Shown here: positions 1 to 64,000 of the stretch, piece by piece
Position numbering within the stretch: position 1 is the first letter of the stretch
Layout of the letters: every line of letters begins with the position of its first letter
DNA from: an uncultured Bordetella sp.
Lineage (GTDB): Bacteria; Pseudomonadota; Gammaproteobacteria; Burkholderiales; SG8-41
Length of the DNA: 64,000 bases
Direction: 5' to 3'
Assembly (NCBI GenBank): GCA_964486865.1
Contig: CAZAOZ010000004.1
Location: 38,602-102,601 of the forward strand
Notes under the pieces: model-generated
What the model saw: the letters and a program-made list of their open reading frames with translations, nothing else
Told to the model about the DNA's origin: nothing
Database searches by the model: none
Translations under genes and position numbers: made by a program

Positions 1-933
1 GCCGCCGAAGGCCGAAACCAGCATCAGCAGCGTCGATTTGGGCAGATGAAAATTGGTGATCAGGCGGTCAACGATGCGGAAGCGGTACCCCGGCATCACG
101 AACAGGCTGGTTTCGCCCGCGCCGGCAACGATGTCCCCGGCAGCAGCGGCGGATTCCAGCGCGCGCAGGCTGGTGGTGCCGACGGCAACGATGCGCCCGC
201 CGGCAGCGCGGGTGGCGCGCAAGGCATCCACCGTCGCCTGCGGCAGGCTGTACCACTCGCTGTGCATGCGGTGCCCGGCGAGATTCTGCACGCGTACCGG
301 CTGGAAGGTGCCGGCGCCGACATGCAAGGTCAGCATCGCGACAGTGATGCCGCGCGCGCGCAAAGCGTCCAGCAGCGCAGCGTCGAAATGCAGGCCCGCG
401 GTCGGCGCGGCAACCGCACCGGGTGTGGCCGCGTACACCGTCTGGTAGCGGACTTCGTCGCCGGCATCCGGTGCGTGGGTGATGTACGGCGGCAGCGGCA
501 GCGCGCCATGGCGTTCGAGCAGGTCGAATACGCCGGCATTGCCGGAAAAGCGCAACTCATAAAGATCATCATGACGCCCGATGACGGTTGCCTCCACGCC
601 ATCGCCGAGAAGCAGCACGCTGCCCGGATGCGGGGCGTGGCTCGCCCGCACCTGCGCATAGGCATGATCGCCGGCAAGCACGCGTTCGATCAGCACTTCG
701 ATCCTGCCGCCGGACGCCTTGCGTCCGGTCAGGCGCGCCTTGATGACCCGCGTGTCGTTGAGCACCAGCAGGTCGCCCGGATGCAGCAGATCGAGGATAT
801 CCGTGAAACGGTGATCGTCCAGCCGCCCGGTGGCGCCGTCGAGATGCAGCAGCCGGCTGGCGCTGCGCGCGGTTGCAGGCGCCTGCGCAATCAGTTCTGG
901 CGGCAAGATGTAATCGAAATCGGAAAGACGCAT
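1..933 (-). CDS. queA: S-adenosylmethionine:tRNA ribosyltransferase-isomerase QueA (C-terminus runs off the left edge)
   Basis: My own minus-strand translation from ATG 933-931 gives [33 protein letters not shown]...[14 protein letters not shown]...[20 protein letters not shown], the conserved QueA pattern. It is absent from the ORF track because no stop lies in the window. Plus-strand ORF 46..1056 is its GC-driven shadow. Confidence 0.9.
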
Positions 934-1170
934 GGTCGGGGTATCAGTGCCGGTCGGCAGGCCCCGGGAGGCCCCAAAGGCGCGCGATTATCACCCGCCC
1001 CCTCCGGGGCGGCAAGGTATCGCGAATGCCGTGCACCCTGCGGGGGCTCCCGTTGATCCAGGTCAAGCCGCAACCGGGCGGGTCGGAGAGAATCAAAGCA
1101 CCGGCACAGGTCGGGAGTGTATTTGCAGATACCGCCGCCGAGTCGCCGATCAGACGCGCAGGTTTGTCAT

Positions 1171-2940
1171 ATGGATACACCTCACATCACACCGACCGGC
1201 GGAACAGAAGGCGCGGACATCGGCGCGGCCTTTTCATTGCCTGTCGAGCGGCTCAAGGAATTCCAGAAAAGCCTGGAAACCCAGGTGGATCCCTTCGGCA
1301 TGGTCGCTCCGCTGGCTCACGCGAATTCTGCATGGTGGCTGCATCCGGTCGAGCTTGCGGAACTGTGGACACGCAGCGCAACCGACCTGGCAGTGCTGCA
1401 GCTGCACAGCATGGCGCGGCTTGCAGGACACAACGGCTCCGACGTGGTGCATCCGCAGAGCGGCGACCAGCGGTTTGACGATCCGGTCTGGACGCGCGAG
1501 CCGGGCTGGAGCCTGCTCAAGCAGTGGTACCTGTTCTACACGCGGCACCTGCAGGACGCGCTGTTCCAGACGCCGGGGCTTTCATACCGCGAGCGCCGGC
1601 GGGCCGCGTTCTGGTGGCGGCAGTTGCTCAACGCCATGGCGCCGACCAATTTCCTGCCCACCAACCCGGTCGCACAGCGCAAAGCGCTGGAGTCGAACGG
1701 CGAAAGCCTCAGCCGGGGTTTCCAGCTGTTCCTCGAGGACATGGCCGCGGGAACCGTGCGCATGACCGATCCTGCCGACTTTCAGCTGGGCAAAAATCTC
1801 GCCACCACGCCCGGCGCCGTGGTCTTCCGCAACAGGCTGCTGGAACTGATCCATTACGCGCCGACCGCCGATCGCGTGCGCCCGGTGCCGATCATCATCG
1901 TCACGCCCTGGATCAACAAGTTTTATGTGCTGGATCTCACGCCGAAGAAAAGCATGGTGCGCTTCCTGCTCGACCAGGGCTTTGACGTCTATATCACCAG
2001 TTGGAAGAACCCCGGCGCCGACGCTGCCGATATCACCTTCGATGACTACCTGACGCAGGGAATCGACGAAGCCGTGCGGGTCGCGCGCGCTCTCTCCGGC
2101 TCCGCAAAAGTGCATGCGGCCGGCTACTGCATCGGCGGCACGCTGCTGGCGACATACATGGCCTGGCTCGCACGACGCAGCGCTGATCCGCACGACATCC
2201 CGGTCGCCCACTGGTCGCTGTTCGCGGCGCTCACCGATTTCAATTCTCCCGGCGACATCGAAGTATTCATCGACGAGGGCAGCGTGCGCTGGCTCAGCAA
2301 CATGATGCGCACCCGCGGATTTCTCGATGGCGGTGAAATGGCCATGACCTTCCGCATGCTGCGCGCGAACCCGCTGATCTGGCATTACGTTGTGAACGGC
2401 TGGCTCTACGGCGAGAAGCCGGCGCCGCACGACGTGCTGTACTGGAACATGGACACGACCCGCATGCCGTCCCGCATGCACGAGTTATACCTGCGCGAGA
2501 TGTATCTGCGCAACGCCCTCGTGAAGCCCGACGCCCTCACCATCGCCGGCGAGCCCATCGACCTAGCCCGCGTCCATACACCGCTCTACCAGGTCGCAGC
2601 CGAGGACGACCATATCGCACCGTGGCGCCAGACCTTCCGCATCAACAGCTACGTCACCGGACACAAGCGCTTCGTGCTGACGAGTTCCGGACACATCCTC
2701 GGCATCGTCAATCCACCGGCGAGTTCGTCGAAACGCAGCTATCGCGCCGGCCCCGCGCACCGCGGGGAAGCCGCAGACACCTGGCATGCGGACGCGCAGC
2801 CGCATGCAGGCAGCTGGTGGCAGGACTGGAGCGCATGGCTCGCCGGGTACTGTGGCGAGGCCGGTTCTCCCCCGCCGCTGGTCACCGCCGAATTCCCGAA
2901 ACTCGCGGACGCCCCCGGCACGTACGTCCTCGAACGCTGA
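1171..2940 (+). CDS. phaC: class I poly(R)-hydroxyalkanoate synthase PhaC
   Basis: About 589 aa with the lipase-box variant GYCIGG, plus PWINKFYVLDL and WNMDTTRMP motifs typical of PhaC. ATG at 1171 preferred over the GTG at 1117 given in the track. Confidence 0.92.
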   Translation: MDTPHITPTGGTEGADIGAAFSLPVERLKEFQKSLETQVDPFGMVAPLAHANSAWWLHPVELAELWTRSATDLAVLQLHSMARLAGHNGSDVVHPQSGDQRFDDPVWTREPGWSLLKQWYLFYTRHLQDALFQTPGLSYRERRRAAFWWRQLLNAMAPTNFLPTNPVAQRKALESNGESLSRGFQLFLEDMAAGTVRMTDPADFQLGKNLATTPGAVVFRNRLLELIHYAPTADRVRPVPIIIVTPWINKFYVLDLTPKKSMVRFLLDQGFDVYITSWKNPGADAADITFDDYLTQGIDEAVRVARALSGSAKVHAAGYCIGGTLLATYMAWLARRSADPHDIPVAHWSLFAALTDFNSPGDIEVFIDEGSVRWLSNMMRTRGFLDGGEMAMTFRMLRANPLIWHYVVNGWLYGEKPAPHDVLYWNMDTTRMPSRMHELYLREMYLRNALVKPDALTIAGEPIDLARVHTPLYQVAAEDDHIAPWRQTFRINSYVTGHKRFVLTSSGHILGIVNPPASSSKRSYRAGPAHRGEAADTWHADAQPHAGSWWQDWSAWLAGYCGEAGSPPPLVTAEFPKLADAPGTYVLER

Positions 2941-2976
2941 GGGCGCCTGACGGAATGAAACGCGCGCCCTTCCCGG

Positions 2977-3495
2977 TCAGCTGTGGCCGGCAGAGGCTCC
3001 GCGCCGGTCGCCGGCCGGAATTGCCTTGGACCACGCCGCGATGAACGCTTCGTTCGCGCGGCGCGTCGCTTCCAGCGAGGACTCGAAAACCGACGCCAAC
3101 GGTGCCGCGCCCGCGGCACTCTTGCCGCCCGTGGCGGGCATGGCGGCGAGCGCACCGGAGCATTCGTCCTGAACGAGCTTGTTCAGTTCGGACTGCGTCT
3201 GCTGGGTCAACGCCGCCATCTTGGTCCAGTAGCCCATTACGCTCTGCGCATGGGCGTTGATCAGGCGGGTCTGCAGTTCAACGAGATCCTGCATCGAGCG
3301 GGCTTTGCCGATCTCCCCGGCAATCTCACGATTCCGGGTTTCGGTTTCGCGCGCGGCGGCAAGCTGCATTTCCCGCATGCGCTCCGATCCGGCTACCAAG
3401 GTATCCACCACGGCAAGACCGGCCTTGAATTGAAGCTTGCAGGCATCGAAAACGCCTGCGCTGGGGTCTTCGGTCACTTTCTTCGGTCCGTTCAT
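2977..3495 (-). CDS. phasin family protein (PHA granule-associated)
   Basis: Alanine- and glutamine-rich helical protein (KLQFKAGLAVVDTLVAGSERMREMQLAAARE...) lying convergent to phaC, just past its 3' end. The internal ATG at 3495 is preceded by GAAAGGAG. The longer 208-aa form lacks an RBS. Confidence 0.78.
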   Translation of the reverse strand: MNGPKKVTEDPSAGVFDACKLQFKAGLAVVDTLVAGSERMREMQLAAARETETRNREIAGEIGKARSMQDLVELQTRLINAHAQSVMGYWTKMAALTQQTQSELNKLVQDECSGALAAMPATGGKSAAGAAPLASVFESSLEATRRANEAFIAAWSKAIPAGDRRGASAGHS

Positions 3496-3753
3496 GATCG
3501 CTCCTTTCAGGCTGTCATCAACAGGGGCACTTTCGCAAGCTACCCCCCCACCTGCTACAACCAGCTTATTCCGGCCAATCCTGTATTCATTGACACAGGT
3601 CAAGCCGGACTATGGACGGCAGCCTGCGTTGCACAGGCCTCCCGGCAATCCGGTGCCGCGTCCCGGCGCAATACCGCACTGAATATTTGAAACAAATCAA
3701 TCTGTTCGCGTTGCCGCACACCATCAAATTGCGGGATAATTCGCGCCTCCCGT

Positions 3754-3840
3754 GCCGGGATGGCGGAATTGGTAGACGCACGGGACTCAAAATCCCGCGC
3801 TGGCAACAGCGTGCCGGTTCGATTCCGGCTCCCGGCACCA
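3754..3840 (+). tRNA. tRNA-Leu (anticodon CAA)
   Basis: Hand-folded cloverleaf. Acceptor GCCGGGA/TCCCGGC, anticodon stem CGGGA/TCCCG with loop CTCAAAA, long variable arm CGCTGGCAACAGCG, T-arm GCCGG-TTCGATT-CCGGC, encoded CCA. Confidence 0.9.
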
Positions 3841-3883
3841 GCGGACAACAGCACCGCCACCAACCGCCTGCGCGGGGTATCCC

Positions 3884-4426
3884 ATGGGCACAAGCACCGC
3901 TCCAGCACACCGCATCGAAGTGCGCCTCCAGGAGTTGTCGCAGTTGTTCAACTCGATGGATCCCACGCCCTTTCACCACAAGGATCTGGATCCGGACGCC
4001 GAGGAATTCATCACCAGCTGGGCACTGGAACATCCGCGCGACGCGGAGTTTGAAATCCTGATCCATCTCGCCGGCGGCAATCCGCCGGCTGACGCCGAGG
4101 CGATGGTGCGCGAGGCGCTGGGCAACTACTTCACGTATCGCGCCGAGCATGCGCGGCGCGAATTCCGCCACCTGATGCAGCGCGGCTGGCGCAGCCTGGT
4201 CATCGGTCTGGGATTCCTGGCGACCTGCCTGCTGGTCGCCGAACAGATCGGCCAGGCCTCGACCGGAACGTCCATGAACATCCTGCGCGAGAGCGTGATC
4301 ATCGGCGGCTGGGTCGCCATGTGGCGGCCGCTGGAAATCTTCCTCTATGACTGGTGGCCGCTGACCAACCGGCGGCGCATGTACGAAAAACTGGCCCGTG
4401 CCGCGGTCCGCGTCACTTCCAGTTAG
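3884..4426 (+). CDS. hypothetical membrane protein
   Basis: 180-aa ORF with flank-like codon bias. Soluble N-terminal half followed by two hydrophobic segments (LVIGLGFLATCLLVA, VIIGGWVAMW). No family recognised. Confidence 0.55.
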   Translation: MGTSTAPAHRIEVRLQELSQLFNSMDPTPFHHKDLDPDAEEFITSWALEHPRDAEFEILIHLAGGNPPADAEAMVREALGNYFTYRAEHARREFRHLMQRGWRSLVIGLGFLATCLLVAEQIGQASTGTSMNILRESVIIGGWVAMWRPLEIFLYDWWPLTNRRRMYEKLARAAVRVTSS

Positions 4427-4429
4427 GGA

Positions 4430-5260
4430 TCAGCGGTCAACCTCGACGTTGTCGATCAACCGCGTCTTGCCCAGCCGCGCCGCGGCGAGTACCACCAGTT
4501 CGCGCTCGCCGTTGAGCGGCGGCCGCAGATCGGACCGGCGGCGCACCGCGACGTAATCCGGTTTCCAGCCGTTGTCGGCCAGCATCGACATGCCATGCAG
4601 TTCGAGCCGCTGGTAGTCGTGGGTGCCCGCGGCAAGCTCATCGCGCACTTCCCGCAGGGCCCTGTAGAGCCGCGGCGCTTCGCGCCGCTCGTCGGGTGAC
4701 AGATAACTGTTGCGCGAGGACAGCGCCAGGCCGTCGGGCGCGCGCACCGTTTCCGCGGGAATGATTTCGATCGGCAGCGCGAACTGATGCACCATGTCGC
4801 GCAGCACCAGATACTGCTGATAGTCTTTTTTGCCGAAAATCGCCGAGTGTGGCATCACCAGATTGAACAGCTTCAGCACCACGGTCGCGACGCCGCGAAA
4901 ATGCCCCGGCCGGTGCGCGCCTTCGAGTATGTTCTGCAGATCGGAAGGCTCGACGACAAAGGTTTGCGGCTCCGGGTAGATCGCCTTCTCGTCGGGCACG
5001 AACACCACATCGACGCCGGCGGCGCGCAGCTTGTCGCAATCCGCCTGCAGCGTGCGCGGATAGCGGTCGAAATCATCGCGCGGGCCGAACTGCAGCCGGT
5101 TGACGAAAATGCTGACCACGGTACATGCCGCGCGCGGCTTGGCGATGCGCATCAGCTCGATGTGGCCTGCGTGCAGATTGCCCATGGTCGGCACGAACAC
5201 GTTGTTCGGTTCGCGGCGCAGGCGCTCGCGCAGTTCGGGTACGGAGTGAATGACGTCCAT
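4430..5260 (-). CDS. panC: pantoate--beta-alanine ligase
   Basis: VPTMGNLHAGHIELMR HIGH-type motif and full-length PanC-like sequence, immediately downstream of panB. Confidence 0.95.
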   Translation of the reverse strand: MDVIHSVPELRERLRREPNNVFVPTMGNLHAGHIELMRIAKPRAACTVVSIFVNRLQFGPRDDFDRYPRTLQADCDKLRAAGVDVVFVPDEKAIYPEPQTFVVEPSDLQNILEGAHRPGHFRGVATVVLKLFNLVMPHSAIFGKKDYQQYLVLRDMVHQFALPIEIIPAETVRAPDGLALSSRNSYLSPDERREAPRLYRALREVRDELAAGTHDYQRLELHGMSMLADNGWKPDYVAVRRRSDLRPPLNGERELVVLAAARLGKTRLIDNVEVDR

Positions 5261-5270
5261 GAAAAATTCA

Positions 5271-5325
5271 GCGATGAGTTAGGAGTGATGAGTGATGAGC
5301 GAAAACACCGCGTGATGCGCGAATG
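5271..5325. repeat. REP family 1 half-element (GTGATGA heptads)
   Basis: gcgatgagttaggagtgatgagtgatgagcg...gtgatgcg in the panB-panC spacer, with the same heptad as at 22143, 45013 and 63017. Confidence 0.6.
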
Positions 5326-5336
5326 TGGAGTGCGCC

Positions 5337-6131
5337 CTAAAAAGAATGTTCGCGGCCGGGGAATTTTCCTTCGCGCACTTCCCTGACATAGAGCGCGACG
5401 GCATCCTGAATCGAACCGGCGGCGGCCTTCATGTAGTTCTTGACGAACTTGGCTTTCTTGCCCGGATACACGTCGAGCATGTCGTGCAGCACCAGCACCT
5501 GGCCGTGGCAGTCCACGCCGGCGCCGATGCCGATGGTGGGTACTTTTGCCGCCGCGGTCACCTGGCTCGCCAGTGCCGCCGGGATGGCCTCCAGCACGAT
5601 CATGCCGGCGCCCGCCTCTTCGAGTATCCGCGCATCGTCGAGCAGTCGCTGCGCGTCGTCTTCCGCCTTGCCCTGCACCCGGTAACCGCCCAACTGATGC
5701 ACCGACTGCGGCGTCAGACCGAGATGGCCGCACACCGGTATGCCGCGCTCGGTGAGAAAAGCGATGGTGTCGAGCATCGGCCGGCCGCCTTCGATTTTCA
5801 CCATCTGCGCGCCTGCCGCCATGATTTCGGCGGCATTGCGGAAGGCATCCTGCGGACTGACCTGGAAGGTGCCGAACGGCATGTCGCCGATGATGAAAGC
5901 GCGCTTGGCGCCGCGCGCCACGCAGGCCGTGTGGTACACCATGTCGCGCAGCGTCACCGGCAGCGTCGATTCGTGCCCCTGCAGCACGTTGCCCAGCGAG
6001 TCGCCGACCAGCAGCGTGTCGAGGCCCGCCGCGTCGAGCAGCGCCGCAAAGCTGGCGTCGTAGCAGGTGAGCATGGCGATTTTCTCGCCATCCCGCATCA
6101 TCTTGTGCAGCGTGCTCAGCGTCGTACGCAT
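5337..6131 (-). CDS. panB: 3-methyl-2-oxobutanoate hydroxymethyltransferase
   Basis: [29 protein letters not shown]... matches PanB throughout. ATG at 6131 preferred over the TTG at 6146 in the track. Confidence 0.94.
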
Positions 6132-6142
6132 GGGGTTATCCC

Positions 6143-6808
6143 TCAACTTCCCAGACTGAAAAACTCGCGCGGACCGCGCATGGCATTGACCCGCTGCAAC
6201 AATAAATCAAAATCCGCAGAAGAATCAACGAAGTTGAGATTTTCCGAATTGACGATCAGCAGCGGCGCCGCCTCGTATTGATGAAAAAACCGCGCATAAG
6301 CATCGGCCAGCCTCACCAGATAGTCGTCGGAAATGGACTTTTCATAGGCGGCTGCGCGCTGGCGCACGCGCCCGATCAGCGTCTCGGCGCCGGCCTGCAG
6401 GTAAATCACCAGGTCGGGCGGCGGCGCCTGGGGCTGGAGATGGCTGAAAATCTGCCGGTACAGCGCCAGTTCGTCGTCATTGAGCGTCAACTGCGCGAAC
6501 AGCGGGTCTTTTTCGATCATGAAGTCGGCCACCGTCACGCCGCCAAACAGGTCGGACTGCGCCAGATCGCGCACCTGGTTGATGCGCTGGAACAGAAAGA
6601 ACAACTGCGCCGGCAGCGCATGACGTGCAGGATCCCGGTAAAAGCCCGGCAAAAAGGGATTGGCGTCGGGATCTTCGAACAGGGTCGCCGCGCCGAGATG
6701 ACCGGCCAGCCGCCGCGCCAGCGTGGTCTTGCCCGAGCCGATGGGCCCCTCGACCACCACATAGCGGTATCTTGAGGCAAGCATCATCCCACTCGTCAAC
6801 ATGCTCAT
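6143..6808 (-). CDS. deoxynucleoside kinase family protein
   Basis: P-loop [18 protein letters not shown] plus dNK-like downstream motifs. ATGA overlap with the folK stop. Confidence 0.85.
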
Positions 6809-7314
6809 GCCGGCATGCGCTGCAATTGCGCGACGCCGGCGGCGTCCACCCGCGCAGCCAGTTCGCGCACCGTGCCGTGTTCCGGAATCCGCATCTCCGG
6901 CACCACCTCCGCCAGCGGCACCATGACAAAGGCGCGCTCAAGCATGCGCGCATGCGGGATCGTCAGTCCGTGCTCATGGACCACCACATCGCCATAGAGC
7001 ACGATATCGAGATCCAGCGTACGCGGCGCATTGGGAAAATCGCGAACCCGGCCGTGCGCCCGTTCGATGGCCAGCAGCGCAGCAAGCAATGCCTGCGGCG
7101 CCAGCGCCGTGTCGATGACGGCAACGGCATTGATGAAATCCGGCTGGTCGGCATAGCCCGCGGGCGCGCTGCGGTACAGCGATGAGCGCGCGACCAGGCG
7201 GGTATCCGGCAGCATCGCGAGCGCGGCAAACGCGGACTCGATCTGGCACAACGGCTCGCCGATATTGGCGCCCAGCGCAATGCAGGCGACGGTGCGCGGC
7301 GCAGCCATGCGCAT
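6805..7314 (-). CDS. folK: 2-amino-4-hydroxy-6-hydroxymethyldihydropteridine diphosphokinase
   Basis: ALGANIGEP...SSLYRSAPAGYADQPDFINAV...RTLDLDIVLYGD...LTIPHARMLERAFV are the HPPK signatures. Start taken at 7314, abutting the pcnB stop. Confidence 0.9.
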   Translation of the reverse strand: MRMAAPRTVACIALGANIGEPLCQIESAFAALAMLPDTRLVARSSLYRSAPAGYADQPDFINAVAVIDTALAPQALLAALLAIERAHGRVRDFPNAPRTLDLDIVLYGDVVVHEHGLTIPHARMLERAFVMVPLAEVVPEMRIPEHGTVRELAARVDAAGVAQLQRMPA

Positions 7315-8660
7315 CACTCCGCAGCAGATTCCGGAGATCCGCCGCCGGATTTGCGGCGACGGCGCTTGCGGCGTTTTTTCGCCGGCCCGCTGTCGGCCAC
7401 CAGCATGGCCGCACGAGCGTCGGCATCGGCATTCTGGAAACTCGTCCACCAGTCGCCCAGCGTCACCGGAACCTCGCCGCTCTCGCAGCGCAGCAGCAGA
7501 AAGTCGTAGGCGGCGCGGAAGCGCGGATGCTCAAGCAAGCGGAACGGACGCTGCCCGCCGCGCTGCTCGAAACGCGATTGCAGCGCCCACAGTTCCTTCA
7601 TGTCCGCCGTGTAGCGGCGCGGAATGGCGATCTGTTCGGTCTGCTTGTCGAGCACCTGCTCCATGGCTTCATACAGCGCCGGCACCGGCGGCACGCCGCG
7701 GGCTTCGGTTTTTTTCCACGCCGCCAGCACCTCATGCCAGGTCAGCGCGGCAAACAGGAATGCCGGCGACACCGTCTTGCCGGCGCGGATGCGCTCGTCG
7801 GTATTCTTCAGCGCCAGCATCACAAAGCGTTCGCCCAGCGGCTGTTCCAGGATCACGTCGAGCAGCGGCAGCACGCCGTGATGCAGCCCCTCCTTGCGCA
7901 GGCGCTTGACGCACTCCGCGGCATGTCCGGACAGCAGCAGCTTGAGCATTTCGTCGAACAGCCGCGACGCCGGCACGTTGGCGAGCAGTTCTGCGAGCGC
8001 CTTGATCGGCTTGCGGGTGGCCGCATCGATCTCCAGGCCGCAGGCCGCGGCGAAACGCACCGCGCGCAGCATGCGCACCGGATCCTCGCGGTAACGCTGC
8101 GCGGGTTCACCGATCATGCGCAGGCGTTTGCGCTTCAGGTCGGCCACGCCGCCGTGGTAATCCCACACCTGCTGGCGGGCCGGATCGTAGAACAGCGCGT
8201 TGATGGTGAAATCGCGGCGTGTCGCATCCTGCGCCTGATCGCCCCACACGTTGTCGCGCAGCAGGCGACCGTGCTCATCCTCGACGCTGCCGGCATGGGC
8301 TTCAGCCGCGGGGCCGCGGAAGGTGGAAACCTCGACCATGTCGCGCCCGCACAGCACGTGCACGATACGGAAGCGGCGGCCGATCACCCGCGAGCGGCGG
8401 AAAATGCCGCGCACTTCCTCGGGCGTGGCATCGGTGGCGACGTCGAAATCCTTGGGGTCACGACCGAGAATCAGGTCGCGCACCGCGCCGCCGACGACAA
8501 ACGCGGCGTAACCCGCCTCCTGCAGCGCATCGCAGGTGCGCAGTGCGCAGCTGCCGATGCGGTCGCGGGTGATGCCGTGCTCGCCCACGGCGATGATCCG
8601 TGGCTTGGCCGATTTGAACATGCGGCCCGAAAATACGTGGCCGAGAAACTTGGTGATCAT
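7314..8660 (-). CDS. pcnB: poly(A) polymerase I
   Basis: GGAVRDLILGRDPKDFDVATDATPEE nucleotidyltransferase motif, arginine- and lysine-rich C-terminal tail, and the conserved pcnB-folK arrangement. Confidence 0.92.
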   Translation of the reverse strand: MITKFLGHVFSGRMFKSAKPRIIAVGEHGITRDRIGSCALRTCDALQEAGYAAFVVGGAVRDLILGRDPKDFDVATDATPEEVRGIFRRSRVIGRRFRIVHVLCGRDMVEVSTFRGPAAEAHAGSVEDEHGRLLRDNVWGDQAQDATRRDFTINALFYDPARQQVWDYHGGVADLKRKRLRMIGEPAQRYREDPVRMLRAVRFAAACGLEIDAATRKPIKALAELLANVPASRLFDEMLKLLLSGHAAECVKRLRKEGLHHGVLPLLDVILEQPLGERFVMLALKNTDERIRAGKTVSPAFLFAALTWHEVLAAWKKTEARGVPPVPALYEAMEQVLDKQTEQIAIPRRYTADMKELWALQSRFEQRGGQRPFRLLEHPRFRAAYDFLLLRCESGEVPVTLGDWWTSFQNADADARAAMLVADSGPAKKRRKRRRRKSGGGSPESAAE

Positions 8661-8794
8661 GCGGGATTCATACGGAATTGTCAGTCAGCGCCATGCAGGT
8701 AAACATCCGTGCGCTGCGGCGGGGGAAAACCGCGCGATTATACAGCGCACCCGCAGCCGCCCGTCGCGGCAAACGCGCCCTGACGGCGACCCGG

Positions 8795-9451
8795 TCAACC
8801 GAGACTCAACACCGGCCAGCCGCGCGCCACGGCATGCGCGCGCAGGGCCGCGTCCGGATCCACCGCCACCGGATGGGTCACCTGCTCCAGCAGCGGCAGG
8901 TCATTGTGGGAATCGCTGTAAAATGTTGATTTAATTAATGTTTTTATGCTTTCGCCATGCCCGGCCAGCCACGCTTCCAGGCGTTCGACCTTGCCCTCGC
9001 GAAAACAGGGAGTACCCAGCACGCCACCGGTGAACCCGCCATCGCGCACCTCGGGTTCGGTGGCGATCAGATGCTCGATGCCAAAAGCCCGCGCGATCGG
9101 CGCAGTGACAAAACTGTTGGTCGCGGTAATCACCACGCGCACTTCTTCCCGGTGGCGTTCGACCAGCGCACGCGCGGTATCGCGCATCATTGGTTGAATG
9201 CGTTCAATCATGAATTCGGCATGCCAGGCGTCAAGTACCGTGCGCGAATGGCGCGACAGCGGTTTTAACTGAAAATCGAGAAATTCGCGGATGTCGAGCG
9301 TGCCCGCTTTGTACTGATCGTAGAACGTCTGGTTGCGCGCCTCATAGACTTCGCGATCGAGCACCCCGCGGTCAATCAGGAACTGCGCCCACTCGAAGTC
9401 GCTGTCCCCGGAGAGCAGGGTGTTGTCGAGGTCAAACAGTGCCAGAATCAT
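8795..9451 (-). CDS. HAD-IB family hydrolase
   Basis: MILALFDLDNTLL (DxDxT motif I), ITATNSF and YSDSHNDLPLL motifs. Confidence 0.85.
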   Translation of the reverse strand: MILALFDLDNTLLSGDSDFEWAQFLIDRGVLDREVYEARNQTFYDQYKAGTLDIREFLDFQLKPLSRHSRTVLDAWHAEFMIERIQPMMRDTARALVERHREEVRVVITATNSFVTAPIARAFGIEHLIATEPEVRDGGFTGGVLGTPCFREGKVERLEAWLAGHGESIKTLIKSTFYSDSHNDLPLLEQVTHPVAVDPDAALRAHAVARGWPVLSLG

Positions 9452-9483
9452 CGTGTCGCGTCCGGTTATGGTGGTTGTGCAGG

Positions 9484-10155
9484 TTATTGCGCAGCCTGCA
9501 GCAGCTCGCGCGCCAGCGGCACGGTAATCGGCCGCTTCTGTTCCAGCGAGCGCCGGTCGAGCATGTCGATCAGCGCGCGCAGCGTGCGCAGATCGCGCGG
9601 CGCCCGCGCCAGCACGTAATCCAGCACTTCCGCCGGCAGCGTAAAGCCGCGCGCCGTAGCGTACTCGCGCATCGCCGCGCGACGCGCTTCTTCGCTCAGC
9701 GCATGCACCTCGTACACCAGGCCCGCAGCCAGCCGCGTCAGCAGATCCGCGCGCAGCGGCAGGCGCGCCGGCGGCATGTCGCCGGCCACCAGCAACGCCC
9801 CACCGCCATCTTTTAACTCATTGAATATATTAAATAATTCAATCTGCGCCGGCGGGGAAAAACACTGCACGTCATCGACACAGACCAGCGCGTCGGCAGC
9901 GATGCCGACCGGCACAGCGCCCGGCGCAATCGCGTGCGCCGACTGGCCCGCGTCGCGCGCGGCCTGCAGCACCGCGCGCAGCAAATGGGTGCGGCCGCTG
10001 CCGGCGCCGCCCCACAAATAAATGAAGCGCTCGCCGCCGACACCGAAACCACGCAACGCGGCGACCACTTCGGCATTGTCTCCGGCAATGAAATTGGCGA
10101 GCGTCGGCAGCGGCGCCGGCGCCAGTTCCAGCGCAAGCTGTCTCATGCCCTGCAT
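9484..10155 (-). CDS. hda: DnaA regulatory inactivator Hda
   Basis: About 220 aa with a degenerate Walker A (LWGGAGSGRTHLL) and a DnaA domain III-like sequence. Start could be 10155 or 10146. Confidence 0.82.
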   Translation of the reverse strand: MQGMRQLALELAPAPLPTLANFIAGDNAEVVAALRGFGVGGERFIYLWGGAGSGRTHLLRAVLQAARDAGQSAHAIAPGAVPVGIAADALVCVDDVQCFSPPAQIELFNIFNELKDGGGALLVAGDMPPARLPLRADLLTRLAAGLVYEVHALSEEARRAAMREYATARGFTLPAEVLDYVLARAPRDLRTLRALIDMLDRRSLEQKRPITVPLARELLQAAQ

Positions 10156-10170
10156 CTCATTCCCCGCATC

Positions 10171-11229
10171 TCATTCCCGGTACATGCCGCTCGCGAGGTA
10201 ATCACGGCGCAGGTGGCGCGCCCACACCAGCAGCGCAGCGCTCACCGGCAGCGCCAGCAGCACGCCGAAAAATCCGAACAGGCTGCCGAACGCCAGCAGT
10301 GCGAAAATGACCGCCACCGGATGCAGACCGATGCGGTCGCCGACCAGCCACGGCACCAGCACATAGCCTTCGAGCAGGTTGCCGGCGACAAACACGCCCC
10401 ACACCCAGCCCAGTTGCGACAGATCCTGGAACTGCAGCGCGCCGGTCAGTGTCGCCAGCACCACGCCGGTAATGACGCCGAGATACGGCACAAAGGTGAC
10501 CAGTCCGGCGATCATGCCCACCGACAACGCAAAGTCGAGACCAGCGGCCCATAACCCGGCGGTGTAGAACATCCCCATGCCCAGCATCACCAGCAACTGC
10601 CCGCGCAAAAACTGGCCGAGCACGGCGTCGATTTCACGGGCCACCACGGTCACGCGGCCGTGCCAGCGCCGCGGCACCAGCGCATCGATCCCGGCGACGA
10701 TGGCGCCCCAGTCGCGCAGAAAATAAAACAGCACCACCGGCACCAGCACCAGCGTCACGGCGAACCCGATGACGGCCAGCCCGCCGATTTTCAGAGACGG
10801 CAGCAGTTTCACCGCGAAATCGCGGATTTCCGCCATGTGCTCCGCGACCCATTCGCGCACCATGCCCGTCTCCAGCCGCACGCCGAACCATTGCTCCAGT
10901 TGCGGCGCCAGCGCAGTCCGCAGCCAGTCCACATACACCGGCGCCTGGTCGGCGATGGCACGTACCTGGCGGATCAGCAGCGGCAGCAGCACCACCAGCA
11001 CCACCAGCAACGCCACGGCCAGCAGAATCAGCACCAGCGTCACCGCCAGCGTGCGCGGCACGCGGCGCCGGGTCATGCGGCTGACCAGCGGATTGCAGAT
11101 ATAGGCGAGGATGGCGGCAAACAGGAACGGCGTCAGGATCGGACTGAGCAAATAGATGACGGCCAGCGCCAGCGCCGCCGCAGCCAGCCAGCGCCAGAGG
11201 TGATACGGATCGCGACCGTGAGCATCCAT
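10171..11229 (-). CDS. AI-2E family transporter (PerM-like permease)
   Basis: 352-aa polytopic membrane protein with family-typical TM organisation and a FGFFGVLLALP segment. Confidence 0.82.
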   Translation of the reverse strand: MDAHGRDPYHLWRWLAAAALALAVIYLLSPILTPFLFAAILAYICNPLVSRMTRRRVPRTLAVTLVLILLAVALLVVLVVLLPLLIRQVRAIADQAPVYVDWLRTALAPQLEQWFGVRLETGMVREWVAEHMAEIRDFAVKLLPSLKIGGLAVIGFAVTLVLVPVVLFYFLRDWGAIVAGIDALVPRRWHGRVTVVAREIDAVLGQFLRGQLLVMLGMGMFYTAGLWAAGLDFALSVGMIAGLVTFVPYLGVITGVVLATLTGALQFQDLSQLGWVWGVFVAGNLLEGYVLVPWLVGDRIGLHPVAVIFALLAFGSLFGFFGVLLALPVSAALLVWARHLRRDYLASGMYRE

Positions 11230-11418
11230 TTAAGATAAAATCCGCAGCGGCTGCATGGCCATGGGAGTGCTTGTCATGAGAGCGCTTATTTTAGCAGGGC
11301 GCCCGGTCGCGCTTCGCGAAAAATACCGACGCAGCGCACGGACTTAACGCACGGACGCAAATTACATTCCGCTACCGCAAGGATTCCCTTGAAGCGCACA
11401 ACCAAACCCCGCAAGGCC

Positions 11419-12438
11419 ATGACCTATCGCGACGCCGGCGTCGACATCGATGCCGGCGATGCGCTGGTCGATCGCATCAAACCCTACGCCCGGCGCACGC
11501 TGCGTCCCGGCGTAATGGCCGGCATCGGCGGCTTCGGCGCGCTGTTCGCGGTGCCGCGCGGCTATCGCGAGCCGGTACTGGTCTCCGGCACCGACGGCGT
11601 CGGCACCAAGCTAAAGCTCGCTTTCGAATGGCAGCGCCACGACACCATCGGCATCGATCTGGTCGCGATGAGCGTCAACGACATTCTAACGCTGGGTGCG
11701 GAGCCGCTGTTTTTCCTGGATTACTACGCCTGCGGCAAACTCGATGTGAATGACGCGTCCCAGGTGGTGAAGGGCATCGCCGCCGGCTGCGAAATGGCCG
11801 GCTGCGCGCTGATCGGCGGCGAAACCGCCGAAATGCCCGGCATGTACCCGCCGGGCGAATACGATCTCGCCGGCTTCGCCGTCGGCGTCGTCGAGAAAAA
11901 ACGCATCATCGACGGCCGCAGCATCCGCGCCGGCGATGTCATCCTCGGCCTGGCCAGCAACGGCGCGCATTCCAACGGCTATTCGCTGATTCGCCGCATC
12001 ATCGCAAGACCAGACGTCAAGCTGTCGGCGAAGCTGGGCGGTCGCGCGTTAAAGGATCTGATCCTGGCGCCCACACGGATTTACGTGAAACCCGTGCTCA
12101 AACTGATGAAACAGGTCACCGTCAAAGGGCTTGCGCACATCACCGGCGGCGGGCTGGTGGACAACGTGCCGCGCGTGCTGCCGGCGACGCTGACCGCGGA
12201 ACTGCGGCGCGACGCCTGGCCCATGCCGCCGCTGTTCCGCTGGCTGCAGGAACAGGGCAGTGTGGCGGACGACGAAATGCACCGGGTATTCAACTGCGGC
12301 ATCGGCATGGTGGTGATCGTCGCCGAACGCGACGCCCAGCGCGCGCAGGCGCTGCTGACCCGCGCCGGGGAGCGCGTGTGGCGCATCGGCACCGTGCGCC
12401 GCCGGTACCGCGGCGAACCGCAAACGCTGGTGTTGTAA
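11419..12438 (+). CDS. purM: phosphoribosylformylglycinamidine cyclo-ligase
   Basis: [14 protein letters not shown]..., [10 protein letters not shown] and CGIGMVVIV motifs. ATG at 11419 preferred over the TTG at 11389. Confidence 0.95.
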
Positions 12439-12448
12439 AGGAGCCGCT

Positions 12449-13090
12449 CTGAAGCGCATCGCGATACTGATTTCGGGGCGCGGCAGCAACATGGAAGCTC
12501 TGCTGAAGGCGGCGCTGCCGGCGCAGATCTGCGCCGTCATCAGCAACGATCCGGCGGCGGCAGGTCTGCAGACCGCGGCACGGCACGGCATCACCACCAT
12601 CGCCATCGACCATCGCGCGCATGCGCAGCGCGCGGATTTTGATGCGGCACTCATGCAGGCCATCGACGCGCAGCGCGCCGATCTCGTGGTGCTGGCCGGT
12701 TTCATGCGCATCCTGACCGGCGATTTCGTCAATCATTACCGCGGCCGTTTGATCAACATCCATCCTTCGCTGCTGCCGTCATTTCCGGGGCTGCACACCC
12801 ACCGCCAGGCGCTTGCCGCAGGCATGCGGGTACACGGCTGCACCGTACATTTCGTCACGCCGCAACTCGATCACGGCCCGGTCATCATCCAGGCCGCGGT
12901 GCCGGTGCTGCCCGGTGACGACGAGGCCACGCTCGCCGCGCGGGTGCTGGCCGAGGAACACCGCATCTATCCGCAGGCGGTGCGCTGGCTGTGCGCAGAC
13001 CGGGTCACGCTGGCCGCCGACGGCACCGTACGCATTGCCGGTGCGCGCGCCGCAGCGAACTCCCTGATTTCGCCCGCTCTCGATGATTAA
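12449..13090 (+). CDS. purN: phosphoribosylglycinamide formyltransferase (apparent CTG start)
   Basis: The frame is open upstream of the track ATG (12491). Reading from CTG 12449 gives (M)KRIAILISGRGSNMEALL, the canonical PurN N-terminus. AAAGGAG lies at 12437-12443, 5 nt upstream. NIHPSLLP motif present. Confidence 0.88.
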   Translation: MKRIAILISGRGSNMEALLKAALPAQICAVISNDPAAAGLQTAARHGITTIAIDHRAHAQRADFDAALMQAIDAQRADLVVLAGFMRILTGDFVNHYRGRLINIHPSLLPSFPGLHTHRQALAAGMRVHGCTVHFVTPQLDHGPVIIQAAVPVLPGDDEATLAARVLAEEHRIYPQAVRWLCADRVTLAADGTVRIAGARAAANSLISPALDD

Positions 13091-13796
13091 GGCTCTGGCA
13101 CTCGCACTGCTGCTCGCCGGCGCGCCGCTGCAGGCCGCTCCGGCGCCGCCGCAATCAGTCATCGCGCACTACGACGTGTCGCTGAACGGCGCGCCGGTGG
13201 CCGTCATGCACGAAACCTTTGAAGCACGCGACGGCCGCTACCAGATCATCAGCGAAACCCGCGCGAAGGGTGTGCTGGCGCTGGCGCAACGCCGCCCGGG
13301 GCGGCTCAGCAGCAGCGGCGCCGTGGATCGCAACGGCCTGCGGCCGCAGGTTTTCGAAGGCACCCGCGGTAACAACGATGCACGGCGCGTACACGCCGAA
13401 TTCGACTGGCAGGCACGCAGCCTGACTCTCGCGCACGATGGCCGCACCGAGACTGTCGAGTTGCCCGAGGGCGCACAGGACCGGCTCTCGGTGATGTATC
13501 AGTTCCTGTATCTTGATCACACGCTCGACCACACGAAGCTCGACGGGCTGACGCTCGCCCTGACCAACGGCCGCAAGCTCGATCACTACCGTTACGGCAT
13601 CGGCGCGGATACCGCGCTCGATACGCCGCTCGGCCGCCTGCAGGTCGTGCATCTGGTCAAGCACCATGCCGCGGGCGAAACCGCCACCGAAATCTGGCTG
13701 GCGCGCGAGCACCGGCTGATGCCGGTGAAAATGCGCATCATCGAAGACGACGGCACCCGCTACGAGCAGATCATCGCCCGTCTGGAAATGCTATGA
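13083..13796 (+). CDS. DUF3108 domain-containing exported protein
   Basis: Signal peptide MIKALALALLLAGAPLQA and a DUF3108-like beta-rich body (YDVSLNGAPVAVMHETFEARDGRYQIISE...). Confidence 0.68.
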   Translation: MIKALALALLLAGAPLQAAPAPPQSVIAHYDVSLNGAPVAVMHETFEARDGRYQIISETRAKGVLALAQRRPGRLSSSGAVDRNGLRPQVFEGTRGNNDARRVHAEFDWQARSLTLAHDGRTETVELPEGAQDRLSVMYQFLYLDHTLDHTKLDGLTLALTNGRKLDHYRYGIGADTALDTPLGRLQVVHLVKHHAAGETATEIWLAREHRLMPVKMRIIEDDGTRYEQIIARLEML

Positions 13797-14815
13797 GGCG
13801 CAGCCCCGCAACCCGATTGTTCGCCGCGGCAGCGCTGTCCGTTGCCGCGCATGCCGCGTTGCTGGCCGGATCGTGGCTGATGCCGCCGGCACCGGCGCCG
13901 GAATTGCCGCCGCTGCTGGCGCGACTGGAACCGTTGCCCGCGGCACCCACACCGCCCGCACCACCCCGGCCCAGACGCATCGCCTCCGCACCGCCCGTTG
14001 CGCCGTCGTTCTTCCCCGATGCGCCGGCGGTCATCCCCGATACACCGGTGCAGGCCGCGGAAACGACAGAACCTGCGCCCGCACCGGCTGCGCCGCCGGT
14101 CGCCGTCGCCAGCGCCGCGCCGACCACCTTTGCCTTGCCGGAAACGCCTCCGCTGCCGAGTTTCCCGCGCAAGGGCCGCATCACCTATCTGCTGACCATG
14201 GGCCCGGACCACACCCCCATCGGCCGCACGGTGCAGACCTGGGAGTTTGAAGGGGACCGTTACCGGCTCGGCAGCCAGTCGGAGAGCACCGGTCTGCTCG
14301 AACTGTTCCGGCCGCACCGCTACCACTATCTGAGCCAGGGCACGCTGTCGGACCAGGGCCTGCGCCCGGAACGGTTTCTGGCGAGCATCAAGCGCGGCAG
14401 CCGCACCGAGGAAGCGCTGGCGGTGTTCGACTGGAATGAACACCGCGCGCGACTGGGACGCGTGCCGCAGCAAACCACCGTCGCCCTGCCCGCCGGCAGC
14501 CAGGATGTCATCAGTTTCATGTACCAGCTGGCGCTGGCGCCGCCGCCGACCGGCCGTATCAGTCTGCCGTTCACCCGCGGCTCCAGTCTGGAAACCGTCA
14601 GCTTCGACGTGCTGCCTGAAGAAACCATAGACACGCCGCTCGGCCGCCTGCGCACCGTGCCGGTGGTGCAGGCGCGCGCCGCGGGCCACGAAAGCCTCGC
14701 CGTCTGGCTGGCCGCCGATTACCGCCACCTGCCGGTACGTGTCCGCTTTTTCAACCGCGACGGCGAGCTCTCCGGCGAGCAGCTGGTCAGCGAAATCCGG
14801 GTCGGCGACGAATGA
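13793..14815 (+). CDS. DUF3108 domain-containing protein with proline-rich N-terminal linker
   Basis: N-terminal TM segment, about 100 aa of PAP/PPxP repeats, then a body paralogous to the preceding gene (GRITYLLTMGP...TWEFEGDRYRLGSQSE). ATGA overlap with the upstream gene. Confidence 0.65.
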   Translation: MRRSPATRLFAAAALSVAAHAALLAGSWLMPPAPAPELPPLLARLEPLPAAPTPPAPPRPRRIASAPPVAPSFFPDAPAVIPDTPVQAAETTEPAPAPAAPPVAVASAAPTTFALPETPPLPSFPRKGRITYLLTMGPDHTPIGRTVQTWEFEGDRYRLGSQSESTGLLELFRPHRYHYLSQGTLSDQGLRPERFLASIKRGSRTEEALAVFDWNEHRARLGRVPQQTTVALPAGSQDVISFMYQLALAPPPTGRISLPFTRGSSLETVSFDVLPEETIDTPLGRLRTVPVVQARAAGHESLAVWLAADYRHLPVRVRFFNRDGELSGEQLVSEIRVGDE

Positions 14816-14848
14816 GCGTTTCATGATGAATGACTATCAGAACGCTCA

Positions 14849-14888
14849 ATCCCTCTCCCCAACCCTCTCCCACGAGGAGAGGGAGAGA
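14849..14888. repeat. REP family 3 element (CCCTCTCCC...GGGAGAGGG hairpin)
   Basis: tccctctccccaaccctctcccacgaggagagggagaga is an inverted repeat, intergenic. Confidence 0.7.
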
Positions 14889-14929
14889 ATGGCGTTAATC
14901 CGCTCCCGCGAATTAACGAAAGGCTAATA

Positions 14930-16222
14930 GTGAAACCTGCCCCTGCCACACCCGAGGCCCGTCCCGGGCCGAACCTGTCGCGCCTTGCCGACGCCGCACA
15001 CGCGCTGCAGCGTGTGCTGACGTTCGAATATCCCGCCGACGCCGTGCTGAGCCGCTATTTCCGCGACCGCCATGCGCTGGGGCAGCATGATCGCGCTTTT
15101 GTCGCGGAAGCCGTCTTCGGCGTACTGCGGCGCAAGCATCTGCTCGATCACATTGCCCCGCAGGCGACGCCGCGGCAACTGCTGCTGCTGTGGCTCACGC
15201 GCATCGCGGGTTTCAGCGGACGCGACATCGGCGCGCTGTGCAGTACGGAGGAAGCGCAATGGCTCAATGCCACGCGCGCACAGACCACGGCGGGGGCACC
15301 GCTGGCGGTCGAAGCCGATCTGCCCGAATGGGTCGTCGAGCGCCTGCAGACACTGCATGACGACACCTTCATCCGCGCGCTCGGCCGCGCGCTGCAGGAA
15401 CCGGCGCCGCTCGATCTGCGCGTCAACACCCTCAAGGCGACGCGGGATGAAGTGCTGGCGAAACTCGTGGCCGACGGCCACGCGGCGGCGCCGACGCCCT
15501 ACTCGCCGCTCGGCATCCGCCTGCAGGGCCGGCCGTCGATCAACCGCCTGCCATTGTTCATGTCCGGCGCCATCGAAGTGCAGGACGAAGGCAGCCAGTT
15601 GCTCGGTTACCTGCTGGCGCCGCGACGCTCGGATCTGGTGGTGGATTTCTGCGCCGGCGCCGGCGGCAAGACGCTGATGCTGGGCGCGCTGATGCATTCG
15701 CAGGGCCGCGTCTATGCCTTCGACGTGTCACAGAAGAGGCTCGCCAACCTGAAACCGCGGCTGAAACGCTCGGGGCTGTCTAATCTGCATCCGCTGGTCA
15801 TCGCGCACGAAAACGACACCAAGGTGAAGCGCCTCGCCGGCAAGATCGACCGGGTGCTGGTCGATGCGCCGTGCAGCGGCCTCGGCACGCTGCGCCGCAA
15901 TCCCGACCTCAAGTTCCGCCAGTCGCCGCAGACCGTCGCCGAACTGGTCGTCAAGCAGACCGCCATCCTCAACGCCGCGGCGCGCCTGGTCAAACCCGGC
16001 GGGCGCCTGGTGTACGCCACCTGCAGCCTGCTCGCCGAGGAAAACCAGCAGATCATCGCGGCTTTCCTCGCCGGCCATCCGCAATTCAGCGAGCTCGATT
16101 GCGCCGAACTGCTGCGCCGCCAGAACATCGCGCTCGACTGCGGCGCGCAACTGCAGTTGTGGCCGCAGCTGCATCGCACCGACGGCTTTTTCGCCGCGGC
16201 GCTGGAACGCACCGCAGGTTGA
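14930..16222 (+). CDS. RsmB/NOP family class I SAM-dependent RNA (cytosine-C5) methyltransferase
   Basis: VVDFCAGAGGKT SAM motif, DRVLVDAPCSGLGTLRRNPD and YATCSL catalytic cysteine motifs. GTG start. Confidence 0.85.
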   Translation: MKPAPATPEARPGPNLSRLADAAHALQRVLTFEYPADAVLSRYFRDRHALGQHDRAFVAEAVFGVLRRKHLLDHIAPQATPRQLLLLWLTRIAGFSGRDIGALCSTEEAQWLNATRAQTTAGAPLAVEADLPEWVVERLQTLHDDTFIRALGRALQEPAPLDLRVNTLKATRDEVLAKLVADGHAAAPTPYSPLGIRLQGRPSINRLPLFMSGAIEVQDEGSQLLGYLLAPRRSDLVVDFCAGAGGKTLMLGALMHSQGRVYAFDVSQKRLANLKPRLKRSGLSNLHPLVIAHENDTKVKRLAGKIDRVLVDAPCSGLGTLRRNPDLKFRQSPQTVAELVVKQTAILNAAARLVKPGGRLVYATCSLLAEENQQIIAAFLAGHPQFSELDCAELLRRQNIALDCGAQLQLWPQLHRTDGFFAAALERTAG

Positions 16223-16298
16223 GGGTCGCTGTACTCTGCTGATCGCGTGCTAAAGTAACTGCTGTCGCAACCACCATCCGTCAGCGCAGCCCGAACCG

Positions 16299-17600
16299 AT
16301 GCCCGCCACCCCCCAACTGGAAAGCCTGCTGATCGCCCTGTGGACCGACCTGCACAGCATCGAAGTGCTGTGGCAGGTTGGCGCGCTGGCGCTGTGCGTG
16401 ATTGCCGGCTGGCTGATCTCACACCGCTACAATCTCCGGGTTCGCAGCCGCGCCGCGCCGGATGCCACGCAGGTGATCAGTATCGGCAGCCTGCAGCGCC
16501 TGCTGTTCCCGCTGTCGGCGCTGGTACTCGTTCTCGTCGGCCAGGCCGTGCTGCGTTTCTGGCAACCTGTGCATTTGCTGACTTTCGCTGCTGCGCTGCT
16601 GCTGGCGATGGCGGTGATTCGCATCGCGATTTACGCGATGCGCCATACTTTTGCGCCGAGCAAGTGGTTGCGCGCCTCCGAGCGCTGGATCAGCTGGCTG
16701 GCCTGGATCGGCGTCGTCATCTATGTGGCCGGGCTGTGGCCGCACGTGCGCGCTGCGCTCGACGATGTCGGCATCGTCTTTGGCAAAGACCGCATTTCCC
16801 TGCTGCTCGTGGTGCGGGCCTTGCTGTCCGTGGCCGTGACGCTGCTGGTCGCGCTGTGGCTGGGGCGCATCGCCGAAACGCGACTGATGAGTGCGACCAG
16901 CCTGCAGATCAACGTACGCGTGATGTTCACCAAGCTGGCACAGATCCTGTTGCTGCTGCTCGCGATCCTGATCGCCCTGCCCGCGGTGGGCATCGATCTG
17001 ACGGTGCTCTCGGTGTTCGGCGGCATGCTCGGCGTCGGCATCGGCTTCGGCTTGCAGAAAATCGCCGCCAATTACATCAGCGGCTTCATCATCCTGCTCG
17101 ACCGCTCGGTCAGCCCCGGCGATCTGCTCACCATCGGCGAGTACACCGGCACGCTGACCAAAATGACGGCGCGCTATGTGGTGCTGCGCACTCCCGGGGG
17201 GCTGGAAACCATCATCCCCAATGAAAACCTGATCACCGTTCCCGTCGTCAACCATACCCTGAGCGATCGCAAAGTCCGTATCGCGATTCCGGTGCAGGTG
17301 GCCTATGCCACCGACCTCGATCAGGCGCGCGAGTTGATGGTCAAAGTTGCCGCAGAACTCCCGCGCGTCATCAGGGATCCGGCGCCGGGCTCGCTGATTA
17401 CCGGGTTCGCCGACAGCGGCATCAATCTCGAGCTGGGAGTATGGATCGAGGATTCCGAAGAGGGGGTGGGCGGACTGCGTTCCGATCTCTACGACGGCAT
17501 CTGGCGCGCCTTCCGCCAGGCCGGCATTGAGATCCCTTATCCGCAGCGCGAAATCCGGGTGCTGGGAACCGTCAGTTCCGTGACCGACAATCAGAAATAA
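16299..17600 (+). CDS. mechanosensitive ion channel family protein (MscS-like)
   Basis: Multiple N-terminal TM helices followed by the MscS core (ANYISGFIILLDRSVSPGDLLTIGEYTGTLTKMTARYVVLRT...IPNENLI). Confidence 0.85.
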   Translation: MPATPQLESLLIALWTDLHSIEVLWQVGALALCVIAGWLISHRYNLRVRSRAAPDATQVISIGSLQRLLFPLSALVLVLVGQAVLRFWQPVHLLTFAAALLLAMAVIRIAIYAMRHTFAPSKWLRASERWISWLAWIGVVIYVAGLWPHVRAALDDVGIVFGKDRISLLLVVRALLSVAVTLLVALWLGRIAETRLMSATSLQINVRVMFTKLAQILLLLLAILIALPAVGIDLTVLSVFGGMLGVGIGFGLQKIAANYISGFIILLDRSVSPGDLLTIGEYTGTLTKMTARYVVLRTPGGLETIIPNENLITVPVVNHTLSDRKVRIAIPVQVAYATDLDQARELMVKVAAELPRVIRDPAPGSLITGFADSGINLELGVWIEDSEEGVGGLRSDLYDGIWRAFRQAGIEIPYPQREIRVLGTVSSVTDNQK

Positions 17601-17728
17601 TTGTCATTAAAAACAACGGGTTGCCATTAAGTTCCGGGAGAATTTTACCCCGCAGTCTATCCCCCGCTATTGATCTTCAGTACACTGCGCCCGTCATAGT
17701 GGTTGCGTCCATAAAAGCGAGGAGTTGA

Positions 17729-18889
17729 ATGTATACAGGAATTCTGGATTTACCGTGGTGGGGTTACATCGCGTACGCGCTGGTCGTCACCCATATCACC
17801 ATTGCGGCGGTGACGATCTATCTGCACCGCCATTCGGCGCATCGCGCGCTCGACCTGCATCCGCTGGCGTCCCATTTCTTCCGCTGCTGGCTGTGGCTGA
17901 CCACCGGCATGCTGACCAAACACTGGACGGCCATCCACCGCAAGCACCATGCCAAATGCGAAACCGTTGACGATCCGCACAGCCCGCAGATTCTCGGCAT
18001 CCGCAAAGTGCTGCTGGAAGGCGCGGAACTGTACCGCAAGGAAGGCCGCAACAAGGAAACGCTGGAGCGCTACGGCTACGGCACGCCTGATGACTGGCTG
18101 GAACGCAAGGTTTACAGCCACGACCGCTACGGCATTGCGTTGATGCTGATCACCAACGTGATACTGCTCGGCCCGATCGGCATTACCGTCTTTGCCGTGC
18201 AGATGCTGTGGATCCCGTTCCTTGCCGCCGGCGTCATCAACGGCATCGGCCACTACTGGGGTTATCGCACCTTCCAGCCTGAGGACTCCAGCACCAACAT
18301 CGTGCCCTGGGGCATCCTGATCGGCGGTGAAGAACTGCACAACAATCACCACGCTTTTGCGACCTCGGCAAAACTGTCGAACCAGTGGTACGAATTCGAC
18401 ATCGGCTGGCTCTACATCCGCATACTCGAAACGCTGGGCCTTGCGAAAGTGAAAAAAGTTGCACCCAAGCTGGTTCTCGACAGTTCCAAAACCCGTTGCG
18501 ACCTCGGCACGCTGCAAGCCATCGTGACGCATCGCTACGAGGTAGTGGCCAAGTACGCGACCACCTTGCGCGCCACCTGCGCCGGCGAGCTGCAGGCGAT
18601 CAAGGACAAGGCCGCCGACGTCGATACCGGCAAACTGAAACGCTGGCTGCGCATCGACAAGGCCGCCCTGCCGGCGGCTGAGCAGGAACAACGCGCACTG
18701 GCCATCCGCCACAGCAATACGCTGGGCACGGTGTACACGATGCGTGATGAACTGGCGCAGCTGTGGCAGCGCTCAACCGCATCGAAAGAGCAGCTGGTCA
18801 GGCAACTGGAAGACTGGTGCAGCCGCGCCGAAGCCAGCGGCATCGAAGCGCTGGAGCAGTTTTCCCGGCGACTGCGCTGCTACGCCTGA
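17729..18889 (+). CDS. acyl-CoA (delta-9 type) fatty acid desaturase
   Basis: Three histidine boxes: HRHSAH, HRKHH and HNNHH. Confidence 0.88.
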   Translation: MYTGILDLPWWGYIAYALVVTHITIAAVTIYLHRHSAHRALDLHPLASHFFRCWLWLTTGMLTKHWTAIHRKHHAKCETVDDPHSPQILGIRKVLLEGAELYRKEGRNKETLERYGYGTPDDWLERKVYSHDRYGIALMLITNVILLGPIGITVFAVQMLWIPFLAAGVINGIGHYWGYRTFQPEDSSTNIVPWGILIGGEELHNNHHAFATSAKLSNQWYEFDIGWLYIRILETLGLAKVKKVAPKLVLDSSKTRCDLGTLQAIVTHRYEVVAKYATTLRATCAGELQAIKDKAADVDTGKLKRWLRIDKAALPAAEQEQRALAIRHSNTLGTVYTMRDELAQLWQRSTASKEQLVRQLEDWCSRAEASGIEALEQFSRRLRCYA

Positions 18890-18904
18890 GGTAACAACAC
18901 GCCA

Positions 18905-18938
18905 AACAAAAAGCCCGCCGGAAGGCGGGCTTTTTGTT
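18905..18938. terminator. bidirectional rho-independent terminator
   Basis: aaaaAGCCCGCCggaaGGCGGGCTtttt, a GC stem flanked by an A-run and a T-run, 16 nt after the desaturase stop. Confidence 0.8.
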
Positions 18939-18986
18939 TGCTTCGCTCCTTGAACGGCACGCCTTGGCGTCCGTTCGAAGGAGCGA

Positions 18987-19017
18987 AAATAAACCGGCGG
19001 CAACGCCGTCCGGATTT
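18987..19017 (-). terminator. rho-independent terminator of rpmG
   Basis: The minus-strand RNA reads CCGGACGGC-GUU-GCCGCCGG followed by UUUAUUUU, starting 5 nt after the rpmG stop. Confidence 0.7.
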
Positions 19018-19021
19018 ATTC

Positions 19022-19177
19022 TTATTTGATTTTGGCTTCCTTGTAGAGCACATGCTTGCGCGCGACGGGATCGAACTTCTTGATCTCCATCTTCTCGGTC
19101 ATCGTGCGCTTGTTCTTGGTCGTGGTGTAGAAATGGCCGGTGCCGGCGCTGGATTCGAGTTTGATTTTTTCACGCAT
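19022..19177 (-). CDS. rpmG: 50S ribosomal protein L33
   Basis: Own translation gives [51 protein letters not shown] (51 aa). It is too short for the ORF track. Confidence 0.93.
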
Positions 19178-19191
19178 ATGCTTATCCGTCC

Positions 19192-19428
19192 TTAGATGTT
19201 CATGCCCTGCTCGCGCAGGTCGGCGAGTACGACATCAATACCCTTGCGGTCGATGGTGCGCAGTCCGGCGTTCGACACGCGCAGGTTCACCCAGCGGTTC
19301 TCTGTCTCGACCCAGAACCGGCGCTTGTGCAGGTTGGGCAGAAAACGGCGTTTGGTTTTGTTGTTGGCATGGGAAACATTGTTCCCGGTCATCGGTTTTT
19401 TGCCGGTGACGTCGCAGACCCGAGGCAT
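19192..19428 (-). CDS. rpmB: 50S ribosomal protein L28
   Basis: [33 protein letters not shown]... (78 aa). The internal ATG of the 93-aa track ORF is used. Confidence 0.95.
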
Positions 19429-19549
19429 GGCAGTGCTCCGCAAATTCTGAAAAGGGCGAATCATACACTGCAACCGCTACCCACCTCAACCTGCAGGCAC
19501 ACCCGGCCGCTACCGGGCCTAAAACAACTATTTCAATTAAAACAACAAG

Positions 19550-20224
19550 TTACAGTAATCCACGCTCGGCGAATGACAATGCGCCGTCGCCGGCAATGAC
19601 AAAATGGTCGAGCACCCGCACATCCACCAGCGCCAGCGCCTGCTTCAGCGCCACGGTCAGCGCCTCGTCGGCGCGGCTGGGTTCGGCCACGCCCGAGGGG
19701 TGGTTGTGGGCGAAAATCACCGCGGCGGCATTGTGATGCAGTGCGCGCTTGACCACTTCGCGCGGATACACGCTGGTCTGCGTCAATGTGCCGCGGAACA
19801 GTTCCTCGGAAGCCGTCACGCGGTGCTGCGCATCAAGGAACACCGCGATGAAAACTTCGTGCGGCCGGCCATGCAGCGTCAGCCGCAGATAATCACGCAC
19901 GGTCTGCGGCGCCGACAACACTGCTCCCGCATCGAGTTTTTCGCGCAGCGTGCGCCGCGCAATCTCCAGCGCCGCCTGCAGTTGCGCATACTTGGCCGGC
20001 CCCAGGCCCGGCTCGGCACAGAACGATTCGTTGGCCGCGCCCGCCAGTGCCGACAACGAACCGAAACGCGTCAGTTGCGTGCGCGCCAGTTCCACGGCGC
20101 TTTTGCCCTTGACGCCGGTGCGCAGGAAAATCGCCACCAATTCCGCATCCGACAGGCTCTGCGGCCCCTTGGCCAGCAGTTTCTCGCGGGGGCGGTCGTC
20201 CAGCGGCCAGTCGGTGATTGCCAT
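19550..20224 (-). CDS. radC: RadC/YicR family JAB-domain protein
   Basis: HNHPSG JAMM motif and an N-terminal HhH-like region. Lies in the conserved rpmBG-radC-coaBC-dut neighbourhood. Start at MAITDW. Confidence 0.87.
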
Positions 20225-20342
20225 GATCGGGTTGCTCCGGGTGGGTGCTTGATGAACGCGCCGGCCAGCCCCCGGTTTACCCACCCCCGAATTTGCAGTT
20301 ACACTGGCCATCCCTCGCAGCAGAAAGCGCTACGTGCCTGAT

Positions 20343-21566
20343 ATGCAAAGCAAAAATGAGCACAAAAACGAACGCAGGAAGGTTCTGCTCGGCCTGACCG
20401 GCGGCATCGCCGCCTACAAGGCCGCTGAACTCGTGCGCCGGCTGGGTGACCGCGGCATCGAGGTACAGGTGGTGATGACCCAGGCGGCCTGCGGCTTCAT
20501 CACGCCGGCGACGCTGCAGGCGCTGTCGGGCAACCCGGTATACACCGACATGTGGGATGCGAGTATCCCGAATGCGATGGCGCATATCGAGCTGACGCGT
20601 GACAAGCAACTGATCGTCGTCGCGCCCGCCACCGCGGATTTTCTCGCCAAGGCCGCTCACGGCCTCGCCGACGACCTGCTGTCCACGCTGTGCCTCGCCC
20701 GCGAGTGCCCGCTGATCGTCGCGCCGGCGATGAACCGGCAGATGTGGGAACACCCGGCGACGCAGCGCAATGTCGCACAACTCAAACGCGACGGCATCAC
20801 CGTGCTCGGCCCCGACGCGGGCGACCAGGCCTGCGGCGAAACCGGCATGGGCCGCATGCTCGAAGCCGATGAACTTGCTGAAACCATCAGCGCTTTTCTC
20901 GAACCCAAGACATTGTCCGGCAGGCGCGTGCTGATGACCGCCGGGCCGACCTTCGAACCCATCGACGCCGTGCGCGGCATTACCAACCGCAGCTCCGGGA
21001 AAATGGGCTACGCGCTGGCGCGCGCAGCCATCGCCGCCGGCGCCGAGGTCACGCTGGTGTCCGGCCCGACCAGCCTTGCACCACCGGTTGGTGCGACGAT
21101 CGCCCGCGTACAAACCGCCGCGGAAATGTTCGAGGCCGTCAAAAAACAGGCGTCCAGGGCCGACATTTTCATCGGCGTCGCCGCGGTGGCCGATTACCGC
21201 GTCAGCGCGCCGCGCAAGCACAAGATCAAGAAAACCGACAAAACCCAGTTGCAGCTGAGCCTGGTGCCCAATCCCGACATCCTCGGCTGGATCGCGGCGC
21301 GGCCCAAACCGCCGTTCTGCGTCGGCTTTGCCGCCGAAAGCCGCAACCTCGATGCCTACGCCAACGAAAAACGCCGGCGCAAAAAAGTGCCGCTGATGAT
21401 CGCCAATCTCGCGCAGGAAGCCATCGGCGCCGACGACAACGAAGTAACGCTGCTCGATGACCGCGGCACACACCGCCTGCCGCGCGCGTCCAAGGACATC
21501 GTCGCGCGGCAGATCATCAGCCACATCGCTGCGCTTTGCGGCGCCTCGCGCCGCAAGACACGGTGA
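20343..21566 (+). CDS. coaBC: bifunctional phosphopantothenoylcysteine decarboxylase / phosphopantothenate--cysteine ligase
   Basis: LLGLTGGIAAYK flavoprotein motif, PAMNRQMW, and a C-terminal CoaB domain (ITNRSSGKMG). Confidence 0.93.
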   Translation: MQSKNEHKNERRKVLLGLTGGIAAYKAAELVRRLGDRGIEVQVVMTQAACGFITPATLQALSGNPVYTDMWDASIPNAMAHIELTRDKQLIVVAPATADFLAKAAHGLADDLLSTLCLARECPLIVAPAMNRQMWEHPATQRNVAQLKRDGITVLGPDAGDQACGETGMGRMLEADELAETISAFLEPKTLSGRRVLMTAGPTFEPIDAVRGITNRSSGKMGYALARAAIAAGAEVTLVSGPTSLAPPVGATIARVQTAAEMFEAVKKQASRADIFIGVAAVADYRVSAPRKHKIKKTDKTQLQLSLVPNPDILGWIAARPKPPFCVGFAAESRNLDAYANEKRRRKKVPLMIANLAQEAIGADDNEVTLLDDRGTHRLPRASKDIVARQIISHIAALCGASRRKTR

Positions 21567-21685
21567 AGGGTGAATGCGTGAGAGATGAAGGGGGAAAACC
21601 GGACCCCGCTGCCGCCGTCTCCGTTACCGGGTTCACACCCTTACCCTTCACGGCCGCCCAGCGGCATCACCTTTCACCCTTCACT
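21561..21685. repeat. heptad hairpin element (GGTGAAG variant related to REP family 1)
   Basis: ggtgaagggtgaatgcgtgagagatgaaggg ... cacccttacccttcacgg ... cacctttcacccttcact. Inverted arms of 7-nt repeats in the coaBC-dut spacer. Confidence 0.55.
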
Positions 21686-21693
21686 GGTTTGCA

Positions 21694-22143
21694 ATGAAAT
21701 CCATCGACGTCAAAATCCTCGACGCGCGGCTGCGCGACCAGTTGCCGCAATACGCAACCCCCGGCGCGGCCGGCCTCGACCTGCGCGCCTGCCTGGAAAA
21801 ACCGCTGACGCTGCAACCCGGCCAGACCGAACTGATCCCCGCCGGCATGGCCATCCACATCGCCGATCCCGGCCTCGCCGCGATCATCCTGCCGCGCTCC
21901 GGCCTCGGCCACAAACACGGCATCGTGCTCGGCAACCTGGTCGGCCTGATCGATTCCGACTACCAGGGACAACTGTTCGTATCCACCTGGAACCGCGGCA
22001 ATGCCGCGTTCACCATCAACCCGCTGGAACGCCTGGCGCAACTGGTGGTTGTCCCCGTCGTGCAGGTCGCCTTCAATATCGTCGATGATTTCACCGCTTC
22101 CGCCCGCGGCGCCGGCGGTTTTGGCAGCAGCGGGAGAAGCTAG
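21694..22143 (+). CDS. dut: dUTP diphosphatase
   Basis: [34 protein letters not shown] and GFGSSG motifs. Confidence 0.95.
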
Positions 22144-22234
22144 TGATGAGTGATGGGTGATGGGTGATGAGTGAAACACTTGCAAACCGAGGGGTCGGGT
22201 TACGCTCATCACCCATCACTCATCACTCATCACT
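22143..22234. repeat. REP family 1 full hairpin (GTGATGA heptads)
   Basis: Left arm gtgatgagtgatgggtgatgggtgatgagtg, right arm ctcatcacccatcactcatcactcatcac. Confidence 0.8.
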
Positions 22235-22664
22235 GTTTTTGCTGCTGATCGCCGCCCTGTGCCTGACCAGCGCGGGCGCCGGCGCCGCCATGCCGCAGAT
22301 CGAGCTCGAGGCGAACAGGCAGAAACTCGTTGCCGAAGTGGCGATCACCGATGCGGACCGCATGCAGGGCCTGATGCACCGGCGCATGCTGCCGGAGAAC
22401 CGCGGCATGCTGTTCGTGTTTGACAGCGTTGCCTATCACGGCATGTGGATGATGAACACGTACATTCCGCTGTCGGTGGCCTTCCTCGACGAAGCGGGCG
22501 TCATTATCAATATCGAAGACATGAAACCGCACACCCGCGATTCGCATTACGCGGCGCGCCCCGCGCGCTACGCGCTGGAAATGAATCTCGGCTGGTTCCG
22601 CAAACGCGGCATCAGCCCCGGCATGAAAATCGAAGGGCTGAACAAGGCGCAACCGGCGCGCTGA
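22164..22664 (+). CDS. DUF192 domain-containing exported protein (start uncertain)
   Basis: RMQGLMHRRMLPENRGMLFVF...MWMMNTYIPLSVAFLD is DUF192-like. The track start lies inside the REP hairpin, so the real start is probably the TTG near 22240, giving signal peptide (M)LLIAALCLTSAGAGA. Confidence 0.72.
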   Translation: MMSETLANRGVGLRSSPITHHSSLFLLLIAALCLTSAGAGAAMPQIELEANRQKLVAEVAITDADRMQGLMHRRMLPENRGMLFVFDSVAYHGMWMMNTYIPLSVAFLDEAGVIINIEDMKPHTRDSHYAARPARYALEMNLGWFRKRGISPGMKIEGLNKAQPAR

Positions 22665-22679
22665 GCGGTACGCGCAAAC

Positions 22680-22711
22680 AAAAACGCCCGGGCAAGCCCG
22701 GGCGTTTTTTA
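22680..22711. terminator. bidirectional rho-independent terminator
   Basis: aaaaACGCCCGGGcaaGCCCGGGCGTtttttt between convergent genes. Confidence 0.8.
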
Positions 22712-22734
22712 TGCAACAGTTACCGCAGGCAGCT

Positions 22735-23322
22735 TTAGAGCCCGCCGTTCTGCTGAGCGACCATGCAAAACAGCATGGGTATCGACAGCATGGTGTTGGC
22801 ACGCGAGGTCAACATCGCCAGACGCGCGGCAGCCGCCTTGGCCGGAGCCTCGACCTGCACGATACCCAGCGCTTTTTTCTGGTTCGGCCAGATGATGAAC
22901 CACACGTTGAACGCCATGATCAGCGCGAGCCACATGCCGATGCCGATCGCGGTGAACGGCTTGCCGAACATCAGCGCGGTGCCGAGGTAACCGTTCATGC
23001 CGGCAACGATCAGCCCGGTGATGACGGTAGCCAGCGCCGCCCAGCGGAACCAGAACAGCGCTTCCGGCGCGATCACCTTGCCGATCGCCGGTTTCTGCTC
23101 ATCGGGGATTTTCGGCATGGAGGGTATCTGCACAAAATTGAAGTACCACAGCAGTCCGATCCACATCACGCCGGACATCACGTGCAGCCAGCGCATCACG
23201 AATGCCCACCAGGCATGATCGCCGGCATCCCGCGCGCCGCTGCCGGCAACGAGTATAAGGACTACGAGAATGACGAAACCGGCAAGAACGGTCCGTCCCA
23301 AAGACTGGAATATCGCTCCCAT
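22735..23322 (-). CDS. integral membrane protein, urate hydroxylase PuuD-like membrane domain
   Basis: WLHVMSGVMWIGLLWYFNFVQ and four or five TM helices. ATG at 23322 preceded by AAGGAG. Family call is from memory of similar annotations. Confidence 0.55.
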   Translation of the reverse strand: MGAIFQSLGRTVLAGFVILVVLILVAGSGARDAGDHAWWAFVMRWLHVMSGVMWIGLLWYFNFVQIPSMPKIPDEQKPAIGKVIAPEALFWFRWAALATVITGLIVAGMNGYLGTALMFGKPFTAIGIGMWLALIMAFNVWFIIWPNQKKALGIVQVEAPAKAAAARLAMLTSRANTMLSIPMLFCMVAQQNGGL

Positions 23323-23448
23323 GTGCGCACTCCTTTCAATCGGAATTGTTATGAAATGAAGCAACCTGCAAAACAGCGCGCAGTCTAGCACAGCAGCCCG
23401 GGGCCGCCGGCAAAAGCCACTCTCAGATCAGGGGGAAGGCCGCAACAA

Positions 23449-24417
23449 TCAGGCCGCGGCCAGGCTGCCGGTTTCCACGGCGGCGATCGCCTTGGCCTGG
23501 TTCATGTCCTGCGCATAACCGGCGCCGTAGAGGCAGCACGCGAACTGATTGGTAATCGGCGCAGGCATGGGGATGCGCCCTTCGAGTACGCCGGCGATCC
23601 AGCGCGCGGTGCCTTGCAGATCATCGGCGGCCGGCAGCGGATGCGCACAGCGCGGTGTCGCTTCGGCATCGAACAATGCCTGCACGCTGCCGCCGCGCAC
23701 CAGATCGATGGCCGGCCGGCATTGTGCATCAACCACCGGCTCGCCGTCGCCGGTTCCGAACAGCAACGCACTCATATCGCTGTCGTATAACAGCGATTGC
23801 AGCATCACGCGCTCATGATCGCGCTCGGTCGGCATCAGTTGCAGCGCCGCACCGCCCAGCGGGTCGGCCAGGCGCGCCAGCAGGCGCGCCAGCGCGCCGC
23901 CGCCCAGCCGCACCCGCAGCGCCAGCAGATCGGCCAGCGCCGGCGCCAGGGCGCCGGTCAGCACAAAGGCCACCTGTCCGTCGTGCAACACCTGCTGCGC
24001 CTGCGCAAGACTGGCGCAGGGCATGATGCCCAGTTCACGGAAAATGGAAGCTGTCGCCACGCCGCGCTCACCGCTCAGCATGCCGTGCGCCAGCACCGGG
24101 ATGCCCAGCCGCTGCAGGCTCAGCGCCAGCAACGGCACCAGGTTCGGCTGCCCGCGCACTGCGCCGTACGAAGGCATCAGCACCGGGCGCCACTGCGTAT
24201 CCGGCAGGCTCATCTGAAACACCCGCGGCAGCAATGCCGTCCGCACGCCCACCAGTTCCTGCAGCGTCAATGGCCGCTGTTCCAGCAGCGCCAGCAGGCC
24301 GCCCAGTTCGAGATCCGGCACGCCGCCGTCGAACAGGGCCGCGAACAACGCCCCGGCTTCCTGTTCCGTCAGCGACTGGTCTGCCGCCAATGCATCAATC
24401 ATGTGTGTCCACGCCAT
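23449..24417 (-). CDS. glycosyl transferase family 3 protein (TrpD paralogue, YbiB-like)
   Basis: N-terminal helical bundle (LTEQEAGALFAALFDGGVPDLELGGLLALL) plus a family-3 core. Confidence 0.72.
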   Translation of the reverse strand: MAWTHMIDALAADQSLTEQEAGALFAALFDGGVPDLELGGLLALLEQRPLTLQELVGVRTALLPRVFQMSLPDTQWRPVLMPSYGAVRGQPNLVPLLALSLQRLGIPVLAHGMLSGERGVATASIFRELGIMPCASLAQAQQVLHDGQVAFVLTGALAPALADLLALRVRLGGGALARLLARLADPLGGAALQLMPTERDHERVMLQSLLYDSDMSALLFGTGDGEPVVDAQCRPAIDLVRGGSVQALFDAEATPRCAHPLPAADDLQGTARWIAGVLEGRIPMPAPITNQFACCLYGAGYAQDMNQAKAIAAVETGSLAAA

Positions 24418-24630
24418 TGCCGCCTCTCCGGCGCATGCCGCCGATGATTACCTGCTGGCAGACAGAGCAACCACCGTGCCATGCCGCCGCAGGCGCACAC
24501 CGGGCGCCCGGCGGCGGAAAATGGCTGATGCGCGCCACCCTTCGGTGCGCGCCCCTGCGGCGCTGCTTTATTTTGGTGCCGGCCGTATCGCGGAACAGCC
24601 ACCCCGGCAAAGCCGGCGCCCGCGCCGGAA

Positions 24631-25476
24631 TCAGTTGGCCTGCTGCTTCCGGGTCAGGGGCACAAACCGCACGTCGAGGATCTTGCGGCGCGTCACCCCG
24701 CCATGCGCGTCCTTGTCGATCACATACAGCGCCTGTGCGCCGCGCGGACCCAGCGGAACCACCAGCCGGCCGCCGGTTTTCAACTGGTCGGTCAGCGGCT
24801 GCGGCACATCCGGCGCCGCAGCCGTGACCATGATCGCATCGAACGGCGCTTCTTCAGGCCAGCCGGCATAACCGTCGCCGATCCGCGTATGCACGTTGCG
24901 ATAACCCGCGGCCGCCAATGCCCGCGCCGCCTCCCGGCCCAGCGGCTCGATCACTTCGATGGAATAGACCGCGCGCACCATTTCGGCCAGCACCGCCGCC
25001 TGATAACCCGAACCTGTGCCGACCTCCAGCACCTTGTCGCCGGGGCCGACACCCAGCAGATCGGTCATCAGCGCGACGATGAAAGGCTGCGAAATCGTCT
25101 GCCCGTGACCGATGGGCAGCGGCTGATTGTCATAGGCCTGCGCCATCTGCGACGGCGGCACAAAACGATGCCGGTCCACCTTGCGCAGCGCGGCGATCAC
25201 CTGCGGATCCAGCGCCGCGCGCCCGGTCTCGCGCGCCGTGTCGCGCACCATACGCCCGATCTCGGCGATCATCACGTCGCGGCGCACGTCAAGGTTTTCA
25301 GCCGCTTCGGCATTCATGTGAACTCCCGGCAACACGCAGGCCACGCCGGCGCACAGCGCGACCACGCTGCCGCGCACCCGGTGATCCGCAACCGTTCCGC
25401 CAAAGAAAAAGGGCATACCGTTGCCAGTATGCCCCTTCCGCGCCGGCCGCCTCAAGACGGCTGTCAGCGGCGGCAA
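24631..25476 (-). CDS. pcm: protein-L-isoaspartate O-methyltransferase (start uncertain)
   Basis: GHGQTISQPFIVALMTDLL and VLEVGTGSGYQAAVLA motifs. Possible starts at 25476, 25416 or 25317. Confidence 0.85.
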   Translation of the reverse strand: MPPLTAVLRRPARKGHTGNGMPFFFGGTVADHRVRGSVVALCAGVACVLPGVHMNAEAAENLDVRRDVMIAEIGRMVRDTARETGRAALDPQVIAALRKVDRHRFVPPSQMAQAYDNQPLPIGHGQTISQPFIVALMTDLLGVGPGDKVLEVGTGSGYQAAVLAEMVRAVYSIEVIEPLGREAARALAAAGYRNVHTRIGDGYAGWPEEAPFDAIMVTAAAPDVPQPLTDQLKTGGRLVVPLGPRGAQALYVIDKDAHGGVTRRKILDVRFVPLTRKQQAN

Positions 25477-25479
25477 AAA

Positions 25480-25857
25480 TCAGCCTTTCAGGCAGGCGCT
25501 CATGAATTTCTTGCGCTCATCGCCGGACTTGCCTTCAGCCTTGGCGTTGCAGCTCTTCATGCGCTCCTGCTGTTTTTTCTGCGCTTCGGTGGGTTCTTTC
25601 TTGGGAGCCGCAGTCTCGCCTTTCAGGCACGAGCCCATGAATTTCTTGCGCTCCTCGCCGGCCTTGCCTTCAGCCCTGGCATTGCAGTCCTTCATGCGCT
25701 CCTGCTGTTTTTTCTGGGCTTCGCTGGGTTCTTTCTTGGCTTGCTCGGCTTTTTTCTCGGCGGCAGGGGCGCCCTTCTTGGCCTCGCCCTTGTCTTGCGC
25801 ATACGCCGTGGACAGCGCAAACACCGCACACAGGACAGCAGCAATCAGTTGTTTCAT
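25480..25857 (-). CDS. psiF: PsiF repeat protein (two tandem repeats), exported
   Basis: Signal peptide, then two 45-aa units: KKEP(S/T)EAQKKQQERMK.CNA.AEGK.G.ERKKFM..CLKG. Confidence 0.72.
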   Translation of the reverse strand: MKQLIAAVLCAVFALSTAYAQDKGEAKKGAPAAEKKAEQAKKEPSEAQKKQQERMKDCNARAEGKAGEERKKFMGSCLKGETAAPKKEPTEAQKKQQERMKSCNAKAEGKSGDERKKFMSACLKG

Positions 25858-25961
25858 GGTTCCCTCCGTAAATAAATCAATAAAAACAAAAGGTTATCGA
25901 TATGTGCCGCCGTAATCTGCGACGGAGCAGCCCGACGTCCACGTTAACGCGCCCGCGCGAA

Positions 25962-26975
25962 TCAGGGATGACAAAGCCCGAAGGCGCCGGCGACCAGTTC
26001 GTAAGAATGCAGCCGCGTGTCGTAATCGCCGGTAATGGTGATGACCATCAGCTCATCGGCCTGGAATTCGGCCTGAATCTCCAGCAACCGTTGTTTGACG
26101 ACCGCCGGCGTGCCGAGCACCACGCGGCGGCGGTGATGCGCGATGCGCTGCCGATCGACATCGGTGTACGGATAACGCTCGGCTTCTTCCAGCGTCGGCA
26201 CCGGCGCGTTGACGCCGTAATCCATGTTCAGCCGGCGCAGATCGACACTTTGCGCCAGCCGTTCCGCCTGTGCCTGCGATTCGGCGCAGATCACGAACAC
26301 GCACACCAGCGCCTGCGGCTGCGGTTCGCGCGCCGAAGGCTGATAGCGGCTTTTGAAGTCGCGCATCACCACGTCGCCGCCGCGCGCACTGATGAAATGC
26401 GCGAATGCAAAACGCAGGCCCAGCTGCGCCGCCAGCGCGCCGCTGTAATCCGATGAGCCCAGCAGCCAGATCTGCGGGCTGGTCGGGCCCGCGGGCTGCG
26501 CCTTGACGTGCGCGAACGGGTGGTCCTCCGGCAAATCATCATCCAGGTAGGCGGCCAGGTACTGCACCTGCTCCGGAAAATCATCCGCCGACGGATAACG
26601 CCCCTGCCCCATGGCCGTCGCCGTCGCCTGATCGCCGCCCGGCGCGCGGCCGATACCGAGATCAATGCGTCCCGGAAACAGCGCTTCGAGCATGCGAAAC
26701 TGCTCGGCGATTTTCAGCGGACTGTAGTAGGGCAGCAGCACGCCGCCGGTACCGACCCGGATGGTCGAGGTTGCCGCGGCCACGCGCGTCACCAGGATTT
26801 CCGGGCACGGATCGGCCAGCGCCATGACCGAATGATGCTCGGCGCACCAGTAGCGGTAATACCCCAGTTTTTCCGCCGCCTGCGCCAGGCGGATGGTCTG
26901 CTGTATGGCCTGCTGCGGCGTGTGCCCGCTGATGATCGGCGACTGGTCGAGAATGCTGAGTTTGATGATTGTCAT
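25962..26975 (-). CDS. LLM class flavin-dependent oxidoreductase (luciferase-like)
   Basis: MTIIKLSILDQSPI...YYRYWCAEHH...RIDLGIGRAPG is typical of the YhbW-like subfamily. Confidence 0.85.
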   Translation of the reverse strand: MTIIKLSILDQSPIISGHTPQQAIQQTIRLAQAAEKLGYYRYWCAEHHSVMALADPCPEILVTRVAAATSTIRVGTGGVLLPYYSPLKIAEQFRMLEALFPGRIDLGIGRAPGGDQATATAMGQGRYPSADDFPEQVQYLAAYLDDDLPEDHPFAHVKAQPAGPTSPQIWLLGSSDYSGALAAQLGLRFAFAHFISARGGDVVMRDFKSRYQPSAREPQPQALVCVFVICAESQAQAERLAQSVDLRRLNMDYGVNAPVPTLEEAERYPYTDVDRQRIAHHRRRVVLGTPAVVKQRLLEIQAEFQADELMVITITGDYDTRLHSYELVAGAFGLCHP

Positions 26976-26999
26976 ATGAGATTCAGGTCAAAAACTTTT

Positions 27000-27128
27000 T
27001 AGCCACAGAGGGCACAGAGAACACAGAGGAAACCAAGGTCAAAAACACGAGCAACATCAATCGATGTTTTTCCAGAACATGAATTTTGATTTCGATCTTC
27101 TCTGTGAACTCTGTGCCCTCTGTGGCTA
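27000..27128. repeat. REP family 2 hairpin element (CACAGAG type)
   Basis: Left arm tagccacagagggcacagagaacacagagg, right arm cttctctgtgaactctgtgccctctgtggcta, loop of about 70 nt. Confidence 0.85.
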
Positions 27129-27139
27129 CCGTTGTTTTT

Positions 27140-28093
27140 CTATTCCGAGCCGCGGATGAACGCATCCAGCACGCCGCACCAGCCCAATGCCAGATTCCTG
27201 CGGTTGTAACCGCCGCCGCCAAAGCCCATGATGCGGCCCCGGCACATGTCGTTGGCCAGCACACACAACCGGCGCGCGGCGTGCGCATGCGCCGCCGGCG
27301 TGTACTGCAGATGCGCCAGCGGATCGCCGGCAATGCTGTCGGCGCCGGCCTGGAACACAATGAACTCGGGCTTGTGCAGTCGCAGGTGAGCTTCGACGCG
27401 CTCCCACGCCGCCATGAATTCCTTGTTGCCGGCGCCGGGCTGCATGGGAATATTCAGCTTGAGACCGGCTCCTGCGCCCTTGCCGCGCTCGCTGTCGGCG
27501 CCGGTACCCGGATACAGAAACCGCCCGTCTTCGTGAATGTCGGCGTAAATCAGATCGGGATCGGACTCATACGGGTAATACAGGCCGTCGCCGTGATGCA
27601 CGTCGATATCGACATAAGCGATGCGCTTGATGCCGTACTGGCTGCGCAGCGTATCGATGACCACGCCGCAATCATTGAACACGCAGAATCCGGCGGCATG
27701 ATCGCGCGCCGCGTGATGCAGGCCGCCGATGGGCTGAAAAGTACGCAGCACATCACCCGCCATGATCTTCTGCAGGCCGTCGAGCGCGGCGCCGACGACA
27801 TGGCTGGATGCCTCATAGACGCCGGGAAACGCCGGCGTGTCGCCCGCATCGATCGAACCGTAGCCGCGATCGGACAGCAGATGCACCCGCTGCACATGCT
27901 GCTCATCGTGAAAGCGTTCGATTTCCGCGTCGCTCGCCGCGCGCGAGCCGCACACCGCCGCCGACTGGTCGAGTTTTTGTTTGGTCGCCTCCGCCCAGAA
28001 CGCATCCTGGCGATCCGGACCCCACGGATGACCTTCGGGAAATCCGTAACTGGCCAGCGCTTCGTCCACATACAACGCCACTTCCGGTTTCAT
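27140..28093 (-). CDS. histone deacetylase family protein (AcuC/AphA-like)
   Basis: GGLHHAARDHAAGFCVFND and YVDIDVHHGDG zinc and catalytic motifs. Confidence 0.88.
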   Translation of the reverse strand: MKPEVALYVDEALASYGFPEGHPWGPDRQDAFWAEATKQKLDQSAAVCGSRAASDAEIERFHDEQHVQRVHLLSDRGYGSIDAGDTPAFPGVYEASSHVVGAALDGLQKIMAGDVLRTFQPIGGLHHAARDHAAGFCVFNDCGVVIDTLRSQYGIKRIAYVDIDVHHGDGLYYPYESDPDLIYADIHEDGRFLYPGTGADSERGKGAGAGLKLNIPMQPGAGNKEFMAAWERVEAHLRLHKPEFIVFQAGADSIAGDPLAHLQYTPAAHAHAARRLCVLANDMCRGRIMGFGGGGYNRRNLALGWCGVLDAFIRGSE

Positions 28094-28129
28094 GCCGCCT
28101 CCTGTAATCCGAAAAACCTTAAAACCTTT

Positions 28130-28240
28130 TAGCCACAGAGGGCACAGAGAGCACAGAGGATTTCAAAAACAACAAATAACCGGCCCCTGATATCTGTCTT
28201 GATTTTGGTTTTCTCTGTGAACTCTGTGTCCTCTGTGGCT
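28130..28240. repeat. REP family 2 hairpin element (CACAGAG type)
   Basis: tagccacagagggcacagagagcacagagg ... ttctctgtgaactctgtgtcctctgtggct, in the same orientation as the copy at 27000. Confidence 0.85.
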
Positions 28241-28256
28241 GCATTTGATTTTGCTT

Positions 28257-29360
28257 TTAAAACAAATTCCCCTGCCGCACCACCCCCGGCACCCGGAACT
28301 GCGCGGTATCGCGCCGGACGCCCTCTCCTCGCCGTGCCTGGTTAAGTCCCGCCTTTTTGCAGGCCACGCTGAAACGCTGCTGCAGCAGATCGGCGAATTC
28401 GCCGGCGCCGCGCATGCGGCTGCCGAACTGCGGATCGTTGTCGCGCCCGCCGCGCATGGCATGCACGCGGCTCATCACGTGTTCGGCCTTCAGCGGGTAA
28501 TGCCGCATCAGCCAGTCGCGGAACAGCGTTTTCACTTCGTACGGCAGCCGCATCAGGATATAGCCCGCGCGCTCTGCGCCGTGCGCCGCCGCGGCGGCAA
28601 CAATGGCCTCGATTTCATGGTCGTTCAGAAAAGGAATCACCGGCGCCACCATCACGCCCGCAGGTATGCCGGCCGACGCCAGCGCGCGCACCGCCGCCAG
28701 CCGGCGCGCCGGCGCCGTGCAGCGCGGCTCCATGCGCCGCGCCAGTTCGTGATCCAGCGTGGTCACCGACACAAACACTTCAGCAAGACCTTTTTTCGCC
28801 ATCGCGCCGAGAATGTCGATATCGCGTTCGACCAGCGCGCTCTTAGTGACTATGCCCACCGGCTGGTTGAATTCGGCGCAGACTTCGAGGATGCCGCGGG
28901 TGATGCGCCGCTCACGTTCCGCCGGCTGGTAAGGGTCGGTATTGGCGCCCAGCGCGATCAGCTCGCACTGGTAACCCGGCTTCGACAATTCGCGGCGCAG
29001 CAGTTCCGCCGCGTTCACCTTCGCAAAAATCCGCGTTTCGAAATCAATGCCCGGCGACAGGTTGCGGTAGGCGTGACTGGGCCGCGCATAACAGTAAATG
29101 CAGCCGTGCTCGCAACCCTGATAGGGATTGATCGACTGCGCGAACGGAATATCCGGCGAATCGTTGCACGAAATGATCGACCTGGCGCGCTCATCAGTCA
29201 CCACCGTCTTCAGCGCGACGGGTTCATCCTCCGCGCCGGTCTGCCAGCCGTCGTCGTAAGCCTCGCGTTCAACCTGCTCGAAGCGCCCTTCGGGATTAAC
29301 ACCCGCGCCGCGCCCCTTGCGCGGATCGGCATGTTTGCCTGACAGCGTGCGCAAGGACAT
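28257..29360 (-). CDS. PA0069-family radical SAM protein
   Basis: CEHGCIYCYARPSH (CxxxCxxC), N-terminal KGRGAGVNPEGRFE, length about 367 aa. Confidence 0.83.
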   Translation of the reverse strand: MSLRTLSGKHADPRKGRGAGVNPEGRFEQVEREAYDDGWQTGAEDEPVALKTVVTDERARSIISCNDSPDIPFAQSINPYQGCEHGCIYCYARPSHAYRNLSPGIDFETRIFAKVNAAELLRRELSKPGYQCELIALGANTDPYQPAERERRITRGILEVCAEFNQPVGIVTKSALVERDIDILGAMAKKGLAEVFVSVTTLDHELARRMEPRCTAPARRLAAVRALASAGIPAGVMVAPVIPFLNDHEIEAIVAAAAAHGAERAGYILMRLPYEVKTLFRDWLMRHYPLKAEHVMSRVHAMRGGRDNDPQFGSRMRGAGEFADLLQQRFSVACKKAGLNQARRGEGVRRDTAQFRVPGVVRQGNLF

Positions 29361-29364
29361 CGCG

Positions 29365-30336
29365 CTATTCCGCCCGGTACGCGTGCGTGGTCATCACTTC
29401 CAGCACCTTGCGACTGCGATTATCGGGCGCCTTGCCCGTGACCTGCGTCTGCACCACGGCGATCAGCCGCCCGTGATGCACGACTCTGGATTTTATTTTC
29501 AGCGCGCGCCCTTCGCCGGGACTGATGTACCACGCCGATATCGCGGTCAGCGCCCAGTGCGGCGTCAGCGCGGCCATCGCGTTCTCCGCGGCAAGGCCGA
29601 GCAGGATGCCGCCCTGCACATGGCCGACGCGGTTGCCGATGTGCGGGCCGTTTTTCACCGTCGATTGCACGCCGCCCGCGACATGCTTCGCCTGCACGCC
29701 CCAGAACCGCTGGATGAATGAACCGCCGTGTTTACGTGTTTCCGCCAGCAGCGCATCGGCAGTGGCCAGCACTTTTTTTTCATCGGGCCGCAGCACGTTG
29801 CCGATGTCCAGCGTCGGATTTTCACCACGGCGGCGATGCGGCACCGGGTGCAGCTCCACGCCCTTGGGCGGTTTCAGCACCATGAAGGTGCCGGTGCCGG
29901 TGCCCACCAGGCCCGCGTCGTTGCGGATTTCGACCGCGCTCATCCCCTGCCGCCCCGCAGCGCCCTGCACAAAACCGTGCATCGCGCCGCGCCCCGACAA
30001 TCGTCCGCTACGCGCGGCGCCGCTGAACTGCAGGTTCATGGTCACCGTCGCCAGCCGCGTATGCGACGGCAGGGCTGCGCGCACCGCGGCCGCCATCACC
30101 AGATCGGCGAGGATCGCAAAGCCGGACAGGTTCAACTGGCCGTCGGCTTCCGCGCAATGCGGTGCGACATCGACTGACAGCGCGGTGTAGTCGGTGCCGA
30201 CATGGTCATAGGAAAGATCCAGAAAATTGCCGGCGAAGTGATAACCGGGCTCGCGGTTCAGGGCGATGCCGCGCAGCACCTGCGCGCGGATCGCTGCCAG
30301 GGTATCGGCTGTGGACGCAGCAGCGGGTTTGTGCAT
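29365..30336 (-). CDS. hotdog-fold (PaaI-like) thioesterase, two domains
   Basis: Two repeats of a PaaI-like pattern (GxxHGG-type segments: GHVQGGILLGLAAE, and GFAILADLVMAAA in the first half). Confidence 0.55.
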   Translation of the reverse strand: MHKPAAASTADTLAAIRAQVLRGIALNREPGYHFAGNFLDLSYDHVGTDYTALSVDVAPHCAEADGQLNLSGFAILADLVMAAAVRAALPSHTRLATVTMNLQFSGAARSGRLSGRGAMHGFVQGAAGRQGMSAVEIRNDAGLVGTGTGTFMVLKPPKGVELHPVPHRRRGENPTLDIGNVLRPDEKKVLATADALLAETRKHGGSFIQRFWGVQAKHVAGGVQSTVKNGPHIGNRVGHVQGGILLGLAAENAMAALTPHWALTAISAWYISPGEGRALKIKSRVVHHGRLIAVVQTQVTGKAPDNRSRKVLEVMTTHAYRAE

Positions 30337-30416
30337 CGGCCGATTGTAGCAAGCGGCAGCGTCCAGCCTGCAACCAGGCCACCCCCGGTTGAGTATCTAT
30401 AACTTGTTGTTTTTAT

Positions 30417-31289
30417 TTATATTTTTAACGCCTGCGCGACGGCATCCAGCGCCGCCGCGGATGCTCCGCCCTGCGCCCGCGCCAGATCCAGCGCAATCTG
30501 ATTCAGCGCGCGATAGGCATCGGCGATGCGCGCATCCAGCTTCCCGAGCGCCGCGAGTTGCCGGGTAATGACCTCCGCGTCGCCGCGCGCCACCGGTCCG
30601 GTCAGCGCGCGCGTCGTGCCCAGCGCAAAAATGTTGGCTATGGTCTCGCGCACCAGCGGCTCCATCATCGCCTGCGCCGTGGCGCGATGGATGCCGGCTT
30701 TTTCATAGGCGCGCAAACCCGCCTCCATCAGCGCGGTCAGGTCATTGCACACCAGCACGCTCGCCGTGTGATACAGCGTCTTGCCCGCAGGATCGATTGC
30801 CGACACCTGCGCGCCCAAGCGCCCGAACAACGGCGTCAGCACGGCAAGTGCCGCCGCATCGCCCTCCGCCGCGCAATGCGTACCGCTGAATGTCTGCACC
30901 GCCAGTGCCGGATCGGCAAAACTTTTCAGCGGATGCACGCTCGCCGTCTTCGCCCCGATCGCCGCCAGCGGCGCCAGCACTGCCGATGACAGCGCACCGC
31001 TGCAGTGAACCACGATATCGCCCTTGCGCACGCGACCCGCGGCCGCCAGCGCCGCGGCAACCGGCGCAATCGCCGCATCCGGCGGGGTCAGCAGCCAGAC
31101 CTCCGCCGCGCGCATGTCGCCCAGCACGCGCACCGCGCGGCCCGCGCCGATGAAAACCACCGCCGCCTCCGCCGTGGCGGTCTCCGCGCTCAGCACATCC
31201 TGCACCGCGCATGAACCCGCGCGCTGCAGCAATGCGCCCAGGGTGCGGCCGACGCGGCCCGGCCCGATGATGTTCAGCATGTGTGCCAT
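30417..31289 (-). CDS. Rossmann-fold / DUF2520 domain protein
   Basis: N-terminal LNIIGPGRVGRTLG dinucleotide-binding motif and a C-terminal DUF2520-like helical half. Confidence 0.65.
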   Translation of the reverse strand: MAHMLNIIGPGRVGRTLGALLQRAGSCAVQDVLSAETATAEAAVVFIGAGRAVRVLGDMRAAEVWLLTPPDAAIAPVAAALAAAGRVRKGDIVVHCSGALSSAVLAPLAAIGAKTASVHPLKSFADPALAVQTFSGTHCAAEGDAAALAVLTPLFGRLGAQVSAIDPAGKTLYHTASVLVCNDLTALMEAGLRAYEKAGIHRATAQAMMEPLVRETIANIFALGTTRALTGPVARGDAEVITRQLAALGKLDARIADAYRALNQIALDLARAQGGASAAALDAVAQALKI

Positions 31290-31390
31290 GGGACGATGGT
31301 AGCGCAGCCGTGATCACACGGTACTAAAGTCCGGCAGGAAACCTGCCGTTATGTCCCGCAGGTTCTTAGTCAGCCAATCAGGGTATCGCC

Positions 31391-32245
31391 ATGCAAAACA
31401 CCGTAGCTGTTGAACGCGAAGCCGAAGACATCGCCAAATCCGTAGGCATCCCGCCCTGCCCAGCCGTGCTGACCGGGCTGGTCGGCCAGATGCGCAACGA
31501 AGAACCCGACTTCCCGAAAATCGCGAAGCTGATCGGCACCGACGTCGCGCTGGCCGCGACCATGCTCAAAACCGTCAATTCGCCGTTCTACGGACTGCCG
31601 CAGAAAGTCAGCTCGATCCAGCAGGCGCTGGCGCTGCTCGGCCTGCGCAACGTGTCGCATCTGGTCACGCGGCTGCTGTTCCAGCAGGCCTTCCCGGTGA
31701 CGGACGGCGCCGCCATGGAACGCTATTGGGAATCGTCGTCGAACATTGCCATGATTCTTGCCTGGCTCGCGCGCAAGACCAAAAAACTCGACCGCGACGA
31801 CGCCTACACCTACGGTCTGTTCCGTGACTGCGGCATCCCGGTGATGATGCTCAATTTCACCGACCACCCGGATCTGCTCGACCAGGCCTACAACAACCCG
31901 GACCAGGTGCTGACGGAGATCGAGGATGAACAGCTCGGCGTTGATCACGCCAGTGTCGGCGCCGAACTCGCCGAATCCTGGCACCTGTCCACGGCGACCT
32001 GCCTCGCCATCAGGCGCCATCATGACTACACCATCTACGATAAAGAGTCCGACCTGCCGCCGCAGAGCTTCATCATGGTGTCGCTCGGCATCGTCGCCGA
32101 GAAGCTGTACCGCGGGCATTGCGGCGACACGCCGGGCGCGGAGTGGACACGCGCCGGCGCCGCGGCCCTGCAGGCCGCCGGCATCAGCGAAGAAGATCTG
32201 GCGGAATTCGCCGGCGAAATCGACGACGTGCTGGCTGCTGGCTGA
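31391..32245 (+). CDS. HDOD domain-containing protein
   Basis: LPPCPAVL-type N-terminus, KIAKLIGTDVALAATMLKTVNSPFYGLPQKVSSIQQALALLGL, and a HD-like C-terminal part. Confidence 0.8.
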   Translation: MQNTVAVEREAEDIAKSVGIPPCPAVLTGLVGQMRNEEPDFPKIAKLIGTDVALAATMLKTVNSPFYGLPQKVSSIQQALALLGLRNVSHLVTRLLFQQAFPVTDGAAMERYWESSSNIAMILAWLARKTKKLDRDDAYTYGLFRDCGIPVMMLNFTDHPDLLDQAYNNPDQVLTEIEDEQLGVDHASVGAELAESWHLSTATCLAIRRHHDYTIYDKESDLPPQSFIMVSLGIVAEKLYRGHCGDTPGAEWTRAGAAALQAAGISEEDLAEFAGEIDDVLAAG

Positions 32246-32261
32246 AGCGCCCGGTTTTTAA

Positions 32262-32430
32262 ACGGACGTGTCTGTTCAGCACGAACGAAACGTCAAAAGC
32301 CTCCCTCACCCGGCGCTGCGCGCCACCCTCTCCCGGAGGGCGAGGGTTTACCCCCTCTCCCTCCGGGAGAGGGGCTGGGGGTGAGGGAAGTTGTTGAATT
32401 TTCGTTCGCGCTGAACAGACACAAACGGAC
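32262..32430. repeat. REP family 3 compound palindrome
   Basis: Outer arms gtctgttcagcacgaacgaaa / tttcgttcgcgctgaacagac enclose ccctctcccggagggcgaggg and ccctctccctccgggagagggg hairpins. Confidence 0.8.
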
Positions 32431-32467
32431 AACAACTGGCCGTTCGTCCAGCGCTTCATTCACAGGC

Positions 32468-33430
32468 TCAGCGCTCGACCTGGATACCCGCAGCCTTCAC
32501 CACCTTACCCCACTTCTCGATATCGGCGCGGAGGAAGCTGGTGAACTCATCCATCGACATGGTCAGCGGATCGGCGCCGACCGCAACGAGTTTCTCGCGC
32601 ACCGCCGGCGTGTTGACGGTTTTGACGATGGCATCGTGCAGTTTGGCGGCGATGTCGCGCGGTATTTTTGCCGGCGCCAGCAGCGCGTAGTGATTGGTCA
32701 TCTCCACATTGGCATACCCCGATTCCTTCGCCGTCGGCACCTCAGGGAAATACGGCGAGCGCTTGCTGCTGGCCACGGCAATGGCGCGCACCCTGCCGCT
32801 TTTCACGTAAGGTGAAACCACCGGCAGGTCCACGAACATGCCCTGGATCTGCCCGGCGATCACATCGCTCACTGCGGGCGCCGCGCCCTTGTAGGGCACA
32901 TGCGTGACCTTGATCTTCGCATCACCCATCAGCATCTCCAGTGCCAGATGCAGAATGCCGCCGTTGCCGGCCGAGCCGAAGGCGATCTGGTTAGGGCGCG
33001 CCTTGGCGAGCGCGACAAACTCCTTCAATGTTTTCACCGGCATCGACGGGTGAATCACGATCAGGCTGGCGGTCGTCATCACCGGCGACAGCGGCTGCAG
33101 ATCGCGCAGCGTGTCGTAGGGCGGCCTGGCGTAGGTCACCATGTTGATCGACGTGACGCTCGCGGTGGACATCAGCAGGGTGTAGCCATCAGGCGCCGAG
33201 CGGATCACGTTTTCCGCGCCGATGATGCCGTTGGCGCCGGCGCGGTTGTCCACGATGATCGCCTGCCCGAGTAGTTCGGTCAGGCGCGGCCCGACGGTGC
33301 GCGCCGTGATGTCGGCCGGACCACCCGCCGCAAACGGCACGACGATGCGGATGGGTTTGGCCGGGAAGTTTTGCGCATGTGCGGTGGTGATGGCCAGCAG
33401 CGCGGTGGTCAGGACAATTACGTGTCTCAT
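32468..33430 (-). CDS. tripartite tricarboxylate transporter substrate-binding protein (Bug/TctC family)
   Basis: Signal peptide, then KPIRIVVPFAAGGPADITAR...DNRAGANG..., full length 320 aa. Confidence 0.88.
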   Translation of the reverse strand: MRHVIVLTTALLAITTAHAQNFPAKPIRIVVPFAAGGPADITARTVGPRLTELLGQAIIVDNRAGANGIIGAENVIRSAPDGYTLLMSTASVTSINMVTYARPPYDTLRDLQPLSPVMTTASLIVIHPSMPVKTLKEFVALAKARPNQIAFGSAGNGGILHLALEMLMGDAKIKVTHVPYKGAAPAVSDVIAGQIQGMFVDLPVVSPYVKSGRVRAIAVASSKRSPYFPEVPTAKESGYANVEMTNHYALLAPAKIPRDIAAKLHDAIVKTVNTPAVREKLVAVGADPLTMSMDEFTSFLRADIEKWGKVVKAAGIQVER

Positions 33431-33557
33431 GGTTTCTCTCTGAAAATGACGCTAAATACTCAAGATCATGCTGGCTCTGACCCTCGGCAACCTTGGCACT
33501 CTTTCCTGATGTTGTTCAAACAACGATCCTTCACCGAGGATAGCAATTTTCCCTGGA

Positions 33558-34088
33558 TCAATCGCGGCGTCCCTGTTGATCCTCTCGTTTCCTGGACCGC
33601 TCATTCCCAGACCCGTCGCGGACAAACCGAACCGGATAGCGGAAAAGTGGGCGGCTCTCCCCGGGCCGACCGGTCGAGAAGTCAACGTATGGCATCACGT
33701 CTCCCCACATTCCCCCCGCTGCGAACTTATCGCGCGGCGTATCAGGAAATACGGCTTCATCCACAACCGCCTTTCTACGGTCTTGGTCTGGATTCGGCTG
33801 CAAGACGAGGCTCAGTAGCTCGGCTTGGGTTGGCAGGCGCCACGGTGTTTCGCGGCGAGGTCTCAGCAACTCATTGCCAATCCCGCCATTGCCGGACGGC
33901 TCGCCCACGCATCGATCTTGCGCCAGATGCATGCCTCTGGCGCAACGTCTCCAGATGAGATGGGTTTCCCTGTCCAGAACCTCTTCGCCCTGGTACAGCA
34001 ATTCGTAGCGGCCCGCCGGCATCTGTGCTGCTGCGATGCCGCTCGCGACGAGAAGGACTGCCGCGAATACCGCGCTACGCACGCTCAT
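33558..34088 (-). CDS. DUF1566 (Lcl C-terminal) domain exported protein
   Basis: Signal peptide ...GIAAA|QM. HLIWRRC, PWRLPTQAELLSLV and YPVRFVRDG match the DUF1566 pattern. ATGA overlap with the upstream gene. Confidence 0.68.
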   Translation of the reverse strand: MSVRSAVFAAVLLVASGIAAAQMPAGRYELLYQGEEVLDRETHLIWRRCARGMHLAQDRCVGEPSGNGGIGNELLRPRRETPWRLPTQAELLSLVLQPNPDQDRRKAVVDEAVFPDTPRDKFAAGGMWGDVMPYVDFSTGRPGESRPLFRYPVRFVRDGSGNERSRKREDQQGRRD

Positions 34089-34528
34089 CGAATTTTCGCC
34101 CGCTCTTCCCTCATGAGTTTGTCAGTATCCACGCCTTTTTCTTTCATCAACCCGAGTGTGCGCTCCCATCCTTTGCGCTGGGTCACCATCTCCTTGTCGA
34201 AATCGCCGGCCGACATGCCCAGGCAACTGGCACTGTCTTTTGCGATCTCTCGTTTGATATTCGCGTCCGAGCAGTCCTCGGCTTTTTTCAAATTATTCTT
34301 CACAGACATCTGGCAAGCGCGTGCGACGTAGCCGGGATACTCAGGCGAACCTCTGGTGGCCGCGCAATATCCCTTGAGGTCGCGCTTCGCCATCGGCACT
34401 TCCGCGCTTGCGATCAATTTGGCACCTTTGCGCATTTCTGCGTCGGGCTCCGCCCCCCAAACACCGGACGCGGTGAACAACATGCTGGTGACAAAAAAAA
34501 CCAGTGCCATGCGAATCCTGATAGCCAT
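34085..34528 (-). CDS. hypothetical exported protein (4 Cys)
   Basis: Strong RBS AAGGAG 6 nt upstream and signal peptide ...SGVWG|AE. No family recognised. Confidence 0.55.
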   Translation of the reverse strand: MAIRIRMALVFFVTSMLFTASGVWGAEPDAEMRKGAKLIASAEVPMAKRDLKGYCAATRGSPEYPGYVARACQMSVKNNLKKAEDCSDANIKREIAKDSASCLGMSAGDFDKEMVTQRKGWERTLGLMKEKGVDTDKLMREERAKIR

Positions 34529-34650
34529 GATGACTCCTTGTCAGTATTGTGGTTCGGAAAAAACGGGATAACCAGAACAAAGAACAATGCGTCAGCCGTA
34601 CTGTTCAAAACGAATTACGCCAACCGATGATCCCTTGAGCAGCCGATTGT

Positions 34651-34977
34651 TCATCGTCTGTACACACCACCACCAACCCTGGGATCGTCGGCTTGGGTCT
34701 TGGGTGCCGGGCTGGTCGCTGGTTGCACCGCTGTGTCCGTCACAACACCGGGCGGACCCTCTTCACGGCGCTCAACAGGACGTTTGCCAGCTCGGTACGC
34801 CGCCGATTCCGCAGCATACAATCGATTGGTGCAATCCCGGCATTCGTAACGTTGTTCAAAATATTCCATCTTGACGGGGAGTGCTGACTTTCCCGGCAGG
34901 GAACTTGAAACGATGCCGGAAATTATCCGCTCCACTTCTGCCGTTACATCACTTTTGCAGAGACTGCAGCTATACAT
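34651..34977 (-). CDS. small CxxC...CxxC (zinc-ribbon-like) protein, long paralogue
   Basis: MYSCSLCKSDVTAEV...MEYFEQRYECRDCT, GGGGGA RBS. Paralogous to 35052..35258. The tail ends QADDPRVGGGVYRR. Confidence 0.5.
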   Translation of the reverse strand: MYSCSLCKSDVTAEVERIISGIVSSSLPGKSALPVKMEYFEQRYECRDCTNRLYAAESAAYRAGKRPVERREEGPPGVVTDTAVQPATSPAPKTQADDPRVGGGVYRR

Positions 34978-35051
34978 TTCTGATCCCCCAACAAGGTGAG
35001 AACGAGTCGGCAGGCTCGCTTTGCCGTTGCACAGCGCACGCTTTCGCCGGT

Positions 35052-35258
35052 TCAGCTGCGGCGTCTTGCTGCTCTTTCCGCCGCCGTTTCCGCCGCAGAT
35101 GCCTGTTGATTGCAAGCCCGGCAAACATAGCGTTGTTCAAAATATTCCATCATTCCCGGGAATCCTGCCTGTCCCGGCGCAGAACTTGAAACAATGCTGG
35201 AAATCTCCCGGTCTACTTCTGCCGTTACATCTCTTTTGCAGAGACTGCAGCTATACAT
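35052..35258 (-). CDS. small CxxC...CxxC (zinc-ribbon-like) protein, short paralogue
   Basis: MYSCSLCKRDVTAEV...MEYFEQRYVCRACN, with the same RBS and upstream sequence as the neighbouring copy. Confidence 0.5.
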   Translation of the reverse strand: MYSCSLCKRDVTAEVDREISSIVSSSAPGQAGFPGMMEYFEQRYVCRACNQQASAAETAAERAARRRS

Positions 35259-35366
35259 TTCTGATCCCCCAACAAAGTTAGAACGGGATGGCAGGCTCGT
35301 ACTGCCGCTGTACGGCATGATGTCCCGAGCCAATCATGTGCATCGGTGAACCCCGCCATTCCCTCA

Positions 35367-36995
35367 TCAGGCGCACCGACCCAACAGTCCGCGGCCGACC
35401 TGGAAATGTACGTCGACCGCTGAACCGCCATCGGGCTTGTCAAGCGTTTCGCCGTACTTGCACGCGAACCAGTAGGTCGTCTCCCCGGAGGTATGCATGA
35501 TGGACTGACTGTTCGGTCCTGCGCCGATGTGCCACATGCCGCCCCCGTTTTTCTCGCAGTCCATAAATCCGGAATCGCTGCCTCTGGTGGGCCGATAGAC
35601 ACAGTAGATGTACTCAACGGCATACGGACACGCGTTAATCACTCCGCCACCTTGTTGCGGCTTCAAGCATTGATGCGCCTCCAGGCCGGCTTGGTGACGC
35701 TTGGGTTTTCCCTGGCGTGCCCGGTCAAGTTCGGCCTGGCGTTTCTGGGCAAGCGCGGTGGCTCGGTTCACGTCTTGGGAAATGTGGGTGGCTCCAGGCG
35801 TACCGGCTGGATCACGATTTTCATTGTCCGTTGTGCTTCCGGCACCCGCGAGCTTCAGGTTCCCACTTTTAATCCAGGCTTGTGCGTTTGGGTGCCCCGC
35901 GCAACGTCCCTCAAAGAGTTCTATCTCGACACGACCAAGACGAGCCTTCACGTCGTTTGCATTGCCTGGCCAGCTTTTTGATTCACGATGCACGGCCAAT
36001 ATTTCTCGGTTACAGGAGATGATTTGGTCGGGCGATAAACCTCCCGGGACTGTATTTGCCGGTGAACTGGGGGAAGGGGGGGTTACGGATGTACGCTTGA
36101 TCTGGGCCGCCATATGGCGAGCGACGCACGCATACACCAGTTGCTCCGCGCCCCACTGCGAAGTTTCAAGCTCCTTCGCTTTCTTGGTATAAATGTCCGC
36201 CATTAGCAGAAGCGCGTCACCGTAGTTTGGTGAAGTTGGAGCAGGCGGACGATTCTTATCCTTAAATGCATTACAAATTGGGGGGGCGCTAGGGGAAAAC
36301 GTCCGGATTCCGTCATGTCCCATTTTCATGCCGCCACAGCCATAACTAAGATAGTTGCTGAAGTCCTGCATCGTACGCGGTATCGTTTCATTCATTAGTA
36401 CGTTTATTGGCCTGTCGATGGCTCGAAAACCAGATGTTGTCGCATTGGAAAGCGTTCTGAGCCGCTGACGCTCGGCCTCACAAACCTGCGTAGGTTGAGA
36501 GGGAGGCGAACTGCCGCGTTCAAGCACGCTTATCTGCGCACGGATCACACACAAAAGATATCTTTGAAAAAAAGCCCCACGCAGTTGGCCAGCGTCCCGA
36601 ACATTCATCTCTTGCGATTTTTCCCACAATTGCAATCCGCGGAGATTTCTCTCTATGTCCGGAAACCTTTTCTTTATTCCTGTACCCGATGCGGACTCTG
36701 CCAGCTCTCTTCTGAGGGGGTCGTAGTCTGCTTTGAAGACAAGTATCCTCTCCAATGAACCGGGATCACTGGGGCGAATCTTGAGAAGAGCATTGGCTGG
36801 CTCCTCTCTGACCGCCGCCTGATGCTCTGCTTCGCAAACCTGCGCAATTGCCTGAGAGGACGCGCAAACCAGCATCAACCCTATCAACACTGACCATGGA
36901 TTGATTGGCTTCCTGGATTCACGGAGACGATCCGGCGGCAAAGCAACCATTTCTCCATCATTCATTTCATTCTCCTTGGGCAAACGATTGCTCAT
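35367..36995 (-). CDS. hypothetical exported cysteine-rich protein (542 aa)
   Basis: N-terminal signal anchor or peptide ...SSQAIA|QV, a repeated QVCEAE motif, and a C-terminal six-Cys module shared with 37818..39041. ATGA overlap with the upstream gene. Confidence 0.6.
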   Translation of the reverse strand: MSNRLPKENEMNDGEMVALPPDRLRESRKPINPWSVLIGLMLVCASSQAIAQVCEAEHQAAVREEPANALLKIRPSDPGSLERILVFKADYDPLRRELAESASGTGIKKRFPDIERNLRGLQLWEKSQEMNVRDAGQLRGAFFQRYLLCVIRAQISVLERGSSPPSQPTQVCEAERQRLRTLSNATTSGFRAIDRPINVLMNETIPRTMQDFSNYLSYGCGGMKMGHDGIRTFSPSAPPICNAFKDKNRPPAPTSPNYGDALLLMADIYTKKAKELETSQWGAEQLVYACVARHMAAQIKRTSVTPPSPSSPANTVPGGLSPDQIISCNREILAVHRESKSWPGNANDVKARLGRVEIELFEGRCAGHPNAQAWIKSGNLKLAGAGSTTDNENRDPAGTPGATHISQDVNRATALAQKRQAELDRARQGKPKRHQAGLEAHQCLKPQQGGGVINACPYAVEYIYCVYRPTRGSDSGFMDCEKNGGGMWHIGAGPNSQSIMHTSGETTYWFACKYGETLDKPDGGSAVDVHFQVGRGLLGRCA

Positions 36996-37621
36996 CGCCT
37001 GTAAGACCCGCCTACTACTTTGGGATCGTCAGCTTGGGCATTGGGCCCTGCGTTGCCCGCAGGTTGACGCACAACCTGCGCTTGAACCGGTTGCCCGACC
37101 GACCCCGTGAGCCGGGCAAGACTCGCGCCGTCGCCCGGGTTCGGGCTGAACCCGAACTTGGTGTTGCTCAGCTTCATCATGCCGGCACTGAATCCGGGAG
37201 AATTCAGCGCAGCCAATAGCGCACGCTCCAAGTCCCTGACTATGCTTGCTGGAGTTCCCGGAGGAGCAAATACTCCCGCCCACCTCCAATTTGAAGTTTC
37301 ACCGACAACGGCTGCCAATGGCACAAGACCGCCTACCTCAGGTGCAGGCTGACTGATTGCTGCAGTGACAATGATTATCTGACTGCCGTCCGCTCGTGCA
37401 TTACCGAATCCCCGGACGGCAACGGCTCCAACTTCGCCAGGCACGTTGCTGATAACTACCGGTTTCCCGAGAATAGGGGCCAGCTCCGTCCCAAGGATTC
37501 TTGCGACGATGTCAGTCAGTCCTCCGGGCGGGAAAGGAACAGTCAATTGAACGGCCTGAGCAAAAGCAGTCGCGCTGGATACCAGCCAAAGCACGGCAAT
37601 CAGATTGCGTAGCGTGTTCAT
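36992..37621 (-). CDS. Bug/TctC-like periplasmic protein lacking the central domain
   Basis: Signal peptide ...TAFA|QA. LTVPFPPGGLTDIVARILG aligns with IVVPFAAGGPADITARTVG of the neighbouring TctC, but the protein is 209 aa against 320 aa. C-terminal tail QADDPKVVGGSYRR. Confidence 0.58.
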   Translation of the reverse strand: MNTLRNLIAVLWLVSSATAFAQAVQLTVPFPPGGLTDIVARILGTELAPILGKPVVISNVPGEVGAVAVRGFGNARADGSQIIIVTAAISQPAPEVGGLVPLAAVVGETSNWRWAGVFAPPGTPASIVRDLERALLAALNSPGFSAGMMKLSNTKFGFSPNPGDGASLARLTGSVGQPVQAQVVRQPAGNAGPNAQADDPKVVGGSYRR

Positions 37622-37817
37622 TTATATTCTTTCAAAGATGACATTAAGTGCGGTCATTAAAAGTATCGTTACTTTGGGTAATACCACCCTGTCTCTGAGT
37701 CGCCCGCCTGGAGGAAGCTGACTGCGCATGGGCCAAAGTAGACAATAGGCGGAAGGCAGTGGTCAATTGCCGCAACACACTGGCCGGGGTCACGCAAGGC
37801 TCCTCGTTGGTCCTGCG

Positions 37818-39041
37818 TTATTGGATCGGAATAATCCGGGCATCCAGCGGTCCAGGATGAAAAGCATTGCCGCGTCGTTTGATGCACGCGCGATTGCCTG
37901 CCAGGGTGACACCGCCCTTCCGTATGACTTCAATCTGTTCAGTCCTGGCGTCACAGGCAAATACGGATTTACGGGTTGTTATCAGGTTTCGATCAAAGAA
38001 ATTAAACCGCGTCGATGGGTGTGTTCCCATAGGCTGGTCACGCGGTATTTTTCCCGTTCGCTGTATCGTGTCGCCGCCGTATAAATTCTCGCAGCCTTGC
38101 CGCGTATCCTGTATTGCTCCGGTCAGAACATTGCGCCCGCCCGAGACATAACAAAAATGGGTAGTAAGGTAGTTGGGACACGTATTCACCAGCACCACGG
38201 CCTTCTCAATTCGGGAGCGTGGCTCGCCTGCCGCCCATGTGCTGGTGTCGACGGACGGGTCATTGCCTGCAGGAACAACTTTCAGGCAATGCGCCATTGA
38301 CCCGGTGACCTCGACCATGTCGCTGGATGGGCTCGCAGAAGCTGCGCCGGGGCCACCGCCACTGCCGCCCGGGGAATTACCCGCCAGCGCCTCCAGCGCC
38401 AGTTGTCTTCGTTCGGCGGCAGTTTTGCCGCCTGCTGCCGCTGCAACTGCACCGCTCAGCAGGCCCAGCACTTGTGGCTCGGCTGCCGGCTGACGGACCG
38501 GCGCCCAGGTTGCGCCCATGCTCGCGAGCAGATCCTTGCCGTCGGTTTGCCGGCTCCAGTCGTCCATGGCCAGCAGAAAGGGCCTCGGCATGTCGAGAAA
38601 TGGCATCTCGGTGCGCGGCTGCAGCGCCGAGCCGACGATTGCGGTGCGCCAGCCGATCAACGCATCACCCTTGCGACCGACCTCGTACATCACGCCGCTG
38701 TTGCGCAGCCCGCGCTCGATATGGCCCTCGAAAAAAAACACCGGCTGCTGCTCGTAGTCATAACCTGTTACCGCGCCCCGTCCCTGCATCCGCCCGCCGT
38801 GGCATGCGCCGCTCCAGGTGAGGCCGCGCACTGCGGCGGCCGAGAAGGACAGCGCGCAGCCGCTCTCGGTGAAGCTGACGTGGCGCCCGGAAATCTCGGG
38901 ATCGGGCTGCGACTGGAACAGCAGCGGCGCGCCGCTGATCGCACGCTGGGAGGTGACCTGGACGGGTGACTGCGCATGGGCCACGGCAGGCAACAGGCAG
39001 CAGGCGGCGATCAGGCACCACAGCGCACGGATGAGTGTCAT
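37818..39041 (-). CDS. hypothetical exported protein (407 aa) with C-terminal six-Cys module
   Basis: Start MTLIRALWCLIAACCLLPAVAHA|QS, preceded by a GGGGAA RBS. Gly/Ala/Ser-rich linker, then the module CLK...NTCP...FCY...CEN...FAC...C. Confidence 0.6.
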   Translation of the reverse strand: MTLIRALWCLIAACCLLPAVAHAQSPVQVTSQRAISGAPLLFQSQPDPEISGRHVSFTESGCALSFSAAAVRGLTWSGACHGGRMQGRGAVTGYDYEQQPVFFFEGHIERGLRNSGVMYEVGRKGDALIGWRTAIVGSALQPRTEMPFLDMPRPFLLAMDDWSRQTDGKDLLASMGATWAPVRQPAAEPQVLGLLSGAVAAAAGGKTAAERRQLALEALAGNSPGGSGGGPGAASASPSSDMVEVTGSMAHCLKVVPAGNDPSVDTSTWAAGEPRSRIEKAVVLVNTCPNYLTTHFCYVSGGRNVLTGAIQDTRQGCENLYGGDTIQRTGKIPRDQPMGTHPSTRFNFFDRNLITTRKSVFACDARTEQIEVIRKGGVTLAGNRACIKRRGNAFHPGPLDARIIPIQ

Positions 39042-39151
39042 GCAATGTTCCCCGTTCAATGTGTATCGAAATAACTGGCTCAACTTGGGACAGGTATACC
39101 GGCAAAAGAGCCCACCGCACTATCATGGTCTGAACTGGCCCCTGGTGTTGT

Positions 39152-41266
39152 CTACCACGCGACCCTTGGCGCGCAATCGGCACTGTTGGTCGCGATCTGC
39201 CTGCAGGCCCGCATGGTGCTGTCTTGCGACTGCTTCATCGAAGCATATCCACCATACTCCGGTTGCCCCCTGCATAACCGGTCAAGCAGCTTTAGTCGCT
39301 CGCTCATCATGTAGAGTCCGACCTGCATGCTGGGCACGGTGGAATTTGCGGCCCCAGTACTTTTCCCGCGTTGGTTGATAACCGTGAAATCGGCCTCCTG
39401 CTGGGCAACAGCCGCCTTGCAGGTTCCGTCAGGCGGTCTTGCCGGTGCGCCGCCCCCTCCCGCAACCGATGTTTCCTGAAACAGTTGCCGAATTGCCGCT
39501 TCAGTCCTGGCCGCTGTGCCACCGTAACTCTGACCAGTGTCGCAATTGAAGGGGCCTCCACTCCTCAGGCTCTCCGTTTGCCGGCAATACCCCTGCGTGC
39601 TGCGCAAACTGGCCGCCACTGCCTCCTTGGATGACTGATCATTGGCACAGGCGGGGTGCGTGTTGGCAACCCGCACGTAAATCTGCGCAGCCCAGACCTG
39701 ATCCGAATAAATCTGCCCCAGCGGATACCGGAGATTGCTCCCCGCCGCATTCATCGGGTTGCCATCATTCACTGGTCCCACCAAGCTTTCCAGTATCTCG
39801 CGACAGCTTCTGCCACCGGCACTTGCCCCTCTGCCACCGGCGCCTGCACCAGTTGCGGCAGTGTTGGCCGATGCCACAGACGGGCCACGAGTCGCATTGC
39901 TGATTGCCCGTGACTTCTCCTGCTCCAGTGCACTGACCTCCTGCTCGCAACTGCTCTTGGCCTGGTCACAGCGATTGCTGCATTGCTGGACCTGTTCGCC
40001 GGCAGCACCGGAAGCTGAGGAACCTCTGGCCATGAATATCGAAAACACGCCCACCGCCGCAACGGCCATGCAACCCGTATTGCAGCTGCTGTCATTGGCG
40101 GCGCACTGCTCGCGCGCAGCGGCAATGCGCTGGTCGAAACTGTCCGTGATGCGCTCTGCGGGTGTCTGGTTTGCGATCCGTTCGGCCTCACGAGCCCTTT
40201 CCAGCCTTGCACTGGCTTCCTGCGCCTTCCGGTTTTTTTCCTCCTGCTCTCTGTCCGCCCGCGCCTGTGTGTCCGCGAGATTTTTATCCACCCAAGCACC
40301 GGCTTCCCGCTTGCTTTCCTCCTCCTTGCTGGTCGGCTTCTGTTCGGACGAGAAAGCCTTGCTGAACCAGTCGCTGACTTGACTGATGCCTTTCTCAACT
40401 TGACTGACGCCTTTCTCCAGCAGGCCCGCAATACCATCGGTGCCCCCGGCCGGTTCGGTTTTTTTCGATTTCGGTTCTTCGGGCGTATCCCAGAATTTCA
40501 GATAATCAGCCAGCGCGACTTTGGGCGTCTTGCCGGAACTCGGCAGCGTAGTCGGGCATGCCGGATACGGGGTGCTTGCCAGGCTCCGGTAGCCAGCAGC
40601 ATCCGCGCCCAGCCCACCCCCATCAATCAGGCTCTGGAGGTTCCTGCGTAACTCTTCGTGCCCCTGTTTTGTTGAAAGACAGGCATTGATATTCCCGTCG
40701 GCGAGCGCACAGCGCTCCTTGGCGCGCACGGCATCGCGCATATTCGCCTCGTTGGTTGCGGCGTCGCACATGAGCAAGCCTTCTTTGGCCAGCCCCAGAC
40801 CCGCATCCCACACAGTTGTGTCATAGACCTTTCCCTTCAGCCGCTCGACAATTTCATCAGCTTTCTCCTTGGCGCCCGGCTGTTTGGGACCGCCGGATAA
40901 ATATTCCCCGCATTTGGTCCGGTCAAAATCAAACAGGCAACTGGAAATCCCGGACTGGGGCACACCGCTCTCGACCAGCGCGTTACTGACCCTGCTATCC
41001 GTCACTTCGGTGGCGCTGCCCCTGCCGCCCAATCCGAGTCTGGAAAGAAAGCTTTTCGCCTTGATGCAGGTATCCGCAATGCCAAAAACAAAACGGCAGC
41101 CGGCGTGAGCGGAACACAGACTTGCCTGAAAGCGCTGATCTTCCGTCATGTCGTTGTCGCAATTGGCGGGGTTGGCATGCGCCCCGGCACTGACCAGCAA
41201 CGCAACGCATAAAGCCGCAACCCGCACCCGGTCCGACCGGGACGGAAAAAAGGAAATACTTGCCAT
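39152..41266 (-). CDS. hypothetical exported cysteine-rich protein (704 aa) with central charged coiled-coil-like region
   Basis: Start MASISFF...LLVSAGAHA|NP. The 849-aa track form would overlap the phoD start and has no signal peptide at its N-terminus. More than 25 Cys, and a KEEESKRE...REQEEKNRKAQEASARLERAREAER segment. Confidence 0.6.
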   Translation of the reverse strand: MASISFFPSRSDRVRVAALCVALLVSAGAHANPANCDNDMTEDQRFQASLCSAHAGCRFVFGIADTCIKAKSFLSRLGLGGRGSATEVTDSRVSNALVESGVPQSGISSCLFDFDRTKCGEYLSGGPKQPGAKEKADEIVERLKGKVYDTTVWDAGLGLAKEGLLMCDAATNEANMRDAVRAKERCALADGNINACLSTKQGHEELRRNLQSLIDGGGLGADAAGYRSLASTPYPACPTTLPSSGKTPKVALADYLKFWDTPEEPKSKKTEPAGGTDGIAGLLEKGVSQVEKGISQVSDWFSKAFSSEQKPTSKEEESKREAGAWVDKNLADTQARADREQEEKNRKAQEASARLERAREAERIANQTPAERITDSFDQRIAAAREQCAANDSSCNTGCMAVAAVGVFSIFMARGSSASGAAGEQVQQCSNRCDQAKSSCEQEVSALEQEKSRAISNATRGPSVASANTAATGAGAGGRGASAGGRSCREILESLVGPVNDGNPMNAAGSNLRYPLGQIYSDQVWAAQIYVRVANTHPACANDQSSKEAVAASLRSTQGYCRQTESLRSGGPFNCDTGQSYGGTAARTEAAIRQLFQETSVAGGGGAPARPPDGTCKAAVAQQEADFTVINQRGKSTGAANSTVPSMQVGLYMMSERLKLLDRLCRGQPEYGGYASMKQSQDSTMRACRQIATNSADCAPRVAW

Positions 41267-41694
41267 GTGAGATCCTGTATTCAGGGAAATACCCGGTTTG
41301 ACCGCAAGAAAAGACCGTAACAACATCACCGCAGAGCGTTTTAGTGTTTTTACTCCTCGCGCAATCGCTGCGAACTGATTACCCGGCGCGCGGCCGGCCA
41401 TAAAATAACAGAGAAACACGTCACGCTCCCCCGAAATAAATGCGACGCCATAAAAAATAAATTCGCCTGTAGCCAGGCGGCCTGATATGCCGCAGTCACG
41501 CCTGCGCAGCGCCAGGAAGGCGCTGCCAGACTTGCTCTCCGGTCCCATGTGCGGCCGCATCGCCGGCAAGAAATATCCATAAAAACAAATTGTTATACAT
41601 AGCCTTTGCCCGTACCCGGCGTTGATCGAATACAGGCGCCGTGACTCCCGGCTGTAGGCCTGTTGCAATCTTCGCGCGTTAACATTCGCACGCC

Positions 41695-43251
41695 ATGCCA
41701 ATCACCCGCCGCGATTTTTTGCTCCGCAGTGCAGCATTGTCCGCCGCACTGGCGCTGCCCGCGCCGCGCGTAATCGCACAGCCGCGCTTTGCACAAAACC
41801 CGTTTTCACTCGGCGTCGCTTCCGGTTATCCGCAGCCTGATTCCGTCGTGCTGTGGACGCGGTTGGCGCCCGATCCACTGCACGGCGGCGGCATGCCGCC
41901 TGCCGCCGTGAACGTGCGCTGGGAAATCGCCGCTGACGAACATTTTCAGAAAATTGTCGATCGCGGCGCAGTTGCCGCCGTGCCGGCCTTTGCCCATGCG
42001 GTGCATGTCAACGCGCGCGGCCTGCAGCCGGCGCGCTGGTACTGGTACCGCTTCATGGCAGGTGATGCGGTGAGCCCCGTCGGCCATACGCGCGCAGCAC
42101 CCGCCGCGGATGACCAGCACACCCCGCTCGCCTTCGCCCTTGCTTCATGCCAGCACTACGAGCACGGATTTTTTGCAGCCTATCGCGACATGGCGCAGCA
42201 GCCGCTGGATCTGGTCATCCATGTCGGCGATTACATCTATGAGGCGTCGTGGGGCCGCAAAGCGGATTTTGTGCGCCATGTCGGCGCGCCGGAACCGTAC
42301 ACGCTCAACGATTACCGCAACCGCTACGCCCTCTACAAAACCGATCCGCATCTGCAGGCCGCCCACGCCGCCTGCCCGTGGCTGGTGACCTGGGACGATC
42401 ACGAAGTCGATAACGATTACGCCAACGACCGCTCGCAGGATCTGGACCCGGTCGATGCGTTCCTCGCGCGGCGCGCCGCGGCGTATCAGGCGTATTACGA
42501 ACACATGCCGCTGCCGCCGGGCAGCTACGCCGGCGGGCCCCACATGAAAATCTACGGCACGCACGCCATGGGCGCGCTGGCGAATATCCAGATGCTCGAC
42601 ATGCGCCAGTACCGCGACTACCAGGTGTGCCCGCGCAAGGGCCGCGGCGGCGGCAATCAGGTCAATGTCGCCGAATGTCCCGAGCTCACCCTGCCGGGCC
42701 GCTCATTGCTGGGCGCAACGCAGGAGCGCTGGCTGGAACAGGCGCTGACGAATTCCGCGGCACGCTGGAATGTGCTCGCGCAGACCACGCTGATGGCGCA
42801 GGCCGACCGCGAGCCGGGCACGGCACGGATTGTGTACACCGACGGCTGGGACGGCTATCCGCGCGCGCGGGAAAAACTGCTGGGCTTCATCGCGCAGCGC
42901 AAAATCCGCAATCCGGTCATCATCGGCGGCGACGTGCATTTCGCCTCGGCCAACGAACTGAAAGTGGATTTCGACCACGAAAAATCACCGGTGGTCGCCA
43001 GCGAATTCGTCACCACCTCGATCAGTTCCTTCGGCCCCGGCCAGGCGCGCATCGACGCACTGCTGGCAGAGAATCCGCATGTCAGATTCGCCAACGGCGC
43101 GCGCCGCGGTTACGCGCGCTGCACGGTCACGCCGCAGCGCTGGGAAACGACCTTCCGCGCGGTATTCCATCCCGCGGATGAACATTCCCGGGTGTATGCA
43201 CTGGCGAACTATGTGGTCGAGAACGGCCGCGCGGGGCCGCAGCGGGGGTAA
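41695..43251 (+). CDS. phoD: alkaline phosphatase D family protein (Tat-exported)
   Basis: Twin-arginine signal MPITRRDFLLRSAALSAALA. PhoD motifs WTRLAP, GDYIYE, WDDHEVDNDY and GDVH. Confidence 0.9.
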   Translation: MPITRRDFLLRSAALSAALALPAPRVIAQPRFAQNPFSLGVASGYPQPDSVVLWTRLAPDPLHGGGMPPAAVNVRWEIAADEHFQKIVDRGAVAAVPAFAHAVHVNARGLQPARWYWYRFMAGDAVSPVGHTRAAPAADDQHTPLAFALASCQHYEHGFFAAYRDMAQQPLDLVIHVGDYIYEASWGRKADFVRHVGAPEPYTLNDYRNRYALYKTDPHLQAAHAACPWLVTWDDHEVDNDYANDRSQDLDPVDAFLARRAAAYQAYYEHMPLPPGSYAGGPHMKIYGTHAMGALANIQMLDMRQYRDYQVCPRKGRGGGNQVNVAECPELTLPGRSLLGATQERWLEQALTNSAARWNVLAQTTLMAQADREPGTARIVYTDGWDGYPRAREKLLGFIAQRKIRNPVIIGGDVHFASANELKVDFDHEKSPVVASEFVTTSISSFGPGQARIDALLAENPHVRFANGARRGYARCTVTPQRWETTFRAVFHPADEHSRVYALANYVVENGRAGPQRG

Positions 43252-43280
43252 TACGTATCTTGTTGTTAACCCAAACCTTC

Positions 43281-43377
43281 TAGCCACAGAGGACACAGAG
43301 TTCACAGAGAAAATCCCGGCAATATCAATGCACAAGGGACTCAACGACGCGAGGTGCCCTCTGCGCCCTCTGTGGCC
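43281..43377. repeat. REP family 2 hairpin element (CACAGAG type)
   Basis: tagccacagaggacacagagttcacagag ... gtgccctctgcgccctctgtggcc. Confidence 0.8.
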
Positions 43378-43399
43378 GCCTTTGAAGTTAATTGATGTT

Positions 43400-43696
43400 T
43401 TACAGGCCGAGGATGCGCGCAATCTCGGCGGCATAGCGACTGATGGTCATGCCCTCATAGACCGCCTCGTCCACGGTGGCGTCGAGCAGGCCGCGGATGT
43501 CGTGCAGGCTGTCGCTGACCCAGTGGTGGCGCTGCACGGGCGAGTTGAGCACGTTGCGCAGTGTCTGCACTTCATCGCGCAATCGCTGCACATCCTGCGA
43601 GTCGCCGCGCACCTTGGCGAGATCGCGCTCCAGCGCGTCGAGCAGTTGTGCGGCCTGTTCGAGATCGATGTCTTTCGACTTGTCTTGTGCGCTCAT
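43400..43696 (-). CDS. hypothetical small helical protein (possibly DUF4404-like)
   Basis: 98 aa starting MSAQDKSKDIDLEQAAQLLDALERDLAKV... The upstream part of the track ORF is a translation of REP family 3. Confidence 0.45.
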   Translation of the reverse strand: MSAQDKSKDIDLEQAAQLLDALERDLAKVRGDSQDVQRLRDEVQTLRNVLNSPVQRHHWVSDSLHDIRGLLDATVDEAVYEGMTISRYAAEIARILGL

Positions 43697-43754
43697 GGTG
43701 TTGCTCCTGCAAGACCGGTTTGAAACAAAGTGCGGAACAATGCGGCTGCCCCGC

Positions 43755-43795
43755 CCCCTCTCCCTGCCCTCTCCCCGCATGCGGGGAGAGGGGAG
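43755..43795. repeat. REP family 3 element
   Basis: ccctctccctgccctctccccgcatgcggggagaggggag hairpin. Confidence 0.75.
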
Positions 43796-43800
43796 TTTAT

Positions 43801-44175
43801 TTAATTCTCGCGCCAGCGTTCCAGTTGCCGCCGTTCGCGTTTGGTCGGGCGGCCGTGGCGATCCTGCGCCGGATCGGCGGCGAACTTGCGCAACGCAGCC
43901 TGCTCTTCGCGCTTCACCCGGCTCGCTTCGTCCTCAATATACAGCGCGCGCGCCACGGTCGCCGAACCGCGCTTGTCCGACAATCCGGCAATACGGACGG
44001 CCCATTCATACGCGCCGATATGGATCACCAGTTCGTCGCCGATGCGCACTTCCTTCGCCGGCTTGACGCGCTCGCCGTGCAGTTTGACCTTGCCGCCTTC
44101 CACCGCCTGCTGTGCCGTCGAGCGTGTTTTGAAAAACCGCGCGGCCCACAGCCATTTGTCGATGCGGATGGACAC
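43801..44175 (-). CDS. hslR: ribosome-associated heat shock protein Hsp15 (S4 RNA-binding domain)
   Basis: (M)SIRIDKWLWAARFFKTRSTAQQAVEGGKVKLHGERVKPAKEV. GTG start at 44175, 5 nt after the upstream stop. Confidence 0.8.
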   Translation of the reverse strand: MSIRIDKWLWAARFFKTRSTAQQAVEGGKVKLHGERVKPAKEVRIGDELVIHIGAYEWAVRIAGLSDKRGSATVARALYIEDEASRVKREEQAALRKFAADPAQDRHGRPTKRERRQLERWREN

Positions 44176-44180
44176 TGTGC

Positions 44181-44594
44181 TCAGCCGGGCAACGGCATCG
44201 CCTTGCGCCCGGCCAGGGCAATCCAGCCGCGAACGATGCGGTAAATCACCCAGATGCCGACCAGCAGCATCAGCGGCAGGCCGACCAGCGCGCCTATCAC
44301 CGTAACGATCATCAGCCAGGCGATGACAAACCAGCCCACCGCCCACCAGAAGGTGCGGATTTGCCACGAAAAATGCGAATCGAGAAAAGTGCCGCGCACC
44401 GAATCGCGTTTCACGTAATTGATGATCACCGCAATGATCGACGGCCAGCCGGTCAGGAACGCGGTGACGATGAACGCGGCGCTGGTCAGCCCCGTCAGCG
44501 CGCTGAAGGCGTGCAGGCCATAGATGATGTGCGTCAGCGTGATCAGGTCTTCGGCGGGCAGCGGCGTCAGGGTTTTACCGTCGATGTCAGTCAT
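44181..44594 (-). CDS. hypothetical membrane protein
   Basis: 137 aa with three or four TM helices. No family assigned with confidence. Confidence 0.55.
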   Translation of the reverse strand: MTDIDGKTLTPLPAEDLITLTHIIYGLHAFSALTGLTSAAFIVTAFLTGWPSIIAVIINYVKRDSVRGTFLDSHFSWQIRTFWWAVGWFVIAWLMIVTVIGALVGLPLMLLVGIWVIYRIVRGWIALAGRKAMPLPG

Positions 44595-44603
44595 GCTTCC
44601 TCC

Positions 44604-44993
44604 TCAAGACAGGTCGATGGCGTGTTTCTTGAAATCCGCCAGCGACGCGAACTCCAGCGATGCTTCATGGGTTGCGGCGAGCACCACCCGCGGCGCCTTG
44701 CCCTCGTCGAGCGCCTCGCGCCAGCGCGGCGCGCACAGGCACCAGCGGTCGCCCGGCTTGAGACCGGGAAAGCCGAACTCCGGCTGCGGCGTGGACAGGT
44801 CGTTGCCCTGTGCCTTGCTGTATTCGAGAAATTCCGCGGTCAGCACCACGCACACGGTATGCACGCCGACATCCTCGGGACTGGTGTTGCAGCAGCCGTC
44901 GCGGAAAAAACCGGTCTTCGGCCGATCGCTGCAGGTCTGCAGCTTCTCGCCCAGCACATTGCGGGCATTTTCATGGGGATCAAATCGGCGCAT
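44604..44993 (-). CDS. DUF2237 family protein
   Basis: NVLGEKLQTCS..PKTGFFRDGCCNT...GVHTVC...RWCLCAPRW pattern. Confidence 0.8.
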   Translation of the reverse strand: MRRFDPHENARNVLGEKLQTCSDRPKTGFFRDGCCNTSPEDVGVHTVCVVLTAEFLEYSKAQGNDLSTPQPEFGFPGLKPGDRWCLCAPRWREALDEGKAPRVVLAATHEASLEFASLADFKKHAIDLS

Positions 44994-45012
44994 GGCAGGT
45001 TTTTCGCTCCGC

Positions 45013-45038
45013 GTTCATCACTCAGCACTCATCACTGG
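45013..45038. repeat. REP family 1 half-element
   Basis: gttcatcactcagcactcatcactgg in the spacer between the DUF2237 and radical SAM genes. Confidence 0.55.
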
Positions 45039-45040
45039 GT

Positions 45041-46546
45041 TCAGGCATGTACGTGCCGCGCCTGGCGCAGCTTGCCACGCGCGCCGGCGCGGGGTTCGGG
45101 CCGCACCCCTTCGGCCATGAACGGCAGCCGGCCCTTGGCGCCGCTGGCTTCGTAGTCACCTGCCACCGCCGTCGCCACAGTCGCGGTATCAGCGCCCGAC
45201 TCCACCAGAAAATCATGCAGGTACCCGCACAGTTTTTCCAGTGCGAATTCATGGGTCTTGGCGGTGCGCGCATAAAGCCAGTCGGTGAATTGCATGAACC
45301 GCGCAAATGGCTGATTGGCCAGCAACAGCGGCAGCGTGCGGTGGAATCGCCCGGAATTGCCGACCAGATCCCAGTAGCGCGCAAAACGCACGATGCGCTG
45401 CACATCGCTGAAACTCAGTTTATCCGTGGCCAGCACCACATACGGCGCATCCGGGCTGTAGCGCATCGCATGCTGCTCCGTATGACGGGCAATCGGCGCG
45501 CCGCGCAGCCGCTTGAGTATGCCGACCTGGATTTCATGGGGCCTCAATGCATGCAGCCGGTCGAATCCGCGGCCGAAACTGGCGAGATCTTCGCCGGGCA
45601 GCCCGGCAATCAGGTCCACGTGGATCAGCGCCGGGGATTCCTCGCGCAGCCAGCGCAGATTGGCCTCGGCCAGCGCGTTGTCCTGTTTGCGTGAAATGCG
45701 CGCCTGCACCGTCTCGTCCCAGGTCTGGATGCCGACTTCGAAATGCAGCCTGCCCTGCGGAAATCGCGCTATCGCGGCTTTCAGTTTCTCCGGCAGATGA
45801 TCGGGAATCAGCTCGAAGTGGATGAACAGGTCATCACTCAGCCGTGCCAGAAAAAATTCGAGTATCGACAGACTCGCCGCGATCTTGAGGTTGAAGGTGC
45901 GATCCACAAAACGGAAATGCCGCGCACCGCGGTCATACAGCGCCTGGAGTTCACCGAGAAAACGCTCCAGCTCGAACGGCCACGCCGTCTTGTCCAGCGC
46001 CGAGAGGCAGAATTCGCACTTGAACGGGCAGCCGCGCGAAGCTTCGACATAAATAAAACGTCGCGCGATGTCTTCAGCGGTGTATTCACCATACGGCGAG
46101 GCAATCTCGCTCAGCGGCGGCTGCACGCCGGCATGGATTTTCTGTTCGGACCTGTTGCCGGCGACGATGTCGGCGCACAGTTTCGGAAAAGTCACATCGC
46201 CCCAGCCGGTGACCACATAATCGGCCAATGCGCAGATGCGCTGGCCTTCGGTTTCGTAACTGACTTCGGGGCCGCCGACGATAACGATGATTTCCGGCGC
46301 CACGCGCTTGAGGATCGCCACCACGCGCGCGGTTTCCTCCACGTTCCAGATATAAACGCCGAAGCCGATGATCGTAGACCGCTCCGCCAGCAGCCGCTCG
46401 GCAATATCCGCCGGACGGTCGCCGAGCACGAATTCGGCAATGTGCGTCACGCCATGCAACGCGCCCATGTTGGCGCGCAGATAGCGCAGACCGAGGGCGG
46501 CATGCACATAGCGGGCGTTGATGGTGGCCAGGGTGATGCGGGTCAT
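45041..46546 (-). CDS. B12-binding domain radical SAM protein (DUF4080 C-terminal region)
   Basis: MTRITLATINARYVHAALGLRYL..., radical SAM cluster motif EASRGCPFKCEFC, about 500 aa. Confidence 0.85.
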   Translation of the reverse strand: MTRITLATINARYVHAALGLRYLRANMGALHGVTHIAEFVLGDRPADIAERLLAERSTIIGFGVYIWNVEETARVVAILKRVAPEIIVIVGGPEVSYETEGQRICALADYVVTGWGDVTFPKLCADIVAGNRSEQKIHAGVQPPLSEIASPYGEYTAEDIARRFIYVEASRGCPFKCEFCLSALDKTAWPFELERFLGELQALYDRGARHFRFVDRTFNLKIAASLSILEFFLARLSDDLFIHFELIPDHLPEKLKAAIARFPQGRLHFEVGIQTWDETVQARISRKQDNALAEANLRWLREESPALIHVDLIAGLPGEDLASFGRGFDRLHALRPHEIQVGILKRLRGAPIARHTEQHAMRYSPDAPYVVLATDKLSFSDVQRIVRFARYWDLVGNSGRFHRTLPLLLANQPFARFMQFTDWLYARTAKTHEFALEKLCGYLHDFLVESGADTATVATAVAGDYEASGAKGRLPFMAEGVRPEPRAGARGKLRQARHVHA

Positions 46547-46628
46547 GGCCTTATTATCGCATCGGAGATGCCCTATTCCGGGCGTTTTTGATACCCTGTC
46601 GCATTCATTCATTTCAGGAAGCGCTGTC

Positions 46629-47021
46629 ATGGCTCAACGACCCGAGCAGGAAACAAAAATGGACGCGGCTGCACTGTATCGAGAAGACATCGTAACCGAC
46701 CGCAAGGTCGGCACCATCCGCCGCATGACCCCGATCAAGAGTGACGGCAGCGACGACGCCGCGCGCCCCACGCTGTATGTCGGCGAAGCACAGATCATGA
46801 CCAACGCCGGCCCGCTGCCGATCAATTTCGAGATCGAAGCCAAAAATATCGGCGAAGCCGTCGAACAATTCGGCACTTCCGCCAAGGAAGCCGTCGAGCG
46901 CACCGTGCGCGACCTGCAGGAACTGCGCCGCCAGCAGGCCTCGTCCATCGTCGTGCCCGGAGCGGGCGGCATGGGCGGCCTCGGCGGACCCGGCGGCCCC
47001 GGCAAGATCCAGATTCCATGA
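46629..47021 (+). CDS. hypothetical protein
   Basis: 130 aa with a Gly-rich C-terminus (PGAGGMGGLGGPGGPGKIQIP). The stop overlaps the NUDIX start (ATGA). The start could also be the MDAAAL methionine. Confidence 0.5.
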   Translation: MAQRPEQETKMDAAALYREDIVTDRKVGTIRRMTPIKSDGSDDAARPTLYVGEAQIMTNAGPLPINFEIEAKNIGEAVEQFGTSAKEAVERTVRDLQELRRQQASSIVVPGAGGMGGLGGPGGPGKIQIP

Positions 47022-47437
47022 TCAAACCCCCGCGATCCGCAGGCGTGGTCATCGTGAAACGCCGCGGCGGGGATTGGCGGCTGCTGGTGCTGCGTTCGTT
47101 CAACCTTTGGGATTTTCCCAAAGGCCTGGTCGAACCTGGCGAGGACGAGCTGGACGCCGCCAAACGCGAGGCCTCCGAGGAAACCGGCATCGAAGACCTC
47201 GACTTCAAGTTCGGCGAGTCGTACAAGGAAACCATACCCTACGCCAACGGCAAGATCGCGCGCTACTACCTCGCCGTCACCGAAACCGAACACATCACGC
47301 TGCCGATCTCGCACGAGCTCGGCCAGCCGGAGCACGACGAGTGGCGCTGGATCAGTTTCGAGGAAGCCGAAGACCTCCTGCCGCCGCGGCTCGCCGCGGT
47401 GCTCTACTGGGCGCGCGACATGCTGGAGCCGGGATGA
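47018..47437 (+). CDS. NUDIX hydrolase
   Basis: Nudix box GLVEPGEDELDAAKREASEETGI. Confidence 0.85.
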   Translation: MIKPPRSAGVVIVKRRGGDWRLLVLRSFNLWDFPKGLVEPGEDELDAAKREASEETGIEDLDFKFGESYKETIPYANGKIARYYLAVTETEHITLPISHELGQPEHDEWRWISFEEAEDLLPPRLAAVLYWARDMLEPG

Positions 47438-47454
47438 TCATCGATAGTTGTCGA

Positions 47455-47490
47455 TAAAAAATGCGCCGCGAACGGCGCATTTTTATTTTC
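47455..47490. terminator. bidirectional rho-independent terminator
   Basis: aaaaaATGCGCCGcgaaCGGCGCATttttatttt between convergent genes. Confidence 0.8.
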
Positions 47491-47509
47491 CGGCAAGCCC
47501 TGAAGCCGC

Positions 47510-49225
47510 TCAGCGCTTTTTCTTCGCCGGAATCACCGGCACCATCAGATACGACGGCGTCGCACCGCCTGTATACACCGAGTTCACCGCACCGGCGTTG
47601 TAATCGGCGTGATAGTGGGTGTACGGCGCGCTGCCCTGGCCGTCGCGGGGCTGGATATCGACGCGCAACTGGTGGCCTTTTTTGAACACCATGCTGGTCG
47701 GCCACACTTCGATCTTGCATTCGACGACTTCATTGCGCTTCAGCCACAGGCGCTCGTCGTGCGTGTGATAGGGCCGGTACGGCAGCGATTTTTTGGTATC
47801 CAGCTTGCGGTGCGAGGCGCGCAGCCAGCCCTTGGTCACGCAGGGTATCGGCTGGCCGTGCTGGCCGACTTCGCAGACATCCTTGCCGTTCGGATCAATG
47901 TTGCGGATGGTCACGAAAATATCCATGTCTTCCGACGTGCTCGACACCCACAGGTTCAACATCAGCGGCCCGGTGATCTCGGTGTCGGCCGCCATCGGCG
48001 GCGTCACGAAGGCAACGCCGGTGCGCCCGGCATTGCCGTAGGTGGTGGACAACGACGAGCCGCCGGCAACGCCCGCCGAGGTCATGCCGCTGGCGGAATA
48101 GGACAGCTTCGTGCGATTCTTCGGCGCTGATTTCGCGAGCAGTCCTTCGACGGCGTCGGGGCCGCCCGGCTTGGCGCGTTCCGGTTTCAGATACAGCTTC
48201 GTCCACTGCGTGCGCTTCAGCGGCCATTCATTCTCGGTGCGGAACGGATACGGCTTTTTGCTGCCGCCGGTGCGGATTTCCAGCTTGACCGGCGGCTCGT
48301 CCATGATGCCGGTGTCTATGCCCTTCAGCCAGTGGTCGAACCAGCGCAACTGGTCCATGCGCCCCTCTTCGGCATGGAAGGGATGAAAATGCGAACCGGT
48401 GTGGATGCGCAGCTTCTTGTGTTTGGATGCGGCGTTCACAAAACCTTCGGTGTTGCCGCGCAGGTGCATCGAAAAACCGCCCCAGTTGCCGACACTGTAC
48501 ACCGGCACCTTGATTTGCTCCCAGCGCGCGCTGGAGAGCCGCCAGAACTCGGAGTCGAGGTCGTTGCGCATGAACTGCCACATCATGTCGTTGTGGAAGG
48601 CATCGGGGTTGTAGCTGCGCGGCTTGCCGAGCAGGTGGTGCGCGGTGTGCGTCAGCCACCAGTTGCCGACGAAACCCAGCGCGAAAATGCCGCCGTGATA
48701 GGCCTGGTCGCGATACTGGTCGGCGCGGCCTTCCCACGGCATGATCGCCTTCAGCGACGGCGGCTGCAGGTTGGCGGCGCGCCATTGCGACGATGCATGG
48801 TATGAAATGCCCAGCATGCCGACGCTGCCCGAACACCAGTCGCGTTTGGCGATCCACTCGATGGCGTCGTAGGCATCGAGCCCTTCCTGATACGAACTGG
48901 GATCCGATTTTCCCGGCGACTTGCCGGAGCCGCGCACATCCACGCGCACGCAGGCGTAGCCGCGCGGACACCACCACTCGGGGTTGACGGTCTCCCAGTT
49001 CATGTACGGATTCGCCGCCTCTTCGAGGTCCGCCGGCGGACGCCACAGCTTGTCTTTCTGGTAAGGGCCGGTGTTGAGTATCACCGGCACGCGCTCGCGG
49101 AGATTCGGGCGGAACACGTCGGCATAGATGATGGTGCCGTCGCGCAGCGGTATCTGCACGTCTTTTTCGATGATCAATTTGCATTTGCGCGGCTGTGATA
49201 CGCGCGCATAACGTTTCTTGGCCAT
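47510..49225 (-). CDS. CocE/NonD family hydrolase (X-Pro dipeptidyl-peptidase S15 family)
   Basis: IPLRDGTIIYADVFRP, GPYQKD, GMLGISYH (nucleophile elbow GxSYx) and a C-terminal beta-sandwich part. Confidence 0.85.
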   Translation of the reverse strand: MAKKRYARVSQPRKCKLIIEKDVQIPLRDGTIIYADVFRPNLRERVPVILNTGPYQKDKLWRPPADLEEAANPYMNWETVNPEWWCPRGYACVRVDVRGSGKSPGKSDPSSYQEGLDAYDAIEWIAKRDWCSGSVGMLGISYHASSQWRAANLQPPSLKAIMPWEGRADQYRDQAYHGGIFALGFVGNWWLTHTAHHLLGKPRSYNPDAFHNDMMWQFMRNDLDSEFWRLSSARWEQIKVPVYSVGNWGGFSMHLRGNTEGFVNAASKHKKLRIHTGSHFHPFHAEEGRMDQLRWFDHWLKGIDTGIMDEPPVKLEIRTGGSKKPYPFRTENEWPLKRTQWTKLYLKPERAKPGGPDAVEGLLAKSAPKNRTKLSYSASGMTSAGVAGGSSLSTTYGNAGRTGVAFVTPPMAADTEITGPLMLNLWVSSTSEDMDIFVTIRNIDPNGKDVCEVGQHGQPIPCVTKGWLRASHRKLDTKKSLPYRPYHTHDERLWLKRNEVVECKIEVWPTSMVFKKGHQLRVDIQPRDGQGSAPYTHYHADYNAGAVNSVYTGGATPSYLMVPVIPAKKKR

Positions 49226-49400
49226 GCTCCCCTCCGGAATAGACAGATTTTAGTGTCCGCATCATAGCGCGGCATGGCGCGGGACGCGGCGGCGTGTCCA
49301 GAATATGAGTAAGGTCCATACAGAAGCACCGGCGGCTGCGGCGACGGGCGTCTCTGGTAAACTTCCCGCCTCACACTGCGGCACCCATCCGGAGAAAACC

Positions 49401-50039
49401 ATGATCTACGAAGTGCGCACCTACGACATCAAGCCCAAGTCGCAACCCGAAGTCGAGAAGCGCTTTGGCGAGGCCTACGAATACCGCAAAAAACTCTCGC
49501 CGCTGGCCGCGTTCTGGCATACCGAGATCGGCCCGCTGAACCAGATCATCCATGTCTGGCCGTACCAGGATCTCGCGGAACGCGACAGGATCCGCGCCGC
49601 CGCAGTGCAGGCCGGCAACTGGCCGCCGAAAATCGGCGAATTCATACTCAGCATGCGCTCCGAGATTTACATTCCGTTTGCGTGCTCCCCCGAAGTCAAG
49701 CCGGGCAAGATGGGACCGTATTTCGAAATGCGCACCTATACCGTCGCGCCCGGCGATCTGCCCAAGATACAAAAGGTCTGGGACCAGGCGATTCCGGCGC
49801 GCACAAAAATCAGCCCGCTGGTCGGCGTCTGGTATTCCGAGTTGGGCGGCCTGAACCGCTTCACGCACATCTGGGCCTACACCTCGCTCAACCACCGCAA
49901 CGAAGCGCGTGATCAGGCCCTCGCCACGGGCGTGTGGCCGCCGTCGATCGTCGCCAAAAAGCTCAACCTGCCCGATGGCACGCTGACCGCGCAGGAAAAC
50001 AAGATCGTCATGCCCTCGGCGTTTTCACCGCTGCAATAA
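49401..50039 (+). CDS. NIPSNAP family protein (two domains)
   Basis: MIYEVRTYDIKP... and a second FEMRTYTVAPGD repeat. GGAGA RBS before 49401. Confidence 0.8.
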   Translation: MIYEVRTYDIKPKSQPEVEKRFGEAYEYRKKLSPLAAFWHTEIGPLNQIIHVWPYQDLAERDRIRAAAVQAGNWPPKIGEFILSMRSEIYIPFACSPEVKPGKMGPYFEMRTYTVAPGDLPKIQKVWDQAIPARTKISPLVGVWYSELGGLNRFTHIWAYTSLNHRNEARDQALATGVWPPSIVAKKLNLPDGTLTAQENKIVMPSAFSPLQ

Positions 50040-50055
50040 CATCCGGAGCCGCGCC

Positions 50056-50502
50056 ATGCCCATCGGCAAACTCGATCACTTTTCCATCCGCACGCTCGAT
50101 GTCGAAGCCTCGCGCCGCTTCTACACGGAAGTCATGGGCTTCACCGTCGGCTTCCGCCCGCCGTTCAAATTCCCCGGCCTGTGGCTGTACAACGGGCCGC
50201 AGTATCCGGACACCACCGGCGTTGTCCACATCATCGGCATCGACCTGAATGATCCGCAGGGCCTGAAGGAATATCTCGGCGACCGCGACCTCGACACGCT
50301 GAACGGTACCGGCACCGTCGATCACCTGGCCTTCGCCGCCACCGGGCTCGCCGCAATGTGCGAGCGGCTGAAAAAACACCACGTGGCTTTCCGTGAGCGT
50401 ACCGTGCCGTCGCTCAATCTGCATCAGGTGTTTTTCGAGGACCCGAGCGGCGTGACCATTGAGCTGAACTATCCCGGCACCGAAGTCCAGCAAGCGGCGT
50501 AG
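50056..50502 (+). CDS. VOC family protein (glyoxalase/bleomycin resistance/dioxygenase fold)
   Basis: KLDHFSIRTLDVEASRRFYTEVMGF... and HLAF..., about 148 aa. Confidence 0.8.
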   Translation: MPIGKLDHFSIRTLDVEASRRFYTEVMGFTVGFRPPFKFPGLWLYNGPQYPDTTGVVHIIGIDLNDPQGLKEYLGDRDLDTLNGTGTVDHLAFAATGLAAMCERLKKHHVAFRERTVPSLNLHQVFFEDPSGVTIELNYPGTEVQQAA

Positions 50503-50539
50503 AAGGACTAACAACATGACCTCGCAATCGCGCGCGCCT

Positions 50540-50622
50540 TTTCCCTCACCCTCCCTCCCTCTCCCGGGGGGAGAGGGAGGGTAAGCCCTTCTCCCTCCGG
50601 GAGAAGGGTTGGGATGAGGGAG
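50540..50622. repeat. REP family 3 compound element
   Basis: ttccctcaccctccctccctctcccggggggagagggagggtaagcccttctccctccgggagaagggttgggatgagggagg. Confidence 0.8.
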
Positions 50623-50629
50623 GTTTTCC

Positions 50630-51844
50630 TTGTTACGCGCGCTGGTCATCGGCGGCTCCCTCGGCGGCCTGTTTGCCGCCAACCTGCTGCATCGCCAGGG
50701 CTGGGATGTGCAGGTGTTCGAGCAGGCCGGCGCAGCGCTGGCCGGCCGCGGCGCCGGCATCATCACCCATCCCGACCTGTTCGCGGCGCTCGCCCGCATC
50801 GGCATCCGCATTGACGGCAGTTTCGGCGTGGACATTGCGGGGCGCATCGCCTTCGACCGCAGCGGTGCGGCCGTCGGCACGCTGGACATCAAACAATGCC
50901 TGACGACCTGGGCCCGGCTCTACGCACTGCTGAAAGACGCGCTCCCCGCAGACCGCTACCACTTCGACCACGCCTGCACCGGCGTTACCCAGGATGCGCA
51001 CACCGTCACCGTAAGTTTCGCCAATGGCGCCGCGGCGCATGGCGATCTGCTGATCGCCGCCGACGGCATCCGCTCCGCGGTGCGCGCGCAGCTCGCCCCG
51101 GAAGACCGGCCCGTCTATGCCGGTTACGTCGCATGGCGCGGACTCGTCGATGAAAACGATCTGACGCCGGAAACCCATCGCGACCTCTTTCCGCTGTTCG
51201 GCTTCAGCCTGGCGCCGCGCGAACACATGCTCGGCTATCCGGTCGCCGGTTTCACCAATTCCACCCGCGCCGGCGAGCGCTGCTACAACTTCGTCTGGTA
51301 CCGGCCCGTGCATGCCCTGCGCGAACTGCCGCAGTTGTGCACCGACATCCACGACCGCCGGCATGACATGGCGATTCCGCCGCCGCTGATCCGCGCCGAG
51401 GTACTCGACGACATGCGCCGCGGCGCACAGGCCGCGCTGTCGCCGCAATTCGCCGAAGTGGTCGCCAAAACCCGGCAGCCGTTTTTCCAGGCCATTTTCG
51501 ATCTGGAATCGCAGGCCATGGCCCATGGCCGCATCGCGCTGCTGGGCGATGCAGCCTTTGTCGCGCGGCCGCATTGCGGCATGGGCGTGTCCAAGGCGGC
51601 GAGCGATGCGATGGCGCTGGTTGATGCGCTGCAGGCGGCGGACCATGATCCGGCAGAGGCGCTGCCGCGCTACTCCGCGGCGCGCGTGCGCTTCGGGCGC
51701 GCCGTGGTTGCGCATGCCCGCGAACTCGGTTCCTATCTGCAGGCCTGCGATGGTGACGACGAAGCCGCAAAAACCGCGCGCGCCGCGCACCATCACACGC
51801 CGCAAGCGGTGATGCGCGACATTGCCGTGACACGGGAATTTTAA
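50630..51844 (+). CDS. FAD-dependent monooxygenase (hydroxypyridine/salicylate-type class A)
   Basis: TTG start, ALVIGGSLGGLFAANLL dinucleotide motif, DLLIAADGIRS and GDAAF motifs. Confidence 0.8.
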   Translation: MLRALVIGGSLGGLFAANLLHRQGWDVQVFEQAGAALAGRGAGIITHPDLFAALARIGIRIDGSFGVDIAGRIAFDRSGAAVGTLDIKQCLTTWARLYALLKDALPADRYHFDHACTGVTQDAHTVTVSFANGAAAHGDLLIAADGIRSAVRAQLAPEDRPVYAGYVAWRGLVDENDLTPETHRDLFPLFGFSLAPREHMLGYPVAGFTNSTRAGERCYNFVWYRPVHALRELPQLCTDIHDRRHDMAIPPPLIRAEVLDDMRRGAQAALSPQFAEVVAKTRQPFFQAIFDLESQAMAHGRIALLGDAAFVARPHCGMGVSKAASDAMALVDALQAADHDPAEALPRYSAARVRFGRAVVAHARELGSYLQACDGDDEAAKTARAAHHHTPQAVMRDIAVTREF

Positions 51845-51868
51845 CGTCATGCGTTGTTTTTATTAGAA

Positions 51869-51941
51869 GCCATCTCAAAAACGCTCCCTCTCCCCGCATT
51901 TGCGGGGAGAGGGGTGGGGAGAGGGGATTTTTGAGATGGCT
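51869..51941. repeat. REP family 3 element with outer palindrome
   Basis: agccatctcaaaaa...ccctctccccgcatttgcggggagagggg...tttttgagatggct. Confidence 0.8.
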
Positions 51942-51974
51942 TTTACTATTTTATAGTCGTTTCCGGGAGGGTTC

Positions 51975-52895
51975 ATGAAAGTCGGATTCATCGGACTGGG
52001 CACCATGGGCGGCGCGATGGCGCTCAATCTGCGCAAGGCGGGCTTTGAACTCGTGGTGCATGACCTGCGGCCGGAAATGGCAAAACCCGTACTGGCCGCA
52101 GGCGCAGTCTGGGCTGACTCGGTGCTGGCGCTGGGCCGGATCGCCGATGTCGTGCTGACCTCGCTGCCGGGGCCGCGTGAAGCCGAAGCCGTCGGCGCGG
52201 ATCTGATGAAAAGCCTGAAGCGCGGCGGCGTGTGGTTCGATCTCACCACCAATTCGCCGACCGTGGTGCGCGCGCTCAACGCGCGCTGCGCGGAACATGG
52301 CATCGCCATGCTCGATGCGCCGGTATCCGGCGGCCCGCACGGCGCGAAAACGGGCAAGATGGCGTTGCTGGTCGGCGGCGACGAACAGGTATTCAACGCG
52401 CATCGCAAAGTGCTGGATGCCATCGGCGACCAGGTGATCTACATCGGCGCCATCGGCGCCGGCACCGTCGCCAAGCTGGTGCATAACTGCGCCGGCTATG
52501 CGATCCAGACCGCGCTCGCCGAAGTCTTCACCGTCGGCGTCAAGGCCGGCGTCGATCCGCTGGCGCTGTGGGCCGCGGTGCGCCAGTGCTCGCTGGGACG
52601 CCAGCGCACCTTCGACCGCCTCGGCCGCCAGTTCCTGCAGGGCAGCTTCGACCCGCCGGACTTTGCGCTGAAACTGGCACTGAAGGACGTCACGCTGGCC
52701 ACGGAACTGGGGCGGGAACTGGGCGTGCCGATGCGCGTCGCCAACCTCGCCCATGCCGACATGACCGAGGCGCTGAACCGCGGCTGGGCCGAGCGCGATT
52801 CGCGGGTGGCGATGCTGCTGCAGGAGGAACGCGCCGGAGTGGAGATCAAGGTGCCCGCCGCGGCGATTCAAGCCGTATTGCAAAGAGACGGTTAG
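51975..52895 (+). CDS. NAD(P)-dependent oxidoreductase, 3-hydroxyisobutyrate dehydrogenase family
   Basis: MKVGFIGLGTMGGAMALNL, DAPVSGG and GAGTVAKLVHN motifs. Confidence 0.87.
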   Translation: MKVGFIGLGTMGGAMALNLRKAGFELVVHDLRPEMAKPVLAAGAVWADSVLALGRIADVVLTSLPGPREAEAVGADLMKSLKRGGVWFDLTTNSPTVVRALNARCAEHGIAMLDAPVSGGPHGAKTGKMALLVGGDEQVFNAHRKVLDAIGDQVIYIGAIGAGTVAKLVHNCAGYAIQTALAEVFTVGVKAGVDPLALWAAVRQCSLGRQRTFDRLGRQFLQGSFDPPDFALKLALKDVTLATELGRELGVPMRVANLAHADMTEALNRGWAERDSRVAMLLQEERAGVEIKVPAAAIQAVLQRDG

Positions 52896-52951
52896 AATCA
52901 ATCTTGCGGATCGCGGTTCACAGCCCAACAGTACTGCCGGAGAACGCACCC

Positions 52952-53788
52952 ATGCGCTCATACACTCTCTTGTTCGCCTCATTACTCGCCGCGGCAGCCA
53001 TCACCGCGTGCGCACCTGCAACCGTGTCGCAAAGCAATATCGGCGCAGAACTCGATCGCGCCATCGCCGGCACGCATCGCCCCGAAGCCAACCGGCTGCG
53101 CGACCAATACCGCCATCCGCGCGAAACACTGCTGTTCTTCGGGCTGCGGCCGGAAATGACCGTCGTCGAAATCTGGCCCGGCGGCGGCTGGTATTCGGAA
53201 ATCCTCGGCCCGGTGCTGCGCGAACGCGGTCGCTACTATCTCGCGCAACATGATGTCGCGAATCCCAAGGCGCCGGACTGGCAGCGCAGGGCCCGCGCGA
53301 ATCAGGAAAAAACCGTCGCCGAACAGCCCGCGGTGTACGGCAAGCCGGTGTTTACCTCATTCGGCCCGCCGGACCAGTTGGGCATTGCGCCGGCGGGCAG
53401 CGCCGATCTGGTGCTGACGTTCCGCAACGTGCATAACTGGAGCAATCAGAAATCCGATCACGCGGCATTCAGGGCATTTTTCGATGCACTGAAACCCGGC
53501 GGCGTCCTCGGCGTCGTCGAGCATCGCGCCCGGCCCGGCACCCCGTTCGAGCGCATGGTCAAGACCGGCTACATGACTGAAGCCTATGTCATCGACCTCG
53601 CTGAAAAAGCCGGCTTCAAACTCGAGGCAAAAGCGGAAATCAACGCCAACCCGCTGGACACCACCGACCATCCCAACGGCGTGTGGACGCTGCCGCCGAT
53701 CCGGCGCGGCAATCTGGATCCCGAAAAATACAATGCGATCGGCGAAAGCGACCGCATGACGCTGAAGTTCCGCAAACCGGCAAAGTAA
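52952..53788 (+). CDS. exported class I SAM-dependent methyltransferase-like protein
   Basis: Lipoprotein-like signal (LLAAAAITAC). VVEIWPGGGWYSEIL and GVLGVVEH resemble the COG4798 predicted methyltransferases. Internal ATG of the 406-aa track ORF used. Confidence 0.6.
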   Translation: MRSYTLLFASLLAAAAITACAPATVSQSNIGAELDRAIAGTHRPEANRLRDQYRHPRETLLFFGLRPEMTVVEIWPGGGWYSEILGPVLRERGRYYLAQHDVANPKAPDWQRRARANQEKTVAEQPAVYGKPVFTSFGPPDQLGIAPAGSADLVLTFRNVHNWSNQKSDHAAFRAFFDALKPGGVLGVVEHRARPGTPFERMVKTGYMTEAYVIDLAEKAGFKLEAKAEINANPLDTTDHPNGVWTLPPIRRGNLDPEKYNAIGESDRMTLKFRKPAK

Positions 53789-53803
53789 GAGCCGGCTCTG
53801 ATC

Positions 53804-54187
53804 ATGCCCGCCACCCCGCTCTACGCCGCGCTCCTCGGACTGCTGTTTGTCGCGCTGAGCATCCGCACCATCGGCTTGCGGCGCCGCTACCGTGTCGCCA
53901 TCGGCAGCGGCAGGAAAACGCTGCTGCAGCGGGCCATGCGCGTCAACGCCAACTTCGCGGAATACGTGCCGCTGGCGCTGCTGCTGATTTATTTCGTGGA
54001 ACTGCATGACGGCCCGCGGCTGCACATCCACCTGCTGGGCCTCGCACTGATCTCCGGCCGCCTGCTGCATGCCTGGGGCGTCAGCCAGGAGCAGGAAAAT
54101 TTCCGCTACCGCACCGCCGGCATGGCGCTGACCTTCGGCGTCATGCTCATCGCGTGCTTCCTGCTCCTGCTCCACCAGTTGGAGTGA
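53804..54187 (+). CDS. MAPEG family protein
   Basis: 127 aa with three or four TM helices, RAMRVNANFAEYVPLALLLI and RLLHAWG motifs. Confidence 0.72.
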   Translation: MPATPLYAALLGLLFVALSIRTIGLRRRYRVAIGSGRKTLLQRAMRVNANFAEYVPLALLLIYFVELHDGPRLHIHLLGLALISGRLLHAWGVSQEQENFRYRTAGMALTFGVMLIACFLLLLHQLE

Positions 54188-54196
54188 ACGGAGCTC

Positions 54197-54457
54197 TCAG
54201 CGCCGCTTGAATTCCCGCGGATTGAGCCGGTCGATGTCGGCCTGCACCTGTTCACGGCTGCGCTCATAGACGATTTCGCGGCCCATCGCCGATCCGGCAT
54301 ACGCCAGCCCGTTGCGGGTCGGCGTCAGTTCGCACTTCACGCTGTGCACGCCGGCGCCCAGCACCACCTGGATCGACGACGCGCGCTTGTCGAAAACGAC
54401 GACGTCCATCAGCTGCCCGGTTTCGGTGACGCGTACCTTGATCGTTTCGTTAATCAC
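54197..54457 (-). CDS. hypothetical small protein
   Basis: 86-aa ORF with flank-like codon bias. No family recognised. Confidence 0.4.
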   Translation of the reverse strand: MINETIKVRVTETGQLMDVVVFDKRASSIQVVLGAGVHSVKCELTPTRNGLAYAGSAMGREIVYERSREQVQADIDRLNPREFKRR

Positions 54458-54493
54458 CCGCCTCTCCTCACAACATGAACGGCGGTCGCGCCG

Positions 54494-55543
54494 TCATTTC
54501 GCGGGCAGTCTTATGCTCACCAGATCGGTCGCAACAACGGTGCGGCCCTTGTAGCCGCCCGCCTCGGCTGCCTTGCGATAGTCCGCCTCCGACAGCGCAC
54601 CACCCAAAATCTTGTAGAACCCCTGACTGGCCGCACCCACCGGTGGAATCAGGTGGGTCAGCATCAGGTGCCCCGCACCCGCGCGCTGCGCCATCGCGCC
54701 GAGGTCGGTTGCGGTGCTCTGGCGGTAATAAAACGGCGCCGGCATGCCGCTGCCGCGGTCCGGCGCCATCACCGGGTGTATGGTGGAATGCACCACGATA
54801 TCGGCGCCGCTGGCAAGCCGTTCCACCTGCTCCGACGTCGATGACTTGCGGGGCGGTGCCGGCGTATCGTTCCCGGCGTCGCCGCCGATTACCACGCTGC
54901 CGGCTGGCGTATCGACGCGGTAGGAAGCATGGCCCGGAACGTGGTTGGAGCGAATCGCGCTCACCCGCACATCGCCCGCAGACCACACGAGCTGCGGATC
55001 ATTTGCCGGCTCGAAGGTCAACACCCGCGTCATCTCGGCCGGACCGCCGGGGGCGCGGGTCTTGTCCTCGCTCAGGCGCTGGGCGATCTCGCCCGAACGC
55101 AGATAAGCGTCAGCCACATGCTGTGCAAGTTGTGTACAGCTCATGACATGGCCCTGCGGCGCGGTCGCATCGGCGCCGCACACCACATCAAGCTTCGGCC
55201 CCTTGGAGTTGTAATGCCAGCGCAGCTGCATGATGTCGGCAAAGCCATCGACATGATCCGAGTGCATGTGCGTGAAAAAGATCGCGCTAAGCTGTCCCGG
55301 TGCAAAACCCAGCTGCGACCAGCGCATGCTGGTACCGCGGCCGGCGTCAAACTGCAGCCGCACCGCGCTGCAGTCGTTGCTGTCGTCGCCGTAACGCACC
55401 AGGGTTCCCGGGCCCGCATTGCCGCCAAAGTTGGGCGGACCGCCGCCGGCGCCGGTAATGGTCACGATCAGGCAGGGCGCGGCCTGCGCCGCAGCGATCC
55501 CGGCAAGCAGCACGACCAACACGATCATGGATCTCCAGCGCAT
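54494..55543 (-). CDS. exported MBL-fold metallo-hydrolase
   Basis: Signal peptide and the THMHSDH(VDG) HxHxDH motif. Confidence 0.8.
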   Translation of the reverse strand: MRWRSMIVLVVLLAGIAAAQAAPCLIVTITGAGGGPPNFGGNAGPGTLVRYGDDSNDCSAVRLQFDAGRGTSMRWSQLGFAPGQLSAIFFTHMHSDHVDGFADIMQLRWHYNSKGPKLDVVCGADATAPQGHVMSCTQLAQHVADAYLRSGEIAQRLSEDKTRAPGGPAEMTRVLTFEPANDPQLVWSAGDVRVSAIRSNHVPGHASYRVDTPAGSVVIGGDAGNDTPAPPRKSSTSEQVERLASGADIVVHSTIHPVMAPDRGSGMPAPFYYRQSTATDLGAMAQRAGAGHLMLTHLIPPVGAASQGFYKILGGALSEADYRKAAEAGGYKGRTVVATDLVSIRLPAK

Positions 55544-55660
55544 GCGGACTGCTCCCTGGCCGGCTGCCGCGGCCGTCGGTTGGGGCGGGCGCCCCGGTGA
55601 ATCGCCTCAGCGCACGGTCTTGCGTGCGATGACTACGTTGCTGAGCGCGAGCACCATGAC

Positions 55661-56725
55661 TTAGCGGCTCTGCGCGGGCACAGGCGGCAAGTCGCTGAAA
55701 TATTCCGGATTGGTTTTTTGCACATCGGCGATGAACGAGGCCGAGAACTGCGTCGGCACGTCCAGCCGCTGTCCGCCCTTGACGGTGTTTCTCAGCAGAT
55801 CATCTTCAGCGGTTTCGAAAGCCTGTATGACCGGGCCGGAAATGCGCGGATCGTAGCTGATGTGCTGGACCGCCTTCTTGCCGACGGCGAGCTCCAGTCC
55901 CGGTACCCACTTGGCAAATATCTCCACGGCTTCGTCGCGGTTCTTGCGGGTGTATTGCGATGCGGCAGCGAGGCCGGCCACGAAATTTCGAACCAGTTCC
56001 GGGCTACCCTCGATCGTCGGTATGTGCGCGGTAACGATCATGACGTACGAAAGGTGGCCACCACCCCGAACCACCACGTATGAATCGGGCACCTGGTCGA
56101 GGACCATGGTATTGAACGGCTCCCAGCACACGACCGCATCAGCCTTACCCTCCTTCAACAGCGACACGAGTTGCGTCTGGCTTCCACTGCCGATGTCCAC
56201 GATCTGCACGTCTTCGTACTTCATGTTGCGCCGGGCGAGGATCATCTTCAGGTATTCGTCAGAGGTCTGGCCGCGGGACAGGCCGATGCGTTTGCCTTTC
56301 AGCGCGTCGATGGCCCCGGGCTTGATGCCCGATGCCTTGCTCGCCACCATCGCCAGCGGCTCGTCCGCATTGGCGCGCGTAGCGTCGCTCATGATGATGC
56401 CTACCACCCGAAACGGGTCGCCATCGTGGCGCGCCTTCAGGAATGTGGTCACGCTCATGTCGCCGAACTGGACCTCGCGCTTCTTCATGTAGCCGACCAT
56501 CTGCGAGCCAATGTTGACCACCTTCAGCTTGACGTCGACGCCATGCTTCTTGAACAGGCCTTTTTCCACTCCGACGAACATGGGCAAATGGCCGAAATTG
56601 TTGCCGACCACCACATCAACCGATGGCATGCCTTGCGCTGCGGCGGCTGTGGCAAATAATACGGCCGCTGCGAGCGCGGTGCCCGCCAGTGCAGCAGCAA
56701 GCGTTCTGATCGGATGGGCATTCAT
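55661..56725 (-). CDS. ABC transporter substrate-binding protein (NMT1/SsuA-like)
   Basis: Signal peptide and a type 2 periplasmic binding fold pattern (GHLPMFVGVEKGLFKKHGVDVKL...). Confidence 0.78.
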   Translation of the reverse strand: MNAHPIRTLAAALAGTALAAAVLFATAAAAQGMPSVDVVVGNNFGHLPMFVGVEKGLFKKHGVDVKLKVVNIGSQMVGYMKKREVQFGDMSVTTFLKARHDGDPFRVVGIIMSDATRANADEPLAMVASKASGIKPGAIDALKGKRIGLSRGQTSDEYLKMILARRNMKYEDVQIVDIGSGSQTQLVSLLKEGKADAVVCWEPFNTMVLDQVPDSYVVVRGGGHLSYVMIVTAHIPTIEGSPELVRNFVAGLAAASQYTRKNRDEAVEIFAKWVPGLELAVGKKAVQHISYDPRISGPVIQAFETAEDDLLRNTVKGGQRLDVPTQFSASFIADVQKTNPEYFSDLPPVPAQSR

Positions 56726-56794
56726 GATTTCTCCTCCTTTGACGTTCTGGCAGTAAAAACCAAGGTTCCATTCATTTCTGCGTGACCGTAGCCC

Positions 56795-57862
56795 TCAGGG
56801 GCGGACAACCTCGAATACGTCATGTTGCTCGACGTGGAACTGCATGCCCTTCGGCCGCGGCAGGATGGGCGACTGCGCATATCCGCCGACCAGATGGAAA
56901 CGGTTCCCCAGCGCCGCACCCGCGATGCCGTGGCGCGGAATGGGCATCGACGGCAATTTCTCCCAGCGGTTGGTGGCAGGGTCATAGACCTCAAGAGCGC
57001 GAAACGCCGCGAAATACTCGGGGGTCTGAGCCTCGCCGCCCGCGACGTAAATTTTGTCGCCAATGACGGCATACGCTACGCCGCTGCGTGGCGTCGGCAT
57101 CGGCGCCTTGAGCGCCCATACGTCGGTGGCTGGATCGTATTCCTGTACGAGATCCGTATTGCTGGGCACGGCCGTTATGAATGCGGATCCGAGACGTCCG
57201 CCGATGACGTAGACCTTGCCATTGACGGCACCGATCGCTACGTGGTTTCGAGCCACCGGCATCGATACCCGGGTGCGCCAGGTATTCGTAGCCGGATCGT
57301 ATTCCTCCACCGTGCCCAGCGACCGGTTGGGGCGCAACGGATGCACGGGGCGGCTGTCCCCCTCGAGCGGCGCCGCACCGCCGACGACGTAAATCTTCCC
57401 GTTGACCACGGCAGCGGCCGCCGCACCTCGCGCCGTGGGCATCGGCGCCAGCTCCGTCCACACATCGGTTGCCGGATCGTAGCGCCACGCGCTGTTGATC
57501 GTGACCCAAGCGGGCGGGCCCGACTGCGGGAGCATGAAGCCGCCGAACAGGTAGATCTTTCCGTCCAGCACCGTAATGGCGTTGTGGTGCATGGGCTTCG
57601 GCATCGGCTTGCGCGCTGTCCAGACGTTCGCCTGCGGGTCATATGCATACACGACACCGGTCGGTTGCCACAGGGGCTTGATGCCGCCCATGACATAGAG
57701 CTTGCCATCGACCACTGCGCCGCCCGGTTCCTCCGAGGGGTCGGGGTACGGTGCCAGCAATATCCACTTGCCGTCGACAGCGACGGCCGGTGCAGCCCAT
57801 CCAGCCACCAGCACCACACTCGCGACCAGGCTGCAAACCAATTTGCGCACACGTTGCATCAT
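56795..57862 (-). CDS. exported Kelch-repeat protein
   Basis: Six repeats of the form ...GKIYV.GG...YDPATN.W....PMP..R. Start at MMQRVRK preceded by GGAGGAG. Confidence 0.8.
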   Translation of the reverse strand: MMQRVRKLVCSLVASVVLVAGWAAPAVAVDGKWILLAPYPDPSEEPGGAVVDGKLYVMGGIKPLWQPTGVVYAYDPQANVWTARKPMPKPMHHNAITVLDGKIYLFGGFMLPQSGPPAWVTINSAWRYDPATDVWTELAPMPTARGAAAAAVVNGKIYVVGGAAPLEGDSRPVHPLRPNRSLGTVEEYDPATNTWRTRVSMPVARNHVAIGAVNGKVYVIGGRLGSAFITAVPSNTDLVQEYDPATDVWALKAPMPTPRSGVAYAVIGDKIYVAGGEAQTPEYFAAFRALEVYDPATNRWEKLPSMPIPRHGIAGAALGNRFHLVGGYAQSPILPRPKGMQFHVEQHDVFEVVRP

Positions 57863-58044
57863 GAAATTCTCCTCCGCCTGTTGTCTTCTGTCGATACCAG
57901 CTTGCAGCGCTTCCTGAGCGGCATCCGGCGCATGGCACACGTCAGGGCGCCCGCCCCGTGCTTGCCGGAAGCCGGGCAACCAATGGGCGATCACCACCGC
58001 AGGTGCAACACGTGTCAAGCGCCGACGCACCGCTCACGGTGGCA

Positions 58045-59070
58045 TCATCGCACGATCTTGCGCGCAATCACCACGTTGTCGAGCACCAGGTTCTGCGACC
58101 AGATCCAGCGCGCGCCGGCGAAGAGATCGGGGTAGCGTGTGTAACCCGGCATGTTATTGACACCTATGTCGTCGTCGGTGAACTCCCACGCGCGCGGCCA
58201 GTTCAAGTCGTTGAATCTGGGGGATTGCCAGTTGGCGGGGATCGGGTAATGCACCGCGTAGCACTTGTCTTGGCAATCGGGCTTTCTGGCAAAGGGGTGC
58301 ATGCGCCCGCCGAGGTTGGGCGTATCGTGAACGTTGCCGCGCTCGACGACCTCTTTCGGATCCATGAGCGGCGCAATATAGAACGACTGCGCCTTCCACG
58401 AGCTGTCGGTCACCGTGCCGTCGCTGAACCTCGCGATCAGGCCACCGTCACCCGGATGCCACGGATTGCCCTTGGGTCCGCGGGGAAAGCGTTCCATGCT
58501 CAGGCCGGGATGTTCTTCCCAGTCCACGAGCAGGAATGCGAGCGTATAGGGCCGCTTCGCCTTGAACTTCACTATCGTCGAGTTGAACGGCGAATACGGC
58601 ATGTTGTCGACCGACACCAGCTTGCCGTTCACATACATCTCGTAATAGTTATCCGCCATGATGAAACCCGTGATGACCTCGCCGTCGCGGTCCACCTCGA
58701 TAACCGGCACCTTGTCGGTCAAGACCTCGGCCGAGTTCTTCGGCGTGACCCGGTTGCACTCGTTGTAGAGATCGGATGCCAAAGGCCCGATGCGCTTCTG
58801 CAGGGCGGTCTCCGCGGGCACCGTGATAACGGTGCCGTCGGTGGCGGTGATCTGCGCAACCGCGCTGATGCGGTGCGTACTCACTTTCGCTGCACACTCA
58901 TGCAGATTCTCGATAATGACGTTTGCCCGCCCCTGCGTGACCATACGCTTGTACGATGTATTGTCGGGATCGAGACCCTCCGCCCCGGTATGAGCGGTGT
59001 TCTGGCATCCGGCGATCAACGCGCCGCAGATCAGAACCAACCCTGCATCCCGAGCAGCTGTCACGGCCAC
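58045..59070 (-). CDS. hypothetical lipoprotein
   Basis: Lipobox LIAGC near the N-terminus, 341 aa. No family recognised. Confidence 0.55.
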   Translation of the reverse strand: MAVTAARDAGLVLICGALIAGCQNTAHTGAEGLDPDNTSYKRMVTQGRANVIIENLHECAAKVSTHRISAVAQITATDGTVITVPAETALQKRIGPLASDLYNECNRVTPKNSAEVLTDKVPVIEVDRDGEVITGFIMADNYYEMYVNGKLVSVDNMPYSPFNSTIVKFKAKRPYTLAFLLVDWEEHPGLSMERFPRGPKGNPWHPGDGGLIARFSDGTVTDSSWKAQSFYIAPLMDPKEVVERGNVHDTPNLGGRMHPFARKPDCQDKCYAVHYPIPANWQSPRFNDLNWPRAWEFTDDDIGVNNMPGYTRYPDLFAGARWIWSQNLVLDNVVIARKIVR

Positions 59071-59304
59071 TTTTCGATTACCAAAAATGATGCCCCCCCT
59101 CTTATGGTTTCCCGCACGCCGCGCGCCGCGGAATCTGGGGTTCCGCTTCCGGCAGTTACGGTTGGTGCGGACCAGCTTAACCGAGCGCTATGCCGGAGGC
59201 AAGCTGCGCGCGGCGGCACCGGGTCCTCAGTACGAGAGCAGGCCGCGGCAGACGTCTTACGTTTATAATTTCGGACTTTTCCCGCATTCCCCGCGACACC
59301 CTCC

Positions 59305-59784
59305 ATGCTGATCAAATTCACGCTCAACGGCGACCCCGTCGAGGTCCATCTGAAATCCGCCGACCGGCTGCTGGTCGATGTGCTGCGCGAAGACCTGCAG
59401 CTCACCGGCACCAAACACGGCTGCGGCATCGGCGCCTGCGGCACCTGCACCGTCATCGTCAATGATCAGCCGGTGTCCTCCTGCCTGCAACTCGCGGCGC
59501 TGTGCGACGGCGCCAATATCCGCACCGTCGAAGGCCTGGCCGGGGCCGGCGCGCTGCACCCGGTGCAGCAGGCTTTCGTCAACAAGTCGGCACTGCAATG
59601 CGGCATCTGCATTCCGGGGCATGTGATGCAGTGCGTGTCGCTGCTGGGGAAAAATCCGAACCCCACCGACGAAGACATCCGAAAAAGCGTGGACAGCGTC
59701 TATTGCCGCTGCACCGGCTACGTGAAAATCATCGATGCCTACCGCGAGGCCATCGCGCTGCTCAAAAAGGCGGGCAAGGCATGA
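59305..59784 (+). CDS. (2Fe-2S)-binding subunit of a molybdenum hydroxylase (CoxS/XdhC-type small subunit)
   Basis: CGIGACGTCTV and QCGICIPG...CRCTGY cluster motifs. Confidence 0.9.
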   Translation: MLIKFTLNGDPVEVHLKSADRLLVDVLREDLQLTGTKHGCGIGACGTCTVIVNDQPVSSCLQLAALCDGANIRTVEGLAGAGALHPVQQAFVNKSALQCGICIPGHVMQCVSLLGKNPNPTDEDIRKSVDSVYCRCTGYVKIIDAYREAIALLKKAGKA

Positions 59785-62700
59785 ACACCCGCGACCGCGC
59801 TCTGCGTGACCCCAAATTCACCGCCGGCCTGCTGGTCGTCGGCAAGGATGTGCCGCGCACCGATGCCGTGCCCAAAGTCACCGGCGCCGCCCAGTATGTC
59901 GCCGACCTGCACCTGCCCGGCATGCTGCATGCCGCCGTGCTGCGCAGCCCGCATCCCAACGCGCGCATCCTGTCCATCGACACCAGCGCCGCGCGCGCGA
60001 TGCCCGGCGTCAAGGCGGTGGTCACCGGCGAGGACACCGCGAAACGCAAATGGGGCGCGTTCCGCCCCGACCTGTATCCGCTGGCCATCGGCCGCGTGCG
60101 CTACGTCGGCGACGAAATCGCCGCCGTCGCCGCCACCGATCCGGAAACCGCGCGCGCCGCGGTGGATCGCATCGTCGTCCAGTATGAAGTGCTGCCCGGC
60201 GTGTTCTCGCTCGACGAGGCCATGGCGCCCGGCGCGCCGCTGGTGCATGACGATGCGCCCGGCAACATTGCGCACGAATTTGCTTTCGAACGCGGCGAAG
60301 TCGATGCCGGCTTCAAGGCGTCCGCTGTGATCATTGAGGGCACCTGGGATTCGGTGCGCCAATGGCACAGCGCGCTGGAGACCATCGGCTGCGTCGCGCA
60401 CTGGACCGGCGGCCGTGTATCCATGTGGTGCAACACCCAGACGCCGTTTCTCGCCCGCGGCCGCTATGCCATCGCGCTCGGCGTGCCGGAGTCGCAGGTG
60501 CGGGTGATCCAGACCGAAGTCGGCGGCGGTTTCGGCGGCAAATCCGGCGACGACAACGGCTCGGTGATCGCCGCGATACTCGCGCGGAAGAGCGGCAAGC
60601 CGGTCAAGCTGATCCACACCCGCGAAGAGGAATTTCTCGCCAGCCACCCGCGCATGCCCATGCGCTACTGGGTGCGCCTCGGCTTCTCGAAGGCCGGCAA
60701 GGTGCTGGCCAAGGAAATCCGCATGTGGGCGGACAACGGCGCCTACACCGGCAAGTCGCAGGCCATACTCGGCGCAGCCACGGTGCGCCACGACGCGCTG
60801 TACAAATATCCCTGCGCCCGCGCCAAATCGACGCTGGTCTATACCAATCTGGTCCCCACCGGCGCCTTCCGCGGCTTCGGCAATCCGTCGGCCGACTGGG
60901 CGGTGGAACAGGCCTGGGATCTCGCCGCCGAAAAACTGGACATGGATGTGGTCGATCTGCTGCGCCTGAACGCAGTCGAGGAAGGCGATGTTTCGCCGCA
61001 CAATCACAAGGTCACCAGTTGCGAGCTGCGGCAATGCATCGACAAGGCCGCGGAGCTGATCCACTGGAACGACAGGAAAAAAGAAAAAAAAGCGGATCGC
61101 GGTCTCGGCATGGGCTGCAGCGTGCACGTCAACGGCCGCCGCAGTTTCGGCGACTGGGACGGCAGCACGGCCATTGTGCGCATCAATGAAGACGGCCGCG
61201 CGACCATCATCACCGGCGAGGGCGAAATCGGCCAAGGCACGCTGACCGTGCTGCGGCAGATCGCCGCCGAGGAACTGGGCCTGCCCTACGAAGACGTGGA
61301 TATCACCCGCCCCGACACCGATATACATCCGCATTCGCTGGGCGCACTGGCGAGCCGCGTGACTTATGTCGCCGGCAACGCCGTCAAACTCGCCGCGGCC
61401 GCCGCGCACAAACAACTGATGGCCGCAGCCGCAGAACAATTCAAACGTCCGGTGGATGAGCTGACCATCATCAACGGCCAGATCGGCCCGCGTAATGGCG
61501 CGGAAACCGAATTCAAGCCAGTCAGCGCCATTGTGCGCGCCAATATCTACAAGCGCGGCGGCGAGGCCATCCTCGGCGTCGGCAACTGGGACAACCCCTC
61601 GGACTTTCCGGACCACAGCCGTTTCGGCAATGAATCCGGCTCGTACAACTTCGCGGCGCAGGCGGTGGCCGTCGAAGTCGATCGCGGCACCGGCCAGGTG
61701 CTGCTGCAGGAAATCGCCGCGGCGGTCGATTGCGGCACGGTGATCCATCCCTCCGCCGCGCAGGGTCAGGTCGAAGGTGCGGTGACGCAGGGCATCGGCC
61801 TGGCGATGATCGAGCACTTCGACTGGTATAACGGCGCGCCTACCGATCCGCAGTTCATCGACTACCCGCTGCCGTCGGCGGATTTCGTACCGAAAATCCA
61901 TGTCGCGTTCGCCGACTCGTACGAGCCTTCCGGCCCCTTCGGCGCCAAGGGCTTGGGTGAAATCGGCCTCGACGCCATTCCCGCGGCCATCGCCAATGCC
62001 ATCGCCGATGCCGTCGGCGTGCGCATTCACGCCCTGCCGATCACCGCGGAAAAAATCCACCGCGCGCTGCATCCTGATTTGTATGCCGATGAAAAGATCA
62101 CGCCGCCCGCCGCACCCAAAGGCAGCACCTGGACGCGGCTGTCGTCCGGCAAACCCTCGGGCACCCGGCCGTTCAAGCCGGAACTGCTGCTGCCGAAAAC
62201 GGTGGATGAAGCCGTTGCGCTCTACGCCGCGGGCGACACCGCCATCGTTTCCGGCGGCATGTCGCATGCGCTGCGGCGCGAGCGCACCGGTTTCCCGCAG
62301 GCTAAACGCCTGCTCTACACCGGGCGCATACCGGAATTGCTGCAGGCCGGCATCGACGGCAAAGGCATGCTGCGCGCCGGTTCGGCGGTCAACCAGCAGA
62401 CCTTGTTCGAATTGCCGGAACTGCGCGCGCGCTGGGCAGCCATCGCCGAAGCGCTGGATGCCGCCGGGCACACGCGCGTGCGGCACATGACCACCGTGGG
62501 CGGCTGCATCGGCCCGCTGATCGGCGGTTTCGATTTCCCGGTCGCGCTGCTGGCCGTCAACGGCCGCGTCACGGTCGCCTCACCCCGGGGCTCGCGCACG
62601 CTGCGGCTGGCGGAAGCATTCGAGCAGCGTTTCGCCAAGGATGAAATCGTCATCGCCGTCGAGGCCGATGCCCTGCCGGCGCGCACCGGCTCGTCATTCT

Positions 62701-63020
62701 TCAAGTTCATGCCTCGCGGCGTACTGGAAACGCCGGCGGTCAATGCCGCGGCCTGCGTAACGCTGGACGCCGCGGGCAAATGCACCGCTGCGCGCCTCGT
62801 CGTCGGCTCGGTCAGCTGGAAGCCGATCCTGCCGAACCTCGATGCACTGACCGGCACGACGTTCGACGAAGCGCGGATCCGTGCCGCGGTCAAGCCGGTG
62901 CGCACGCTCGCCGAACCCATGGCCAACGTGCGCGGCTCGGCAATGTACAAGCGCAACATGGCCGTCGAAATCGGCGCGCGGATGTTACTGCTGGCTTGGC
63001 AGAGAGCGGAAGGCAAGTGA
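59781..63020 (+). CDS. molybdopterin-dependent hydroxylase large subunit fused to a FAD-binding (CoxM-like) subunit
   Basis: Start MNTRDRAL overlaps the small-subunit stop (ATGA). VPKVTGAAQYVADL, GGGFGGK and GAKGLGE mark the MoCo subunit. After a roughly 35-aa linker comes a CoxM-like part (PKTVDEAVALY...SGGMSH...TVGGCIG...AMYKRNMA). Confidence 0.82.
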   Translation: MNTRDRALRDPKFTAGLLVVGKDVPRTDAVPKVTGAAQYVADLHLPGMLHAAVLRSPHPNARILSIDTSAARAMPGVKAVVTGEDTAKRKWGAFRPDLYPLAIGRVRYVGDEIAAVAATDPETARAAVDRIVVQYEVLPGVFSLDEAMAPGAPLVHDDAPGNIAHEFAFERGEVDAGFKASAVIIEGTWDSVRQWHSALETIGCVAHWTGGRVSMWCNTQTPFLARGRYAIALGVPESQVRVIQTEVGGGFGGKSGDDNGSVIAAILARKSGKPVKLIHTREEEFLASHPRMPMRYWVRLGFSKAGKVLAKEIRMWADNGAYTGKSQAILGAATVRHDALYKYPCARAKSTLVYTNLVPTGAFRGFGNPSADWAVEQAWDLAAEKLDMDVVDLLRLNAVEEGDVSPHNHKVTSCELRQCIDKAAELIHWNDRKKEKKADRGLGMGCSVHVNGRRSFGDWDGSTAIVRINEDGRATIITGEGEIGQGTLTVLRQIAAEELGLPYEDVDITRPDTDIHPHSLGALASRVTYVAGNAVKLAAAAAHKQLMAAAAEQFKRPVDELTIINGQIGPRNGAETEFKPVSAIVRANIYKRGGEAILGVGNWDNPSDFPDHSRFGNESGSYNFAAQAVAVEVDRGTGQVLLQEIAAAVDCGTVIHPSAAQGQVEGAVTQGIGLAMIEHFDWYNGAPTDPQFIDYPLPSADFVPKIHVAFADSYEPSGPFGAKGLGEIGLDAIPAAIANAIADAVGVRIHALPITAEKIHRALHPDLYADEKITPPAAPKGSTWTRLSSGKPSGTRPFKPELLLPKTVDEAVALYAAGDTAIVSGGMSHALRRERTGFPQAKRLLYTGRIPELLQAGIDGKGMLRAGSAVNQQTLFELPELRARWAAIAEALDAAGHTRVRHMTTVGGCIGPLIGGFDFPVALLAVNGRVTVASPRGSRTLRLAEAFEQRFAKDEIVIAVEADALPARTGSSFFKFMPRGVLETPAVNAAACVTLDAAGKCTAARLVVGSVSWKPILPNLDALTGTTFDEARIRAAVKPVRTLAEPMANVRGSAMYKRNMAVEIGARMLLLAWQRAEGK

Positions 63021-63115
63021 TGAGCGCGGAGTGATGAGTGATGAACGAAAAACCAGCCACTGCCGCACTCCGCTCATCACTCATCACTCATCACTCATCA
63101 CTCATAACTCATCAC
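63017..63115. repeat. REP family 1 full hairpin (GTGATGA heptads)
   Basis: gtgatgagcgcggagtgatgagtgatgaacg ... actccgctcatcactcatcactcatcactcatcactcataactcatcacc. Confidence 0.8.
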
Positions 63116-63127
63116 CAGGGTTTATTA

Positions 63128-63940
63128 ATGGTTGACCGCTTCAAAACCTCGGATGGTTGCGACATCGCCTACACCCTGCACCACGGCCCCGGCGCCGCCG
63201 CGCCGCGGGTCGCGCTGGTGCATTCGCTGGCACTGGACCGCAGCATCTGGAACGGTGTGGTGCAGGCGCTGTCCGGTGAAGTGCAAATCCTCACCTTCGA
63301 CTGTCGCGGTCATGGCCAGTCGGGTCAGCCGCTGACGACCTACACCCCGCAGCTCTTCGCGCGCGATCTCGCGGAACTGATGGATCATGTGCAATGGCCC
63401 GCCGCCGTCGTTGCCGGCTGCTCGATGGGCGGTATGGTGGCCCAGGCCTTCGCCATCGACTACCCGCAGCGCACCAACGGACTCGCGCTGATCGACACCA
63501 CTGCCTGGTACGGCACTGACGCGCCGCAAACCTGGCGCGAGCGCGGCGCCACCGGCAAACAAAAGGGCATGGGCGCGCTGGTTGATTTCCAGACCGGGCG
63601 CTGGTTCGGCGATGCTTTTCGCGCCGCGGCTACGGAGACTGTCGGGAAGCTGGTTAAGGTATTCCTCGCCAACAATCCCGATTGTTATGTAAAGACCTGC
63701 GAGATGCTGGGTGATGCCGATCTGCGCGCGGCGCTGTCAAGGATCAGGGTGCCGACCGCGGTGGTCGTCGGTGAAGAAGACTACGCCACGCCGGTCGCCA
63801 TGGCCGAAGCGCTGCACCGGGCCATCGCCGGCTCGACGCTGACAGTGATTCCCGGTGGCCGCCACATCACGCCGACCGAAAAGCCGCAGGACATCGCCGC
63901 GCGCCTGCGCGAAGTCATCACCCGGAGCACAGCCGCATGA
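63128..63940 (+). CDS. alpha/beta hydrolase (3-oxoadipate enol-lactonase-like)
   Basis: VALVHSLALD, nucleophile elbow GCSMGG, and C-terminal GGRHI. The track N-terminus (ITHHSSL...) is REP translation. Confidence 0.85.
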   Translation: MVDRFKTSDGCDIAYTLHHGPGAAAPRVALVHSLALDRSIWNGVVQALSGEVQILTFDCRGHGQSGQPLTTYTPQLFARDLAELMDHVQWPAAVVAGCSMGGMVAQAFAIDYPQRTNGLALIDTTAWYGTDAPQTWRERGATGKQKGMGALVDFQTGRWFGDAFRAAATETVGKLVKVFLANNPDCYVKTCEMLGDADLRAALSRIRVPTAVVVGEEDYATPVAMAEALHRAIAGSTLTVIPGGRHITPTEKPQDIAARLREVITRSTAA

Positions 63941-64000
63941 ACACCGCGAAACCGCGCTGTCTCGACATCCACGCCCACCACGTCGGCAAACCGCTGGTGG
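63937..64000 (+). CDS. partial ORF, possibly amidohydrolase family (N-terminus only)
   Basis: ATGA overlap with the previous stop. MNTAKPRCLDIHAHHVGKPLV contains the (D)IHAH metal motif common at amidohydrolase N-termini. Only 21 codons are visible. Confidence 0.35.
   Translation, partial: MNTAKPRCLDIHAHHVGKPLV

What the first reader, a model, noticed from the sequence alone, without database searches (positions are those of the whole stretch)
33431..41694. Lower-GC islet of about 8.3 kb encoding eight co-directional genes, six of them exported and mostly cysteine-rich, with no family I can name
Composition drops visibly between the Bug/TctC gene (32468..33430) and phoD (41695..). Hand counts of single 60-nt lines give about 45% GC at 36361-36420 and 57% at 40021-40080, against about 70% at 42481-42540. 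The strong third-position G/C bias of the flanks is also lost. All eight ORFs are on the minus strand with short gaps or ATGA overlaps (36992-36995, 34085-34088), so the arrangement looks like an operon. Six begin with classical signal peptides (AHA|NP, AHA|QS, AFA|QA, AIA|QV, VWG|AE, AAA|QM). The 704-, 407-, 542- and 147-aa products carry many cysteines and no catalytic motif I recognise. Only the last gene (DUF1566) and a truncated Bug fold are identifiable. The remaining two genes encode small cytoplasmic CxxC...CxxC proteins. No integrase, transposase, tRNA or flanking direct repeat explains how the islet arrived. This is the best candidate in the window for an undescribed envelope or extracellular system, but its function is unknown.
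Basis: partly seen in the sequence, partly recalled or inferred. Interest (0 to 1): 0.8.

Follow-up and report, generated by a model that had tools for sequence, protein, structure and literature searches.

The report
Variable islet of exported cysteine-rich proteins
An 8.3-kb stretch of unusual composition in an uncultured betaproteobacterium encodes exported, disulfide-rich, mix-and-match proteins from undescribed families; one of them belongs to a recurring three-gene module, including a short peptide tail shared by unrelated neighbouring genes, whose function is still unknown.

Summary
The islet has 57.7% GC against 64.1% elsewhere. Its tetranucleotide distance is 0.328, against 0.114±0.013 for other chunks of the same size. 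It has eight co-directional ORFs, six of them with signal peptides.

The four large or cysteine-rich products (g1, g2, g4, g6) match nothing in Pfam, NCBIfam, PADLOC, PHROGs or PDB. They are not junk: dN/dS against relatives is 0.08-0.26.

The eight genes are not one conserved operon. They are a patchwork at a variable site next to phoD.
- g1 is conserved next to phoD in a related MAG. g2 is replaced by another gene in the closest relative.
- g3-g4-g6 is a module seen in about seven other contexts. An unrelated periplasmic protein (DsbA, cyclophilin, MORN protein, or here the TctC-like g3) ends in the same translated tail, DDPKxVGGxY[KR][PR]. Next comes a protein ending in a new 6-Cys domain (405 clusters, none annotated). 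Then comes the small exported g6.
- The two "CxxC" ORFs are leftovers of a zinc-ribbon Ser/Thr kinase gene.
- g7 is an ordinary DUF1566 protein.

My working model is a periplasmic complex assembled by tail docking. That model is inference only.

The parts
33431..41694 (.). Compositionally deviant islet between the Bug/TctC gene and phoD
   Evidence: GC is 0.577 against 0.640. Tetranucleotide distance is 0.328 against 0.114±0.013.
41267..41694 (.). AT-richer intergenic region between the divergent genes g1 and phoD. It presumably holds both promoters.
   Evidence: Sequence read. No consensus sigma-70 site, no Pho box above chance and no Rfam match.
39152..41266 (-). g1: 704-aa exported protein with 24 cysteines, predicted all-helical. 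It has a signal peptide, a conserved N-domain (aa 32-268), a coiled coil, a Cys-stapled helical hairpin with a hydrophobic tip (aa 334-458), and a recombinant C-terminal module.
   Evidence: 22 homologous clusters among 5.8 billion, none with a Pfam domain. Alignment A1 shows the mosaic. AF2 gives an all-helical model with pLDDT 60. dN/dS is 0.20-0.26 against L007, with dS of 0.20, 0.41 and 1.37 along the gene.
39893..40267 (-). g1 middle module: C-x7-C-x3-C, then the hydrophobic stretch MAVAAVGVFSIFMARG, then C-x3-C-x6-C.
   Evidence: Conserved in 20 homologues by a local HMM. It is the only internal hydrophobic 19-mer in g1 (Kyte-Doolittle 1.73).
37818..39041 (-). g2: 407-aa exported protein. 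The N-domain (aa 11-183) is conserved and carries a MORN-like motif. The C-terminal part is variable and cysteine-bearing.
   Evidence: 12 homologous clusters, none with a Pfam domain. Alignment A3. The same N-domain is fused to the g4-type C-domain in P0047, P0065, P0138 and others. L020 has a different 145-aa gene at this position.
37719..37808 (-). Degenerate copy of the g2 start and signal peptide, just downstream of the g2 stop. It is a pseudogene fragment.
   Evidence: Direct repeat D3, 90 nt at 70% identity to 38967-39056. Translation ...LLSTLAHAQS followed by an early stop.
36992..37621 (-). g3: 209-aa exported, shortened TctC-like protein that ends in the tail motif.
   Evidence: Pfam TctC 1.4e-9, 38.3 bits. 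It is closer (40% over 162 aa) to the N-termini of TctC-like/C-domain fusion proteins P0155, P0081 and P0172 than to the neighbouring Bug protein (29% over 93 aa). dN/dS is 0.24 against L020.
36992..37030 (-). Tail motif DDPKVVGGSYRR plus stop codon at the end of g3.
   Evidence: The same tail ends DsbA, cyclophilin and MORN genes that lie upstream of C-domain genes elsewhere. Variable columns by codon position are 2, 6 and 12 of 12.
35367..36965 (-). g4: 532-aa exported protein with 14 cysteines in the mature part. It has helical N-terminal modules (one duplicated, one shared with P0035 and P0047) and a C-terminal 6-Cys domain.
   Evidence: Alignment A2. The L020 orthologue has 313 aa and lacks about 220 internal residues. 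The AF2 model is poor (pLDDT 49.6): helical N-part, beta-rich C-part.
35370..35744 (-). C-terminal 6-Cys domain ('Cdom') with its preceding basic motif: GKPKRH..AH.CLKP..GGGV.N.CPYAVEY.YCV...
   Evidence: A profile search of 1.84 billion cluster representatives found 405 clusters at E<=1e-3. The domain lies within 15 aa of the C-terminus in 134 of 153 proteins, and 123 of 153 have an N-terminal hydrophobic segment. No Pfam match covers it in 50 members. No PDB match. dN/dS is 0.21.
35052..35258 (-). g5b: 68-aa CxxC...CxxC zinc-ribbon ORF. It is the conserved remnant of the N-terminus of a kinase gene.
   Evidence: 47% identical over 51 aa to the N-terminus of a 462-aa zinc-ribbon/Pkinase protein in L016. 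It is intact in L020, with dN/dS 0.09.
34651..34977 (-). g5: 108-aa chimera made of a zinc ribbon, a linker and the tail motif DDPRVGGGVYRR.
   Evidence: Tandem paralogue of g5b (repeat D1, 206 nt at 83%). Its tail belongs to repeat D2 (34633-34725 matching 36974-37066). Against L020 it has 9 nonsynonymous and 1 synonymous change.
34592..34654 (-). 20-codon remnant (MNNRLLKG...) of the leader of a second, deleted C-domain gene.
   Evidence: It aligns with the g3/g4 junction. Translation.
34085..34528 (-). g6: 147-aa exported helical protein with 4 cysteines. It is the conserved downstream partner.
   Evidence: Homologues follow C-domain genes in L015, L016, L020, L021, L023 and L024, and lie in g1 clusters in L004 and L006. 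dN/dS is 0.08. No Pfam or PDB match.
33558..34088 (-). g7: 176-aa exported DUF1566/Lcl_C protein. Its start overlaps the g6 stop.
   Evidence: Pfam Lcl_C 2.5e-10, 41.1 bits against a cut-off of 34.9, covering profile positions 3-117 of 117.
34830..35316 (.). Tandem duplication that created g5 and g5b.
   Evidence: Repeat D1: 34830-35035 and 35111-35316, 83% identity.

Best explanation
The islet is a patchwork of lineage-restricted genes at a variable site next to phoD. The genes encode Sec-exported, disulfide-bonded proteins built from shuffled modules. Most of them are kept by purifying selection. There are three parts.

(1) g1 and g2. g1 is a helical, cysteine-rich protein. g2 carries a MORN-like motif. 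Both have a conserved N-domain and a C-terminal part that has been exchanged by recombination.

(2) A recurring three-gene module, g3-g4-g6. An upstream periplasmic partner ends in a flexible linker and the peptide DDPKxVGGxY[KR][PR]. Here that partner is the TctC-like g3. The next protein, g4, ends in a new 6-Cys beta-rich domain. The small exported g6 completes the module. Between g4 and g6 lie the scars of a deletion that removed a zinc-ribbon Ser/Thr kinase domain and a second copy of the module.

(3) g7, a DUF1566 lectin-fold protein.

Proposed mechanism (inferred, not shown): the C-terminal tail docks the upstream partner onto the C-domain protein, perhaps together with g6. That would give a periplasmic or envelope complex in which the constant C-domain is the common platform and the variable N-terminal modules and tail-tagged partners supply binding or folding activities. 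In some relatives a cytoplasmic zinc-ribbon kinase is encoded in the same cluster; this genome has lost the kinase domain.
For: Shown.
- The composition is anomalous.
- Six products have signal peptides, and all five cysteine-bearing mature products have even cysteine counts.
- No known family matches g1, g2, g4 or g6, or their relatives.
- Selection is purifying: g1 0.20-0.26, g3 0.24, C-domain 0.21, g5b 0.09, g6 0.08.
- Modules are shuffled. The g2 N-domain is fused to the C-domain in P0047, P0065, P0138, P0108, P0070 and P0066. A g3-like TctC module is fused to the C-domain in P0155, P0081 and P0172. The first part of the g1 N-domain occurs in the L009 MORN protein. All three families fall into one BLAST component. 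dS of the g1 C-terminus is 1.37, against 0.20 for its N-terminus.
- The tail motif ends five unrelated upstream genes: TctC-like, zinc-ribbon remnant, MORN, cyclophilin and DsbA. It was found in all eleven contigs besides the window in which the 5' flank of a g4-type C-domain gene could be read, and nowhere else in the window or the loci.
- Variation in the tail is codon-periodic in the upstream reading frame (variable columns 2, 6, 12; pairwise differences 20, 65, 138), whereas the linker just before it is unconstrained (11, 10, 12). No conserved RNA structure is predicted there.
- g6 homologues lie downstream of C-domain genes in six other contigs.
- In L016 a zinc-ribbon/Pkinase gene (3.6e-36) follows g6, and g5 and g5b match its N-terminus.
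- The site is variable. L007 has phoD, g1 and then different low-GC genes. L020 has a different gene in place of g2 and a shorter g4.
Against: - No structure, interaction or expression data exist. The two AF2 models are of low confidence (pLDDT 60 and 49.6) and Foldseek found nothing significant.
- Tail docking is pure inference. The tail could be conserved for some other reason, such as processing, sorting or translational coupling.
- g6 is absent next to the C-domain gene in L009, L012, L013, L014, L017 and L019. The tail is absent or divergent upstream of the distant C-domain genes in L012, L017 and L019.
- The kinase link rests on a single locus (L016) plus the remnants in the window and in L020.
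- Whether g1, g2 and g7 work together with the g3-g4-g6 module is unknown. g1 homologues occur alone (L002, L007).
- All relatives come from metagenomes, mostly on short contigs, so the sample of contexts is small.
Confidence: 0.45

Rival explanations
1. The islet is an interbacterial antagonism locus of the polymorphic-toxin kind. g1 would be a helical pore former with a hydrophobic hairpin, or the C-domain would be an exported toxin. g6 would be the periplasmic immunity protein. The fragments would be orphan cassettes.
For: g1 and g2 have conserved N-terminal and variable C-terminal parts. Recombinant modules and truncated duplicates are present. The composition is low in GC and the site is variable. 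g1 has long helices and a Cys-stapled hairpin with a hydrophobic tip. g6 is small, exported and lies downstream.
Against: No toxin, immunity or delivery domain is detected. No T5SS, T6SS, T7SS or TpsB genes lie within ±10 kb. The genes downstream of g1 do not track its C-terminal type: g2 in the window, TctC in L007, an MFS gene in L002. g6 is well conserved (38-70% identity), whereas immunity proteins normally vary with the toxin. In the g4 family it is the C-domain that is constant. A Foldseek match to ClyA had E=7.4 and is not significant.
Confidence: 0.15
2. The islet is the extracytoplasmic sensing arm of a Ser/Thr-kinase signalling module. The exported binding modules (TctC-like, MORN-like, DUF1566) would report to a cytoplasmic zinc-ribbon kinase. 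In this genome that kinase has decayed.
For: L016 has the order C-domain gene, g6, zinc-ribbon/Pkinase. L017 has a zinc-ribbon/RDD membrane protein directly upstream of a C-domain gene. The binding-type modules are TctC-like, MORN-like and lectin-fold.
Against: The L016 kinase has no membrane-spanning segment visible in its sequence, so no link across the membrane is apparent. The kinase is absent from the window, L009, L015 and L021-L024. Its DFG motif reads NFS.
Confidence: 0.15
3. The tail motif is not a functional peptide. It is merely the 5' edge of a mobile or recombining C-domain cassette, or of its regulatory leader, that upstream ORFs happen to read into.
For: The conserved block runs on past the stop codon into a spacer with a Shine-Dalgarno sequence and the start of the C-domain gene. 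In L013 and L021 this block is nearly identical although the upstream genes differ. One copy in the window (g5) is attached to a decaying chimera.
Against: All five different upstream genes are fused in frame. Variation shows a strong third-position bias in that frame (2, 6, 12), while the adjacent linker shows none. No RNA structure is predicted (-0.51 kcal/mol).
Confidence: 0.2
4. The islet is horizontally acquired DNA with no current function that is simply decaying.
For: The islet contains a truncated TctC gene, kinase remnants, a signal-peptide fragment and internal repeats. g5 has 9 nonsynonymous against 1 synonymous change. The public gene caller skipped g5 and g5b.
Against: dN/dS is 0.08-0.26 for g1, g3, the C-domain of g4, g5b and g6. 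The ORFs are intact in relatives that differ by 6-30% in nucleotide sequence.
Confidence: 0.05

Closest known systems
Polymorphic or mosaic secreted-protein loci (CdiA/CdiI, Rhs, Neisseria MafB) - comparison from general knowledge
   Same: The N-terminal part is conserved and the C-terminal modules are exchangeable. Truncated 'orphan' fragments and internal repeats are present. The locus is variable, deviant in composition and lacks its own mobility genes.
   Different: No recognisable toxin, immunity or pre-toxin domain is present, and no dedicated secretion partner. Export appears to be by plain Sec signal peptides. Downstream genes do not co-vary with the C-terminal type. In the g4 family the C-terminal domain is the constant part.
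Dedicated DsbA paralogues encoded next to their substrate (for example DsbL/DsbI with arylsulfate sulfotransferase, or SrgA with PefA fimbriae) - from general knowledge
   Same: In relatives (L015, L021-L024) a DsbA gene lies immediately upstream of the cysteine-rich C-domain gene.
   Different: In this window the upstream partner is a shortened TctC-like protein, not DsbA. The shared C-terminal tail on DsbA, cyclophilin, MORN and TctC-like partners has no described counterpart that I know of.
Bug/TctC periplasmic solute-binding proteins (PF03401)
   Same: g3 scores above the Pfam threshold and has a signal peptide.
   Different: g3 has 209 aa instead of about 320. It belongs to a reduced TctC-like module that is otherwise found fused to the C-domain. 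It carries the tail motif. No tctA or tctB gene lies beside it.
DUF1566 / Lcl C-terminal domain (PF07603). This is the glycosaminoglycan-binding domain of the Legionella adhesin Lcl (PMC11162425). The search that retrieved that paper also retrieved several papers on diversity-generating retroelements that mention DUF1566; none of these papers was read.
   Same: g7 matches the whole domain above threshold and is exported.
   Different: g7 is a single-domain 176-aa protein without a collagen-like region. No reverse transcriptase or template/variable repeat pair lies nearby.
Integron cassette arrays, including clusters of attC sites without an integrase
   Same: The ORFs are co-directional and closely spaced, mostly of unknown function and often exported. 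The content varies between relatives.
   Different: No intI gene is present. No attC-like inverted repeats lie at the gene ends in the repeat scan. The conserved junction is a coding tail plus a ribosome-binding site, not a recombination-site palindrome.

Membership tests
TctC/Bug (PF03401) - g3 | Score above the Pfam gathering threshold | tested here: met
   38.3 bits against a cut-off of 27, E=1.4e-9.
TctC/Bug (PF03401) - g3 | Full-length two-lobed binding protein (about 274 profile positions, about 320 aa) | tested here: not met
   g3 has 209 aa. The best stretch covers only profile positions 201-252. The alignment to the neighbouring Bug protein covers 93 aa at 29% identity.
DUF1566 / Lcl_C (PF07603) - g7 | Full-domain match above the gathering threshold | tested here: met
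   41.1 bits against 34.9, covering profile positions 3-117 of 117.
Hanks-type Ser/Thr kinase - g5 and g5b | Protein kinase catalytic domain (PF00069) | tested here: not met
   Only the N-terminal zinc ribbon remains. The full-length relative in L016 has Pkinase at 3.6e-36.
Polymorphic toxin system | Conserved N-terminal region with variable C-terminal modules | tested here: met
   Alignments A1 and A3. dS is 1.37 in the g1 C-terminus against 0.20 in the N-terminus.
Polymorphic toxin system | Recognisable toxin domain, with a cognate immunity gene immediately downstream that varies with it | tested here: not met
   No toxin or immunity family is detected. The genes downstream of g1 homologues are unrelated to the C-terminal type.
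Polymorphic toxin system | Dedicated delivery machinery nearby (TpsB, T6SS, T7SS and similar) | tested here: not met
   None is present among the called genes within ±10 kb.
MORN-repeat proteins (PF02493) - g2 | Significant match to the MORN profile | tested here: not met
   No Pfam hit at E<=1. hhalign against the L009 MORN protein gives 0.4% probability, although the aligned stretch is that protein's MORN repeat.
Integron cassette array | intI integrase and attC sites flanking the cassettes | tested here: inconclusive
   No integrase family matches the eight products. No inverted repeats lie at the gene ends. No dedicated attC model was available.
Diversity-generating retroelement target (because of DUF1566) | Reverse transcriptase and a template/variable repeat pair | tested here: not met
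   No reverse-transcriptase family matches the eight islet products; the rest of the window was not scanned against protein families. No repeat involves g7 within 31000-44000.
Tail / C-domain / g6 module (defined in this report) | (a) The upstream gene ends in D[DE]P[KR]x1-3GGx1-2Y[KR]x. (b) The next gene ends in the 6-Cys C-domain. (c) A g6 homologue lies downstream. | tested here: met
   (a) 36992-37030. (b) C-domain HMM, E=4.9e-68. (c) g6 at 34085-34528. In the window, g6 is separated from g4 by the kinase remnants.

The most novel reading that the evidence does not exclude
The g3-g4-g6 unit represents an undescribed periplasmic system of Betaproteobacteria. A short C-terminal peptide tag (DDPKxVGGxY[KR][PR]) recruits interchangeable periplasmic proteins to a scaffold that ends in a new 6-Cys domain. 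The recruited proteins include a DsbA oxidase, a cyclophilin, a solute-binding-like protein and a MORN protein. The small protein g6 would be a constant subunit. This would be a modular, tag-directed way of assembling envelope complexes, possibly linked to a zinc-ribbon Ser/Thr kinase.
Probability: 0.3. Interest if true: 0.75.

Novelty: new variant of a known kind. Interest (0 to 1): 0.55.

Why it matters
The result turns an 'islet of hypothetical proteins' into defined objects that can be tested.
- Four undescribed protein families or domains are delimited. One of them, the 6-Cys C-terminal domain, has at least 405 clusters at 50% identity and no annotation. All are confined to uncultured Betaproteobacteria from soil and fresh water.
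- The families are connected by module shuffling.
- A conserved, translated C-terminal tail is shared by unrelated periplasmic proteins, among them a DsbA and a cyclophilin, whenever they lie directly upstream of a C-domain gene.

If the tail is a docking tag, it would be a new principle for recruiting folding catalysts or binding proteins to a specific periplasmic client. If it is not, the locus still provides four clean candidate families for annotation as domains of unknown function. It is also an example of a variable site that lacks any mobility gene.

Tried and rejected
- Family libraries. Pfam, NCBIfam, PADLOC and PHROGs scans of all eight products gave only TctC and Lcl_C. Pfam scans of 13 g1 relatives, 12 g2 relatives and 50 C-domain relatives gave nothing recurrent.
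- PDB profile searches with the g1, g2, g6 and C-domain alignments found nothing.
- Structure. AF2 of g1 and g4 gave low-confidence models. Foldseek against PDB found nothing at E<=0.001. The repeated weak TNF/GITRL-like hits for the g4 C-terminal part (E 0.2-2, rmsd about 10 Å) and a ClyA hit for g1 (E 7.4) are not used as evidence.
- Other collections. tblastn of g1 and g4 against 72,556 plasmids found no match. A scan of viral contigs for the C-domain found none.
- Homology of the g2 C-terminus with the C-domain: there is a shared CxK...NxC...C motif, but hhalign probability is 1.2%, so I do not claim it.
- A MORN assignment for g2 is not significant.
- A Pho box in the phoD/g1 intergenic region is at chance level.
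- Sigma-70 promoters and intrinsic terminators are at or below chance.
- Rfam finds only the distant tRNA.
- An RNA structure at the conserved junction is not supported (-0.51 kcal/mol).
- tRNA, integrase or flanking direct repeats as an explanation for how the islet arrived: none found.

Full report
OBSERVATION.
The islet is real. It has 57.7% GC against 64.1% for the rest of the window. 1-kb windows inside average 0.579 against 0.640±0.025 outside, and 72% of them fall below the outside 5th percentile. The tetranucleotide distance is 0.328 against 0.114±0.013 (maximum 0.141) for other 8.3-kb chunks. GC3 is 0.56-0.69 against 0.78-0.83 in the flanking genes.

Eight minus-strand ORFs occupy the islet. 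I call them g1 (39152-41266), g2 (37818-39041), g3 (36992-37621), g4 (35367-36965/36995), g5b (35052-35258), g5 (34651-34977), g6 (34085-34528) and g7 (33558-34088). The mature exported products have 24, 8, 0, 14, 4 and 2 cysteines. All counts are even, as expected if the cysteines are paired in disulfides. There is no nearby tRNA, integrase or transposase.

NO KNOWN FAMILY, BUT REAL GENES.
Only g3 (TctC, 1.4e-9) and g7 (Lcl_C/DUF1566, 2.5e-10) match Pfam. NCBIfam, PADLOC and PHROGs give nothing. Homologues are extremely rare: 22 clusters for g1, 13 for g4 and 12 for g2 among 5.8 billion, none with a Pfam domain and all 'hypothetical'. Only 2 of 185,579 species genomes encode a g1 relative. 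Both are betaproteobacterial MAGs. PDB profile searches are empty. AF2 models are weak: g1 is all-helical with pLDDT 60, and g4 has pLDDT 49.6. Foldseek finds nothing significant.

The genes are nonetheless under purifying selection. dN/dS is 0.20-0.26 for g1 against L007 (phoD gives 0.19). Against L020 it is 0.24 for g3, 0.21 for the g4 C-domain, 0.09 for g5b and 0.08 for g6. Only g5 looks relaxed, with 9 nonsynonymous against 1 synonymous change.

THE ISLET IS A PATCHWORK AT A VARIABLE SITE.
- In the MAG contig L007, phoD (87% nucleotide identity) is again followed by g1 (90% in its first two thirds). Then come a full-length TctC gene, unknown genes and a PrpD gene, all at 53-55% GC. None of g2 to g7 is present.
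- dS of the g1 N-terminal part (0.20) and middle part (0.41) does not exceed that of phoD (0.40). So g1 has been beside phoD since the common ancestor of the two genomes. Its C-terminal third (dS 1.37) is a recombinant replacement.
- The closest relative of the other end is L020, which is 86-94% identical over g3 to g6. It has a g1-type C-terminus, then a different 145-aa exported gene where g2 should be. Then come g3, a 313-aa g4 lacking about 220 internal residues, g5b, g5 and g6.
- Three internal repeats mark rearrangements. One is a tandem duplication that made g5 and g5b. One is a copy of the g3/g4 junction at the end of g5. One is a degenerate copy of the g2 start just after the g2 stop.
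- In other carriers, which have 55-58% GC, these genes are not compositionally deviant. This is consistent with transfer from lower-GC Betaproteobacteria into this 64% GC genome.

MODULE SHUFFLING.
- g1 relatives share an N-domain (aa 32-268) and a middle hairpin with the pattern C-x7-C-x3-C / hydrophobic loop / C-x3-C-x6-C. Their C-termini are exchangeable.
- g2 relatives share an N-domain and differ afterwards.
- g4 relatives differ in the N-terminal part and share a C-terminal domain of about 105 aa with 6 cysteines, preceded by a basic motif (GKPKRH).
- A profile of this 'C-domain' finds 405 clusters at E<=1e-3 among 1.84 billion representatives. In 134 of 153 proteins it lies at the extreme C-terminus, and 123 of 153 have an N-terminal hydrophobic segment. 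No Pfam model covers it. A few members carry TctC, TonB_C or SoxY domains N-terminally.
- The g2 N-domain is fused to the C-domain in six proteins. A g3-like short TctC module is fused to it in three. The first part of the g1 N-domain occurs in a MORN protein encoded directly upstream of a C-domain gene in L009. By BLAST, g1, g2 and g4 relatives form one connected component.

A RECURRING MODULE AND A SHARED TAIL.
g6 homologues follow C-domain genes in L015, L016, L020, L021, L023 and L024. They also lie in g1 clusters in L004 and L006.

The 5' flank of a g4-type C-domain gene could be read in the window and in L009-L011, L013, L015 and L020-L024. In every one of them the upstream gene ends in the same peptide after an unconserved Pro/Ala/Gly linker: DDP(K/R)x(V)GGxY(K/R)(P/R)-stop. 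The stop is followed by about 30 nt containing a Shine-Dalgarno sequence and the start of the C-domain gene.

The upstream genes are unrelated to each other. They are the TctC-like g3 (window, L020), a MORN protein (L009-L011), a cyclophilin (L013, PF00160 at 2.3e-47), DsbA (L015, L021-L024) and the zinc-ribbon chimera g5 (window, L020). The motif occurs nowhere else in the 64-kb window or in the loci.

Across seven distinct copies, the variable columns fall 2, 6 and 12 (of 12 each) on codon positions 1, 2 and 3 of the upstream reading frame. The linker just before it gives 11, 10 and 12. No RNA structure is conserved there. The tail therefore behaves as a translated peptide under selection.

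THE SMALL CxxC ORFs.
g5b and g5 match (47% and 43% identity over about 50 aa) the N-terminus of a 462-aa zinc-ribbon/Pkinase protein (3.6e-36). In L016 that protein follows the C-domain gene and g6. In the window only the zinc ribbon survives, duplicated. g5 is fused to a second tail motif and is followed by 20 codons of a second C-domain leader. The simplest reading is that a deletion collapsed a kinase gene and a second tail/C-domain cassette, leaving g6 behind. This is inference.

INTERPRETATION.
Shown:
- The products are exported, disulfide-type modular proteins of undescribed families restricted to Betaproteobacteria.
- They lie at a variable site.
- A tail/C-domain/g6 module recurs in other contexts.

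Inferred:
- The tail docks the upstream partner onto the C-domain protein and/or g6.
- The C-domain acts as the constant platform, and the N-terminal modules and partners supply variable activities.

The presence of DsbA and a cyclophilin among the tail-bearing partners suggests dedicated folding help for a cysteine-rich client.

Rival readings are an antagonism locus, a kinase-linked sensor, a non-functional cassette edge, and decaying DNA. They are weighed in the rival entries. None is excluded except wholesale decay.

Operon status is untested. The gaps are 74-196 nt or overlaps, and consensus promoter and terminator scans are uninformative.

VERDICT.
The families are indeed undescribed and exported, but the eight genes are not one conserved unit, and part of the islet is rearrangement debris. 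The most interesting product of the follow-up is the C-terminal tail shared by unrelated periplasmic proteins upstream of a new 6-Cys domain family.

Noticed in passing
window 32248-32442: A nested palindromic element lies in the intergenic space just downstream of the Bug gene. It has 64-nt arms at 77% complementarity (32248-32311 / 32379-32442). These enclose a near-perfect 21-nt hairpin CCCTCTCCCGGAGGGCGAGGG / CCCTCTCCCTCCGGGAGAGGG (32326-32373). It looks like a REP-type or terminator element.
   Followed up: no
window 43283-43376: A 23-nt inverted repeat at 83% complementarity with a 48-nt spacer lies just downstream of the phoD stop (43251). It may be a terminator or a REP-like element.
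   Followed up: no
window 40377-40417: A 21-nt tandem repeat (2 copies, 95% identity) lies inside g1. It encodes the duplicated heptad EKGVSQV / EKGISQV in the poorly conserved linker after the N-domain.
   Followed up: no
L006 1-9140: A Logan contig carries a much longer co-directional array around a g1 homologue. It starts with a DUF4189 protein (1.1e-19), followed by a 357-aa protein, g1 (758 aa), proteins of 81, 163, 278, 65, 465 and 237 aa, and a g6-like protein. Most have no Pfam match. The 237-aa and 426-465-aa families recur in the Sulfuritalea MAG (L004) and in L003.
   Followed up: partly
L004 14339-15169: In the Sulfuritalea MAG the g6 homologue is a tandem fusion of two g6 domains (276 aa; 71% and 47% identity to g6). 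It lies on the strand opposite to g1.
   Followed up: partly
L016 993-2381: The zinc-ribbon Ser/Thr kinase next to the C-domain/g6 pair reads HSDLQPAN in the catalytic loop and NFS in place of DFG. It may therefore be a pseudokinase or an atypical kinase.
   Followed up: no
L017 9237-10004: A zinc-ribbon/RDD membrane protein overlaps the start of a distant C-domain gene (P0185). It ends in ...PPDEPLLSGSGGKP, which may be a divergent form of the tail motif.
   Followed up: partly
L007 801-9332: In the related MAG, all the DNA beyond phoD (at least 8.5 kb) is at 50-60% GC, against 64% for the phoD end. So the site next to phoD carries a different low-GC insert in that genome.
   Followed up: partly
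window 17501-18500: This is the only 1-kb window outside the islet with GC below 0.58 (0.571).
   Followed up: no

Follow-up and report, generated by a model that had tools for sequence, protein, structure and literature searches.

The window, by which I mean the whole 64,000-nucleotide stretch of DNA that was analysed, encodes on its reverse strand two exported proteins with cysteine-rich C-termini. The best overall explanation for them, to which I would give a probability of about 0.55, is that protein A (542 aa) carries a typical member of a six-cysteine (six-Cys) domain family, that protein B (407 aa) carries a distant relative, that recombination in linkers exchanges the parts joined to such domains, and that the domain has a role in binding or anchoring. 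The original prediction had proposed one shared module in both tails, and what it read from the translations is sound: the six cysteines (C1 to C6) follow the same order in the contexts AH(Q)CLK, V.N.CP, CE(K/N), (W/V)FAC and G(N)R(A)C, C3 lies exactly 9 residues past C2 in both proteins, and the DNA ranges given for the two tails (35367..35669 and 37818..38288) are correct.

Protein A and its domain family

The C-terminus of protein A clearly belongs to the core of a large six-Cys domain family that has no name, and the rest of the protein is assembled from separate modules:

35367..36995, reverse strand: protein A open reading frame, 542 aa
35367..36965, reverse strand: protein A gene from its likelier start, 532 aa (Shine-Dalgarno sequence and gene calls)
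36501..36842, reverse strand: first two-Cys module, residues 52-165, after the signal peptide (BLASTP)
36096..36485, reverse strand: four-Cys module, residues 171-300, starting QVCEAE (BLASTP)
35856..36044, reverse strand: helical two-Cys module, residues 318-380 (translation; module shared with relatives)
35703..35798, reverse strand: conserved helix, residues 400-431, ..AQKRQAELDRARQGKPKRH (found before the domain in the close subfamily)
35370..35702, reverse strand: six-cysteine domain, residues 432-542, the last 111 (family HMM, relatives, AF2 model)

The 542-aa frame starts at 36995, overlapping the stop of the upstream gene for a TctC-like mini-protein (ATGA), while the ATG at 36965 has an AAGGAG Shine-Dalgarno sequence 6 nt upstream and the gene is called as 532 aa on three contigs. 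Proteins A and B both bear Sec-type signal peptides and have an even number of cysteines in each mature module. In P0002 and P0003 the first two-Cys module of protein A is the sole module before the six-Cys domain (BLASTP aligns residues 11-171 with 1-161 of P0002 at 63% identity), the four-Cys QVCEAE module is the sole one ahead of it in P0004, P0005 and P0006 (residues 170-325 match 25-191 of P0004 with E 2e-27, and residues 162-542 match P0006), and the helical two-Cys module, with the pattern C..EI...W.GNANDV.ARLG...LFEGRCAGHP.A.AWI, recurs in P0013, P0025, P0054, P0055, P0070, P0079, P0087 and P0127. The helix preceding the domain is kept in P0002-P0012 and is predicted by AF2 (helix 6-33) at lower confidence.

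Within the domain, cysteines 443, 456, 465, 480, 512 and 541 lie in the motif order KRH...AHQC...VINACPY...YC...DCEK...WFAC...GRCA, and protein A scores 210 bits against a pure A-type family HMM and 116 bits against an expanded one. An exhaustive HMMER search (representatives at E<=1e-3) puts the family at 396 clusters or more at 50% identity, nearly all A-type among the matches listed, from Betaproteobacteria and Xanthomonadales-type MAGs. The six cysteines are fully conserved in about 151-155 representatives, an Asn stands two residues before C2 (Asn-x-Cys) in 100% of them, and the C2-C3 spacing is 9 in 151 of 151; the other spacings range over 12-26 (C1-C2), 11-22 (C3-C4), 29-38 (C4-C5) and 20-32 (C5-C6), with protein A inside every range and the P0013-type proteins being bona fide members with a longer C1-C2 insertion. 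Conserved positions are mostly Cys, Gly, Pro, Trp and other structural residues. The N-terminus is hydrophobic in 117 of 135 full-length members, and in 141 of 156 proteins no more than 15 residues separate the domain from the C-terminus, the other 15 having it internally. AF2 predicts eight strands and, apart from one short helix, an almost entirely beta domain (pTM 0.70; domain pLDDT about 82-92). Neither Pfam, NCBIfam nor the PDB yielded a match to the domain, Foldseek with the protein A model returned nothing from the PDB at E<0.26, and the predicted fold had no match among viral structure predictions.

The original prediction went on to suggest a mobile cysteine-rich domain placed on different N-terminal parts, which is strongly borne out for the domain of protein A, since its partner modules are unrelated to one another (helical Cys-pair modules, TctC-like parts, TonB_C, SoxY and, in P0025, the N-domain of protein B; TPR is a further partner domain); the tail of protein B, for its part, is found behind two different N-terminal parts (P0014, P0021). 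The disulfide bonding and the adhesin, toxin or binding roles that it also suggested are putative. A family of some 400 clusters (at 50% identity) stands without a name, a structure or a Pfam, NCBIfam or PDB model, and its description would supply annotation for hundreds of exported proteins now called hypothetical, in Polaromonas, Gallionella, Thermomonas, Arenimonas and other environmental bacteria. As the predicted fold has no match in the PDB or in viral predictions, solving a structure could bring a new small fold locked by disulfides.

The tail of protein B and its two likenesses

Protein B is divided as follows:

37818..39041, reverse strand: protein B open reading frame, 407 aa
38499..38969, reverse strand: conserved N-terminal domain, residues 25-181
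38322..38498, reverse strand: helix and Gly/Ser/Pro linker, residues 182-240
37884..38321, reverse strand: C-terminal cysteine-rich region with six Cys, residues 241-386 (translation, spacings, profile tests)
38067..38291, reverse strand: C1..C4 part, residues 251-325 (six-Cys profile match and thiol peroxidase likeness)
37821..37883, reverse strand: tail IKRRGNAFHPGPLDARIIPIQ, residues 387-407

The N-domain (SQRAISGAP..W.G.C.GGRM.G.G...DDWSRQTDGKDLLASMGATWAP) is followed in close relatives by at least seven different, unrelated C-termini, and the 92.5% DNA identity of the 5' part of the gene to the P0016 contig ends at 38356, inside the linker, with unrelated sequence beyond. The cysteines stand at 252, 288, 297, 317, 363 and 386, and protein B shares with protein A the six ordered Cys, the Asn two residues before C2 and the C2-C3 spacing of 9; its other spacings are 36, 20, 46 and 23, of which C1-C2 (36) and C4-C5 (46) exceed those of every family member, and the family's conserved Pro, Trp and Asp are missing from it.

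The claim that both tails are the same module survives in part. Pairwise similarity against shuffles, the test set beforehand, speaks against it (BLASTP E 0.77; Smith-Waterman z 1.4-2.2), and so does the C5-C6 half, which is at chance, whereas C1-C4 is supported by profile tests. When the first half of three B-type orthologues was scored against an HMM of the family built without protein B (155 representatives), 2, 0 and 3 of 2000 shuffles reached the real score; in an ordered-block test the same halves scored 17.0, 23.6 and 18.5, values reached by 0 of 12,974 natural 85-residue windows (maximum 15.4), with most of the signal in one 22-residue block around C2-C3. For the second half, 717-2729 of 4167 windows scored equally high in the block test, as did 283, 152 and 35 of 2000 shuffles in the HMM test of the three orthologues. 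The family HMM gives B-type sequences 2.7-5.9 bits (per-sequence p 0.001-0.009), and hhalign aligns the family with protein B at P 0.007 with all six Cys paired, and the P0013-type with it at P 0.0016; one profile-profile alignment paired B's last Cys with family C5, not C6, and in an HMM search of all open reading frames of the window protein B was absent among the top matches listed, where spurious frames appeared at E 0.15-2.8. The P0017-type proteins share B's N-domain, reach the six-Cys family by hhalign at E 3.7e-5 and have, like protein B, a PGP.D tail at an equal distance past the last Cys; their similarity to protein B is modest (z 0.3-4.7 by part). The AF2 model of protein B has a pLDDT of 36, and its Foldseek matches are meaningless. 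I consider common descent of the two tails moderately likely, and the tail of protein B is probably a distant, loop-expanded relative of the six-Cys family.

The rival that fares best, although I judge it unlikely, is that the tail of protein B is a decayed thiol-peroxidase-like domain (Tpx; peroxiredoxin, thioredoxin-fold) outside protein A's family, which lost the peroxidatic Cys (Val in B) and kept the resolving-Cys position as C3, the shared six-Cys look being coincidence or local convergence around C2-C3. A phmmer search of the PDB with the B tail matches the 'probable thiol peroxidase' 4je1 (55-130; E 1.4e-4, 25 bits, the next match having 14 bits), and residues 251-325 align with it over 75 residues with 24 identities and a single one-residue gap; the match fades in the orthologues, however (P0015 E 0.88; P0021 nothing at E<=10; 0.073 with P0017 added), and about a third of the identities fall at positions variable among B-type sequences, so that it has the look of a chance hit for one sequence. 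A B-type profile finds 4je1 at E 1.8e-3, Smith-Waterman z scores against the 4je1 segment are 14.5, 8.7 and 7.7 in the three orthologues, and other Tpx proteins reach z 5.9 against the first half of B, but a Tpx-family HMM built here meets protein B at p about 0.03 (hhalign P 0.056) and the Redoxin, AhpC-TSA and Tpx models of Pfam and NCBIfam do not match it (E<=0.1 to 5). The likeness spans the 26 residues that B has beyond protein A's family and is absent from A-type, P0013-type and P0017-type sequences, as would suit a separate origin; it is absent too from the second half of B, and the six-Cys signal, unlike the Tpx signal, is consistent across the three orthologues.

It could also be, though I give this a low probability, that both likenesses are real, either because a peroxiredoxin-like ancestor of the six-Cys family lost helices, the B-type being the least reduced form, or because protein B is a recombination mosaic of Tpx-like and six-Cys-paralogue sequence. 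The two signals coincide in one 75-residue stretch of B, which is intermediate in sequence (three insertions that BLASTP needs in it relative to P0017 give it its colinearity with Tpx), the longer C1-C2 insertion of the P0013-type could by eye be helical, and module shuffling is demonstrable at the locus. Against this, the Tpx signal is unstable, protein A's family has no direct similarity to Tpx (hhalign P 0.4-0.9), and the model of A is nearly all beta and brings up no peroxiredoxin by Foldseek in the PDB, so descent from Tpx would need a change of fold, which is rare. Were the Tpx link of protein B true, it would be a rare documented decay of an enzyme fold into a cysteine-rich binding module.

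Module exchange and the role of the domain

The two genes lie in a recombining island that encodes modular exported proteins, as further features around them illustrate:

36992..37621, reverse strand: 209-aa exported TctC-like mini-protein, ending ...QADDPKVVGGSYRR
37644..37793, reverse strand: 49-codon open reading frame, a decayed copy of the signal-peptide-coding 5' end of a B-like gene (within direct repeat D3)
34633..34725, reverse strand: copy of the junction 'tail motif + stop + A-type gene start' (direct repeat D2; repeat comparison)

Direct repeat D3 pairs 37719-37808 with 38967-39056 at 70% identity, and the D2 copy, 72% identical to 36974-37066, holds a 13-codon relic MNNRLLKGSSVGV. 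The region has a G+C content of 54-56% as against about 64% in its flanks, a C-terminal tail motif, DDP(K/R)V.GG.(Y/F)R(R/P), is conserved on unrelated neighbouring proteins, and P0025 combines the N-domain of protein B with the helical module of protein A and an A-type domain. Module swapping among near-identical strains and the shared tail motif point to an unstudied system of envelope-protein variation. Taken together, the six-Cys domain, the tail motif and the interchangeable Cys-paired modules lead to a bolder proposal, speculative and unlikely, of a new Sec-dependent, recombination-driven system by which Betaproteobacteria of fresh water and soil would swap whole modules of exported proteins at conserved junctions, varying a surface or periplasmic binding repertoire or effectors; in addition, the six-Cys fold would derive from a peroxiredoxin, with the B-type as the surviving intermediate.

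In the explanation that I favour, protein A ends in a typical family domain of about 110 residues, which, given the Sec signal peptides, should fold outside the cytoplasm, where its cysteines are expected to pair as three disulfides (most likely C1-C2, C3-C4 and C5-C6, judging from the hairpin layout) that lock a small eight-stranded beta domain. Low-complexity linkers would join this nearly always C-terminal domain to N-terminal modules that can replace one another, modules would pass from gene to gene by recombination within linkers and at the conserved 5' ends of genes, and protein B would be a version with two enlarged loops and an added tail, recognisable in its C1-C4 core only. Because the conserved residues are mostly structural and the partners are of periplasmic type, a stable binding or anchoring module is favoured over an enzyme, and my best guess is that the six-Cys domain is a putative disulfide-locked module of this kind.

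An improbable alternative makes the C-terminal domains toxin-like effector heads of a Sec-dependent polymorphic system, in which a constant N-part delivers and recombination swaps the head; polymorphic toxin systems are defined by just such a constant N-part and swapped C-terminus (PMC3482391). The seven or more unrelated C-termini behind B's N-domain with their sharp breakpoint in the linker, the relic gene starts and the low regional G+C would fit, but protein A's family, with a constant C-terminus and a variable N-terminus, is the reverse of a polymorphic toxin, most of its conserved residues are structural, Pfam, NCBIfam, PADLOC and PHROGs reveal no known trafficking, toxin, defence or immunity families, and no small immunity-like gene adjoining the six-Cys genes is conserved across loci. 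Very improbable is a C-terminal sorting or anchoring signal, like that of type IX cargo, that would direct diverse exported proteins to some export or attachment step. This reading would suit a small beta domain that comes last in 141 of 156 proteins, after diverse N-parts that bear signal peptides, but is opposed by the 15 internal domains, by partners that are a few small modules and not a broad enzyme set, and by the absence of any sequence or fold match to known sorting domains and of dedicated machinery genes nearby.

Comparison with known systems

The s48/45 (6-Cys) domain of apicomplexans has about 120 residues with six conserved cysteines in three disulfides on a beta sandwich, and is repeated and portable in secreted and surface proteins, so that the present domain resembles it, by analogy only, as a six-Cys portable module of similar size in exported proteins; the present family is bacterial, though, and neither the Pfam matches of A, B and 142 relatives nor the Foldseek matches listed for A include a 6-Cys entry. 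With polymorphic toxins, as described by Zhang et al. (2012, PMC3482391), the relatives of protein B have in common a shared N-part, complete divergence past a linker, and relic cassettes and gene starts nearby. The proteins here differ in carrying a Sec signal peptide only.

Like the six-Cys domain, the type IX C-terminal domain (CTD) is small and beta and closes many different proteins that bear signal peptides, but six disulfide cysteines are not a known feature of the CTD, and the two differ in taxa, with no CTD match in Pfam or Foldseek and no secretion genes near the six-Cys genes. To Tpx (atypical 2-Cys peroxiredoxin, PDB 4je1) protein B is alike in that its C3 falls on the resolving Cys, and unlike in that the first ~50 Tpx residues are missing and the PxxxTxxC motif and peroxidatic Cys are lost (Cys to Val and Thr to Asp in the HMMER alignment). 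Finally, the six-Cys domain is itself unrelated to Bug/TctC (PF03401), of which the 209-aa protein covers Pfam positions 201-252 of 274 only (E 1.4e-9), but in P0062 and P0115 a six-Cys domain is fused to a truncated TctC-like part, and in the window and at loci L019 and L021 such parts are encoded immediately upstream of six-Cys domains.

A six-cysteine family at the C-terminus of exported proteins

The two exported proteins considered here are encoded on one strand of the window, which sits within a longer metagenome contig (ENA ERZ27247828, 223,593 bp):

Genes of the two proteins (window coordinates)
35367..36995, minus strand, gene of protein A (longest ORF, 542 aa)
37818..39041, minus strand, gene of protein B (407 aa)

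For A, gene callers on three contigs favour an ATG at 36965 (532 aa), with AAGGAG 6 nt before it. Both proteins have Sec-type signal peptides at their N-termini; a lipoprotein signal peptide was considered and rejected, as the h-region Cys stands without a conserved lipobox in orthologues and an AxA-type site is conserved instead (by eye). That six Cys (C1-C6) recur in the two C-terminal tails in the same order and local contexts, as the original prediction had it, was borne out in full by the checked translations, where they fall at residues 443, 456, 465, 480, 512 and 541 of A and 252, 288, 297, 317, 363 and 386 of B. With signal peptides left out, each module of A and B has an even number of Cys, as expected of disulfide-bonded exported proteins.

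The tail of A is a core member of a large, unnamed C-terminal family of signal-peptide proteins. A word-indexed search gave 12 relatives with different N-terminal parts and last ~110 residues 49-93% identical to those of A, and a further one with a mixed alignment added a single new protein (P0026), while HMMER, run exhaustively over 1.84 billion cluster representatives, returned 396 proteins at E<=1e-3, of which 145 reach E<=1e-10; nearly all of the 150 matches listed score 50-230 bits against an HMM made exclusively from A-type tails. The six Cys and an Asn two residues before C2 are invariant across the aligned representatives (n=155), the C2-C3 distance is 9 in 151/151, and the other spacings keep within narrow ranges. 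The domain ends no more than 15 residues from the C-terminus in 141 of 156 proteins, and the N-terminus is hydrophobic in 117 of the 135 full-length members. Carriers among species-representative genomes are MAGs of Polaromonas, other Burkholderiales/Betaproteobacteria, Gallionella, Thermomonas and Arenimonas; no copies were found on plasmids (tblastn) or viral contigs (scan).

No Pfam model covers the domain in the 142 members scanned, NCBIfam, PADLOC, PHROGs and PDB sequence searches gave no match for A or the family, and no description of it was found in the literature searched. The Pfam partner families in those 142 members are TctC (three proteins), TonB_C, SoxY and TPR, all periplasmic-type modules, besides a few marginal matches. 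AlphaFold modelled the domain of A from a 15-sequence alignment (pTM 0.70, pLDDT ~82-92 over the domain) as eight strands and a single short helix, preceded by a long predicted N-terminal helix; with this model Foldseek returned nothing below E 0.26 against the PDB and viral predictions.

Modules exchanged within the locus

The six-Cys domain is joined to many different N-terminal modules. Protein A itself runs from its signal peptide through a two-Cys, a four-Cys and a helical two-Cys module to a conserved helix and the six-Cys domain, and among its relatives the first two-Cys module occurs alone in P0002 and P0003, the four-Cys module alone in P0004 to P0006, and the helical module again in P0013, P0025, P0054 and others. 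The N-terminal domain of B is found in 11 relatives with at least seven unrelated C-termini; P0025 combines this domain with the helical module of A and a bona fide A-type six-Cys domain, and P0021 carries a B-type tail behind an N-terminal part different from that of B.

The locus also exchanges modules between strains. The contig encoding P0016 (L015) is 92.5% identical at the DNA level to the window from 39019 to 38356, that is, the 5' 660 nt of B, up to a breakpoint at 38356 in the Gly/Ser/Pro linker, beyond which the contig is unrelated; the C-terminus encoded there, of 300 aa, is entirely different, and the Zn-ribbon and 147-aa genes come straight after it. Similarity returns downstream of A, at the small Zn-ribbon gene; this strain is therefore without the tail of B, the TctC-like gene and A: a strain-level swap of C-terminal domain and gene content. 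Direct repeats, relic copies of gene 5' ends or junctions, mark both genes:

Repeats and relics around A and B (window coordinates)
37719-37808 and 38967-39056, direct repeat pair flanking B (~90 nt, 70-72% identity)
34633-34725 and 36974-37066, direct repeat pair flanking A (~90 nt, 70-72% identity)
37644..37793, decayed 49-codon copy of the signal peptide of B, just after B

The repeat downstream of A copies the junction between the upstream gene tail and the start of A, with a 13-codon A-type start relic, and these ~90-nt repeats look like scars of cassette duplication or replacement. G+C content is 54-56% across 34-38 kb of the window, compared with roughly 64% outside that stretch and a range of 62-68% over most of the window. 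Together the shuffled modules, the breakpoint in a linker, the relic 5' ends and the drop in G+C lend good support to the earlier interpretation of a mobile domain.

No gene was common to all six-Cys loci in a neighbourhood comparison. Only in the close subfamily of A is there a conserved operon (window 33558..37621, minus strand, and metagenome or genome loci L019, L020 and L021), identical in order on independent metagenome contigs: a TctC-like mini-protein (~200 aa), the A-type six-Cys protein, a 68-aa CxxC...CxxC protein, a second small protein with the tail motif described below, a 147-aa exported four-Cys protein and an Lcl_C/DUF1566 protein. Many otherwise unrelated proteins beside A-type six-Cys genes (TctC-like, NMT1-like, MORN-like, Zn-ribbon and others) end in the conserved tail (A/D)DDP(K/R)V.GG.(Y/F)R(R/P)-stop.

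Tail motif and tandem small ORFs
36992..37030 and 34651..34689, window, minus strand, tail motif
9966-10004, L005, tail motif
2375-2413 and 4204-4242, L019, tail motif
804-842, 2506-2544 and 3134-3172, L020, tail motif
1846-1884 and 3529-3564, L021, tail motif
35052..35258 and 34651..34977, window, minus strand, tandem paralogous small ORFs of 68 and 108 aa (DNA repeat D1, 83% identity)

The window and a Polaromonas MAG differ by synonymous changes that leave the tail peptide intact, so it is the peptide that is under selection, and a similar motif, DPFPK(I/V).GG, is found within fused proteins where modules join. No function has to my knowledge been described for the tail; it may be a motif for processing, sorting or interaction, or else mark a recombination junction. 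The 68- and 108-aa proteins are zinc-ribbon-like (CxxC...CxxC), have no signal peptides, are conserved in L015, L019 and L021, and have one faint PHROG match as their sole match; the 108-aa one carries the tail motif.

The low-G+C stretch (34000..38000) coincides with the island that encodes the modular exported proteins, with a PhoD gene on one side and a full-length TctC gene on the other. Next to B lies a 704-aa Cys-rich exported protein without a family match (39152..41266, minus strand; longest ORF to 41701), the N-terminus of which (ANC.....C.AH.GC......C..A..FL) also begins, by eye, a 278-aa protein upstream of P0008 (L005) and a 193-aa protein in L017, and its C-terminal segment LC(R)GQPEY...C...C is seen again, by eye, in L015; these sequence likenesses suggest that it may belong to the same module network. 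A separate 205-aa gene in L017 (647-1264) corresponds by eye to the coiled-coil and beta C-terminus of P0018 and P0019, proteins that carry the N-terminal domain of B, a hint that modules of the family may split off as genes or become fused.

Origin of the tail of protein B

The original prediction went further and held that the two tails are one module; compared directly they fail the shuffle test that it had set as its first criterion (Smith-Waterman z 1.4-2.2 with 1000-2000 shuffles; BLASTP E 0.77 over a 33-residue stretch), which is why relatives and profiles were examined. The thin profiles of 11 A-type and three B-type sequences gave an hhalign P of 0.078. A family profile of 155 sequences, refined in four rounds with no B-type included, scored the three whole B-type tails (that of the window, P0015 and P0021) at 2.7-5.9 bits (per-sequence p 0.001-0.009), values reached by 11, 2 and 1 of 3000 shuffles, or by 10, 4 and 8 of 3000 with Cys held in place, and hhalign of the family against B, which aligned all six Cys over 98 columns, gave P 0.007. 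Since HMMER penalises the long insertions of B, the ungapped conserved blocks of the family were also scored in order with gaps free, and here the tail of B reaches 38-43 versus 7 +/- 6 in shuffles, above all 2007 equal-length windows from the other ORFs of the window (maximum 29). For the C1-C4 half the three orthologues score 17.0, 23.6 and 18.5, reached by 0 of 12,974 natural windows (maximum 15.4), 2,546 of which have at least four Cys; I rely on this empirical count because a Gumbel fit to the null (p ~1e-3 to 5e-3) follows the tail poorly. Shuffles reached the HMM score of this half 2, 0 and 3 times in 2000, and a single block of 22 residues, V.N.CP.Y....C, supplies most of the signal together with the CE block.

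The second half (C5, C6) scores at chance in both HMM and block tests. Tails of the P0013 type, secure members of the family (hhalign E 3.3e-6 to A-type), match B with P 0.0016 and place its last Cys on family C5 (ACIKRRGNAFHPGPLDAR against ACRKGPNMGFQPVELDPR), so that, should the domains be related, the original prediction may still have paired C5 and C6 wrongly. P0017 and P0115, which match the family (hhalign E 3.7e-5, probability 71%), lend indirect support to a relationship, as does the P0013 type; P0017 has the N-terminal domain and linker in common with B, at 55% identity over 337 columns and into the tail, and both P0017 and P0115 have the PGP.D motif of B ten residues after the last Cys. 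Direct similarity between B-type and P0017-type tails is only modest (z 1.6-4.5 for first halves, 0.3-2.6 for second halves and 1.9-4.7 for tails). The C1-C2 and C4-C5 spacings of B (36 and 46) are outside the family range, and B is without the conserved Pro after C3, the Ser-Trp and the Pro-x-Asp. B was absent among the top-listed matches of a window-wide HMM search, B-type tails were not found in a JGI metagenome scan, and the AlphaFold model of the tail (four-sequence alignment, pLDDT 36) is unusable, which makes Foldseek on it meaningless.

A different origin, which I consider unlikely, is that the tail of B is a remnant derived from thiol peroxidase (Tpx) and unrelated to the family of A. 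In a PDB sequence search residues 251-325 of B (38067..38291, minus strand) match residues 55-130 of the 'probable thiol peroxidase' 4je1 (E 1.4e-4) with a single one-residue gap and 25 bits, the next match having 14, and the B-type profile finds it at E 1.8e-3; Smith-Waterman comparison of the three orthologues with this segment gives z 14.5, 8.7 and 7.7, and when the first half of the window's B is compared with Tpx of E. coli plasmids, Enterobacter, Streptomyces and Aeromonas, z is 4.0-5.9. The matched region of B is exactly its C1-C4 half and takes in the 26 residues that B has beyond the family of A; relative to Tpx, B has Val for the peroxidatic Cys, and its C3 lines up with the resolving Cys. 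However, the 4je1 match fades in the orthologues (P0015 reaches E 0.88, and P0021 gives no match up to E 10) and weakens with a broader B-type profile, a Tpx-family HMM reaches B only at p 0.03 (hhalign P 0.056), and Pfam and NCBIfam peroxiredoxin models do not match B. Nor is there Tpx similarity in the second half of B or in A-type, P0013-type and P0017-type tails, or a peroxiredoxin among the Foldseek results for A. A search of the ORFs of 80 aa or longer, in the window and in the other metagenome and genome loci examined, gave no Tpx match. The two origins are not strictly exclusive: both resemblances could be real, an improbable combination, if the tail descended from a Tpx-like ancestor or arose as a mosaic. 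On balance the tail of B is probably a divergent relative of the family of A in its C1-C4 core; the six-Cys pattern is real, and the claim of a single module is only half supported, for C1-C4 by the family profile and not by pairwise comparison or for C5/C6.

Proposed role and known systems

Following the pattern led to an undescribed, widespread domain in a recombining locus. A and B would be exported by Sec, after which the six Cys would be oxidised to three disulfides; the hairpin layout of the model makes C1-C2, C3-C4 and C5-C6 the likeliest pairs, and P0024-like tails (putative homologues), from which C3 and C4 are apparently missing together (by eye), would be in keeping with this pairing. 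The domain may then serve as a stable binding or anchoring module, and I put the whole explanation, this functional guess included, at a probability of roughly 0.55.

Two further alternatives concern function and can overlap with either origin of the tail of B. There is a slim chance that the domain belongs to a polymorphic effector head: the swapping of C-termini is similar to that in polymorphic toxin systems (PMC3482391), but the components by which such systems are defined, for trafficking, toxicity and immunity, were not found here. A C-terminal sorting domain is less probable again; the position resembles that of type IX secretion CTDs, but the six-Cys domain is without any match. By description the closest analogue is the apicomplexan s48/45 6-Cys domain, to which Pfam scans and the fold search support no relationship. 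On this comparison I class the six-Cys domain as a new family within a known kind, that of shuffled, disulfide-rich extracytoplasmic modules.
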